This document shows positions 1 through 45,194 of a DNA stretch of 45,194 bases, piece by piece; the stretch's first letter is position 1; the number at the start of each line of letters is the position of its first letter. The stretch spans positions 1 to 45,194 of the forward strand of contig JABABO010000058.1 in the NCBI GenBank assembly GCA_014238195.1, written 5' to 3'. The notes beneath the pieces are model-generated. The model was not told the origin of the DNA and ran no database searches. It worked only from the letters and a program-made list of their open reading frames with translations. The position numbers and the translations under genes are program-made. The stretch is from Kordiimonadaceae bacterium (GTDB lineage: Bacteria > Pseudomonadota > Alphaproteobacteria > Sphingomonadales > Kordiimonadaceae).

Positions 1-9540: not shown

Positions 9541-11010
9541 TTACTTGATCTGGAATCCAGCACGTTTTTTCAGCGATGGGCCAGGTTTTTTATCCTTTGC
9601 TTGCGGGGATTTCGGCTGGGTGGCTTGCCAGCGCTTACCACCAAGAAAACGTTGCATGTCAGAGGGCGCAATAAAGCCATCTGTTGGCAGAGCAAGTTGT
9701 CTGTCCGATACAGGTCTGACCGCATAAGGCGTAACAACGATCAGTAATTCTGTTTCATTCCGGCGGAAGCTTTCGCTGCGGAACAAAGCCCCCAATATTG
9801 GGATATCTCCAAGACCAGGGAATTTATCAGCGTCTTGGGTAACGCTATTTTGCAACAGACCAGCGATGACAAAGGATTGACCACTGCCCAGTTCTACAGT
9901 GGTTTCAGCACGCCGTGTGCTCAGTGACGGGATTTCAATATTGCTGACTTTAATGGCACCAGCTGAGGAAAGCTCGCTCACTTCAGGCTGTACGTGCACC
10001 GAGATACGACCTGTGCTTAACACAGTCGGTGTGAAAGCGAGCTTAACCCCAAATTCGCGGTACTCAATGGCAATATTTCCATCTTCGCTTGGGATCGGGA
10101 TTGGAAATTCACCGCCCGCTAAAAAGCTCGCACTTTGGCCTGTTAAAGCCGTTAAATTTGGCTCAGCTAGTACCGTAAGAAAGCCTTCGCGGTCTAAGGC
10201 ATCAATGGCAAAATTCATATCCAAATCCCCACGTGTTATGTTGCCGAACAAGCTGCTTGCGGTTGTTGACGTACCGAATACACGGGTGGGTAATTGTGTA
10301 ATTGGATCAATGAGAATATCAGCGACATTACGACCTTGTTGCAGGCCCATACTGAAACTGGAGCCATTTAAAAAGCTTTCCCAGTTAAAGCCAAATTGTT
10401 TAGTGATTGACCGATTAACTTCGGCAATTTTAACCCGCAAGCTAACCTGTGTTGGTTGGCTGATCGATAGGCGGTTCATCACTTTGCCTGCCCCAATGAC
10501 AGAAATTGCAAGCTGTTCGGCAAGGTGTGCTTCATCGGGGGATGCAACACTACCATCTAACAGCAACATATCCCCGACTATTGAAACACGGATATAGGCA
10601 TCTGGTAACATTTGCTTCAAGGCGGACTGCAAACTGGCTAAATTGCGACTGATTTTCACATCAGCGCTAAAAATGACCGTGTCATCACTATCAAGCGCAT
10701 AAAAACTTGTCGTCCCTTGGGTTTTACCAAAGACATAAACCACGCGCTGCGATTTAACCTGAACATCAGCGATATCAGGATTAGCAATAAAGACCGATGT
10801 TGCAGGCCGGTCAAGGCGAATGAGTGTGCCCTTGCCGGCCTCAATTTCAAGCGTTTTTGTATTGGGTGCAATAATATCTGCCCCTGTTGAACTAGGCCAA
10901 ACCATTTGCTGACCATGCACTTGTATTGACAAAGCAATTAGGGATAATCCAAAGGCGAAAATCATCAGAAAATGCTGATGGATATGTGAAAATAAATTCA
11001 TAGGCTTCAT
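9541..11010 (-). CDS. cpaC: Outer-membrane secretin CpaC/RcpA
   Basis: 489 aa with a signal peptide and a secretin C-domain (VIAGLLQN...PGLGDIPILGALFRS). An ATGA overlap joins it to the cpaB stop. Confidence 0.92.
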   Translation of the reverse strand: MKPMNLFSHIHQHFLMIFAFGLSLIALSIQVHGQQMVWPSSTGADIIAPNTKTLEIEAGKGTLIRLDRPATSVFIANPDIADVQVKSQRVVYVFGKTQGTTSFYALDSDDTVIFSADVKISRNLASLQSALKQMLPDAYIRVSIVGDMLLLDGSVASPDEAHLAEQLAISVIGAGKVMNRLSISQPTQVSLRVKIAEVNRSITKQFGFNWESFLNGSSFSMGLQQGRNVADILIDPITQLPTRVFGTSTTASSLFGNITRGDLDMNFAIDALDREGFLTVLAEPNLTALTGQSASFLAGGEFPIPIPSEDGNIAIEYREFGVKLAFTPTVLSTGRISVHVQPEVSELSSAGAIKVSNIEIPSLSTRRAETTVELGSGQSFVIAGLLQNSVTQDADKFPGLGDIPILGALFRSESFRRNETELLIVVTPYAVRPVSDRQLALPTDGFIAPSDMQRFLGGKRWQATQPKSPQAKDKKPGPSLKKRAGFQIK

Positions 11011-11957
11011 TGGATATCCCCCTGCGTGGACGTATCGCCGTCTGTATCGTCTTTTGAGTTATCTGGCGGCGGTGTGGCTTTAATTGGCCCAGATGGTGCA
11101 GGTGGTTGATCACCCTTTGGTGCATCTGTCTGTGTATTGCCTGCTTCAACCAACACGGCTGCTGCGCCGCGTACAATTGTTACTTTACCTTTGGCACCGC
11201 CATCAAGACGCGGGATTAAATTAGTAATATCCGACCCAAAGGTACGCTGTGCTGCACGACCCCCAGTGTTTTCAGCACCCGCAAGGGCCCGTAAACTTAG
11301 TGATAAAGAACCAAGCTTAGAAAGCATCGTGACTTTTTCTGCGACTGGTGGGCTGACCTCTAGTGTTGCGGTTTTACCAAGCTTGACTTTATTTTCCGTT
11401 GCCTCACTACGCTGGTCGACCCCAAGCACTCGGATATTAGTCAATATAGTTTCAGAGACGGTGTGATTGAAATTTTCATTGTCTTTGACTTGGTGGGTTA
11501 AAATCACATCCACCCGATCACCAGGAAAAATAAAGCCACCAATACCCGATTCGGCGTTCAGCTTAACGGTTACGGCCCGCATGCCTGGCGCAAGTATCGC
11601 TGCTAAAAAGCCACGCTCCCCCTGCGAGACAAGTGCAGTTTTTGTAATGGGTTCGCCAGCCGTGATGAGCTTGCGAACAACATTCCCAGCGAGGTCTGCT
11701 TTTTTACCATCGGCGATATGGTAAGCAGGATTGAGAGCGGCATCGGGCCACACTTGTGGTGTTAAATGTTCGGGGGTTATGATTGTGCCAATCTTTAGGT
11801 CTTTTTCAGCAACAAGAATACGGGTTGATGGGATAACCTGCGCTTGCGTTGCTTGCTCGGTTTGTGTCACACCGCTCAGGTAAGACCGCGTCAACATAAT
11901 AACCGCAAGAACACTTAGCCCTGCAAATATCATCAATATCAAAACACGGGGGTTCAT
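11007..11957 (-). CDS. cpaB: Flp pilus assembly protein CpaB/RcpC
   Basis: N-terminal TM helix, a SAF-like region (ILVAEKDLKIGTIIT) and a Pro/acidic C-terminal tail. It sits between cpaA and cpaC. Confidence 0.85.
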   Translation of the reverse strand: MNPRVLILMIFAGLSVLAVIMLTRSYLSGVTQTEQATQAQVIPSTRILVAEKDLKIGTIITPEHLTPQVWPDAALNPAYHIADGKKADLAGNVVRKLITAGEPITKTALVSQGERGFLAAILAPGMRAVTVKLNAESGIGGFIFPGDRVDVILTHQVKDNENFNHTVSETILTNIRVLGVDQRSEATENKVKLGKTATLEVSPPVAEKVTMLSKLGSLSLSLRALAGAENTGGRAAQRTFGSDITNLIPRLDGGAKGKVTIVRGAAAVLVEAGNTQTDAPKGDQPPAPSGPIKATPPPDNSKDDTDGDTSTQGDIQ

Positions 11958-12077
11958 GACCCATCCCCTTTCATTGCTTATTGGCTATTGCTTATTTGAT
12001 TCCATTTGATGGCGAGTATGACGGCATATAGTTAATAAAATACCAGCAAACGATTTTTGTTGCTGATGAGGTGCTGG

Positions 12078-12578
12078 CTATAAAAAGCCAACGCGCTTGC
12101 CACACACCCATAAGCCAGCCAGCATAATGGCAATACCGTATGGTACTTTGACAGTATCTATGGGTTTAGATTTTCTGTCATTAGGAACTGTTTGCACTGT
12201 GTAAATATGTGCAAGTACAGTGAGGGCGACAACCCCGCCTGCGATGGTCATCAACATTAAAAATGGTAGGATCAAAGCAGGGCCAGCAATCAAGGCCATA
12301 ACGGATATAAGTTTTGTGTCACCGCCGCCAAGTACCCCTTTTGCAAATAACCCAAGTGTTACAATGAAGGTAAGCGCTGCGACTAAAGCAGGCCAAATCA
12401 GTCCTTCGTTTAGGCTAATTCCGTTCAGAAGCTGCACCAAAGCCAATCCACAAAAAGCGCTAGCAATAATAAGTGGAACCATATTATTTATTTTGCGAGT
12501 TTGCAGATCGCTTACACCCGCCCAAATAAGGGCTAGAGCAACCAAGCTATAGAATCCATATGTAAAAAATACAGTCAT
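12078..12578 (-). CDS. cpaA: Prepilin peptidase CpaA/TadV (A24 family, no methyltransferase domain)
   Basis: 166-aa polytopic protein with GVSDLQTRKINN and GGGDTKL aspartate motifs. It lies directly downstream of flp. Confidence 0.88.
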   Translation of the reverse strand: MTVFFTYGFYSLVALALIWAGVSDLQTRKINNMVPLIIASAFCGLALVQLLNGISLNEGLIWPALVAALTFIVTLGLFAKGVLGGGDTKLISVMALIAGPALILPFLMLMTIAGGVVALTVLAHIYTVQTVPNDRKSKPIDTVKVPYGIAIMLAGLWVCGKRVGFL

Positions 12579-12701
12579 TCAGGCTATATACTTTAATCAG
12601 TCAAAGCGAAAAAGGGCCACCCTCTCTGGCAATATGCAAAAAGGGTAGCCCCGTGCTGGGAAACAGTGCCAAAAACTGTTGCTCTGTCGGTAAGCGATTT
12701 A

Positions 12702-12899
12702 TTAATCAGGTGTTCCGCCCGCGTTGGTGTTTGCAGTATCAACTTGTGTTTCAACGGTACCAAAAATATCGCTTAAAGCATCGCCGACATTGCCAAGAGC
12801 TGCAATCAATGCAATCGCAACAAGGGCTGCAATCAAGCCATATTCAATCGCTGTTGCGCCTTCATCATCGGCGCGTAATTTTTTTAGTAATTTTCTCAT
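12702..12899 (-). CDS. flp: Flp-family type IVb pilin
   Basis: 65 aa with the Flp motif ...EG/ATAIEYGLIAALVAIALI. GGAG lies 7 nt upstream of the ATG. Confidence 0.93.
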   Translation of the reverse strand: MRKLLKKLRADDEGATAIEYGLIAALVAIALIAALGNVGDALSDIFGTVETQVDTANTNAGGTPD

Positions 12900-13270
12900 G
12901 TTCAGTCTCCATCTGCCTTATTAATCGGTTGGGGTATGCTGCCCTATTGCTGTTTTGATGAAGTGAATAGTTACACCAATTTCTAAACAAACATTTAACA
13001 GTGGAAGTATTTAAGTATTTTTATAAGTATAGTTTTAATAAAGTAATACTAAAATAAAGTTAAAATTTAAATTAATACCAAGACTTGGGTTTATATACAT
13101 TTTACAAGTATTGTTTATGCCTTCACTCGGCAAGCGTCCCAATATTTAAATAAAGCTCATCGCATTTATTCACTGGATTTAAACAATTCAGCGATACTTT
13201 TAGATTTAATGAGCTACTTTTTTAGCCGTTTTGGTAAAAATATCAGCTCGGATAAGCAGGTGATTCGGGC

Positions 13271-14740
13271 ATGGTGGAATTGTTATTCAAGCAAATTTGC
13301 ATATTTATAGACCGTAGGTATCGCGGTTTGAGGGGCCTTAAATGGTTTGTGCACCAGCTAAAAGCGGACCACCAAGGCACTGTTGCGGTGATGTATGCGC
13401 TCGCCTTTATCCCGACCTTGGCCTTTATTGGTCTTGCGATTGATAGTGGTCGGATTTATTTGGTGAAAGATGCGACGCAAAAATCACTTGATGCGGCGGT
13501 CTTGGCAGCAGGGCATACATTATCTGCCGATAATATTGAAACAGATGCCTTGATGTTTTTTAGCGAAAACATGAATAGCTTAGCATCATACGCTGCTATC
13601 AGTAATACCAATGTTGTTACAAGCGACGACGACAAAGTCATAACATTCACGGCCTCGGTCACCCTAAATATGACCTTTATGACACTGTTTGGCTATGATG
13701 ACATTGTCCTTAGCGCAACAACAGAAGTCACCAGTGAAACCCGTGGTCTTGAACTTGTGATCGTTATGGATAACACGGGGTCAATGGGAAGTGGCACTAA
13801 AATGGATGATGCACAAGATGCGGCATCCAATTTATTACAGGCGCTGTATGATGATGAAACAACCAACCCTTATTTATTCATTGGTGTTGTGCCTTTTATT
13901 GCTTCGGCGAATGTGGGGGATCAATATACAAACTGGTTATCAACAGCGTCACAAGTCCGCTTAAGTAATGGTGATTTTGGATCAACCGATTGGAAGGGAT
14001 GCGTCATGGCACGCGCTGCACCCTTGGATCAGAATGACACACCGCCAACGTCCGATCCTTTTGAAATCTATTTATGGGAAGACCAGGAATTTGGTTCTTA
14101 TGATAAAAATGATTGGATTCGCTACAGTTGGTGGTACGGCTGGTATTATGATATCGATGAAGGCCCTTCAAGTTCTACGGATGGCCCCAATCTGGGGTGT
14201 GGTGATCCGATTTTACCGCTCACAGACCAGCGCATAGATGTTCAAGCTGCGATTGATGACATGGAACCTTGGACACATGGGGGTACGCATGCTCATTACG
14301 GTCTTGTATGGGGCTGGCGGGTGATTTCGCCCTTGTGGCGCGGTCTGTGGGGCGGGGCTACACCCAGCGATATGCCACTGGATTATGACAATGATATTAT
14401 GGACAAAGCGATCATTCTGTTAACGGATGGTCAAAATACAATTTATAACAATGAAAAGACGGTTTATGGTGATCGGGCAACATTTGGCTATTCTTCATCT
14501 TCTGCGGCTTATGCAGAATTAGATGCCAGAACATCTACGGTTTGTGAAGCCGTGAAAGCTGAAGACATATATTTATTCACGATTACGTTTGGTACGTCTA
14601 TTGATTCAGGGACGCAGTCTTTGATGGAAGGCTGCGCCAGTTCTACAAGTTATTATTTTCATGCCCCTGATGGCAACGACCTTGACGATGCATTCGATAC
14701 AATAGGTCGCCAGCTTAGCAATTTAAGGATATCTGGCTGA
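13271..14740 (+). CDS. tadG: TadG-like pilus-associated protein with a von Willebrand factor A domain
   Basis: TadE/G-like hydrophobic N-terminus (GTVAVMYALAFIPTLAFIGLAID) and a MIDAS-type motif VIVMDNTGSMG. The true start may be downstream of 13271. Confidence 0.8.
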   Translation: MVELLFKQICIFIDRRYRGLRGLKWFVHQLKADHQGTVAVMYALAFIPTLAFIGLAIDSGRIYLVKDATQKSLDAAVLAAGHTLSADNIETDALMFFSENMNSLASYAAISNTNVVTSDDDKVITFTASVTLNMTFMTLFGYDDIVLSATTEVTSETRGLELVIVMDNTGSMGSGTKMDDAQDAASNLLQALYDDETTNPYLFIGVVPFIASANVGDQYTNWLSTASQVRLSNGDFGSTDWKGCVMARAAPLDQNDTPPTSDPFEIYLWEDQEFGSYDKNDWIRYSWWYGWYYDIDEGPSSSTDGPNLGCGDPILPLTDQRIDVQAAIDDMEPWTHGGTHAHYGLVWGWRVISPLWRGLWGGATPSDMPLDYDNDIMDKAIILLTDGQNTIYNNEKTVYGDRATFGYSSSSAAYAELDARTSTVCEAVKAEDIYLFTITFGTSIDSGTQSLMEGCASSTSYYFHAPDGNDLDDAFDTIGRQLSNLRISG

Positions 14741-15303
14741 TGCAAAATCTGTATAAAAAATTACAGGGACTGCGCAGGGACATTAAGGGAGCCATTGCCG
14801 TTGAGTTTGCCATCATTCTACCTGTCGCCATCACTTTGTTGGTTGGTATTATGGAGGTTGCTTTCATGATGTTTGTCAGCGCCACAGTTGAGAACGCTGT
14901 CATGAGTGCATCACGGTACGGTGCGATTGGAAATACCTCCACAGGTCTATCGCGCGAGGAAGCAATTTTGGAAATTGTTGCAGACAATAACTTTGGGGTG
15001 ATTGATATGGATGATGTCACGCTGACAACTACAGTTTATTCATCGTTTGAAGATATCGGTGAAGAAGAACCTTATGTTGATGCCAATGCCAGCGAAACCT
15101 ATGACGCAGGTGAAGAGTATTCAGATGTCAATGGTAATGGACAGTGGGATGAGGATATGGGCATTGCAGGGGTCGGCGGCACAGGTGACATTGTTGTGTA
15201 TCAAATATCTTATTCAACAAATAGCCTAACCGCCCTGTTAGATTTTGTCTTTGGATCAATTGTTCACTCCGCAGTTATTGCGATTAGGAACGAGCCATTT
15301 TAG
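14740..15303 (+). CDS. tadE: TadE-like pseudopilin
   Basis: N-terminal motif KGAIAVEFAIILPV. A TGATG overlap joins it to tadG. Confidence 0.8.
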   Translation: MQNLYKKLQGLRRDIKGAIAVEFAIILPVAITLLVGIMEVAFMMFVSATVENAVMSASRYGAIGNTSTGLSREEAILEIVADNNFGVIDMDDVTLTTTVYSSFEDIGEEEPYVDANASETYDAGEEYSDVNGNGQWDEDMGIAGVGGTGDIVVYQISYSTNSLTALLDFVFGSIVHSAVIAIRNEPF

Positions 15304-15310
15304 AGGTGAC

Positions 15311-15883
15311 ATGCAAAATATAATTAGAAAATTAGTAGCCTCCATTAAGCGGTTCTATCGCCATGATGAAGGAGCTGTGGCTGTTGAGTTTGCTTTTTTA
15401 TTACCCGTTTTTACAAGCTTGTTTTTAATGTTTTTTGAAACCAGCTATTTCATTCTGCTGAATTTAAAAACCCAGCACGCAGCTGTTTCGGTTGGTGATT
15501 TGGTGACCCGTGATGAAACCATATCTGAAAGTGGGATTACGGATTTATTTTTAATTGTCGATCATATTCTCACCCCTTGGGGTACGGGTGACCAAAGCCG
15601 TGTGATTGTCTCTGCCGTTTCTGACGTGGCTGATATACCTACGGTCTTATGGCAACGTCGCGGTGCAGGGACACTTGTTACCACGTCCGCTATCGGCTTG
15701 GAAGGCGGGGATGCAACAATGCCAACGTCTTTTGTTGTGCGCGCTGATGAAACTGTGATCATCACTGAATTTTATTATACATACGAGCCGCTTGTGATCC
15801 CAATTTTTGGCAGTGTAACACTGAATAAAACCACATACCACCGGCCACGGCTCAGCATGTTGCAGGCCGTTGAAGCAGATTAA
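15311..15883 (+). CDS. TadE/TadF-like pseudopilin
   Basis: Motif EGAVAVEFAFLLPVF near the N-terminus. ATG 15311 is preceded by GAGGTG; the longer ORF from 15245 would overlap tadE. Confidence 0.75.
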   Translation: MQNIIRKLVASIKRFYRHDEGAVAVEFAFLLPVFTSLFLMFFETSYFILLNLKTQHAAVSVGDLVTRDETISESGITDLFLIVDHILTPWGTGDQSRVIVSAVSDVADIPTVLWQRRGAGTLVTTSAIGLEGGDATMPTSFVVRADETVIITEFYYTYEPLVIPIFGSVTLNKTTYHRPRLSMLQAVEAD

Positions 15884-15904
15884 TTGTAACAAATATGACT
15901 GATT

Positions 15905-16732
15905 TTACGATTGCAATATTGCTAGAACACTTTCAGCAATTGCAGGGTCACTGATGGCGACCAGAGTGTCATCAAAGCCAGCGCGACTGTCGCTACGCCA
16001 ACTATAACATTCGCCGCCGGCGCCGCGCACAATGGGTATAAGCGCAACCATGTCATAAGGTTTTAATCCTGTTTCGGCGACAATATCCATATATCCTAAA
16101 CTAAGGATCGCATAGGCATAACAATCTAAGCCATAGCGAACAAGGCGTGTTTCCTGTAGCAGTTTTTTAAAACGCGCTTTATCCCTAGTGCTGAAAAGGT
16201 CTTGATCTGTCGTGCAAACCGTCGCGGCTGCTAGATTTGTGCACGGGCGTGTTCGGATAACTGTCCCGTTTAATGTGCTGCCCAAGGGGGAGCCAACATA
16301 ACGTTCCTGCAAATATGGTTGTTCAATGACCCCAATGATTGGTTCGCCGTGATAAGTTAATCCTATCAATGTTCCCCATGTTGGCAGTCCAGAAATAAAA
16401 GCACGGGTCCCGTCAATGGGGTCTAACACCCATTGAAATGGACTATCAGTGACTTTGGCTGGAAATTCCTCCCCCAATATACTGTGGTCGGGGTATTTTG
16501 CTTCGATACATTTTCGGATTGCTTGTTCGGCACCGCGATCAGCGATCGTCACAGGGTCAAAATGATCATCCCCTTTTATCTTATAATCAATATCAATAGG
16601 AGCGCGAAAATATTGCATGGAAATTGCGCTGGCAGCATCGGCAAGTTGCTCAGCAAATATGGTCAATTCCATAAGATCAGTATCAGATAGGCGGGATGTG
16701 GAAAAACTGTCTGACATAAAAGGCCCCTGCAA
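15905..16732 (-). CDS. Inositol monophosphatase family protein (possibly a histidinol-phosphatase HisN type)
   Basis: IMPase motifs ILGEE and WVLDPIDGTRAF. Confidence 0.8.
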   Translation of the reverse strand: MQGPFMSDSFSTSRLSDTDLMELTIFAEQLADAASAISMQYFRAPIDIDYKIKGDDHFDPVTIADRGAEQAIRKCIEAKYPDHSILGEEFPAKVTDSPFQWVLDPIDGTRAFISGLPTWGTLIGLTYHGEPIIGVIEQPYLQERYVGSPLGSTLNGTVIRTRPCTNLAAATVCTTDQDLFSTRDKARFKKLLQETRLVRYGLDCYAYAILSLGYMDIVAETGLKPYDMVALIPIVRGAGGECYSWRSDSRAGFDDTLVAISDPAIAESVLAILQS

Positions 16733-16845
16733 ATGCGTTTATCTTTGAATAGTTTGGCAAAGTAAAAATACCAGATCAATCTACTTGCGTATTTTGCTAA
16801 TATAGACCAAATAATAGCGCAGCGGAAAGTAGGAAAGACGCATAC

Positions 16846-18021
16846 GTGGAAAAACCCTTGCAGCATATAGATTATTTAATCATCGGCGCTGGGATTGCTG
16901 GGTGCGGTCTTGCGTATTTTCTAAGCGCAGAGCAACCTAATAAAACTATTCTAGTTGTTGATATGGAAGCCAGTGCTGGCTATCACACAACGGGCCGGTC
17001 CGCTGCTTTTTATGCTGAATCCTATGGCGGCCCGCTTATCAGACCCCTGACATCTGCTTCCAAGGCATTTTTAAGTCATCCCCCACCAAAATTCACGGAT
17101 ACCCCGCTTTTCCGCCCTCGCGGTGCCTTGCATATATTTGACGAAGCCCGACAGATAAAAGCGGATGCGATGCTTCGTGACATGAGCGACGGCGTAAAGG
17201 GTCTGCGCATCATACGCCGTGATGCACTTTTGTCTTATGCGCCGTGCCTTGCTGGGGGTGATTGGGTTGGGGCTGTGATGGACAGCGATTGTCAAGATAT
17301 TGATGTTGCTGCTTTGCATCATGGTTATATTAAGGGCGCGAAAACAAGTGGCGTGAAATTTTTGCTTTCTAACACCTTAAAACAGGCGGACTTTGACGGC
17401 GAACATTGGCAGATAACATTTGATAAATCTGTCATAACCGCTCGCACTATCGTCAATGCTGCGGGGGCTTGGGCTGATGATGTGGCTAAGCTGTGCGGTA
17501 TTGGTCAGCTTGGCCTGACCCCACTTAAGCGAACGATTATAACAGTCCCTAATCAAGGAATTGATACCGAAAAACCAGATACGCCTTTGATCATTGATAT
17601 TGATGAAAATTTTTACTTTAAATCAGAGGGCATGGGGTATTTAATATCCCCTGCCGACGAAACCCTAAGTGCTGCCTGCGACGCGCAGCCAGATATTGAA
17701 GACATTGCCCACGCAATTGATTTATTTTCGCGTGCCTGCGGTGTGACACTCACAAAAATCGAAGCAAAATGGGCGGGTCTTAGAACCTTTGCGCCTGACC
17801 GCGTTCCAGTGATCGGTTTTGATACTGGGTGCAGCGGGTTTTTCTGGAACGCGGGCCAAGGCGGTTATGGTATTCAAACATCGCCTGCTTGGTCTATGCT
17901 CGCTGCGCGCTTACTTGGTCAAAACCAATCAGCTGCCCAGCAAACTTCGCTAGCGCCCGTTGATCATATTGATGCAGCACCGTACAGCCCAAAAAGGTTT
18001 AAGATTGATCGGTTTGGCTAG
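16846..18021 (+). CDS. FAD-dependent oxidoreductase (DAO family)
   Basis: N-terminal dinucleotide fold DYLIIGAGIAGCGLAYFL; 391 aa. Confidence 0.75.
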   Translation: MEKPLQHIDYLIIGAGIAGCGLAYFLSAEQPNKTILVVDMEASAGYHTTGRSAAFYAESYGGPLIRPLTSASKAFLSHPPPKFTDTPLFRPRGALHIFDEARQIKADAMLRDMSDGVKGLRIIRRDALLSYAPCLAGGDWVGAVMDSDCQDIDVAALHHGYIKGAKTSGVKFLLSNTLKQADFDGEHWQITFDKSVITARTIVNAAGAWADDVAKLCGIGQLGLTPLKRTIITVPNQGIDTEKPDTPLIIDIDENFYFKSEGMGYLISPADETLSAACDAQPDIEDIAHAIDLFSRACGVTLTKIEAKWAGLRTFAPDRVPVIGFDTGCSGFFWNAGQGGYGIQTSPAWSMLAARLLGQNQSAAQQTSLAPVDHIDAAPYSPKRFKIDRFG

Positions 18022-18263
18022 TCCCGAATTTGGCTGCGGCGTTTTCTGCCGAACAGTGCAATCAAAGTGACCGCCCCAACGGTGCCAGCGACAATATCCC
18101 CCACAAGATTGGACGTATGAAAACCCAAAATACCAAAAATTACTCCGCCTATGATACTGCCAAGCACACCCAAAATGATGTTTGCAAGGATGCCATAGCC
18201 AGACCCTTTCATAATTTGGCCCGCTAAAAAGCCTGCTAAACCACCAATAAGAATTGCATACAT
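18018..18263 (-). CDS. GlsB/YeaQ/YmgE family small membrane stress protein
   Basis: 81 aa, glycine-zipper-rich (GGLAGFLAGQIMKGSGYGILANIILGVLGSIIGG). Confidence 0.75.
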   Translation of the reverse strand: MYAILIGGLAGFLAGQIMKGSGYGILANIILGVLGSIIGGVIFGILGFHTSNLVGDIVAGTVGAVTLIALFGRKRRSQIRD

Positions 18264-18289
18264 GATAAATCCTTCTTCTTTAATTGAAT

Positions 18290-18481
18290 TTAATAACGAC
18301 GATGAACCTTATCAATCATTTCTTCAGTACGGTACTGCCCCAAGGCATACACAGCCCAAATAGCAGCCACTGGCCAGCCGATCATCGTTAACCATAATAT
18401 GGCACAAAATATACCTTGAAAAGGTCGATTGATGGTAAAAAATACAAAGGGTGGAATCAGGATAGCTAGAATAAATCTCAT
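18290..18481 (-). CDS. YqaE/Pmp3-like small membrane protein
   Basis: 63 aa with two TM helices. ILAILIPPFVFF...LTMIGWPVAAIWAVYAL resembles the Pmp3 pattern. Confidence 0.55.
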   Translation of the reverse strand: MRFILAILIPPFVFFTINRPFQGIFCAILWLTMIGWPVAAIWAVYALGQYRTEEMIDKVHRRY

Positions 18482-18609
18482 GTTTTGTCTCCTACACTGT
18501 CGATATTGTTGTTTATTTTTATCTCACATAAATGGTGTGTGCTCGAATTGTTTTCAAGGTTCTTAAGATTTTATGCAGAATTATACGTCTATAAGGGAAG
18601 ACGTTTTAT

Positions 18610-20016
18610 ATGGTTAAGCAGTCTTTAAGCCGAGGATATTTCATGATTAGTTTGCTGCGTAAGGTCAAAATTTATTATCGCATTTCTATGCTGACAGGGC
18701 TGTCCTTCATCAGCATGTTTGTTTTATATTTGTTATATTCCAATGCCATTTCACATTTGTTGGTCCATGCCAACGCCGAAGCGTTAAAAGCCTATGAAGC
18801 CGACAGCTTTGTAATAGTCTTTGTGATTACGCCCTTGATCCTTGGGATGGTCGGATTAGCCTATTCTATCATTGCGTCGATTATGCGCCCGCTCCATCGG
18901 TTGCAGAATGATCTTGCCCTTATATCGCAAGGAAAATTTAACCAAGAGCTTCAGGATTTAAATCACCCTGACGGTATCGCTGAAATGGCCCGCGCAACTG
19001 AAAAACTACGACTGGATGTTTTGGAAGCTGAGCGACTGCGCTTTGAGGCGAAAGAAAACCGTCAGGCTGAGACAGAGCGCAAGCGGCTTGAAGCCGAAGA
19101 GAAGATCAAAAATGAGACATCAAGAAGGGCAGAAGAAAAGGCGCATCAGGCACAAGTTGAAACCCAAGCCAAGGCGGCGCAATTAGCACTGGCAGGCAGT
19201 TTTGAAAGCGAAGTTGCAACAGTAACACAATCACTTTCAGCCACAGTCAAAGAATTACAATTAGCCGCAAATACAATGTCAAACGCGATAGAACAAACTA
19301 CCAGTGAAGTAAACAGCGCTGCGCAAGCAACACAGGAAACGGGGGGTAATATGGCGGCGGTTGCCGATGCAGCAGATGGCTTAACCCAAGCAATTGGAGA
19401 AATCCGTACACAAGTGGAACAAGCAACCAATATTACCACAAATGCGCTGGATAAAGCAGCCGAGGCGGAAGAGCGTGTCAAATCCTTAGAAATCGCGTCT
19501 ACCCGCATTGCAGAGGTCGTGCATTTGATCAACGATATCGCTGAGCAAACGAATTTGCTGGCCTTAAATGCCACAATTGAAGCTGCCCGTGCAGGCGATG
19601 CTGGTAAAGGGTTTGCCGTGGTAGCAAGCGAAGTGAAAAACCTAGCAAACCAAACCGCAGGGGCGACGCAGGAAATCGAAGACCAAGTGGGGGCCATGCA
19701 AACAGCCACCAATGAAACTGTGTCATCGGTGAGCGATATCCGTAAAACAATGGACCAAGTGAACCAAATATCAGCGATGATTGCTTCCGCTGTGGTCGAA
19801 CAAGAAGCTGCGACAGGCGAAATAGGCCGTAGCGTGCAAAACGCTAGCATGGGCACCAACATGCTCAGCCAAAATGTTGGAAGTGTGCAAGAAATGGCCC
19901 AGCAAAGCGCTGGCGCTGCCCAAGTGGTGAGCAGTAGCAGCGAAGACCTGTCTGCCCAAGCTGGCGTTCTTGAACAATCGGTACAGCAATTTCTTGAGCG
20001 GGTCCGCAGTGATTAA
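18610..20016 (+). CDS. Methyl-accepting chemotaxis protein (two TM helices, HAMP, signalling domain)
   Basis: Highly conserved MCP hairpin tip LLALNATIEAARAGDAGKGFAVVASEVKNLA. Only about 19 residues lie between the two TM helices. Confidence 0.9.
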   Translation: MVKQSLSRGYFMISLLRKVKIYYRISMLTGLSFISMFVLYLLYSNAISHLLVHANAEALKAYEADSFVIVFVITPLILGMVGLAYSIIASIMRPLHRLQNDLALISQGKFNQELQDLNHPDGIAEMARATEKLRLDVLEAERLRFEAKENRQAETERKRLEAEEKIKNETSRRAEEKAHQAQVETQAKAAQLALAGSFESEVATVTQSLSATVKELQLAANTMSNAIEQTTSEVNSAAQATQETGGNMAAVADAADGLTQAIGEIRTQVEQATNITTNALDKAAEAEERVKSLEIASTRIAEVVHLINDIAEQTNLLALNATIEAARAGDAGKGFAVVASEVKNLANQTAGATQEIEDQVGAMQTATNETVSSVSDIRKTMDQVNQISAMIASAVVEQEAATGEIGRSVQNASMGTNMLSQNVGSVQEMAQQSAGAAQVVSSSSEDLSAQAGVLEQSVQQFLERVRSD

Positions 20017-20119
20017 CGGACAGGCTAGGTTTTTGCTGATGCATCGCATCTCATTCGTCATTCAATAAGGCTACTGCGTCACTTTTCCGTGCAAAATTCC
20101 CACGCTCACAGGCTTATCA

Positions 20120-20968
20120 TCATGGGAAAATAACTGTCTTGGGACCGTTAATGAAAGCGCGGTGTTCCGAATGGAGTTTAATCGCCCGTGCCAATGTTTG
20201 CGCTTCAACATCACGTCCAATCATCACCAGGTCGTCGGCGGACATTGAATGATCAACGCGCGATACGGTTTGCTCAATAATGGGGCCTTCATCTAGGTCT
20301 GCTGTCACATAATGGGCGGTTGCACCAATCAATTTAACGCCGCGCTCATAAGCACGGTGGTAGGGCATGGCTCCTTTGAAACTCGGTAAAAAAGAGTGAT
20401 GGATATTGATGATGTTGCCTGAATAGTCCTCGCAAAACTTTTCAGACAAGACTTGCATATAACGCGCTAGAACAATCAATTCGGTCCCTGTCTGTTGAAT
20501 GACGGCACGCAGTTCGGCTTCAGCTTCGGGCTTCGTATCTTTGGTGACAGGAATGTAATGAAATGGTATACCTGCGCTTTCAACCTGCTTTCGGTGTGTT
20601 TCGTGATTTGAAACAACAGCAGGTATCGTAATATTCAGCGCACCAGTATTGTAACGGTACAATAAATCATTCAAGCAATGATCAAATTTTGAGACCATAA
20701 TAAGCGTTGGTGTCTTTTGTGATTCAACAGTTATCTGGGTTTGCAACTCGAACTTTTCTGCTACGTCCTTAAGGGCATTACGAAAGGCTGGCATTTCGGC
20801 TTCTGGCATAGAAAAACAAATCCGTGAGAAATATTCCTCTGAATTTGGTGTGCCAAACTGTGCCAACTCATGGATAAAACCATTGTGCTGACTTAAGCAT
20901 CTTGTAGTTTCAGCGACAATACCGAGCTTATCTGCAGACGTTGTCGTTAAGATATATCGTTTTCCCAT
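20120..20968 (-). CDS. purU: Formyltetrahydrofolate deformylase
   Basis: 282 aa with an N-terminal ACT-like region plus a formyltransferase core (NIHHSFLP, HYVTADLDEGPII). Confidence 0.9.
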   Translation of the reverse strand: MGKRYILTTTSADKLGIVAETTRCLSQHNGFIHELAQFGTPNSEEYFSRICFSMPEAEMPAFRNALKDVAEKFELQTQITVESQKTPTLIMVSKFDHCLNDLLYRYNTGALNITIPAVVSNHETHRKQVESAGIPFHYIPVTKDTKPEAEAELRAVIQQTGTELIVLARYMQVLSEKFCEDYSGNIINIHHSFLPSFKGAMPYHRAYERGVKLIGATAHYVTADLDEGPIIEQTVSRVDHSMSADDLVMIGRDVEAQTLARAIKLHSEHRAFINGPKTVIFP

Positions 20969-21180
20969 AATCTTCAGGCTTTCTCTTCATAAAAAATGGA
21001 TACACTAAAGCGCATGATATCCGCAGCCGAGAGAGTGGCTTGGGGACATGCTTTACGGACAGGCTTGCAAAAGTGTCTTCCCTACGGCTTTAAGTAAAAG
21101 ACACCTTGATGAAAAAAGAAAGTGATATATATTACGTAATTAGTGACTTTTACTCATGAATCATCAGGGGGAACCTCAGT

Positions 21181-22119
21181 GTGAAAAAAAACGAGCAGAA
21201 AATTCACATGCCCTCGTTTGCAACATTGAGAAGTTTTGAATGTGCAGCACGTCATGAAAGCTTTACCCTAGCTTCGGAAGAGCTGCACCTTACGCAAAGC
21301 GCGATCAGCCGACAGATAAAGGAACTGGAAGCTATAACGGGCATTATACTTTTCAGGCGTGTTGGAAGACGTGTGGTGTTAACCGATGCAGGGCGGGTGC
21401 TTGCGAAGGATATTTCTGTTGATCTTGAACGGGTGTATGAAACCGTTTCTCGTGCGGTATTGGCAGGAAATGAGCGATCAGTTTTGAAGGTTGCGGCCTT
21501 ACCCACTCTTGCTGATCGGTGGTTGATTCCGCGCTTACCTAGGTTCATAAATCAAAATCCAGACATAAAAATTAGCATGTCTACACGGCTGGAACCTTTT
21601 GATCTGAACAAAGAAAGATTTGACATGGCAATCCATTTTGGTGCTGCAGATTGGCCTGATACCAAAATGGTAAAACTGTTTACAGAAAAATTGTTTGCAG
21701 TGGCTTCAGTGGCTTTTAAGAATCAGCATAACATCAATGACGAAATAACTATAAACGAAGTCCCCCTGCTAAACCTGAATTCACGGCCAAACGATTGGAG
21801 TGACTGGTTTAGTAATATTGGCACCAACATTGGTCATATTAACTACGCCATGCAGTTCGATCAGTTTTCTATGATAACTGCCGCCGCCAATGCGTCTTTG
21901 GGCGCTGCTCTCCTGCCGTCCTATTTAATAGAAAAAGAGCTCGCAAATAGAGATCTAGTGTGTCTTAGCAAAACGCCGTTATTGACCGAAAATAAATATT
22001 TTGTCGTCACGCCATCGGGTAATGAAAACCCACAAGTCAACAAATTTATACAATGGATTAAATCGGAAATTGCATCTGGTCTGGCTTTTCCTATGGCGGA
22101 ACAAGATGCAACACTATAG
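21181..22119 (+). CDS. LysR-family transcriptional regulator (GcvA-like)
   Basis: HTH region FATLRSFECAARHESFTLASEELHLTQSAISRQIKELE. GTG 21181 has AGGGGGA upstream; ATG 21208 is an alternative start. The stop codon TAG (22117-22119) lies inside the 106-bp repeat. Confidence 0.88.
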   Translation: MKKNEQKIHMPSFATLRSFECAARHESFTLASEELHLTQSAISRQIKELEAITGIILFRRVGRRVVLTDAGRVLAKDISVDLERVYETVSRAVLAGNERSVLKVAALPTLADRWLIPRLPRFINQNPDIKISMSTRLEPFDLNKERFDMAIHFGAADWPDTKMVKLFTEKLFAVASVAFKNQHNINDEITINEVPLLNLNSRPNDWSDWFSNIGTNIGHINYAMQFDQFSMITAAANASLGAALLPSYLIEKELANRDLVCLSKTPLLTENKYFVVTPSGNENPQVNKFIQWIKSEIASGLAFPMAEQDATL

Positions 22120-22220
22120 CGAGACCAATGAATAATGAGTTCATTATTTATTGAGGAGTCGAACCGACATAAATACTTATAGCCAATTGAGGTGATCAAT
22201 ATTCACCGCAATTGGTTATA
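22115..22220 (+). repeat. Copy A of a 106-bp hairpin-rich repeat element (partner at 35616-35721)
   Basis: Gap-free alignment to 35616-35721 with about 10 mismatches in 106 nt. It contains CAATGAATAATGA-gt-TCATTATTTATTG and TATAGCCAATTGAGGTGA-tcaatat-TCACCGCAATTGGTTATA inverted repeats. Confidence 0.9.
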
Positions 22221-22230
22221 TGAACAGCCT

Positions 22231-23193
22231 TTAGAAATCCCGTCGCAGCGCTGTTACCATTTCTAGGGTCGCAGTGGCCAGATTAATACGGTCCTGAAGC
22301 GAGCGCATGATAACATTTGTGTTTTCAACCGCTATGCCCAGCTCCTCGATTTCACTTGTGAGGGAGGTATCGGTATCATCTATAATCCAGCCATCAACAA
22401 TGTCTTGATAATGGGCCGCGATCTGCCGGCTTGAACAGGCCAAGCCAAGCTCCTGCATGATTTTTGATGTTGGCCCTTTGAGCGAATCACCAGCAACAAC
22501 GGGCGATATACCAATAACACAGGCTTTGCTGGCGGCCAGCAGGTCACGTACATTTGGTAAGGCTAATATGGGTTCCATGCTCAAGTACGGATTGGATGGA
22601 CATAAAATAAAGGCATCAATGGTGTCGCTTTCTAGTAACTGTTGGAACCGACTGGTGGGCAGAGCCGTTTCAATACCGTCAAATGAAATCTCTCGCACGG
22701 CAGGTTTGCATTGGTGCTTTACAAAATATTCCTGAAAATCAAGGATGCCGTCATCGGTTGTTATCCTCGTTCGGACAGGGTCGTCGCTCATGGGAATGAT
22801 TTGATTGTTTATGCCGCGTCTGCGTGCGAGTTGCTGTGTTATGTCGCTCAGTGACATACCAGCTTGAAGCGCAGCCGTGCGATAAACGTTGGTGGCTAGG
22901 TCCTTGTCGCCAAGTTGGAACCATGTCTCGCCGCCAAGCTCTTTTAGTGCGGACATAAACGACCAAGTTTCGCCATTTCTACCCCAGCCAGTTTTCGGAT
23001 TTTCCAGACCAGACAGTGTATAAAGCAAAGTGTCAATATCAGGGGAAATATGAAGCCCCAAATGCTGAAAATCGTCGCCTGTATTGACCACAAGGCTTAG
23101 GTTTTCTGGGGATAGAACTTTGGTCAAACCCAATGCTAGCTTCGCCCCACCCACGCCGCCTGTAAGGGCAACTATGTTAAGGTCTTTGCTCAC
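22231..23193 (-). CDS. cofD: 2-phospho-L-lactate transferase (F420 biosynthesis, CofD/FbiA)
   Basis: N-terminal signature ALTGGVGGAKLALGL...VVNTGDDFQHLGLHISPDIDTLLYTL. Confidence 0.9.
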   Translation of the reverse strand: MSKDLNIVALTGGVGGAKLALGLTKVLSPENLSLVVNTGDDFQHLGLHISPDIDTLLYTLSGLENPKTGWGRNGETWSFMSALKELGGETWFQLGDKDLATNVYRTAALQAGMSLSDITQQLARRRGINNQIIPMSDDPVRTRITTDDGILDFQEYFVKHQCKPAVREISFDGIETALPTSRFQQLLESDTIDAFILCPSNPYLSMEPILALPNVRDLLAASKACVIGISPVVAGDSLKGPTSKIMQELGLACSSRQIAAHYQDIVDGWIIDDTDTSLTSEIEELGIAVENTNVIMRSLQDRINLATATLEMVTALRRDF

Positions 23194-23990
23194 TGAAATA
23201 AATCCCGGTCTTTTGGTCTTACCAAGGGCGCTGTGTGCACTGCTGGATCAAGCCTTGAAACGTTAAGGCCCCGTAAAACAACGGCTGGCTTGCCTTCTGC
23301 CCCTTGCCCCATCAGTAGCGCCGCTGCCGCCGCCACTTCGTCTGCGATAGCCACTTCGGAAACACGAAGTTCACGGCCATATAAGTCTATTGAAGCGCGT
23401 AAATCCACAACAGCTGGTATCCCAGCAATACCGATTGCGTGTCCTGCTATCCCGTTTCTCCAAGCCCTGCCAATACTGTCGCTCACAATAACCGCAATAT
23501 TGACACCCAAGCGTTTTTTGAGCTCTGCTTGCAAATCACTCGCGGATTTATCTGGGTCAACGGGCAACAGTAACGCCGTATTATCCGTAACATTTGACTG
23601 GTCAATGCCAGCGTTGGCCATCACGAAACCAAGGGTGTGCCTAACAATAACAAGGCCGTCCATCTGGCGAACAACTTCGGATGATTCGCTCAAGATAAGC
23701 TCAACAAGTCGCGGGTCTTTACCCGTTTCATCTGCGAGCTTGCATGCAGCAGGGGAAGGGGTGACAGATTTTAGCTGGACCAAGCGCCCTTCTGCTTTCG
23801 AGACTATCTTTTGGGCAAGAACTAAGACGTCATTGTCGCGCAGTTCAATGTTAGTAGCGCTAAGCCCTTGCGTGATAATATCAGCAAGATTGTCCCCTTC
23901 ATTGACCATGGGGATGCCTGCAAGCGCATTAAGTTCAACATGGTCAGCCGTATAATCTTGGCTCAAGATATTTTCCTTTTTGGCAGCCAT
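23190..23990 (-). CDS. cofE: Coenzyme F420-0:L-glutamate ligase (CofE; ligase domain only)
   Basis: 266 aa, with AGIPMVNEGDNLADII and LVLAQKIVSKAEGR motifs typical of CofE. There is no C-terminal nitroreductase-like domain. An ATGA overlap joins it to cofD. Confidence 0.85.
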   Translation of the reverse strand: MAAKKENILSQDYTADHVELNALAGIPMVNEGDNLADIITQGLSATNIELRDNDVLVLAQKIVSKAEGRLVQLKSVTPSPAACKLADETGKDPRLVELILSESSEVVRQMDGLVIVRHTLGFVMANAGIDQSNVTDNTALLLPVDPDKSASDLQAELKKRLGVNIAVIVSDSIGRAWRNGIAGHAIGIAGIPAVVDLRASIDLYGRELRVSEVAIADEVAAAAALLMGQGAEGKPAVVLRGLNVSRLDPAVHTAPLVRPKDRDLFQ

Positions 23991-26353
23991 TTGGGCACAT
24001 TGTTTACCAAAGGTTTCAAGGGCTGTTCCTTTAATACATGGTCAAGGCGGCGGTCATCTATTTTGTTATACAGTGTGGTGCGTTGCTGGGGGGTGCGGTT
24101 AATGTCCCTGATCAGCTGCTCCATCTGTGCAGCAGAACATTCCTGACCATGTTGGCTACCAGCAGCCCTACTGATACTTTCGTTCATCAAGGTACCACCT
24201 AGGTCGTTGCAGCCAGCCTGCAGACATGCTTTCGCACCGTCCAACCCCATCTTTGTCCATGAGGTTTGAATATTGTCGATAAAAGGGTTTAAAACCAGTC
24301 GGGCAACAGCATGCATTAGGACAGCTTCACGGTAAGTCGGGCCAGACCGTGCTTGCCCCCTTAAATAGACGGGTGCTTCCATATGAACAAAGGGTAACGG
24401 GACAAATTCTGTGATGCCGCCTGTTTCTGCTTGTAGATGCCGCAGGTGCAGTAGGTGCCGTGCCCAGTGTATCGGCTTTTCGATATGACCAAACATAATA
24501 GTGGAGGTCGTTTTTAGTCCAACCTTGTGTGCTGTAGATATGACATCCAGCCATTCTTCAGTGCCCAATTTATCTGAGCATATTTGTGTACGAATTTCAT
24601 CATCGAGTATTTCTGCGGCTGTACCTGGTAATGAATTTAACCCTGCTTGCTTCAACTGTTCCAGAAAATTGGCAACTGTCATGCCGTTGGTTTTTGCGCC
24701 TTGGGAAACTTCAAGTGCTGAAAATGCATGGATGTGCATTTCTGGCACGGCTGCTTTGATTGCCCGGCATATTTCAAGATATGTTTCGCCTGTATAGTCG
24801 GGATGAATACCCCCTTGCAGACACACTTCTGTTGCGCCGCGGTCATACGCCTCACGGGCTCTGCGCGCGATCTCATCCAGTTCCAAGTCATACGCTTTGC
24901 CGCGCAGCTTTTCATTCTTCTTACCTTTGGAAAATGCACAGAAAGTGCATTTAAAGGTGCAGACATTTGTATAGTTGATATTTCTGTTAATGACGTATGT
25001 CACCTTGTCCCCTACGTGCGACCGTCTCAGATTGTCAGCTGCGGTGCAGACCATTGTAAAGGCTTCACCCCTCGTCTTAAAAAGCTGTACAATTTCGCCT
25101 TCGGACAGCTCGTCACCACTGGTGCACCGTGAAAGAAGGGATTGCAAAGTTTGACCTTGCGGTGCTGATCTGCTGACCTGTTTTATAGGCACAGCAGTTT
25201 TAATGTTTGGTATGGCAATATTTTGGCCAGGTGACCAAGCGTCTTCCTTTGGGTAGCCTTCGCTGTCGGTACACTGGGTTACAGGTGTCAAAAATTTGCG
25301 ATCAAGCCATTTTTCGGTATTCTCGGTATACTCAGGATAAACAGCTAATCGTTCCACAAGTTCTTTACCTGCGTCCTGTATTTGCTGTCGCAGGACTTCT
25401 ATGTGGGGCCAAGGTGCTTCTGGGTTCACAAAATCTGGGGTAACTGGTGACACACCGCCCAGATCGTTTATCCCAGCGGTAATCAGTTGATGCAGCTCAC
25501 CCTTATTCAAATTAGGTGGTGCTTGGATATTCATCGTGCTGCCAAAGATCAGACGGGTTGCTGCGATGGTCCAGACAAGCTCATCTATGGTGGCGGCGGG
25601 CGCATCTGACATTTTTGTATCGGGTTTTGGACAAAAGTTTTGAATGATAATTTCTTGTATATGCCCATATTCAAGATGCAGGTCATGTAAGGCACGAAGC
25701 GACTGCAATCTTTCTTTCCTAGTTTCGCCGATTCCAATCAAAATACCAGAAGTGAATGGCACTCCCAGCTTTCCAGCTTGGCGAATAGTTTCCAAACGTA
25801 TGGCGGGGTTTTTGTCTGGTGATCCGTAGTGCGGGCCGCCTTTCTCGCATAGTCTTTGTGAGATGTTTTCCAGCATCAACCCCTGCGAAATCGATACTTT
25901 CCTGAGCATGGCGATTTCTTCGCCAGACATCACACCAGCATTGATATGAGGAAAGAGCCCAGTTTCCTTGAAAACCAGTTCCGCCATCTCTGCAACATAT
26001 TCGAGCGTTGTACTATGGCCCAGTTTGGCCAATTCCTGACGTGCGACTTTGTATCTCAGTTCGGGTTTGTCACCTAAGGTAAATAAAGCTTCCTTGCACC
26101 CAGCTGCGGCCCCTGCGCGTGCCACCGCCAATACTTCGTCGCGTGACATATAGGCACTTTGCAGGTTGCGCGGCGTTTTTGCATACGTACAGTAATGACA
26201 CGTGTCTCTGCAAAGCCGTGTGAGCGGAATGAATACTTTCTTTGAAAAACTGATGGTTTCGCCGTGAGTTTTATTGCGAAGCTGTTGTGCAATGTCGAGC
26301 ATATCATGCGTCGCTGTATCCGCTGTGACCGAAAAGTTAGAAGTTTCAAACAT
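23963..26353 (-). CDS. fbiC: Bifunctional FO synthase FbiC (CofG + CofH radical-SAM domains)
   Basis: 796 aa with two CxxxCxxC radical-SAM motifs, CRDTCHYCTY (N-terminal half) and CTFKCTFCAF (C-terminal half). Confidence 0.93.
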   Translation of the reverse strand: MFETSNFSVTADTATHDMLDIAQQLRNKTHGETISFSKKVFIPLTRLCRDTCHYCTYAKTPRNLQSAYMSRDEVLAVARAGAAAGCKEALFTLGDKPELRYKVARQELAKLGHSTTLEYVAEMAELVFKETGLFPHINAGVMSGEEIAMLRKVSISQGLMLENISQRLCEKGGPHYGSPDKNPAIRLETIRQAGKLGVPFTSGILIGIGETRKERLQSLRALHDLHLEYGHIQEIIIQNFCPKPDTKMSDAPAATIDELVWTIAATRLIFGSTMNIQAPPNLNKGELHQLITAGINDLGGVSPVTPDFVNPEAPWPHIEVLRQQIQDAGKELVERLAVYPEYTENTEKWLDRKFLTPVTQCTDSEGYPKEDAWSPGQNIAIPNIKTAVPIKQVSRSAPQGQTLQSLLSRCTSGDELSEGEIVQLFKTRGEAFTMVCTAADNLRRSHVGDKVTYVINRNINYTNVCTFKCTFCAFSKGKKNEKLRGKAYDLELDEIARRAREAYDRGATEVCLQGGIHPDYTGETYLEICRAIKAAVPEMHIHAFSALEVSQGAKTNGMTVANFLEQLKQAGLNSLPGTAAEILDDEIRTQICSDKLGTEEWLDVISTAHKVGLKTTSTIMFGHIEKPIHWARHLLHLRHLQAETGGITEFVPLPFVHMEAPVYLRGQARSGPTYREAVLMHAVARLVLNPFIDNIQTSWTKMGLDGAKACLQAGCNDLGGTLMNESISRAAGSQHGQECSAAQMEQLIRDINRTPQQRTTLYNKIDDRRLDHVLKEQPLKPLVNNVPKWLPKRKIS

Positions 26354-27102
26354 TAAACGCCTCCCGCTAACCTAGTTTCATCAGTGAAATAATTTGGTTC
26401 ATAGGCGATATCAGCGTTACAGGTTTCCTGAATTTTGTCAGCAATGCCACTGGTTGATACATAGTGTTGCGTGTGCGATGAACAGCGCCGCTTCATCAGC
26501 GCGGCGATATCTTCTTCTGTATCTATATCCAGCCCCAAACCATCTAGTTTTTCAATGTTTACAGTCAGACCGCTTTTATGGGCAGATTTCTGGGCAAGCT
26601 GTCTGTGCTTTTCAAAGGAATTGAGGCCAAACGAAAATGGGATCACCGAACGGCGTGAACAAGCAATACTATTGGTCCCAGTACAAGCTTGGTCGGGAAC
26701 AATAGTGATGCCCCTATGTGTCAGAAGATTCTGACAAACCTGATCTATTTCTTGACTGGTAACCAGTGGAACATCACCTGGAAGTGTTATGATATTCGCA
26801 ACACCGTCATCAAATAGGGCTTGCGCTGCCATCTCAACCGATGCTGAAAGGCCAATGTCACCGTCTGTTCTGATAACACGACCACCGAATAATTGAGCGC
26901 GGGATATAGTATAGTCATCACAGGTAACGACGACCAGACCCTTAAGAAAACGGGCCCCGTTAATTGCAATCAGAACATCTTCAAACATTTTTTCAGACAG
27001 GGCCTGACGTTCGAATTTGGACAAACTATGCCCTAAGCGCTGCTTGGCTAAATGACGTGATTTTAATGGCAAGATAGCCCATATTTGATCATCAGACTGC
27101 AC
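26353..27102 (-). CDS. cofC: Phospholactate / phosphoenolpyruvate guanylyltransferase (CofC/FbiD)
   Basis: ILPLKSRHLAKQRLG, TGTNSI, FGLNSFEKH and LDIDTEEDI match the CofC pattern. A 1-nt TAATG overlap joins it to fbiC. Confidence 0.82.
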   Translation of the reverse strand: MQSDDQIWAILPLKSRHLAKQRLGHSLSKFERQALSEKMFEDVLIAINGARFLKGLVVVTCDDYTISRAQLFGGRVIRTDGDIGLSASVEMAAQALFDDGVANIITLPGDVPLVTSQEIDQVCQNLLTHRGITIVPDQACTGTNSIACSRRSVIPFSFGLNSFEKHRQLAQKSAHKSGLTVNIEKLDGLGLDIDTEEDIAALMKRRCSSHTQHYVSTSGIADKIQETCNADIAYEPNYFTDETRLAGGV

Positions 27103-27773
27103 TAATCGGTTCCAGTAATTTTTATTCCTGCACCATGAATTCCGTATTTTTTGTTAAGGAAAATAAGCACGGATGTCAATGCTTCACCCACGACAGAATT
27201 ATCAATTGGCCCAGCATGCCAGCCACGAAGACCTGTTGCCTCTACCAGTTGTAATACTTGCTCGCGAGCATCATTGCTATTACCAAATACCAGCACGTGA
27301 CTGTCATCTTGAGAATTTTCATCTTGCAAATGAGCTGCGGCGACATTGTGAAATGCTGAGACGACCTTAACATTATCACCGAGAAAAGTTTGTGCCGACT
27401 TGGCAACCGGCCATTCATCGGTTAGCTGAACTCGGGCAACCTTTGGCGGCACTAAGGGTACCGTTGTATCAACCAGAATTTTGCCTTGGACTGCATCCTT
27501 AATATCTTCAAGTGTTGAATTGTGATGCGCGTTTGGTACGGTGAGCACAACAATGTCTGCTCCCAGTGCGGCTTCCACATTACTAGCGGCCCTAACAGTA
27601 GAAGAGGGAACTTTCTCTTTTAAAGCCGCTGCTGCTGCGATTGCTTTGTCTTCAGACCGTGAACCAATGACAACATCATATCCTGCCAGTATCCAACGAT
27701 AGGCAAGGCCAGAACCAAGGGAGCCTGTTCCTCCCAATACTGCTATGCGCGGGCGTGTTTGTGAATCTGTCAT
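27102..27773 (-). CDS. fno: NADPH-dependent F420 reductase (Fno/NpdG)
   Basis: 223 aa with the Rossmann start IAVLGGTGSLGSGLAYRWILAGYDVVIGSRSEDKA. It is embedded between the thioesterase and cofC genes with overlapping stop/start codons. Confidence 0.82.
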   Translation of the reverse strand: MTDSQTRPRIAVLGGTGSLGSGLAYRWILAGYDVVIGSRSEDKAIAAAAALKEKVPSSTVRAASNVEAALGADIVVLTVPNAHHNSTLEDIKDAVQGKILVDTTVPLVPPKVARVQLTDEWPVAKSAQTFLGDNVKVVSAFHNVAAAHLQDENSQDDSHVLVFGNSNDAREQVLQLVEATGLRGWHAGPIDNSVVGEALTSVLIFLNKKYGIHGAGIKITGTD

Positions 27774-28222
27774 GTTTCATTTCCTTTTTTAGCCGTGAAA
27801 TTCTTATTTTCTAACATAGAGTAGCAGGCCCGTCCAACCGCAATAAGCCGCTCATTTTTATTGAATACATCGACATCAATAAGCGCAATTGATCGGCCTG
27901 ACTTGCGAATGTGCGCGTTAACAACCAGATCTGTATCATGACCTGGGTATAGATAGTCAGTCCTAAAGTTAACCGTTGGTCCAAGCTCGTCAGCCACCAT
28001 GAGAAGGGCGTAGCAGCCAACTGAATCTATCGCTGCTGAAATGGCACCGCCATGCCACTGGTTTGTGCCAGGTTGCCGCTCCAGTGTTTTGGACATTTTT
28101 AGCTTAGCGCTGAGTGTAAGGGTCTCATAGTCAATGCTTGTAATCTCGGGCGTGAAAAGTTGATGAAACTTTGATTTTTCTATCTGTGCCTGAATGTCCG
28201 AACATGTAAGTTGATTTGACAT
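27770..28222 (-). CDS. PaaI-type hotdog-fold thioesterase
   Basis: 150 aa with the WHGGAISAAIDSVGCYA motif characteristic of PaaI/4HBT-class thioesterases. Confidence 0.75.
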   Translation of the reverse strand: MSNQLTCSDIQAQIEKSKFHQLFTPEITSIDYETLTLSAKLKMSKTLERQPGTNQWHGGAISAAIDSVGCYALLMVADELGPTVNFRTDYLYPGHDTDLVVNAHIRKSGRSIALIDVDVFNKNERLIAVGRACYSMLENKNFTAKKGNET

Positions 28223-28232
28223 AATTATCCAT

Positions 28233-29165
28233 TCAGACAGCTGTCATCTTTTGTAATTCTGGTAAGATTTCAGTCGCGAATTTCTCGACGTACGCCATCC
28301 TTTCTTCAGGAGGCATAACAAGCGCTATAATCAGGTGATTGGTCCCTGCCTTAACATAGTCTGCCAAGGTCTCAATGATACGCTCATTGGGGCCGTACGC
28401 ACAATATTTGTCTACAATCTTTTCAAACGGCATGTTGAACCTGTATGATAATTGCTCAATTGCTCTGTTCCGAGCCTCTTCCACATCGTCATGTTGGCTG
28501 ATATACATGAATGTTGTGTAAGCAAAATCTGAAGGGAGTTCCCTTCCCAGATCATCCGCAAAGCCACGGACTTTAAAAATTGATTCTTTGAGCTGATCAG
28601 GCGTGTACATGTAGGGCTGCCAGCCATCACCCAAACGTGCAGCGCGGCGCATAGCAGGATCACTTCGACCACAGACCCAAAGAGGGGGTCCATCCTTTTG
28701 ATAAGGACCTGGCAACATCTCAACATCTTTTAATTGGAAAATTTTCCCGTCATAGCTAAAAGGTTCCCCAGCCCAATATTTACGCATGATTTCAATGCCC
28801 TCATTGGTACGGACCCCTCTTTCTTTCATAGAAACGCCCAAAGCTTCAAATTCGCGAGGATAGTCCCCCCCAATGCCAACAGATGCGATCAATCGGCCCT
28901 TTGACAGGATGTCAATCGACGTCAATTCTTTTGCCATCATAGTGGGGTTTCTCAACGGGAAAATGAGAGTAGACGGCAACAGTTTAATGCGTTTGGTCAC
29001 AGCTGCAGCATAGGAAAGAACTGTCACAGTATCCAAAATTGGCCGAAAAAACAGAATATGCTCACCTGTTGTTAAAATATCGAAACCGTGCTCTTCCACT
29101 TTCGATATCTGTTCAGGTTCCCAAACGTCTCCATCAATATGAAACCCTATTTGAATTCTTGGCAT
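28233..29165 (-). CDS. Luciferase-like monooxygenase (LLM) class oxidoreductase, probably F420-dependent
   Basis: 310-aa LLM fold pattern (LSKGRLIASVGIGGDYPREFEALG, GPPLWVCGRS..RRAARLGDGWQPY). F420 dependence is inferred from context. Confidence 0.7.
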   Translation of the reverse strand: MPRIQIGFHIDGDVWEPEQISKVEEHGFDILTTGEHILFFRPILDTVTVLSYAAAVTKRIKLLPSTLIFPLRNPTMMAKELTSIDILSKGRLIASVGIGGDYPREFEALGVSMKERGVRTNEGIEIMRKYWAGEPFSYDGKIFQLKDVEMLPGPYQKDGPPLWVCGRSDPAMRRAARLGDGWQPYMYTPDQLKESIFKVRGFADDLGRELPSDFAYTTFMYISQHDDVEEARNRAIEQLSYRFNMPFEKIVDKYCAYGPNERIIETLADYVKAGTNHLIIALVMPPEERMAYVEKFATEILPELQKMTAV

Positions 29166-29194
29166 CGCGATTCTCCTTAGAACAAAGTCAACGG

Positions 29195-30688
29195 TTATGC
29201 GTTGAGCTTGCTTAAAACATATTCCTCAACAATTTCACGGCGTACTTTGCCTATAGCAGACAAAGGTATCATATCAATCTCGGTTAAAAATTCTGGCCAT
29301 TTGGCTTTATCCAAACCAGCTGCCGCGCAATGTGCACATAGATCGTCTAAGTTAACGGGCTCTGACGGGACAATAACCGCAGCTAAGCGTGATCCAAGCC
29401 TGTCATCGGGATACCCGACAATGGATACATCTGTAATCGCTGGATGCCTAAGAAGGACGTCCTCGGTTTCTAACGGTGAGATATTCTCTCCGCCGCGAAG
29501 TATAATGTCGCGGGCACGGCCACTCATGCTGATATAGCCATTATCAAGTTGAACAGCAGCATCGCCAGTTTTGTACCAGCCGTCTTCTCCCAAGCGATTG
29601 TCATGATCACCAGTCCAGTATCCCGTCATCATCTGAAACGGGCTATGGATTTCAAGTTCGCCGTCCCTGATCCGGACGCTGGTTCCTGGCAGCGCCCGAC
29701 CGTCGGTATACAAGCGTTCATCCAGTGTAGCATCAGGATCAACAGCGGTAACCGCCCCAGCCTCGGATGTGCCAAAATATGCCCATATTTCGCACTCTGG
29801 CATCGCTTTATAGGCACGTCGTTTCAACTCAGCGGGAACAGGTGCACCTGATGACGGGAAGTATTTAAGTGATTGGATCCGGCTGGTACCGTGTTCCTCA
29901 ACATATGTCACCATATCGACAAGAAACGGTGTAGGTGCAGCGGTAAAAGTACATTTATAGCGTTCAATTAGCTCAACGGCTGTCTCTACCCGCCAGCGTG
30001 AAACAAGAATCATCGGCGCATTGAGCGCCAAAGCCATCTTGACCCCAAAAAGAAGACCAACCGCATGGCCGACGGGCGACGAAACAAGGATCGGATCATC
30101 TTTGCTTAGGCTAAAGCGCTCAATGAAAACGTCTGTCTGGCGTTCAAATGTAGCATATGTATGCTTAGCTGCTTTTGGTGTGCCAGTTGTGCCAGACGTA
30201 CAGGCAAACCATCCCAGCTCATTGGCTGTTCGTTTTGGCGGTGCTTTTGGGCCTATAGGCGCTTCCACATCCTGAAAGCGTCGTTCCCCCAATTTTTCAA
30301 AAATAGGGTTATCGCCGACCAGATGTTCGGTCAAAATGACGCTTGCAGCGTCAAGAATATCGCCCAACTCCACGATACTTTTGCCCGCAGACCAAGGAAG
30401 GTTTATAAATATCGCACCACACAGTCGGGTAGCAAGATAATCGACAATATATTCAATAACATTTGGCCGGGCGACTATAACACGGCTGCCGACGGTTACC
30501 CCTTGAGCGATTAACTGCCCCGCCCGCTTGCGCGACTGTTCAATTAATTCCCCAACCGTGATTGTGCGATCTAGCTCTGCAATCGCAAGAGAGCCCGCAG
30601 GGCGTGCGCACAAGCGATCCCATTCTTCCCTAGCAAAATCTCTTTGACTTACATCAGGGTAATCGATGACACTTGAGAGTGTTGTCAT
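29195..30688 (-). CDS. AMP-dependent synthetase/ligase (acyl-CoA synthetase family)
   Basis: Adenylate-forming core motifs CTSGTTGTPKAAKHTY and GWYKTGD, plus the C-terminal lysine region GKVRR. Confidence 0.88.
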   Translation of the reverse strand: MTTLSSVIDYPDVSQRDFAREEWDRLCARPAGSLAIAELDRTITVGELIEQSRKRAGQLIAQGVTVGSRVIVARPNVIEYIVDYLATRLCGAIFINLPWSAGKSIVELGDILDAASVILTEHLVGDNPIFEKLGERRFQDVEAPIGPKAPPKRTANELGWFACTSGTTGTPKAAKHTYATFERQTDVFIERFSLSKDDPILVSSPVGHAVGLLFGVKMALALNAPMILVSRWRVETAVELIERYKCTFTAAPTPFLVDMVTYVEEHGTSRIQSLKYFPSSGAPVPAELKRRAYKAMPECEIWAYFGTSEAGAVTAVDPDATLDERLYTDGRALPGTSVRIRDGELEIHSPFQMMTGYWTGDHDNRLGEDGWYKTGDAAVQLDNGYISMSGRARDIILRGGENISPLETEDVLLRHPAITDVSIVGYPDDRLGSRLAAVIVPSEPVNLDDLCAHCAAAGLDKAKWPEFLTEIDMIPLSAIGKVRREIVEEYVLSKLNA

Positions 30689-30691
30689 AAC

Positions 30692-31711
30692 CTATATCTT
30701 CTTAATTTCCGTAACAAGTTTCTGAATATCGCTATCAGATAACCCGTCAAACCATGTTTCATCGATCTGGATACGGTGGACATAGGCGCCATATCGTTTC
30801 TTAAGCGCAGCAGGCAAGTTTTCTGGCTTTTCAATCACAGCATAGGCCTCAAGCATCTTATCGGACACTAAATGCGCCATTTCTTGCCATCTTTGTTCGC
30901 GCGCCATTTCGATGAAATCACCGAGGTTTACATCCCAGCCATGCATATCCAGCATTTTTTCATATTCTGGCGTGGAGGCATAAAGCGCCACGCGCTCCTT
31001 CAAGCCAAGGCGTACACGGTCAAGACCTTCATCTGTTGTTGCACAACCAATGAAACCATAACTGCCACGGTCAATGTCATTTAATGAACGTCCAGCTTTT
31101 TCAGCGCCGATTTCAAGGTTTGGCAGCATGACCTCTTCATACCATTTATAGGTAATGGGATCCCCAGGTAAATGCCCATCGGCCATTTTCCCCGTAAGCT
31201 GACACATCAGTTTGTTAATCGCAGCAAGATGAATGGGGGGCCGTTTAAAACCAAGAGGACCAGGATTATAATAAGGGATCATAAGGTCATGCTTATAATA
31301 TTCCCCTTGATAATTCAGTTTTGTACCATGTTCCCAGCAATCCCAGATAGCATGCAGTGCTTCAATATATTCGCGCATTCGCTTCACTGGTGGCAAATGT
31401 TCCATGCCAAAGCGTCGTGTCAAATGTGCCTTGATTTGAGTGCCAATTCCCAGCTGAAAACGACCTTTAGAAAGCGACTGTATAGACCAAGCATCGTAAG
31501 CCGTTGCCATTGGACTTCTTGGAAAGGCGACAAAAACACCCGTCAGTAAATTAACCTTACTGGTTACCATTGAGCCAGCAACAGCTGTAAGCGTTGGCGG
31601 AACTGTTAGTTCCAATAGGGTGGTGCCATCGTAGCCTAACTTTTCTGCGCGTGCTATTGCATCAGGCATTTCTTCTAGACGTTTGGGTCGTACCATAGAA
31701 TATACTTGCAT
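30692..31711 (-). CDS. LLM class oxidoreductase, probably F420-dependent
   Basis: 339-aa LLM fold (LSKGRFQLGIGTQIKAHLTRRFG). It starts 3 nt after the hyuB-like stop. Confidence 0.7.
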   Translation of the reverse strand: MQVYSMVRPKRLEEMPDAIARAEKLGYDGTTLLELTVPPTLTAVAGSMVTSKVNLLTGVFVAFPRSPMATAYDAWSIQSLSKGRFQLGIGTQIKAHLTRRFGMEHLPPVKRMREYIEALHAIWDCWEHGTKLNYQGEYYKHDLMIPYYNPGPLGFKRPPIHLAAINKLMCQLTGKMADGHLPGDPITYKWYEEVMLPNLEIGAEKAGRSLNDIDRGSYGFIGCATTDEGLDRVRLGLKERVALYASTPEYEKMLDMHGWDVNLGDFIEMAREQRWQEMAHLVSDKMLEAYAVIEKPENLPAALKKRYGAYVHRIQIDETWFDGLSDSDIQKLVTEIKKI

Positions 31712-31714
31712 AGC

Positions 31715-33406
31715 TTATGTTTCCCTTTTTACATGCCCATAATATTTTTGAATGAATGTTGGTGAAAACTTCCCACTGTCTTGATCAAGCAAGACACTGT
31801 CTGCTTGGCGTTCTGCCGCGCAGCCGTATCCGCCAGCGCCCGGTGTTTCTACCACTATGTTAGTGCCCTGCGGAACTGGAACTTCGTTTGGCTTGTCATC
31901 AAGCCTTGTTTCATTGGGCCCACAGCGCAAAATAAATTGGCCGGATTTTCCAGCTTCACCACCGAACAATCCCCAAGGCTGATAGCGAAAACGCTCACCT
32001 GCACCATTAAAGACGCATTCATGACCGACGGGCGTAAGGACACGGCGAAGCCCCATCCCGCCACGTTGGCGACCTGCACCGCCAGAATCTTCAACAAAAC
32101 AATATTCAATCACTCTAAGCGGATATTCCTGTTCAATGGATTCAACAGGTAAATTCGAGGTGTTGGTAATGCCGACTTGAACGCCGTCCTTCCCGTCTTT
32201 ATGAGCCCGCGCCCCCATGCCGCCGCCCAGTGTTTCGAAATACACATAAGGCTTGCCATTTCTAGGGTCATTACCAGAGAATACCGCCGTTGTGTTGGCG
32301 CCGTTTGCCGCGGCAATTACGTGTTCAGGCAGTGCTTTCGAGATCGCGCCCAACACGACGTCAATAACCCGTTGGCAAGCGTGTGCCCGTGCAGCAACTG
32401 GTGCAGGGAAGACAGAATTTAACAAGGTACCAGGCTCGGCTAAAATTTCAACGACATCCAAAACACCTTGATTGCTTGGCATGTCAGCGTCAAGAGACGC
32501 AATCAAAGCATAACACACACTGGCCTGAACTGCGTTGAGGGTCGTATTAATATTGCCCCTTACCTGCAAACTTGTGCCTGCAAAATCCACACATATCTTA
32601 TCGCCTTTAACTGTTATGGATACGTGAATAGGGATGTCAAATGTCGATACGCCGTCCCCATCCATAAAGTCTTCAAATTCATACGTACCATCAGGTATTT
32701 GGCTAATAGCAGCTTTCATTCTGAGTGCAGTCCGCGCGATAATTTCATCAAATGTTGCAAGAATTTTGGGTAGGCCGTGCACGTCTACAACTTCCTGAAA
32801 ACGACGCGCTCCAAGCTTGCATGACGCTATTTGGGCGTTGTGGTCACCCTTGCGTTCCTCTGGTACGCGCACATTCAGCATCAAGATGTCCATAACATCT
32901 GTTTGAAGTTCACCGCGGGAAAACAATTTTACCGCAGGTATCCTCAAACCTTCCTGAAATATCTCAGTCATGCCGCCAGCCATCGATCCTGGGACCATGC
33001 CACCAATGTCCGCATGGTGTGCAATATTACAAACGAATGCTGCCAATTCTCCACCAACAAACAAAGGCATCGCGTAGTTGATGTCGGGCAAGTGCGTACC
33101 CCCAGCAACATAGGGATCATTGGCAACAAAAATATCGCCTTCATGAATATCGGAGCCATATTTGCTGAGAACACTTTTCATCATGCCGCCCATAGAGGCA
33201 ATATGGATGGGGAGCGTCATGGCAGCCTGAACAACCAATCGCCCTGACTTGTCAACAATAACGATAGAATGATCATTGCGCTCTTTAATATTCGTAGAGA
33301 AAGCTGACCGCATAAGAGCAACAAAACATTCATCGGCGATAGATCGCAAACTGTTTGAAATAATTTCCAAGCTAATGGGGTCTAGTTTTTGTGGCTGGGT
33401 ATTCAT
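31715..33406 (-). CDS. Hydantoinase B / oxoprolinase family protein
   Basis: 563 aa. N-terminal LDPISLEIISNSLRSIADE and internal NDPYVAGGTHLPD are typical of the HyuB family. A 1-nt TAATG overlap joins it to the A subunit. Confidence 0.88.
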   Translation of the reverse strand: MNTQPQKLDPISLEIISNSLRSIADECFVALMRSAFSTNIKERNDHSIVIVDKSGRLVVQAAMTLPIHIASMGGMMKSVLSKYGSDIHEGDIFVANDPYVAGGTHLPDINYAMPLFVGGELAAFVCNIAHHADIGGMVPGSMAGGMTEIFQEGLRIPAVKLFSRGELQTDVMDILMLNVRVPEERKGDHNAQIASCKLGARRFQEVVDVHGLPKILATFDEIIARTALRMKAAISQIPDGTYEFEDFMDGDGVSTFDIPIHVSITVKGDKICVDFAGTSLQVRGNINTTLNAVQASVCYALIASLDADMPSNQGVLDVVEILAEPGTLLNSVFPAPVAARAHACQRVIDVVLGAISKALPEHVIAAANGANTTAVFSGNDPRNGKPYVYFETLGGGMGARAHKDGKDGVQVGITNTSNLPVESIEQEYPLRVIEYCFVEDSGGAGRQRGGMGLRRVLTPVGHECVFNGAGERFRYQPWGLFGGEAGKSGQFILRCGPNETRLDDKPNEVPVPQGTNIVVETPGAGGYGCAAERQADSVLLDQDSGKFSPTFIQKYYGHVKRET

Positions 33407-35481
33407 TATTTTGCTCCCGGATCAATTTGGATAATTAGGTGCCCGTCCGGCGTTACCTCAGCATAGTCACCTGGGTAGATAGGTGTTGTTGTATCTAACT
33501 GTTCAATGATGGCTGGGCCGTGGATAGTGTGACCAGGTCGCAAGTCAACACGTGAATAAACATTTGTTTCGAAAGAATTTTCAGGGTCGCTAAAATATAC
33601 CTGTCGAGTTTCACGTGGCTGTAGAGTGTCATCCACTGTCTTTTCCAGCTGGGCAGTCGTTTCCCTATAGAGCTGCGCAGTCGCCGACATGCGAATGTTC
33701 ACAACCTCAATGGCATCGTCTATACTTGAATAACCATAAGCCATTTCATGAGCATCGCAGAAGTTGGCTTGCAGCCCATCCAATGTTGGCAGGTCATCCG
33801 CTGTCAAATTATTACCTTCAGCAACGGGGACTGCTAACTCAAAGTTCTGCCCCATATAACGAGCATCAACCACGAGCTGTAGTTGCCTGTTTTCAGCGGG
33901 TACATTTTCGTCATCAAACCAGATTTCAGCCGCACCCTTTAAGGATGTGAGGGAGCGAGCCAATATCGCCAAACCCTTTTCATCGACCATAAATCGGCGG
34001 CTTTCAACAAAAGCTTCTTTCAGATCTGAAACCAACAAGCCCTGTGCACAGACGATACCCGGGGATGCTGGTACAACGATCTCACGCATACCAAGGCTGA
34101 CAGCCACATCACGCGCATGGAGCGGCCCCGCACCACCAAACGGCATCAATACGAAGTCCCGCGGATCATGTCCGCGCTCCACAGAGATCATTCTAATTGT
34201 TCGCACCATATTTGCGACAACAATGCCAAGGGCGCCATGCGCTGTTCGCTCAACAGAAAAACCAAGCTGATCTGCCAATTCCTTGTAGGCATCAATTGAT
34301 AACTTGGGGTCCAGCCCCATATCACCGTCCAAAAGTCCGCGCGATGAAAGGCGCCCCAGCAATAAGTTTGCATCTGTTGTCGTTGGCTTGGTGCCGCCAC
34401 GCCCATAACAGGCAGGACCTGGGGCTGCGCCAGCACTAATTGGACCAACCTTTAACAGTCCATCCCGGTCAAACCACGCAATGGACCCACCGCCAGCACC
34501 AACTGTTTCCACATCGACACAAGGCAGGCGTATTGGAAACCCAGTCACATCACGATCAAAGGTCAAATCTACGCTAAAATCACGAATAAGGGCGACATCA
34601 GCACTGGTTCCGCCCATATCAAGTGTAATGACATTTCGACGATCTGTTTGCATCGAGACATGCCCAGCCCCTACAGCGCCCGCAGCGGGGCCAGACAGGG
34701 CTGTCCGTATAGGAAACTCTCTGGAAGTTTTGGGGGACATTAATCCACCACTAGACTGATTTATACCCAGAGAGGCATCAGGGGCACGGTCGCTAATGCC
34801 GTCTTCAAGTGTCTGCAGGTATCCCCACATAACGGGTTGAAGGTATGCATTCAGCACCGTCGTTGACAGGCGCTCATATTCGCGAAACTCTGGTTGAACC
34901 TCAGACGAGAGCGAGAGAACGATCTCTGGTGCGCGTTTGCGTAACGCTTGTGCTACAAGTTTTTCGTGCGCGTCATTACGAAAGGCAAACAAAAATCCGA
35001 TAGCGCAGGCTGAAGCACCAGACGCTATGACTTGATCCACCACAGCATCAATATCTTCTGCCGTCGGCTCCACCACGACCTGACCCGCAGCATCCATTCT
35101 CTCATGCAGTTCAAATCGTTGCTCGCGGTCAACGAGCGGAGCAGGATGATCTTTTTGCAGGTCATACATATGGGGCCTAGTCTGCCGACCAATTTCCAAC
35201 AAATCACGGAATCCCTTGGTGGTAATCAGGGCCACTGTACTTCCCGTTCTTTGAATGAGCGCATTTGTCCCAACCGTCGTACCGTGGGAGAGACGCTCTA
35301 TCTCAGCTAAGGGAATGTCATAATGCTTACAAAGCGCATCTAAGCCGCCCAGTATAGCATCCGCGGGATTGGAGGGCGTTGACGATGTTTTCCAAACATG
35401 CGTCGTCCCGTTCTTACTATTGGTTGCGTAAAAATCGGTAAACGTTCCACCTACATCAACACCTATAATCCAACTCATCAA
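33406..35481 (-). CDS. Hydantoinase A / oxoprolinase family protein (ATP-dependent)
   Basis: 691 aa. IIGVDVGGTFTDF at the N-terminus and DMGGTSADV are ASKHA-fold motifs of the HyuA family. Confidence 0.88.
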   Translation of the reverse strand: MMSWIIGVDVGGTFTDFYATNSKNGTTHVWKTSSTPSNPADAILGGLDALCKHYDIPLAEIERLSHGTTVGTNALIQRTGSTVALITTKGFRDLLEIGRQTRPHMYDLQKDHPAPLVDREQRFELHERMDAAGQVVVEPTAEDIDAVVDQVIASGASACAIGFLFAFRNDAHEKLVAQALRKRAPEIVLSLSSEVQPEFREYERLSTTVLNAYLQPVMWGYLQTLEDGISDRAPDASLGINQSSGGLMSPKTSREFPIRTALSGPAAGAVGAGHVSMQTDRRNVITLDMGGTSADVALIRDFSVDLTFDRDVTGFPIRLPCVDVETVGAGGGSIAWFDRDGLLKVGPISAGAAPGPACYGRGGTKPTTTDANLLLGRLSSRGLLDGDMGLDPKLSIDAYKELADQLGFSVERTAHGALGIVVANMVRTIRMISVERGHDPRDFVLMPFGGAGPLHARDVAVSLGMREIVVPASPGIVCAQGLLVSDLKEAFVESRRFMVDEKGLAILARSLTSLKGAAEIWFDDENVPAENRQLQLVVDARYMGQNFELAVPVAEGNNLTADDLPTLDGLQANFCDAHEMAYGYSSIDDAIEVVNIRMSATAQLYRETTAQLEKTVDDTLQPRETRQVYFSDPENSFETNVYSRVDLRPGHTIHGPAIIEQLDTTTPIYPGDYAEVTPDGHLIIQIDPGAK

Positions 35482-35533
35482 TCACACTTTCTATATGGAT
35501 GGTTTCAAAAAACTTTACGTAACTTATAAATAC

Positions 35534-35562
35534 GTAGTATACTACACATAATGCTGAGTCAA
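35534..35562 (-). promoter_or_regulatory. Candidate promoter and operator of the hyuA-to-cofD operon
   Basis: On the minus strand, TTGACT (35562-35557) is followed by a 15-nt spacer and TATACT (35541-36). The perfect 12-bp palindrome GTAGTATACTAC (35534-35545) overlaps the -10. The spacer is shorter than optimal. Confidence 0.4.
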
Positions 35563-35615
35563 TATGTAGATTGTGGATTTAGTATTTTTTTTATAAACAA
35601 TGATAAGCAGAGCTA

Positions 35616-35721
35616 TATAGCGAGACCGATGAATAATGAGGTCATTATTTATTGGTAAGTCGAACCGGCACAAAGACTTATAGCCAAATGAGGTGATCAA
35701 TATTCACCGCAATTGGCTATA
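35616..35721 (+). repeat. Copy B of the 106-bp hairpin-rich repeat element (partner at 22115-22220)
   Basis: Same orientation and length as copy A. Stem sequences are conserved while the loop of the first hairpin differs (gt vs gg). Confidence 0.9.
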
Positions 35722-35753
35722 AGTCTGGAAAAACTGTTCGTTTGGGGAAATTA

Positions 35754-35786
35754 CTGGCAAGTATCTGGCTAGTATCTGGCGAGTAT
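35754..35786 (+). repeat. Three tandem 11-bp repeats CTGGC(A/T/G)AGTAT upstream of marR
   Basis: Read directly: ctggcaagtat ctggctagtat ctggcgagtat. They end 46 bp before the marR ATG. Confidence 0.85.
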
Positions 35787-35831
35787 CAAGTTTAGTCTAA
35801 AGAAGTATAGTTTGTAGAAAAGAGGATTTAT

Positions 35832-36329
35832 ATGTCGGAACAAGTCGTGAAACGTCGCACTTTTAAGAAACTGTGGAGTCGCCCCGGATATCTGATTCGG
35901 CGATTACATCAAATACATGTGGCGATGTTCCTAGATGAATGCGCAGAATTTAAACTGACGCCAGTACAATTTGCTGTTTTAACCGTTTTGGACAGTGATG
36001 GTGTTCTGGATCAAATCTCTGTAGCCAAACAAATAAGTGCAGATCGTAATACTGTTGGCGATGTGTTAAGGCGTCTGGAATCTCGAGGCTTGATTGAACG
36101 CCCTGCAAGCGAAAATGACCGCCGTGCGAAACTTGCTCAAATTACCGAGAAGGGACGTAGTTTTGTCGAATCAGTGTTGCCATCTATGATAAAAGTACAA
36201 CGGGACCTCACAAGCGTTCTTACGAGGGAAGAAAATGCTGTACTGACCGACCTTTTGGTGAAACTGATAAAAGCAAATAAGGAAGCAAGTCGGTCTCCAA
36301 AGTCCAAGGACATTTCATTCGACCTTTAG
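35832..36329 (+). CDS. MarR-family transcriptional regulator
   Basis: 165 aa with a winged-helix region LTPVQFAVLTVLDSDGVLDQISVAKQISADRNTVGDVLRRLESRGLIER. Confidence 0.88.
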   Translation: MSEQVVKRRTFKKLWSRPGYLIRRLHQIHVAMFLDECAEFKLTPVQFAVLTVLDSDGVLDQISVAKQISADRNTVGDVLRRLESRGLIERPASENDRRAKLAQITEKGRSFVESVLPSMIKVQRDLTSVLTREENAVLTDLLVKLIKANKEASRSPKSKDISFDL

Positions 36330-36372
36330 AGCCTTTCTTTATTGAACTGAATCAGCTTCAGCCTGAAAACGA

Positions 36373-37683
36373 CTAAATGATGCTTGAAAGCCAAGTAACG
36401 GTCGATGGGAACGCAATCATGATCGCCATCCCTAAAAGGTAGATCAAGATGAAAGGTATCACCGCTTGAAAAACATGGTGCAGCGACATTGAGGGCGTGG
36501 TGGCTTTAAATGCGAAAAGCGTATAGCCAAACGGTGGCGTTATGGCTCCCAAAGTAATATTGATCAAAAAGAGCAACCAAAACCATACTGGATCAAATCC
36601 GCTTTCCTGAATAAGAGGCTGATAAATTGGGATCGAAATAAGTATGACTGCGATTGTATCGATGAAGATGCACAGCAGGAATGGAATCAGCATCATAATA
36701 AGCAGGAGCGAAATTGAGGACAGGCCCAAGCCATTGATCATGTTGACGAGGTGGGTTGGGGCGCCAGTGTAGGCCAGCATCTGAGTAAACATCTTTGATG
36801 CCGCCATAATGATCAGAATCATAGTTGAAATCGATACGGTGCTCAAAATCGATTCTTTTATCATATCAGCACTAAGTTGCCGGTATATGCTTGCAGTAAT
36901 AATTGCGCCAATAACCCCCGTTGCAGCAGATTCTGAAGGGGTGGCAATGCCCAGCATAATAACGCCCATCACAAAGAAAATAACGATCAAAAAAGGGAGC
37001 AATTGCAAAGTTGCTTTGGTGCGGGAAATCTGTTGCTCGCCGTCTTCAGGCATGTCAAGTGTCGGCGCTAAAGCAGGATTTATTTTGATCCGTATGAATA
37101 TATATATCAGCAATAATGAGCACATCAAAAGCCCAGGAACAATGCCTGCGATAAGCAGTTTGGCGATTGAAACACTGGCAAGTGACCCAATAATGATAGC
37201 CAACAGGCTTGGGGGGATAATGGGGGCTAGGCTGGCACCAGCCAAAATAAGCCCAGCTGAGAGGCGCTGATCATAGCCGCGGCGTTCCATACCAGGCATG
37301 ATGGACCGGCCAAGCATTGCGGCGACTGCCATGGCAACACCAGATAAAGCGCCGAAAATTGCTGAAAGTAATGTCACTAATATATATTGCCGACCTTGTA
37401 CACGCCCAACCAGCCGGTCAACTGAATCAAACAGGACCTCCATGCTGCCAGACCGAAAAAGTATTTCGCCCATGAGAATAAATATAGGGATCGTTGCAAG
37501 TGACGTGCTGCTCAGTGTCGCATAAAAGCTGTTTGGAACAATCACATAGGCCTCAGGCCCCATGAGAGACCCAACCCCGACGACCGATACGATAAGAAAC
37601 GCGACAAAGATTGGTATTCCAACCATAAACTGGGCAATCAACGCACCAAATAGCAACACCAATATCCAATACCATTCCATCAT
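36373..37683 (-). CDS. TRAP transporter large permease (DctM family)
   Basis: 436-aa polytopic membrane protein. An ATGA overlap joins it to the small-permease gene. Confidence 0.88.
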   Translation of the reverse strand: MMEWYWILVLLFGALIAQFMVGIPIFVAFLIVSVVGVGSLMGPEAYVIVPNSFYATLSSTSLATIPIFILMGEILFRSGSMEVLFDSVDRLVGRVQGRQYILVTLLSAIFGALSGVAMAVAAMLGRSIMPGMERRGYDQRLSAGLILAGASLAPIIPPSLLAIIIGSLASVSIAKLLIAGIVPGLLMCSLLLIYIFIRIKINPALAPTLDMPEDGEQQISRTKATLQLLPFLIVIFFVMGVIMLGIATPSESAATGVIGAIITASIYRQLSADMIKESILSTVSISTMILIIMAASKMFTQMLAYTGAPTHLVNMINGLGLSSISLLLIMMLIPFLLCIFIDTIAVILISIPIYQPLIQESGFDPVWFWLLFLINITLGAITPPFGYTLFAFKATTPSMSLHHVFQAVIPFILIYLLGMAIMIAFPSTVTWLSSII

Positions 37684-38243
37684 TCTACTCCCACAGGGTC
37701 AGGGTCATCTGGTTCTGTGCCAGCCATTTCTGTGTCAGCCTGCTTTGTTTCAGGCAGTTCTGTGTCATCATGGGGGGCAAACACGGAATAGAGGAAATAA
37801 AGGCCAGCACTAAAGAAGCTATAGCTGATAATAACGCTCAGCCACCATTTTGGAATGGGATGGTTTCCCATAGTGCTAATATTGTGGATAAACTGGTATA
37901 TATTTTCTTGGGTGCTAAACCACGCGGCGGATACGCACGCCAACACTGCCAGTATGTTCCCCGCACGTCCAACCTGTGTCGCCATTGTAGGTGACATTTT
38001 TTCGGTCAGAAAGGAAACGGCAATATGCCTTTTTTCCTGTGTGATTTTTGGAAATCCAAGAAACACCATGGCGACGAGAAGGTAACTGACCAAATCGCCT
38101 GACCAGCTGGAGGGTGAATTAAAGCCAAATCTGGCGACAACTTGATAGATATAGGAAAGCGTAATCAGTGCAAGCGCAACACCGCTCAGAATGAAAGAAA
38201 GAGCTGTTACCTTATCATGAGCTGACTTTATACCCTGCAACAT
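37680..38243 (-). CDS. TRAP transporter small permease (DctQ family)
   Basis: Four predicted TM helices. I place the start at ATG 38243 (MLQGIKS..), 17 nt after the dctP-like stop. The 232-aa ORF from 38378 would overlap the binding-protein gene by 119 nt. Confidence 0.78.
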   Translation of the reverse strand: MLQGIKSAHDKVTALSFILSGVALALITLSYIYQVVARFGFNSPSSWSGDLVSYLLVAMVFLGFPKITQEKRHIAVSFLTEKMSPTMATQVGRAGNILAVLACVSAAWFSTQENIYQFIHNISTMGNHPIPKWWLSVIISYSFFSAGLYFLYSVFAPHDDTELPETKQADTEMAGTEPDDPDPVGVE

Positions 38244-38259
38244 GTTAAATTCGCCTGTT

Positions 38260-39369
38260 TCATTTTTTGGTTTGCTTAATGACAAGTTTCCGCAAAGCTT
38301 CGATACTGTCTTTGGAACTTGAATTACGAATCGCTGTCTCCCACACACCGCGTGCAAAACACTCATTTGCGAAATCACTGCTAAAGGAAGGCATGCTCAC
38401 AAATTGAGCGCCCTCAGCGAGCATCAGCCGGCGTTCCTGCTCATAAAGAGCATTAAATCTTTGGATCGATTGCGCTTCAACACGGCGTCCTGCTTCCAGC
38501 AGTATTTGCTGATTTTCAGAGCTCAATTCTGTGTAGGTATCATTATTCATCAATATCAAATAAGAAACATTCCCGAAGCTAGGCTCGATAATATAGGGGG
38601 CCACTTCATGGAACTTGAAGCCGTATGCGCCGACACCCGTCCAAATCAAGCCATCAACGACCTTTTTTTCAACAGCTGAATAAATCTCAGAAGGAGGTAA
38701 AAGAACTGGTGTTGTCGCTAATTCATCCATCAAGCATTGCTGTGTCTGTAGCGCCCGAATGCTTTTGCCTGCCATGTCTTCCTTAGTCGAAACGGCTTTA
38801 TTGAGAAAAATACGAAATCCAGTTTCTGCCACTGCTATCGCAAGCACTTTCAAGTTATGTTCGGAGATATAATATTGGTCAACCGTATCCCACACGCCAC
38901 TTTTTCGGCGCCATTCGATATCCGATGGAACCGCATCAAGCGTGGCCCCCATCCAAGATGTTCCAGTGTGGTAAAGGCCGTGAGTAAAAAGAATGTCAAA
39001 CGCCCCGTTGCTCACTGGACGTACTTGTTCAAAGGCGGCGATAACCTCTGGGCCATATGTGGTGATGCCAATCTGTCCGCCTGAAATCTCAGACACTTCG
39101 TCAACAAAAACGACAGGCACATTAATGACGGCACTGTGATTATTGTTCCAAGATTGCAACATTGATAGTGTCTGATGGCTAGGCGATGCAGTGTCAGTGG
39201 CACTGGTCTTGGCAGCAGTGGTCTGGGCGGCATTAGCCTTAGCAGCATATAATCCAGTCGCTGATAAGATCAGAAATAGAGAAACAGCCAAGCGGAAAAG
39301 CGTTCTCGTAAGCTCCCTAGAGAAAAGATCACATGCTTCATTCTCTCCCGACACTTCATTCTCCATCAT
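38260..39369 (-). CDS. TRAP transporter solute-binding protein (DctP family), substrate unknown
   Basis: Signal-peptide-like segment LFRLAVSLFLILSATGLYAAKANA. A DctP-like N-lobe pattern FVDEVSEISGGQIGITTYGP..RPVSNGAFDILFTH, plus the position ahead of Q and M. Confidence 0.75.
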   Translation of the reverse strand: MMENEVSGENEACDLFSRELTRTLFRLAVSLFLILSATGLYAAKANAAQTTAAKTSATDTASPSHQTLSMLQSWNNNHSAVINVPVVFVDEVSEISGGQIGITTYGPEVIAAFEQVRPVSNGAFDILFTHGLYHTGTSWMGATLDAVPSDIEWRRKSGVWDTVDQYYISEHNLKVLAIAVAETGFRIFLNKAVSTKEDMAGKSIRALQTQQCLMDELATTPVLLPPSEIYSAVEKKVVDGLIWTGVGAYGFKFHEVAPYIIEPSFGNVSYLILMNNDTYTELSSENQQILLEAGRRVEAQSIQRFNALYEQERRLMLAEGAQFVSMPSFSSDFANECFARGVWETAIRNSSSKDSIEALRKLVIKQTKK

Positions 39370-39427
39370 ATCTTAATGCGCAGCCATATTTTGAATTAAG
39401 TCCTTAACACAAGAGCTTTTTTGAAAA

Positions 39428-39469
39428 TTAAGTAGTATACGTCCTACTGTAAGCACGTTTACTCACTAA
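39428..39469. promoter_or_regulatory. Operator-like elements upstream of the TRAP operon
   Basis: TTAAGTAGTATAC (39428-39440) shares GTAGTATAC with the hyuA promoter palindrome. TACTCACTAA (39460-39469) is identical to one half of the 20-bp palindrome at 42016-42035. Confidence 0.35.
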
Positions 39470-39574
39470 GTCAATCAACAATCAAATTACCGAGTTGAAG
39501 ATTTCGCTTGAACATAGGGGCCATGCTTATTGCCCTATAATGTCGTGCTATTACGATGCCGTGTTCTTCAAGTA

Positions 39575-39622
39575 ACGAAGCCTCCGTACACATTTGTGAC
39601 CAGAGGCTTCGTCAGATTTTTT
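39575..39622. terminator. 10-bp stem hairpin (ACGAAGCCTC / GAGGCTTCGT) 26 nt downstream of the TonB-dependent receptor stop
   Basis: Perfect 10-bp stem with an 18-nt loop. The T6 run (39617-39622) lies on the plus-strand side, so for the minus-strand gene the hairpin has no U-tail. Confidence 0.45.
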
Positions 39623-39637
39623 ACGCGGTGCCCCGTG

Positions 39638-41971
39638 CTAGAATTTATATCCAAGCGTCGCGCCATAAGTTCTTGGCGGGAGTAATGTACCCCCAGTTGT
39701 GACAACAGAACCGATCACAAACCTACCCGTATAGACAAACTCATCGGTTAGGTTTCTGACCCATGCATTCACAGTAAATCTGCCATTTGGCGCAGTGTAT
39801 TTAATGTTGGCGTTAACCAGTGTATAGGCATCCTCGCGGTCAACCTCGTCATTAAACTCGGTAAAGAACTGCTCGCTTTTGTGGGACACTTCGGCACCAA
39901 TTGACAGGGTTCCATCGTTGTCCAGTGGCACATCATACTGACCATGAAGGTTCCAGGAAAATTCAGGCGACTGTTTAGTTTTATTCCCTGCAAGATCATC
40001 AAGACGATCTCCAGTGATTACAGGATTGTCCGCTGAAAATTCCAAAAACTCGGAGTCGAGATAACTGAAATATCCGTCCAGCTTGAACTGATCTGTAACC
40101 AACCAGTCCGCTTCCAGTTCAATACCGCGCCCCCTAGCCCGCGCTGCATTATCGAAAATATTAACAAAAGTCAGTTTAACAGGGTCTGGTGCTGAACGGC
40201 TTTGCTGCAGATCATCGATTGTGTATTTGAAAGCCGCAAGGTTCAACCGTACCCGGTTTTCAAAGAGCGATGACTTGACGCCAATCTCGTAGGATTCGCT
40301 ACGCTCAGGCTCAGTAATAGGGGTTCTGGCGCCGCCAGAAACCGCACCGCTTTTGAAGCCTTCTGTATAGCTAGCATAGAGCAAAACATCGTCAGTTGGT
40401 CGCCAGTCAAGGCCCACAGTGGGGGAGAAATCGCTAAAATCCCGTTCTTGATCGCAAAATCCGTTGATTTGCTCAGGCGCTGGTTGACTAATGCCAGGCA
40501 GACAATCTTCGTTGCCGCCATTAATTCTGAAGAAGGTTTTTCCTGTGCGCTTTTCATCGCTATACCGCGCCCCCACCTTAGCAGATAAAGTATCGCTTAT
40601 GTCATAGGTGAAGTTCGCAAAGGCACCGAGCGCCTTAATGCCAATATCCCCAAACAGATATATAAAGTCGCGCTCATTTTTATCAGGAGTATCCGGATCA
40701 TCAAAATCATGTGCAATATCATTACCATCGTTGATCAGTGTTTCATCGAAGTAGAATAGACCAACCAAACCATGCAAACGATCACTATTGTAAATGAATT
40801 GCAACTCTTCACTAAACTGCTCACTTGTGACTGTATTATTCTGGATATCGTCATTTACGTTACTTGATTGATCAATGTCTTGTCGATATAGGACGTCAAG
40901 GTTGCGGTAGTTTGTAATCGAACGCAGGGCAAATTCATCGTTTATATCCCAGTCCAATGTACCCGTGAAAGCGTAAGATTCTTTTTTATTGTTGGGTTCA
41001 ATTTCACTTGCAATATTGCGTGGGTCTTTTGCGTGACCGCCCAAGCCTGGGGCAGGACGGGTAATCCCAATGGTTTCGCCACTGGCTAAAGTAAGTGTAT
41101 TTCCGTCAATGCTAGCACCCGCTGGCAGATTCGCTTCATCATCAATGCCATATTGGCGTAGCTCAAATGCCCTATGTGTATCAATGAAATGCATTTGACC
41201 AGAATTATCATTTTCTGACTGATAATCAGCACTCAACAGAAAATTCAAACTATCGCTTAGCTTGAAATTCATTTGGCCGCGAAATGATTGACGACTTTCG
41301 TTATCAATGTCAGAACCCGAGACCTCATTAATACCATATCCAGAATGTGAGTTGGTCTTAAACGCAAGGCGACCCTGAATATTTTCTGTCAACGGTCCGC
41401 TAACAGCCCCTTCAACATCAAGTTTCTGGTAGTTGCCAAGGGTAACATTTGTATAGGCCTCAAAGTCTTCTGTTGGCTTTTTACTAATCAGGTTAACAGA
41501 ACCACCGATCGCGTTTCGACCATAAAGCGTTCCCTGTGGGCCGCGAAGAACCTCAACCCGTTCCAGATCGAAAAATGCCCCTAGCTGTGCGTAGGACTGA
41601 GAAATAACAGCGCCGTCCAGATGCAGTGCTACAGATGGGTCAACCCCTGCAAACGAGCTGTTCAACCCGATGCCGCGAATAAATATCTTTGCTTGACCAA
41701 AATCCGCACCAATGGAAAAGTTGGGTATTAGGCTTGAAAGCCCGCCAGCATCACTGACGACGGCATCTGCCAAACGTTCAGCGGTGAGGGCGGATACTGC
41801 TAGGCTAACATCTTGCAGATTTTGTTCACGTTTATTTGCTGTGACAACAATGTCCTCAATCACGAGCTTGTCATCGCCGCCTTGAACGCTATCCTGTTGT
41901 GCATAAACTGCAGGATTTAGGATCAGTGCTGTGCTTAGCATCAGCAAACTGCGTTTTCTAAAATTAATCAT
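39638..41971 (-). CDS. TonB-dependent outer-membrane receptor
   Basis: 777 aa with a signal peptide and a plug region (IEDIVVTANKREQNLQDVSLAVSALT, VEVLRGPQGTLYGRNAIGGSVN). The C-terminal beta-barrel ends in ..TLGYKF. Confidence 0.92.
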   Translation of the reverse strand: MINFRKRSLLMLSTALILNPAVYAQQDSVQGGDDKLVIEDIVVTANKREQNLQDVSLAVSALTAERLADAVVSDAGGLSSLIPNFSIGADFGQAKIFIRGIGLNSSFAGVDPSVALHLDGAVISQSYAQLGAFFDLERVEVLRGPQGTLYGRNAIGGSVNLISKKPTEDFEAYTNVTLGNYQKLDVEGAVSGPLTENIQGRLAFKTNSHSGYGINEVSGSDIDNESRQSFRGQMNFKLSDSLNFLLSADYQSENDNSGQMHFIDTHRAFELRQYGIDDEANLPAGASIDGNTLTLASGETIGITRPAPGLGGHAKDPRNIASEIEPNNKKESYAFTGTLDWDINDEFALRSITNYRNLDVLYRQDIDQSSNVNDDIQNNTVTSEQFSEELQFIYNSDRLHGLVGLFYFDETLINDGNDIAHDFDDPDTPDKNERDFIYLFGDIGIKALGAFANFTYDISDTLSAKVGARYSDEKRTGKTFFRINGGNEDCLPGISQPAPEQINGFCDQERDFSDFSPTVGLDWRPTDDVLLYASYTEGFKSGAVSGGARTPITEPERSESYEIGVKSSLFENRVRLNLAAFKYTIDDLQQSRSAPDPVKLTFVNIFDNAARARGRGIELEADWLVTDQFKLDGYFSYLDSEFLEFSADNPVITGDRLDDLAGNKTKQSPEFSWNLHGQYDVPLDNDGTLSIGAEVSHKSEQFFTEFNDEVDREDAYTLVNANIKYTAPNGRFTVNAWVRNLTDEFVYTGRFVIGSVVTTGGTLLPPRTYGATLGYKF

Positions 41972-42015
41972 GGGTGTTTCCCTCCGGCTTCCTTATATCA
42001 TTATAATTTATGTAG

Positions 42016-42035
42016 TTAGTGAGTATACTCACTAA
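42016..42035. promoter_or_regulatory. Perfect 20-bp palindrome TTAGTGAGTATACTCACTAA, 45 bp upstream of the receptor start
   Basis: I verified that the reverse complement is identical to the sequence itself. Confidence 0.6.
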
Positions 42036-42091
42036 TATACCGCCAAGCTCCATTTTCGCAAAACATTGTGAGAATAAAATGGACTTGAAAA

Positions 42092-42108
42092 AGAGAGTAT
42101 ACTCACTA
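42092..42108. promoter_or_regulatory. Second operator-like copy AGAGAGTATACTCACTA
   Basis: Shares the 14-mer GAGTATACTCACTA with the palindrome 76 bp downstream. Confidence 0.5.
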
Positions 42109-42185
42109 TTTTTAAAATTACAATGTTAAATATCAAATACTGAAAATTTGTTGCAGAAAGTTTATGTACATAGTTCTTTCAAAAG

Positions 42186-43169
42186 CTATTTTCGCGCCCG
42201 CAAAGATGACGGAGAGATATTATACTGCTGTGAAAAGGCATAAGAAAAATGTCCAGAATTGATGAAACCAGTCGCAAGAGCGATTTCAGTTATTGACAAC
42301 GGGGAAGACTTTAGCAGATTAACCGCCTTATTAAGGCGTAGTTGGCGATAAAAAGTCATTGTGGATATGGTCAGATTATTTTGGAACACTCTATTGAGCT
42401 GGCGAGGGCTTAAATGCAATATTTTTGCAAGCTGGTGTAATTTTATCGGACTATCTATATTGTTTTCCATGATCTCGATGGCTTGAATAACTTTTAAGTT
42501 AGTCGTTCCGTATTGTTCAATTTTCCCAAGTTTTTGAGGTGCGTCGGAAGGTCGGGCACCAGTATGGAGCAGCCATTCGTTTACTTTTTGAGCAAATTGC
42601 AATCCGTGATGCTCAATGATAAGAGCATGCATCAGATCAATTGCGGCAATTCCACCAGCACATGTTACGCGGTCGCGGTCTATAACATACAGGCTTTTTT
42701 CAACAAGCAAGGTTGATGACATTTCGGTCAAAGCAGGAAGGTGTTCCCAGTGCGCAGTCATTCTTCGGTTACGCATCAGTTTAGCATTGACTAGAATGAC
42801 TGGCCCGCCTGATATTCCCCCCAATTTCGTCCCAAAGCGTGACAGTCGCCGCAACCAGTGAAAAGCACGCGCATTTTTATAGTCAAACGGATTGCCGCCT
42901 GCCAGGACAAGCAGCAGGTCAAAATCATTTTCAATATCTGATATGCTTTTGGTTTGAAGTATGGCCCCACCAGACGTCTGGACCACATTATCTTCCACAC
43001 TGATATTACACACCTCATAAAGCTTTTTGTCAGCGAGCGTATTCGCCGCCCTGAGAGGTTCGACAACTGAAGCATATGAGAGCAAGGGAAATCCATCAAT
43101 AAGAAGAAGCCCCACAGTGTATGCCTTGTGGCCTTTTAAGGTGATTGTGTCCATATTATTAAAAAACAC
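42186..43169 (-). CDS. GlxA-type AraC-family regulator (DJ-1/PfpI-like N-domain plus AraC HTH); SouR/GbdR-like
   Basis: 327 aa. The N-terminal class-I-amidotransferase-like fold has the CAGG segment (VTCAGGIAAIDLM). A C-terminal double HTH (ITEIALATGFINSGHFSYAFSQQY) follows. It is divergent from soxB. Confidence 0.8.
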   Translation of the reverse strand: MFFNNMDTITLKGHKAYTVGLLLIDGFPLLSYASVVEPLRAANTLADKKLYEVCNISVEDNVVQTSGGAILQTKSISDIENDFDLLLVLAGGNPFDYKNARAFHWLRRLSRFGTKLGGISGGPVILVNAKLMRNRRMTAHWEHLPALTEMSSTLLVEKSLYVIDRDRVTCAGGIAAIDLMHALIIEHHGLQFAQKVNEWLLHTGARPSDAPQKLGKIEQYGTTNLKVIQAIEIMENNIDSPIKLHQLAKILHLSPRQLNRVFQNNLTISTMTFYRQLRLNKAVNLLKSSPLSITEIALATGFINSGHFSYAFSQQYNISPSSLRARK

Positions 43170-43244
43170 GTCTTTTTTGAGTAAGTCAAGTCGTAATGCG
43201 GGTGATAGTATTAAATCATCACTAGTGAAAGTACGAGGTGTTAC

Positions 43245-44495
43245 ATGCGGTATTCAGCGGCTAAAATATTGTGGCAAGGATTAACAGGTAATCGTGGGTG
43301 GAAATCAGTTTGGCGTGAACCACAGCCAAAATCCGAGTATGATATTATTGTTGTTGGTGGCGGTGGTCACGGTCTTGCCACAGCATACTATCTCGCTAAA
43401 AAGTTTGGTCACAAGAACATAGCTGTTTTGGAAAAGGGATGGATTGGCTCAGGGAATGTAGGGCGTAATACGACGATTATTCGGTCGAATTACCTGTTGC
43501 CAGGAAATGGCCCTTTCTATGAAATGTCAATGAAGCTGTGGGAAAATCTTGAACAAGAGCTTAACTATAATGCTATGGTGTCTCAGCGTGGTGTTGTCTA
43601 TTTGTCGCACAGTGATGCGCAACGTGATACGCTGGCCCGGCGCGGAAACGCGATGCGTCTCGCTGGGGCAGATGCCGTTCTGCTGGACGAAGCCGAAGTC
43701 CGTAAAAACTTTCCCTATTTTGATTATGATAATGCCCGGTTTCCGATCACTGGTGGTCTGCTTCAACCACGTGGGGGCACCGCGCGGCATGACGGTGTTG
43801 TATGGGGGTATGCCCGTGCAGCAGACCAACTGGGTGTTGATATTATCCAGAATTGTGAAGTCACCAATTTTTTAATTGATAACGGTGTTTGCAGCGGCGT
43901 TGAAACAAGCCGAGGGGTTATTAAGGCTAAAAAAACCGCGGTTTGCGTGGCGGGCTCATCTAGTAAGGTTATGGCAAAAGCCAATATGCGCTTGCCGATC
44001 GAAAGTCATGTTCTACAAGCCTATGTCACCGAAGGCCTAAAGCCTGTCATACCAGGTGTTGTTGTGTTTGGGGCAGGGCATTTCTATATCTCGCAATCCG
44101 ATAAAGGCGGGCTGGTTTTTGGCGGCGATGTTGATGGGTATAATACTTATGCGCAGCGGGGCGGTATGCCCGTCCTGGAACATTCCTGTGAAGGTGGGGT
44201 TGCGTTAATGCCGATGATTAGTCGCGCCCGTGTCCTGCGAACCTGGGGCGGGCTGGTGGATATGTCTATGGATGGCTCCCCCTTCATTGATAAAACAGCC
44301 ATTTCAGGCCTCTATTTTAATGGCGGGTGGTGTTATGGCGGATTTAAAGCGACACCAGCATCGGGCTATTGCTATGCGCATCTTATTGCCAAAGACACGT
44401 ACCATCCAAATGCCGCAGCCTATCGGTTAGACCGGTATCTGTCAGGACGAATGCTAGATGAACGCGGCGTAGGGGCACAGCCTAACCTGCACTGA
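43245..44495 (+). CDS. soxB: Sarcosine oxidase beta subunit
   Basis: 416 aa with the FAD fold YDIIVVGGGGHGLATAYYLAK. It is followed by the delta and alpha subunit genes. Confidence 0.9.
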   Translation: MRYSAAKILWQGLTGNRGWKSVWREPQPKSEYDIIVVGGGGHGLATAYYLAKKFGHKNIAVLEKGWIGSGNVGRNTTIIRSNYLLPGNGPFYEMSMKLWENLEQELNYNAMVSQRGVVYLSHSDAQRDTLARRGNAMRLAGADAVLLDEAEVRKNFPYFDYDNARFPITGGLLQPRGGTARHDGVVWGYARAADQLGVDIIQNCEVTNFLIDNGVCSGVETSRGVIKAKKTAVCVAGSSSKVMAKANMRLPIESHVLQAYVTEGLKPVIPGVVVFGAGHFYISQSDKGGLVFGGDVDGYNTYAQRGGMPVLEHSCEGGVALMPMISRARVLRTWGGLVDMSMDGSPFIDKTAISGLYFNGGWCYGGFKATPASGYCYAHLIAKDTYHPNAAAYRLDRYLSGRMLDERGVGAQPNLH

Positions 44496-44514
44496 TCAAC
44501 GAAGGGTAACGGAC

Positions 44515-44802
44515 ATGATTATCAACCACCCTCTATTAGGGCCTCGTGATGCCTCCGAATTTTATTATCTTGGGGACGCCTCACTTATTAACAGACCTGA
44601 TTGGCAAGCAGAGGACGCGATTGCCCAGTTTCACGACTATCTGTATCTTCGTGATAATCCTGCGGGTAAGCACCGTGAGCTTTGGTATCACGAGCAAGGT
44701 GACAGGTCATGGCTGGTCGTCACGCGCGATACAACAACCCACGAGATTACAAAAGTTGAACTGGCCCGCGATGTGGCTTTGACTGGGGGACAGGACAAAT
44801 GA
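44515..44802 (+). CDS. soxD: Sarcosine oxidase delta subunit
   Basis: 95 aa, with size and position between soxB and soxA as expected. An ATGA overlap joins it to soxA. Confidence 0.85.
   Translation: MIINHPLLGPRDASEFYYLGDASLINRPDWQAEDAIAQFHDYLYLRDNPAGKHRELWYHEQGDRSWLVVTRDTTTHEITKVELARDVALTGGQDK

Positions 44803-45194: not shown

Follow-up and report, generated by a model that had tools for sequence, protein, structure and literature searches.

The direct repeats bracketing an F420 operon belong to a dispersed, high-copy intergenic repeat family

The operon, its neighbours and the repeat pair

The window analysed here, a stretch of 45,194 nucleotides from a Kordiimonadaceae bacterium (contig JABABO010000058.1), carries an 11-gene F420 operon lying between two direct repeats, hereafter copy A and copy B. 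The main features are listed below.

21181-22119, plus strand: lysR-family (GcvA-like) regulator, divergent from purU (20120-20968) and outside the repeat pair
22115-22220, plus strand: copy A of a 106-nt dispersed repeat, delimited by alignment and by a jump in word depth
22231-35481, minus strand: 11-gene operon between the copies, from Pfam scans and open reading frames
22231-23193, minus strand: cofD
23190-23990, minus strand: cofE
23963-26353, minus strand: fbiC (cofG/H fusion)
26353-27102, minus strand: cofC
27102-27773, minus strand: fno
27770-28222, minus strand: 4HBT thioesterase
28233-29165, minus strand: second LLM gene
29195-30688, minus strand: AMP-ligase
30692-31711, minus strand: LLM gene
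31715-33406, minus strand: hyuB
33406-35481, minus strand: hyuA
35534-35563, minus strand: promoter/operator motif between the copies, conserved in relatives
35616-35726, plus strand: copy B, homologous to copy A over 35616-35721, with its terminal hairpin stem running on to 35726
35832-36329, plus strand: marR-family regulator, divergent from the operon and outside the repeat pair
36373-39369, minus strand: TRAP transporter dctM/Q/P, outside the repeat pair

The operon is tightly packed, with no internal gap above 29 nt. Upstream of hyuA, 35534-35545 form a perfect palindrome, GTAGTATACTAC, and the minus strand carries a -35-like box, TTGACT, at 35562-35557. Both elements are common to the marR-hyuA intergenic regions of three distant genomes, and the palindrome is probably a MarR operator that overlaps the operon promoter at its -10. 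In the same three genomes a divergent marR adjoins hyuA-hyuB-LLM-ligase-LLM-4HBT-fno-cofE-cofD and, judged by this gene order, marR belongs to the conserved cluster. A TRAP system also adjoins marR in one relative, and that of the window is likely part of the functional cluster. None of the three clusters (0/3) carries the repeat, and the outer context is different in each. The host, uncultured and marine, appears to be an alphaproteobacterium close to Kordiimonadales and, judged by protein identity, has no close sequenced relative in the collections searched: the closest non-self proteins are 59% (LysR), 65% (MarR) and 63% (HisN) identical, the LysR search returned nothing above 59%, and a PurU-based scan of GTDB gave only matches of at most 55% identity over the full-length protein, from many classes and of no use for synteny or for an empty site.

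The two repeats align without gaps at 96 of 106 positions (90.6%, 10 mismatches), both on the plus strand, with nhmmer E-values of about 1e-34, far beyond chance for 45 kb; the longest stretch identical between them is 28 nt. An earlier note, made from the letters of the window, had described just such a pair (ungapped, in the same orientation and about 90% identical) enclosing the operon and its promoter and leaving lysR and marR outside, and both the alignment and the gene calls agree with it. Copies A and B are the only two in the window plus 9.6 kb of additional scaffold, the rightward extension itself yielding no further copy, and searches for degenerate copies with nhmmer and blastn were negative in both the window and the relatives' loci.

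Copy A occupies the convergent gap between lysR and cofD and ends 10 nt short of the cofD stop (22231-22233). It supplies the TAG stop of lysR (22117-22119), which the earlier note had rightly placed inside the repeat; the C-terminal domain of the LysR product is intact, and the length of its tail is variable, as among homologues. Copy B lies between the divergent marR and hyuA genes, with the conserved operator/promoter on one side and marR on the other, and its last hairpin stem extends 5 nt beyond the homology with copy A, to 35726.

The unit starts with TATAGC and finishes with GCTATA, a perfect terminal inverted repeat of 6 nt. A gapped extension of this repeat to about 30 nt is marginal, since it was equalled by 107 of 2000 shuffles for copy A and by 6 of 2000 for copy B. 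The outer junctions read CAACAC|TATAGC on the left and GCTATA|AGTCTG on the right, with no direct repeat beyond a possible TA. TA stands at both ends of every copy, and a TA duplication is indistinguishable from element sequence. If copy A is deleted together with one TA, the same lysR codon becomes an in-frame TGA, a result that is compatible with TA duplication and does not prove it.

Copies of the unit in the source metagenome

Copy number was estimated from the contigs of the source metagenome run, SRR11455651 (Logan contigs, k=31), that match the unit at 80% identity or more, by summing their word depth. About 300-320 contigs match, and the summed depth on the unit is 4,300-11,000, against 6-10 on the flanking DNA. 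The edges are sharp: at copy A the depth rises from 8.6 to 4,700-11,000 at 22114/5 and is back to 9.4 after 22221, and in the 3' half of copy B it is 6,000-10,000 against about 7 on the flanks. No other repeat spike in depth occurs across 12-45 kb. Contigs diverge from the window at the same borders: 14+4+2 of them immediately ahead of 22115, 16+7 past 22220/1 and 30+6+9+2 past 35721-5. Because their flanks agree at only about 0.4, the sequences surrounding the unit are unrelated. Long contigs that include flanking sequence have a depth of 5.5-9.7, as in the window, which suggests that they come from the same genome. The 106-nt unit is a dispersed intergenic repeat present in hundreds of copies, with the small size, sharp ends and dispersal of a MITE. 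The earlier note had offered copies of a dispersed element as one of its two readings, and it had named many scattered copies as an outcome that would speak against the other, in which the repeats are att-like scars; this scatter is what the source-run contigs show.

Copies A and B are not closest to each other within the family. Family-wide variants reveal private changes from a shared consensus in each of them, and many other copies match copy A, segment by segment, better than copy B does. When 100% identity is required, copy A retains a depth of 65 across 22115-22142 and of about 320 across 22157-22212. The k=31 contigs are broken inside both copies although A and B share no more than 28 identical nucleotides in a row, so the shared 31-nt words come from other copies. 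The family is very homogeneous, with variants at 3% of depth or more in only 9 positions. Sub-families carry variant modules, seen as loose ends at 22148 and 35656, and some contigs bear two copies, 29-1,050 nt apart.

Depth suggests 500-1,000 copies, but short contigs that overlap may have raised this figure by as much as about 2-fold, and another organism in the sample may contribute to it; the local density (2 per about 55 kb) corresponds to a smaller number, about 200 copies per 5-Mb genome. Outside the source run, an exact scan of GTDB genomes with one 21-mer from the most conserved part of the unit found no match, nor did an exact scan of JGI metagenome contigs with two words from its most conserved parts, and an SRA word index queried with either copy returned the source run only.

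It is the assemblers that join lysR to cofD across copy A, and the two flanks could come from different loci linked through the shared repeat. Coverage is only about 9x and no Logan contig crosses copy A, the lysR contig ending at 22143 and the cofD contig beginning at 22194; moreover, a 1,225-nt contig reproduces 22115-22199 exactly (85 nt) with another left flank. We nonetheless regard a mis-join as quite unlikely: lysR and the operon also lie together on a 64-kb ENA scaffold, depth and composition are equal on either side of copy A, and a typical read pair exceeds the 106-nt unit in length. Were the join false, the operon would still keep one copy at each end and the conclusion on the repeat would be unaffected. 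The 1,225-nt contig was also considered as a twin of copy A elsewhere in the genome and rejected, the G at 22156 having a depth of about 9.7, that of one genome copy; this contig may be a graph artefact.

Folding of the unit and origin of the pair

Each unit contains two long hairpins and one short central hairpin, all given here for the plus strand.

Hairpin 1: 22126-22153 in copy A (12 bp) and 35625-35656 in copy B (14 pairs), with one G-U pair
Small central hairpin, GUCGaacCGAC (4 base pairs): 22158-22168 in copy A and 35659-35669 in copy B
Hairpin 3: 22178-22220 in copy A (17 base pairs) and 35674-35726 in copy B (21 pairs)

The arms of hairpin 3, about 20 nt long, read TATAGCCAA… and …TTGGCTATA in copy A, and in copy B this part of the unit has the highest summed metagenome depth. 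Folding is strong on the plus strand (z of -7/-10) and less so on the minus strand (z of -4/-6), hairpin 1 being stronger on the plus strand because of its one G-U pair. The plus strand is the sense strand both for the 3' end of lysR and for the region upstream of marR.

This asymmetry would suit hairpins domesticated at the operon borders as cis-acting transcription barriers or RNA stabilisers where lysR and cofD converge, or as a 5' leader or insulator of marR, a role compatible with a mobile origin. The homogeneity of the family points the same way, as does the lysR/cofD junction, where a terminator scan found no other terminator. On the other hand, no intrinsic terminator is predicted at either copy and the hairpins lack a trailing U-tract; nothing in Rfam matched at gathering thresholds (the best permissive hits scored 17-24 bits, the thresholds being 63-135); hairpin 3 has, in the family consensus, mismatches rather than compensated pairs; and selfish spread is simpler given hundreds of copies. 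We consider domestication unlikely.

The earlier note had suggested that the repeats might be att-like or recombination scars of a horizontally acquired cassette. In this scenario the operon entered by site-specific recombination and a 106-bp attachment site was duplicated into attL and attR. The direct orientation of the pair, its enclosure of operon and promoter and the changing context of the cluster among genomes would all fit, and horizontal movement of F420 genes is known (PMC8498797). Against it, the unit occurs in hundreds of copies with unrelated flanks and is not specific to island ends; the two copies are only 90.6% alike, while many others match copy A exactly over long segments; and removal of the element would bring the stops of lysR and cofD to within about 7-10 nt of each other, leaving no room for an attachment site. 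Neither does the pair delimit a transferred unit, for the conserved partner marR is left outside. Pfam scans detected no integrase beside either repeat and no integrase or transposase domain in any sizeable open reading frame of the window, in line with the earlier note, and no transposase was found in the approximately 55 kb of readable genome sequence. Finally, the operon does not stand out from its surroundings. Its word depth is uniform at 7.8-9.6 and equal to that of the flanks; GC is 48.0% against 45.6-46.0% in the flanks, with overlapping GC3 ranges; and tetranucleotide correlation is 0.86-0.88 between operon and flanks against 0.91 from flank to flank. The composition check that the earlier note had proposed revealed no difference that would mark the operon as foreign, and att-like scars are in our judgement extremely improbable.

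A composite mobile unit is also very unlikely, if somewhat less so. Here the two elements would act as transposon ends that moved or can move the operon, or homologous recombination between them would delete or duplicate it. Two elements of the same family do lie on either side of a 13.4-kb cargo, and transposons with small elements as ends are documented (PMC6382973). Copy B, however, parts the operon from the ancestrally linked marR and operator, and the outer junctions lack any direct repeat beyond the possible TA. The copies are identical over 28 nt at most, close to the lower limit for RecA recombination. No joint that bypasses the operon, and no circle joint across 22.2-35.6 kb, was seen among the contigs of the run, although contigs built at k=31 could not reveal one.

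Very probably, the two repeats inserted independently of each other and belong to a small, non-coding dispersed element of high copy number. An element of about 106 nt would have colonised intergenic DNA throughout the host genome. One copy would have landed at the stop codon of lysR, where lysR and cofD converge very tightly, and another in the control region between the divergent marR and hyuA genes, on the side of the conserved operator that faces marR. Because copy B separates marR from the operon to which it is ancestrally linked, the operon would have stood beside marR before the element came, and copy B would have inserted in situ. As the 13-kb operon has no internal gap above 29 nt, the nearest insertion-tolerant places are its two ends; the bracketing then follows from the high density of the element and is uninformative on how the operon arrived. 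With about 13 permissive gaps, we estimate a chance of about 8% that two insertions placed at random between genes would flank a single operon in direct orientation, which is low, yet needs no special explanation for a post-hoc observation. A further point against this account is the local density, which predicts fewer copies than depth suggests. We infer that the element spread through a transposase acting in trans, either MITE-like with TA duplication or by a single-strand, IS200/IS605/RAYT-like route. Effects on expression, if any, would be a side effect; possible ones are hairpins at the 3' end of the lysR and cofD transcripts and 106 nt more between the operator and marR.

A stronger version of this account is a long shot. 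It would make the unit an unusually successful and homogeneous element with several hundred to about 1,000 copies (about 1-2% of the genome) in one unsampled Kordiimonadales-like lineage, mobilised by a single-strand (IS200/IS605/RAYT-like) or undescribed mechanism, its copies routinely supplying stop codons and transcript-end hairpins. If this version were true, the two copies might now and then cause the F420 operon to be looped out or duplicated.

That a repeat-bracketed operon is a mobile cassette is a tempting inference, and it proves wrong here: around any long operon with little intergenic space, a dense family of intergenic repeats can look like att sites. For assembly of the host genome, the repeat is a break point of short-read graphs and a possible site of mis-joins. 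A family so abundant in a lineage without a sequenced close relative is of modest interest for research on bacterial repeats, and arguably the region is of greater biological interest for its conserved marR-hyuAB-LLM-ligase-LLM-thioesterase-fno-cofED cluster and the operator shared with relatives.

Comparison with known repeats

The closest parallels are found among small non-autonomous elements. Like the Correia elements (NEMIS) of Neisseria, the unit is non-coding, occurs in hundreds of copies and lies mostly in intergenic DNA near gene ends; size (about 100-150 bp), TA ends, stable hairpins and a possible capacity to alter neighbouring transcripts are also shared. Terminal inverted repeats of 26 bp are clear in Correia elements, which form a single long hairpin. 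The unit differs from them in its 6-nt perfect inverted repeat, its two separate hairpins, the absence of sequence similarity and its occurrence in another bacterial class.

With REP/BIME sequences and REPINs, which are mobilised by RAYTs, the unit shares high copy number, extragenic location, hairpin arms of about 20 nt (hairpin 3 here), a modular make-up with variant modules and clustered copies. Short imperfect palindromes, high copy number and the extragenic position of both local copies are all REP/REPIN traits, although a REP doublet is shorter than the unit and lacks its second, unrelated hairpin. Hairpin MITEs derived from IS200/IS605 (palindrome-associated transposable elements) resemble it in having a hairpin near each end and no convincing long terminal inverted repeat, and in strand-asymmetric folding, both local copies having the same orientation; the right end of the unit differs in being the foot of a hairpin.

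MITEAba12 of Acinetobacter is a non-autonomous element of about 113 bp found in AT-rich intergenic DNA (PMC6382973). Its size, its ability to fuse to or affect neighbouring genes and its stop codons in several frames recall the unit. It has defined terminal inverted repeats matching a co-resident IS, 9-bp duplications and only 90 copies across 31 genomes (PMC6382973), whereas the unit has hundreds of copies in one genome.

The likeness to attL/attR of genomic islands is limited to direct repeats that flank a gene block on both sides: att repeats occur nowhere outside their island, come with an integrase and are usually the same in sequence, and none of this is true of the pair described here. 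The unit resembles instead MITE or REP-like elements (Correia, ERIC, REPIN), among which its family appears to be undescribed so far.

Sequence and folding of the repeat unit

The two copies of the 106-nt unit, copy A and copy B, match without gaps at 96 of 106 positions, both on the plus strand (MAFFT and a repeat finder agree), and nhmmer recovers each with an E-value of ~1e-34. They are two 106-bp direct repeats around an 11-gene operon, with the lysR stop inside copy A, exactly as the earlier note had described. No third copy, full or degenerate, turned up in the window or the additional 9.6 kb of scaffold to its right. The LysR C-terminal domain is complete. The lysR stop (TAG, 22117-22119) falls inside copy A; that of cofD (22231-22233) comes 10 nt past the end of copy A.

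Features at the repeat pair (coordinates, strand, identity)
21181-22119, plus, lysR
22115-22220, plus, copy A
22231-35481, minus, eleven genes between the copies, intergenic gaps of at most 29 nt; by Pfam hyuA, hyuB, LLM (luciferase-like monooxygenase), AMP-ligase, second LLM, 4HBT thioesterase, fno, cofC, fbiC, cofE, cofD
35534-35545, palindrome
35556-35563, second motif
35616-35721, plus, copy B (hairpin stem on to 35726)
35756-35790, three tandem 11-nt units (GGCAAGTATCT, GGCTAGTATCT, GGCGAGTATCA), between copy B and the marR start
35832-36329, plus, marR

The plus strand of each copy forms three hairpins, two long and one of 4 bp (-37 kcal/mol, z -7.1 for copy A; -48 kcal/mol, z -10.4 for copy B), and DNA folding parameters give the same picture. 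Minus-strand folding is weaker (z -3.9 and -6.5, respectively) because of G-U pairs. TATAGC opens the unit and GCTATA closes it; a further TATAGC stands at the base of the last hairpin, on its 5' side. With gaps allowed, the two ends show a marginal inverted similarity over ~30 nt, which shuffles reached in 107/2000 (A) and 6/2000 (B) cases. Rfam gave no match at gathering or permissive thresholds, and no intrinsic terminator was predicted at either copy. Hairpin 1 (the 5'-most) holds a mini-ORF of 8-9 codons across copies (22128-22154; 35629-35658), which reads ATG AAT AAT GAG (T/G)TC ATT ATT TAT TGA in copy A and extends by one codon, ending on TAA, in copy B; it is probably without meaning.

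A dispersed repeat family in the source run

Copy number was assessed on the Logan k=31 contigs of the marine-metagenome run SRR11455651; this run and its ENA assembly represent the sole sample containing the exact LysR and MarR proteins. These contigs break inside both copies, stopping at 22143 and 35685 and resuming at 22194 and 35695; since no identical stretch between the two copies exceeds 28 nt, further copies with longer common words must exist. At ≥80% identity to either copy, ~300-320 contigs match the unit. Across 22108-22120 the summed word depth climbs from 8.6 to 4,700-11,000, and across 22221-22228 it drops from 3,260 to 9.4. At ≥95% identity, copy-bearing 667-nt bins average 364-465, and every remaining bin of the 12-45 kb stretch lies at 6-10. 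Contigs branch off into unrelated sequence (flank agreement ~0.4) exactly at 22115 (n=14), 22220/1 (n=16+7) and 35721 (n=30), and long contigs with flanks have a depth of 5.5-9.7, like the window. The earlier suggestion that these are copies of a dispersed element is thus borne out.

Divided by the single-copy depth of ~8.6, these values correspond to between several hundred and ~1,000 copy equivalents, which overlaps of short contigs may inflate up to 2-fold; the local density of two copies in ~55 kb suggests a number toward the lower end. The family is modular and partly clustered: in sub-families another hairpin module (…CCCTGAGTCCTTGGGAAT… or …CTAAGTCCTTAGGGA…) replaces part of hairpin 1, with agreeing loose ends at 22148 and 35656, and on some contigs two copies lie 29 to ~1,050 nt apart.

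Relative to family-wide variants, copy A has private changes at 22155-6 (GG) and 22187 (T), and copy B at 35655 and 35668 (G in both), so the two derive independently from one consensus. At 100% identity to copy A, depth is still ~65 over 22115-22142 and ~320 over 22157-22212, so that many copies, taken segment by segment, resemble A more closely than B does. A and B are not a special pair.

The most conserved words of the unit were not found in GTDB genomes or JGI metagenome contigs, and in the SRA word index only the source run holds them. Best non-self identities are 59% for LysR, 65% for MarR and 63% for an IMPase-family histidinol phosphatase, whose named relatives are Kordiimonas and Kordiimonadaceae. 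From these low identities and Kordiimonas-type relatives, the host is probably an alphaproteobacterium close to Kordiimonadales that has no near relative among sequenced genomes.

The operon, its neighbors and the cassette reading

Three unrelated assemblies contain the nearest MarR homologs (61-65% identity): a Chromatiales bacterium from Bugula neritina, GCA_012263305 and an ENA metagenome contig. In all three, marR is divergent from and adjoins hyuA-hyuB-LLM-ligase-LLM-4HBT-fno-cofE-cofD; the window's cluster (22231-39369 including TRAP) has cofC and fbiC between fno and cofE. Beyond marR the context varies (toxin-antitoxin genes, transposases, or a TRAP transporter, which adjoins marR both in the window and in one relative's loci L006/L007). 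The unit is absent from all three marR-operon loci (nhmmer, blastn). The cluster conserved in these distant marine bacteria comprises marR, hydantoinase/oxoprolinase A and B, two F420-type luciferase-like oxidoreductases, AMP-ligase, thioesterase, fno, cofE and cofD.

All four marR-hyuA spacers, from unrelated genomes, contain the palindrome GTAGTRTACTAC (listed also as the perfect palindrome GTAGTATACTAC) followed by TGTCAAT or GAGTCAAT; in the relatives these lie at ~9865-9900 (locus L004), ~9960-10000 (L005) and ~9755-9795 (L006). In minus-strand orientation, this second motif reads as a TTGAC(A/T) -35 box (TTGACT in the window) and the palindrome overlaps the -10 region, making it most likely a MarR operator at the hyu/F420 operon promoter. 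AGTATC in the 11-nt units upstream of marR resembles the half-site of this putative operator.

The earlier note had proposed att-like sites or recombination scars of an acquired cassette. Alphaproteobacteria are known to have F420 genes, and horizontal movement of such genes is on record (PMC8498797). Given the linkage in relatives and the common putative operator, marR and the operon form an ancestral unit. Copy B lies within it, on the marR side of the operator, and was thus inserted in situ, which rules it out both as the border of an arriving cassette and as one end of a composite transposon that brought in the operon. Hundreds of copies also speak against a cassette, as do similar composition (GC 48.0% in the operon vs 45.6-46.0% in the flanks, overlapping GC3 ranges; tetranucleotide correlation 0.86-0.88 operon-flank vs 0.91 flank-flank) and equal depth inside and outside the pair. 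Nor is there a recombinase: Pfam scans found no integrase or transposase domain in any sizeable ORF of the window, in agreement with the first reading.

If anything was inserted here, it would be a larger block of ~20 kb (F420 cluster, marR, TRAP system, TonB receptor) between purU/lysR and soxBDAG. The two sides, purU with GcvA-like lysR (20120-22119) and a GbdR-like AraC/DJ-1 regulator with soxBDAG (42186-45194, continuing to ~13783 in L045, the rightward scaffold continuation), are functionally related through one-carbon and sarcosine metabolism. Farther left are a complete Tad/Flp pilus locus (3987-15883: tadB/C, cpaF ATPase, cpaE, cpaD, cpaC secretin, cpaB, prepilin peptidase, TadE/G-like genes) and a partial minus-strand ORF of >1,197 aa (1-3591) that runs off the left end, with RTX-type GGxGxD nonapeptide repeats plus some seven repeats, each ~70 aa long (families D1-D3).

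Placement and movement of the unit

Copies A and B both belong to a dispersed repeat of the MITE/REP kind that forms hairpins, is present in high copy number and is restricted to one lineage. That they sit at both operon ends is best explained by where insertions are tolerated; we estimate a chance of ~8% for two random insertions in neighboring gaps in direct orientation, with ~13 usable gaps in the window. Recombination between the two copies could in principle occur.

If the unit were absent, only ~7-10 nt would separate the stops of lysR and cofD. Removing copy A plus one TA leaves a TGA, in frame, at the same codon of lysR, which is compatible with, and no proof of, a TA target duplication. 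The lysR-cofD join across copy A comes from the assemblers alone. A 1,225-nt Logan contig, the only one with copy A's private GG, joins 85 nt identical to copy A (22115-22199) to a left flank other than lysR and carries a second, inverted unit at its other end; it may reflect a graph artefact or else signal that the join needs checking.

Two modes of movement are about equally plausible: by a TA-duplicating transposase acting on terminal inverted repeats, or by a single-strand enzyme of the IS200/IS605/RAYT type. PMC6382973 describes the properties of a bacterial MITE of comparable kind, 113 bp long.

Follow-up and report, generated by a model that had tools for sequence, protein, structure and literature searches.

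The window, by which we mean the whole 45,194-nt stretch of Kordiimonadaceae DNA analyzed here, carries 11 tightly spaced ORFs on its minus strand, running from 35481 to 22231 (ORF list of the window). Profile HMMs bear out all 11 gene identities named in the original prediction: HyuA and HyuB, two luciferase-like oxidoreductases (LLM1 and LLM2), an acyl-CoA ligase, a hotdog thioesterase, Fno, CofC, FbiC, CofE, and CofD. The junctions, in order from hyuA to cofD, measure -1, +3, +3, +29, +10, -4, -1, -1, -28, and -4 nt, in agreement with the predicted range of -28 to +29 nt. Three 1-nt TAATG overlaps had been claimed, and those at 33406 and 26353 stand uncorrected; the one at 27102 instead reads TAGTG, with Fno ending in TAG and CofC starting with GTG. 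Likewise, the 4-nt ATGA overlap at 27770-27773 is as predicted, and the one at 23190-23193 proves to be GTGA, the start codon of CofD being GTG. The spacing suggests that the 11 genes may be transcribed as a single unit, and sequence inspection revealed no convincing terminator or promoter inside the run. The functional unit exceeds 22231-35481 and takes in a MarR gene of divergent orientation, a palindromic operator, and a TRAP transporter.

The MarR-family regulator (35832..36329, plus strand; 165 aa; Pfam MarR, with weak NCBIfam MarR-type matches) is divergent from hyuA, and its orthologues (51-66%) occupy the same position at more than 30 loci. The palindrome GTAGTATACTAC (35534..35545), which lies 64 nt ahead of the hyuA start, is a candidate MarR operator. 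This conserved operator palindrome (GTAGTAYACTAC) recurs in all of the MarR-hyuA intergenic regions compared (31/31), 44-241 nt upstream of hyuA; about 2 matches per 45 kb would be expected by chance. A second, degenerate candidate copy, GACGTATACTAC (39432..39443, read on the minus strand), is found upstream of dctP, directly downstream of a promoter-like site (39474-39446), and comparable sites lie upstream of dctP at loci L011, L020, L028, L033, L041, and L067. The cassette is thus apparently under MarR control. The transporter is encoded on the minus strand by genes for the large permease DctM (36373..37683; TIGR00786, 275.7 bits, cut-off 268.45), the small permease DctQ (37680..38378; YiaM-like match), and the solute-binding protein DctP (38260..39369; NF037995). 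Orthologues of DctM (57-73%) lie beside almost every cassette. The DctQ ORF probably reaches too far at the 5' end; its orthologues align from residue 42-50 on. DctP belongs to a small dedicated family (only 19 clusters at E<=1e-20 among 5.8 billion proteins) and has one invariant Arg within a conserved K-I-R-A-L stretch, which we take to be the carboxylate-binding Arg of DctP-type proteins. The top PDB match of its AF2 model (pLDDT 86.8) is 4mnc, and since DctP is only 22% identical to this or any solved relative, the protein points to an 'organic acid' substrate and to nothing more specific.

HyuA (33406..35481, minus strand; 691 aa, TTG start) is a hydantoinase/oxoprolinase A-type ATP-dependent subunit with the Pfam domains Hydant_A_N, Hydantoinase_A, and Hydant_A_C, and HyuB (31715..33406, minus strand; 563 aa) is a hydantoinase B-type subunit (Pfam Hydantoinase_B, 599 bits). 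The top PDB match of HyuA is 7hk5, labelled N-methylhydantoinase (1e-147), with 3e-112 for the caprolactamase 6yra; HyuB matches 7hk5 at 5e-79 and 6yra_B at 1e-64. The top NCBIfam match of HyuA is caprolactamase alpha, and against the caprolactamase equivalogs the cassette proteins reach 545 (HyuA) and 292 bits, about half or less of the cut-off of 1000. By NCBIfam and PDB scores, HyuAB groups with the ATP-dependent lactam/hydantoin hydrolases, apart from the carboxylases, and is nearest to N-methylhydantoinase and caprolactamase. Its closest sequence relatives, CapAB (6yra), the 7hk5 N-methylhydantoinase, HyuAB-type 5-oxoprolinase, and the N-methylpyrrolidone enzyme NmpAB, share its two-subunit architecture and domain set. 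To our knowledge, neither F420 nor a CoA ligase or thioesterase is connected with any of these four. The same protein superfamily also holds the ATP-dependent acetone/acetophenone-type ketone carboxylases, and HyuAB could be such an enzyme, forming a beta-keto-acid that is then CoA-activated and reduced; in the acetophenone carboxylase pathway, a CoA ligase does come next. We consider this very unlikely, given that the carboxylase matches are far weaker (1e-62 to 1e-76 against 1e-147 for HyuA; for HyuB, only 6e-20 with acetone carboxylase alpha against 5e-79), that the 563 aa of HyuB correspond to the hydrolase length (the carboxylase subunit has 776 aa), that a gamma subunit gene is absent from the ORF list of the window, and that a TRAP solute-binding protein implies a substrate that is already an acid.

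Following hyuAB on the minus strand are the genes for LLM1 (30692..31711; 339 aa), an adenylate-forming acyl-CoA ligase (29195..30688; 497 aa), LLM2 (28233..29165; 310 aa), and a hotdog-fold (4HBT/PaaI/Them2-like) thioesterase (27770..28222; 150 aa). A weak hairpin (29205-29188) is located at the +29 junction. The ligase contains Pfam AMP-binding and AMP-binding_C, and its highest-scoring NCBIfam families, those of cyclohexanecarboxylate-CoA ligases and medium-chain ligases, all stay well under cut-off; the thioesterase contains Pfam 4HBT, with PDB matches to Them2 and PaaI. The 4-chlorobenzoate pathway, which proceeds through a CoA ligase, a ring transformation, and a 4-hydroxybenzoyl-CoA thioesterase, shares this 'CoA on, modify ring, CoA off' logic, again using a ligase of the adenylate-forming type and a thioesterase of the 4HBT fold (PF03061). 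The ring chemistry differs: in the 4-chlorobenzoate pathway it is a hydrolytic dehalogenation, whereas the cassette has F420-type LLMs between ligase and thioesterase.

Both LLMs pass the cut-offs of F420-type families, LLM1 convincingly (TIGR03617, 322.5 bits, cut-off 278.15) and LLM2 narrowly (TIGR03619, 178.5 bits, cut-off 166.9). LLM1 is Mer-like and is the best-conserved gene of the cassette. The top 13 PDB matches of its AF2 model are all F420-dependent LLMs; the Mer reductases are the closest structural relatives (TM 0.76-0.82), and the dehydrogenases Fgd, Adf, and FGD2 are among the matches. Plasmid-borne distant relatives of LLM1 are confined to F420 producers, an LLM1 gene adjoins a CoA ligase gene even in a divergent clade, and in Rhodococcus an LLM1 relative is found among CoA-pathway genes. 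Family scores and the structural model suggest that LLM1 is probably F420-dependent. LLM2, an accessory protein missing from six related cassettes and with distant relatives in Sinorhizobium too, is probably also F420-dependent, with less certainty than LLM1. Among known systems, the npd cluster for picrate and 2,4-dinitrophenol contains NpdG, which is Fno, and the LLM hydride transferases NpdC and NpdI. Its clustering of a Fno-type reductase with two LLM-class F420H2 hydride transferases in Rhodococcus and Nocardioides (review PMC8498797) parallels the cassette, and in both cases an electron-poor ring would be readied for hydrolytic opening in a catabolic context. Since its actinobacterial hosts produce F420 constitutively, the npd cluster has no cof/fbi genes; unlike the cassette, it also lacks HyuAB and a TRAP transporter, and its substrate is a nitroaromatic xenobiotic.

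The F420 genes, also on the minus strand, encode the NADPH-dependent F420 reductase Fno/NpdG (27102..27773; 223 aa; TIGR01915, 190.3 bits, cut-off 149.8), the guanylyltransferase CofC/FbiD (26353..27102; 249 aa; TIGR03552, 122.6 bits, cut-off 105), the fused CofG-CofH FO synthase FbiC (23963..26353; 796 aa; NF006687, 1142.6 bits, cut-off 1018), the F420:glutamate ligase CofE (23190..23990; 266 aa; TIGR01916, 283.1 bits, cut-off 180.65), which has the single Pfam domain F420_ligase and no nitroreductase fusion, and the transferase CofD/FbiA (22231..23193; 320 aa; TIGR01819, 278.7 bits, cut-off 257.45). In alignment, the diagnostic position S162/G163 is occupied in CofC by Gly and position H145 by Thr, and by the residue rule for CofC substrate type (PMC8764529) the protein is classified as the 2-PL/PEP type, not the 3PG type. 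The description of the cassette as self-contained was overstated: neither a dehydro-F420-0 reductase nor a 2-phospholactate source is encoded in the window, and related cassettes have a partial cof set or none. The full Fno-CofE-CofD-CofC-FbiC module is present in approximately 27 of the 35 loci with sufficient sequence, five cassettes have only Fno and FbiC, with or without CofC, and three have no nearby cof genes. Among the cassette loci compared, Fno accompanies FbiC wherever FbiC occurs.

The F420 module of the window is an outlier relative to other cassettes (Fno 55%, CofE 48%, CofD 48%, CofC 29%, FbiC 59% identity), and both its gene order and its origin differ from those of most other copies. 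The nearest relatives of its FbiC are in MAGs of Woeseiaceae and other Gammaproteobacteria (65-68%). Its closest relative as a module is the Woeseiaceae-type gammaproteobacterial module of loci L077 and L078 (Fno 70-72%, FbiC 66%, CofE 59%, CofD 56-57%, CofC 43-44%), which has the same order, Fno-CofC-FbiC-(acyl-CoA dehydrogenase)-CofE-CofD, except for one additional acyl-CoA dehydrogenase gene, which is absent from the window. The L077/L078 module serves a different enzyme set, comprising a ligase, alpha/beta hydrolase, LLM, SDR, amidase, enoyl-CoA hydratase, and MaoC dehydratase. Because the window module matches this one in both order and sequence, the core gained its F420 supply at least twice, and both non-orthologous modules sit at the same place, after the thioesterase gene. 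The independent joining of two F420 modules to one core argues strongly that its F420 dependence is real. The three cassettes without adjacent cof genes and the partial sets of others would be expected if the linkage were accidental or a matter of co-regulation only, with the F420 genes supplying F420 enzymes encoded at other sites in the genome and no F420 requirement in the Hyu/ligase set. This is highly improbable in view of the shared site of the two modules, the F420-type scores of both core LLMs, and the constant company of Fno and FbiC. The F420 operons of Paracoccus and Oligotropha and the 3PG-F420 cluster of Mycetohabitans likewise contain FbiC, CofC, CofD, and an unfused CofE, in some cases close to Fno and LLM genes, as far as the legend to Fig. 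10 of the review describes them. They have no known physiological client pathway, and the window CofC is not of the Mycetohabitans 3PG type. In contrast to these operons, the cof genes of the window form part of a defined regulon of enzymes and a transporter. The cassette offers a concrete route to test why Proteobacteria make F420.

The core, consisting of MarR, HyuA, HyuB, LLM1, the ligase, the thioesterase, and DctPQM, with LLM2 not universal, is shared at 62-88% amino-acid identity by about 40 genomes/loci of marine Alpha- and Gammaproteobacteria and is also seen in over 100 clusters of metagenomic proteins. The approximately 40 loci range in GC content from 43 to 72%, and the genes around them are otherwise unrelated. 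Ligase, LLM1, and thioesterase are conserved to the same degree as HyuAB, in every locus. Neighbourhood conservation is strong, and recurrence of the gene set in about 40 other genomes places the arrangement far beyond chance. As the original prediction supposed, the literature search found no published pathway combining HyuAB, LLM, ligase, thioesterase, and F420; the cassette is real, widely shared among marine bacteria, and uncharacterised. All of the computational checks suggested along with the prediction thus turned out in its support. Many carriers are associates of sponges, corals, or bryozoans, and F420-dependent LLMs work in several actinobacterial biosyntheses (review PMC8498797), both of which would suit a biosynthetic secondary-metabolite cluster rather than a catabolic one. 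Such a role is extremely unlikely: the cluster combines solute uptake through a binding protein with a MarR-type regulator whose candidate operator occurs at the promoters of both transporter and enzyme genes, it contains no synthase, carrier protein, or exporter, and its neighbour genes are catabolic.

These neighbours include soxB and soxD (43245..44802, plus strand; TIGR01373, 646.7 bits, cut-off 529.45, SoxD by Pfam), the start of a heterotetrameric sarcosine-oxidase-type operon, a divergent GbdR/SouR-like AraC regulator (42186..43169, minus strand; NF052371, 235.5 bits, under cut-off), and the formyl-tetrahydrofolate deformylase PurU (20120..20968, minus strand; NF004684, 385.2 bits, cut-off 223). 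This context of sarcosine-oxidase genes, GbdR-like regulator, and PurU belongs to the window, L068, L069, and L070. The window SoxB is 80% identical to that of L068, which lies between hyuA and dctP, and 76% identical to that of L070, where the AraC regulator-soxB pair also adjoins MarR; a PurU gene is near the cassette in L069 as well. The sarcosine-oxidase linkage is limited to 4 of about 45 loci, and other loci are flanked by aminotransferases and a 2-oxoacid dehydrogenase E1 gene. In the sublineage of the window, soxBD likely represents downstream demethylation, PurU can be read from its context as C1 handling tied to N-demethylation, and together they point to an N-methylated substrate. 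In a creatinine/N-methylhydantoin-type pathway, HyuAB would instead be an N-methylhydantoinase feeding sarcosine to the adjoining sarcosine oxidase, with ligase, LLMs, and thioesterase unrelated or auxiliary. The label on the top solved HyuA/B relative and the adjoining soxBD, GbdR-like regulator, and PurU are consistent with this, and sponge-microbiome studies reportedly annotate such genes as creatinine degradation. We regard it as improbable, since none of the 11 cassette proteins matches the creatinine deaminase or N-carbamoylsarcosine amidase families (profile HMMs), N-methylhydantoin has no carboxylate for TRAP/DctP or the CoA ligase, and ligase, LLM1, and thioesterase are as conserved as HyuAB everywhere whereas the sox genes are adjacent in only four loci.

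The reading that we prefer, held with moderate confidence, is a catabolic regulon for an imported organic acid, apparently MarR-controlled, that combines CoA activation, F420H2 reduction, CoA release, and HyuAB ring opening. As substrate, an electron-poor N-heterocyclic carboxylate is most likely, and in this lineage it would probably carry an N-methyl group. The acid would be taken up by the dedicated DctPQM system and converted by the ligase to a CoA thioester, activating the ring or an adjacent double bond; the Mer-like LLM1, plus LLM2 where present, would then transfer hydride from F420H2, and the hotdog thioesterase would take off CoA. ATP-driven hydrolysis of the cyclic amide (lactam/hydantoin) by HyuAB would yield an open-chain (N-methyl)amino acid, to be demethylated in the window's sublineage via the adjoining sarcosine-oxidase-type genes and PurU. 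F420 would be supplied by the putatively co-transcribed FbiC-CofC-CofD-CofE, with Fno recharging it from NADPH. The catabolic pathways for homarine (homABCDER) and trigonelline (tgn), in which marine N-methylated pyridine carboxylates are converted to N-methyl amino acids that sox/mgd-type enzymes then process (PMC13236597), resemble this proposal in substrate and sox-type product handling; unlike the cassette, they use oxygenases and flavin chemistry, and the homarine paper makes no mention of F420, hydantoinase, luciferase, CoA ligase, thioesterase, or TRAP.

The direction of hydride transfer and the order of the steps are what we infer for this pathway, and no enzyme of the cassette is an obvious candidate for turning a pyridinium ring into a lactam. 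Since Fno can work in either direction, the LLMs could also run oxidatively, as F420-reducing dehydrogenases (e.g., from cyclic hemiaminal/alcohol to lactam/ketone, by analogy with the hemiacetal-to-lactone oxidation by Fgd), with Fno handing the hydride to NADP+; or one LLM could oxidise and the other reduce, F420 being an internal hydride shuttle. This would explain how a lactam for HyuAB arises without an oxygenase, and the F420 LLM class does include dehydrogenases, among them the Fgd, Adf, and FGD2 seen in the structural matches. We nevertheless consider it unlikely, as the nearest structural relatives of LLM1 are Mer reductases and the picrate precedent of Fno with two LLM hydride transferases is reductive (review PMC8498797).

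At the other end of the cassette, convergent with cofD, a GcvA-like LysR regulator (21181..22119, plus strand; NF008352, 253.6 bits, under cut-off) is possibly associated with it; LysR genes of 29-40% identity adjoin the cassette in L013, L014, L016, L029, L035, L037, L069, and L070.

The ORF listing bears out eleven minus-strand genes between 35481 and 22231, encoding HyuA, HyuB, a luciferase-like oxidoreductase (LLM1, 30692-31711), an adenylate-forming CoA ligase (29195-30688), a second luciferase-like oxidoreductase (LLM2, 28233-29165), a thioesterase, Fno, CofC, FbiC, CofE and CofD. Their junctions (-1, +3, +3, +29, +10, -4, -1, -1, -28 and -4 nt) span the -28 to +29 of the original prediction. 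Two of its overlaps must be corrected because CofC and CofD start with GTG: the one at 27102, read as TAATG, is TAGTG, and the one at 23190-23193, read as ATGA, is GTGA. A consensus scan of the operon gave no convincing internal promoter or terminator, with counts close overall to the shuffled expectation and a weak hairpin at the +29 junction as the sole internal signal, which makes a single transcript plausible. The gene calls themselves were correct, since NCBIfam and Pfam profile scores agree with matches to solved structures. All five F420 genes score above their NCBIfam cut-offs: Fno (equivalog TIGR01915, 190.3 bits against 149.8), CofC/FbiD (TIGR03552, 122.6 against 105), FbiC (NF006687, 1142.6 against 1018, with the CofG and CofH domain models each above cut-off), CofE (TIGR01916, 283.1 against 180.65) and CofD/FbiA (TIGR01819, 278.7 against 257.45). 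The thioesterase is a 4HBT/PaaI-type hotdog protein (NCBIfam/Pfam). The ligase has no equivalog-level match, and no PDB entry matched it at E<=1e-40.

To describe the spread of the cassette, LLM1 was used as query with one genome per species, and 66 loci were returned. The proposed gene set holds together beyond the window: about 40 of these loci carry MarR, then HyuA, HyuB, LLM1, the ligase, usually LLM2 and the thioesterase, followed by the F420 module, while the position of DctPQM varies among them. Core proteins are 62-88% identical to those of the window, and LLM2 is absent from six loci. The hosts are marine Alphaproteobacteria (Hoeflea, Rhizobiaceae, Hyphomicrobiales, Paracoccaceae, Rhodospirillales and Geminicoccales) and marine Gammaproteobacteria (Ca. 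Njordibacter, Oceanospirillaceae, Piscirickettsiaceae, Chromatiales, Granulosicoccaceae and Acidiferrobacteraceae), with locus GC ranging from 43 to 72%. LLM1 orthologues of at least 70% identity form more than 100 clusters, all with generic names, in a large protein collection that includes Tara and JGI marine data. Only close relatives share flanking genes, and the idea of conserved accessory genes was rejected on these differing flanks. A signal of recent transfer was rejected because the GC of the cassette equals that of its flanks. A plasmid location was rejected as well, as none of the proteobacterial plasmids in PLSDB carries an orthologue.

The F420 half has a different history from the enzyme core. 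Among 35 loci with sufficient downstream sequence, about 27 have the order Fno-CofE-CofD-CofC-FbiC, four have Fno-CofC-FbiC, one has Fno-FbiC and three (L011, L012 and L022) have no adjacent cof genes; the window has Fno-CofC-FbiC-CofE-CofD. Compared with L071, a typical cassette, the window core is as similar as other cassettes are (HyuA 74%, LLM1 81%, LLM2 81%), whereas its F420 half stands apart: Fno 55%, CofE 48%, CofD 48%, CofC 29% and FbiC 59%, against 65-84, 58-82, 57-77, 38-71 and 67-85%, respectively, in the other cassettes. The window FbiC is closest (65-68%) to proteins from MAGs of Woeseiaceae and other Gammaproteobacteria. Two contigs carrying this Woeseiaceae-type module (L077 and L078) have the order Fno-CofC-FbiC-[acyl-CoA dehydrogenase]-CofE-CofD, with identities to the window of 70-72% for Fno, 66% for FbiC, 59% for CofE, 56-57% for CofD and 43-44% for CofC, and there the module adjoins a different set of ligase, LLM, amidase and hydratase genes. 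Judged by these comparisons, the window operon is a chimera, and two non-orthologous F420 modules have been joined to one core at the same position. That two modules have been joined to one core is the strongest argument available that the core would need F420. It is also a plain case in nature of a cofactor-supply module that can be moved, which bears on efforts to engineer F420-dependent biocatalysis in Gram-negative hosts.

The original prediction took both LLMs to be the F420 clients of the cassette. For LLM1, placement in an F420-specific subfamily was confirmed (TIGR03617, 322.5 bits against a cut-off of 278.15). With its AlphaFold model (pLDDT 78.6) as Foldseek query, ranks 1-13 are all F420-dependent LLMs, led by Mer (TM 0.76-0.82) and followed by Fgd, FGD2 and Adf, with FMN enzymes lower. 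In sequence and modelled fold, LLM1 thus resembles F420 enzymes rather than FMN enzymes, and it is predicted to use F420. The F420 type of LLM2 appears less clear than that of LLM1: it passes TIGR03619 narrowly (178.5 bits against 166.9), its best PDB sequence match is 7bip, named a monooxygenase (RslO1), and its relatives, which also occur in Sinorhizobium, are in many cases labelled 'flavin-dependent'.

The gene contexts of LLM1 relatives suggest that it acts on a thioester. In a second LLM1 clade (61-64% identity) the gene adjoins an AMP-ligase, in Rhodococcus DK17 a relative lies among acyl-CoA enzymes, and Mycobacterium branderi has LLM1-like, LLM2-like, adenylate-forming and PaaI-thioesterase genes no more than about 10 kb from one for a metal amidohydrolase. 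Loci of the second clade (L074-L076) combine a different AMP-ligase with CoA-transferase subunits, an aminotransferase and a gamma-glutamyltranspeptidase, and are surrounded by IS elements. The M. branderi cluster (L079) lies at 81-95 kb of plasmid pJCM12687, with identities of 37% for the LLM1-like, 36% for the LLM2-like and 30% for the adenylate-forming protein, and may be an ancestral or analogous core without HyuAB. Plasmid-borne LLM1 relatives were found only in Rhodococcus, Mycobacterium and haloarchaea.

The cassette had also been called self-contained in its cofactor supply, and this stands only in part. FO synthase with both radical-SAM halves (FbiC), CofC/FbiD, CofD/FbiA, CofE and the recharging enzyme Fno are all present. 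No source of the saturated lactyl linker (a 2-PL source, the dehydro-F420-0 reductase FbiE or FbiB C-terminal domain, or a 3PG-type CofC) was found in the window. Since CofE is a single-domain protein of 266 aa, and profile scans, which covered only window ORFs of at least 120 aa, found no nitroreductase-family protein among them, self-containment is not established. The free-standing CofE raised the alternative of a Mycetohabitans-like 3PG-F420. In the Mycetohabitans CofC, Ser162 and His145 mark the use of 3-phosphoglycerate, where PEP/2-PL enzymes have Gly and Thr (Hasan et al., PMC8764529). Alignment to 7p97 and 6bwg places Gly (in F-G-L-N-S) and Thr at these positions in the window CofC, which rules out 3PG-F420 and makes classical F420 from 2-PL or PEP the expected product. 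A gene outside the window may supply the missing linker function. A nitroreductase-family gene (PF00881, matched by no NCBIfam model) lies beside the cassette in three other loci, L011, L028 (3185-3985) and L067, and is a candidate FbiE-like dehydro-F420-0 reductase. The acyl-CoA dehydrogenase-family gene between FbiC and CofE (L077, 10372-11604; L078, 10373-11605), which the window lacks, may have an overlooked role in F420 biosynthesis, such as dehydro-F420 reduction. L070, a close relative of the window cassette, has only Fno and FbiC (11294-14316), so in some hosts FO itself may be used, or cofCDE may lie at another genomic site.

For HyuA and HyuB, either ring opening or carboxylation had been considered. 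Their best NCBIfam match is caprolactamase, at 545 and 292.5 bits, below cut-offs of 1000, and by this comparison HyuAB is a relative, not a member, of caprolactamase CapA/CapB. The closest solved structure was deposited as an N-methylhydantoinase (1e-147 for HyuA, 5e-79 for HyuB), followed by caprolactamase (3e-112 and 1e-64). Acetone and acetophenone carboxylases give far weaker PDB matches than these hydrolases and at most 273 bits against model cut-offs of 1250-1500, and the window ORF listing holds no third (gamma) subunit gene of their type. Membership in this carboxylase group was therefore rejected on equivalog similarity, on the long alpha subunit and on the gamma subunit. In an N-methylhydantoinase/creatinine pathway, HyuAB would act on N-methylhydantoin alongside creatinine deaminase and N-carbamoylsarcosine amidase. 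The best solved relative is of this type and sox genes lie nearby; profile scans of the eleven cassette proteins gave no match to the deaminase or amidase families.

The unit is larger than the eleven genes of the original prediction. A MarR gene (35832-36329) is divergent from hyuA, and dctP, dctQ and dctM (39369-36373) lie beyond it on the operon strand. Exact k-mers were used to compare 31 intergenic regions between MarR and hyuA in related loci: all of them hold the palindrome GTAGTAYACTAC, either intact or with one or two mismatches, at 44-241 nt upstream of hyuA. The window copy is at 35534-35545, for a motif with a chance rate of about two matches per 45 kb. MarR and the palindrome are predicted to form a repressor/operator unit. 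A degenerate copy, GACGTATACTAC, lies at 39432-39443, directly downstream of a promoter-like TTGACT-17-TACAGT site before dctP, and six other loci also have comparable sites upstream of dctP. With the palindrome before hyuA and again before dctP, enzymes and transporter appear to belong to a single regulon. Shortly before the MarR start, three tandem copies of AGTATCTGGC(N) with an 11-nt period (35757-35788) have an AGTATC core similar to the operator half-site and may be additional regulator-binding sites. The MarR-hyuA region also holds a 15-nt inverted repeat, ACCGATGAATAATGA / TCATTATTTATTGGT (87% complementary, 35625-35656). Two of the window's closest relatives, L068 (about 4790-4810) and L069 (about 8520 and 8719), have no adjacent MarR gene and carry the palindrome variant TCAGTATACTGA or TCAGTATACTAC, in L068 between hyuA and a soxBDAG-dctPQM array.

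The TRAP trio is complete, with DctM (275.7 bits against 268.45), a DctQ-like protein and DctP (NF037995). DctP has few relatives, its family comprising only 19 clusters at E<=1e-20 in a collection of 5.8 billion proteins, and one of its invariant arginines, within a conserved K-I-R-A-L stretch, is presumably the carboxylate-binding Arg of DctP-type proteins. In sequence and structure searches its solved relatives (TakP, SiaP and 4mnc, the last presumably a benzoylformate binder) share at most about 22% identity, so the ligand can be inferred only as 'an organic acid'. Identification of the substrate from the solute-binding protein was abandoned, as the relatives are distant and their entry titles named no ligands. 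Immediately ahead of dctP and in the same orientation, a TonB-dependent receptor gene (39638-41971) could provide an outer-membrane route for the substrate in the window's host; no such gene was found beside the cassette in the loci L001-L067.

Neighbouring genes offer clues to the substrate. Sox genes recur near the cassette in the window and in its closest relatives, L068, L069 and L070. L068 has a single array, soxB-soxD-soxA-soxG-dctP-dctQ-dctM, that runs divergently from hyuA, and in L070 MarR is directly adjoined by a soxB-like gene and one for a GbdR-like regulator. PurU and soxG/soxA lie a few kb from the cassette in L069, where a KamA-like aminomutase, a 3-oxoacid CoA-transferase and a class III aminotransferase are encoded as well. 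The window itself has soxB and soxD (43245-44802), together with genes for a GbdR-like regulator and PurU, on the flanks of the system, and its SoxB is 76-80% identical to that of L068 and L070. Such Sox complexes demethylate sarcosine or N-methylglutamate, which annotation cannot separate (PMC13236597). Genes for class I/II aminotransferases and for a fused 2-oxoacid dehydrogenase E1 occur at other loci. Combined with the affinity of HyuAB to N-methylhydantoinase, this sox, PurU and aminotransferase context points to ring opening by HyuAB that would yield an (N-methyl)amino acid.

We infer the step order, redox direction and substrate of the following route. The TRAP system would import an acid, the ligase would convert it to a thioester, and LLM1, together with LLM2 where present, would pass hydride from F420H2. 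The CoA would then be removed and the cyclic amide hydrolysed by HyuAB with ATP, while Fno would recharge F420 from NADPH. This route combines two precedents. It follows the 4-chlorobenzoate pathway in its 'CoA on, CoA off' logic. It likewise resembles the picrate system, which has Fno and two LLM hydride transferases (PMC8498797). A broader reading, which we regard as possible though rather doubtful, is that F420 has here its first dedicated physiological role in Proteobacteria: a mobile, oxygen-independent opening of an abundant marine N-methylated heterocyclic carboxylate, for which interchangeable 'plug-in' F420 modules were recruited independently at least twice. Under this reading the substrate might be a trigonelline/homarine-type pyridinium betaine, an N-methylpyridone carboxylate or an N-methyl-lactam acid, and it would be dearomatised through thioester activation and F420H2 hydride transfer, with ATP-driven lactam hydrolysis. 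The published homarine hom operon was considered as the same system and rejected, as the relevant enzyme terms are absent from that paper and its chemistry is flavin/oxygenase-based (PMC13236597).

All component families of the cassette are already known, and cof genes clustered with Fno and LLM genes have been drawn previously, in a figure of an F420 review. In agreement with the original prediction, which knew of no characterised pathway of this composition, a full-text literature search combining F420 with hydantoinase, oxoprolinase, LLM, CoA ligase, TRAP, Proteobacteria or TIGRFAM names found no account of this gene set. According to a 2021 F420 review, no proteobacterial F420-dependent enzyme had been studied, and the reason why Proteobacteria make F420 was listed as an open question. 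The cassette makes this question directly testable: its set of client enzymes is defined, it has a transporter and a regulator for which an operator is predicted, and two Hoeflea isolates that carry it are in culture (Hoeflea sp. TYP-13 and Hoeflea poritis E7-10, loci L024 and L030), which gives it high practical interest. As it is common in marine Alpha- and Gammaproteobacteria, host-associated ones included, it may represent a sink, not recognised so far, for a nitrogen-containing metabolite of the sea.

No rRNA or tRNA gene was found in the window; the affinities of FbiC and of the F420 module suggest that its host is probably gammaproteobacterial. The window holds several further features. 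An RTX-repeat (GGxGxD) protein of at least 1197 aa (1-3590, minus strand) runs off the left end, which explains why no ORFs were listed there; an RTX protein (PF00353) is also found near the cassette in L011. A complete Tad/Flp pilus cluster follows at 3987-15883, with TadB/C-like T2SSF proteins, CpaF ATPase, CpaE, CpaD, CpaC secretin, CpaB, a prepilin peptidase and TadE/TadG-like proteins. Between it and a methyl-accepting chemotaxis protein gene (18610-20016) lie a HisN-like phosphatase (269.5 bits, just below the cut-off of 275.15) and a DAO-family FAD oxidoreductase (15905-18021). The AT skew at 19001-20000 is unusually high (0.33).
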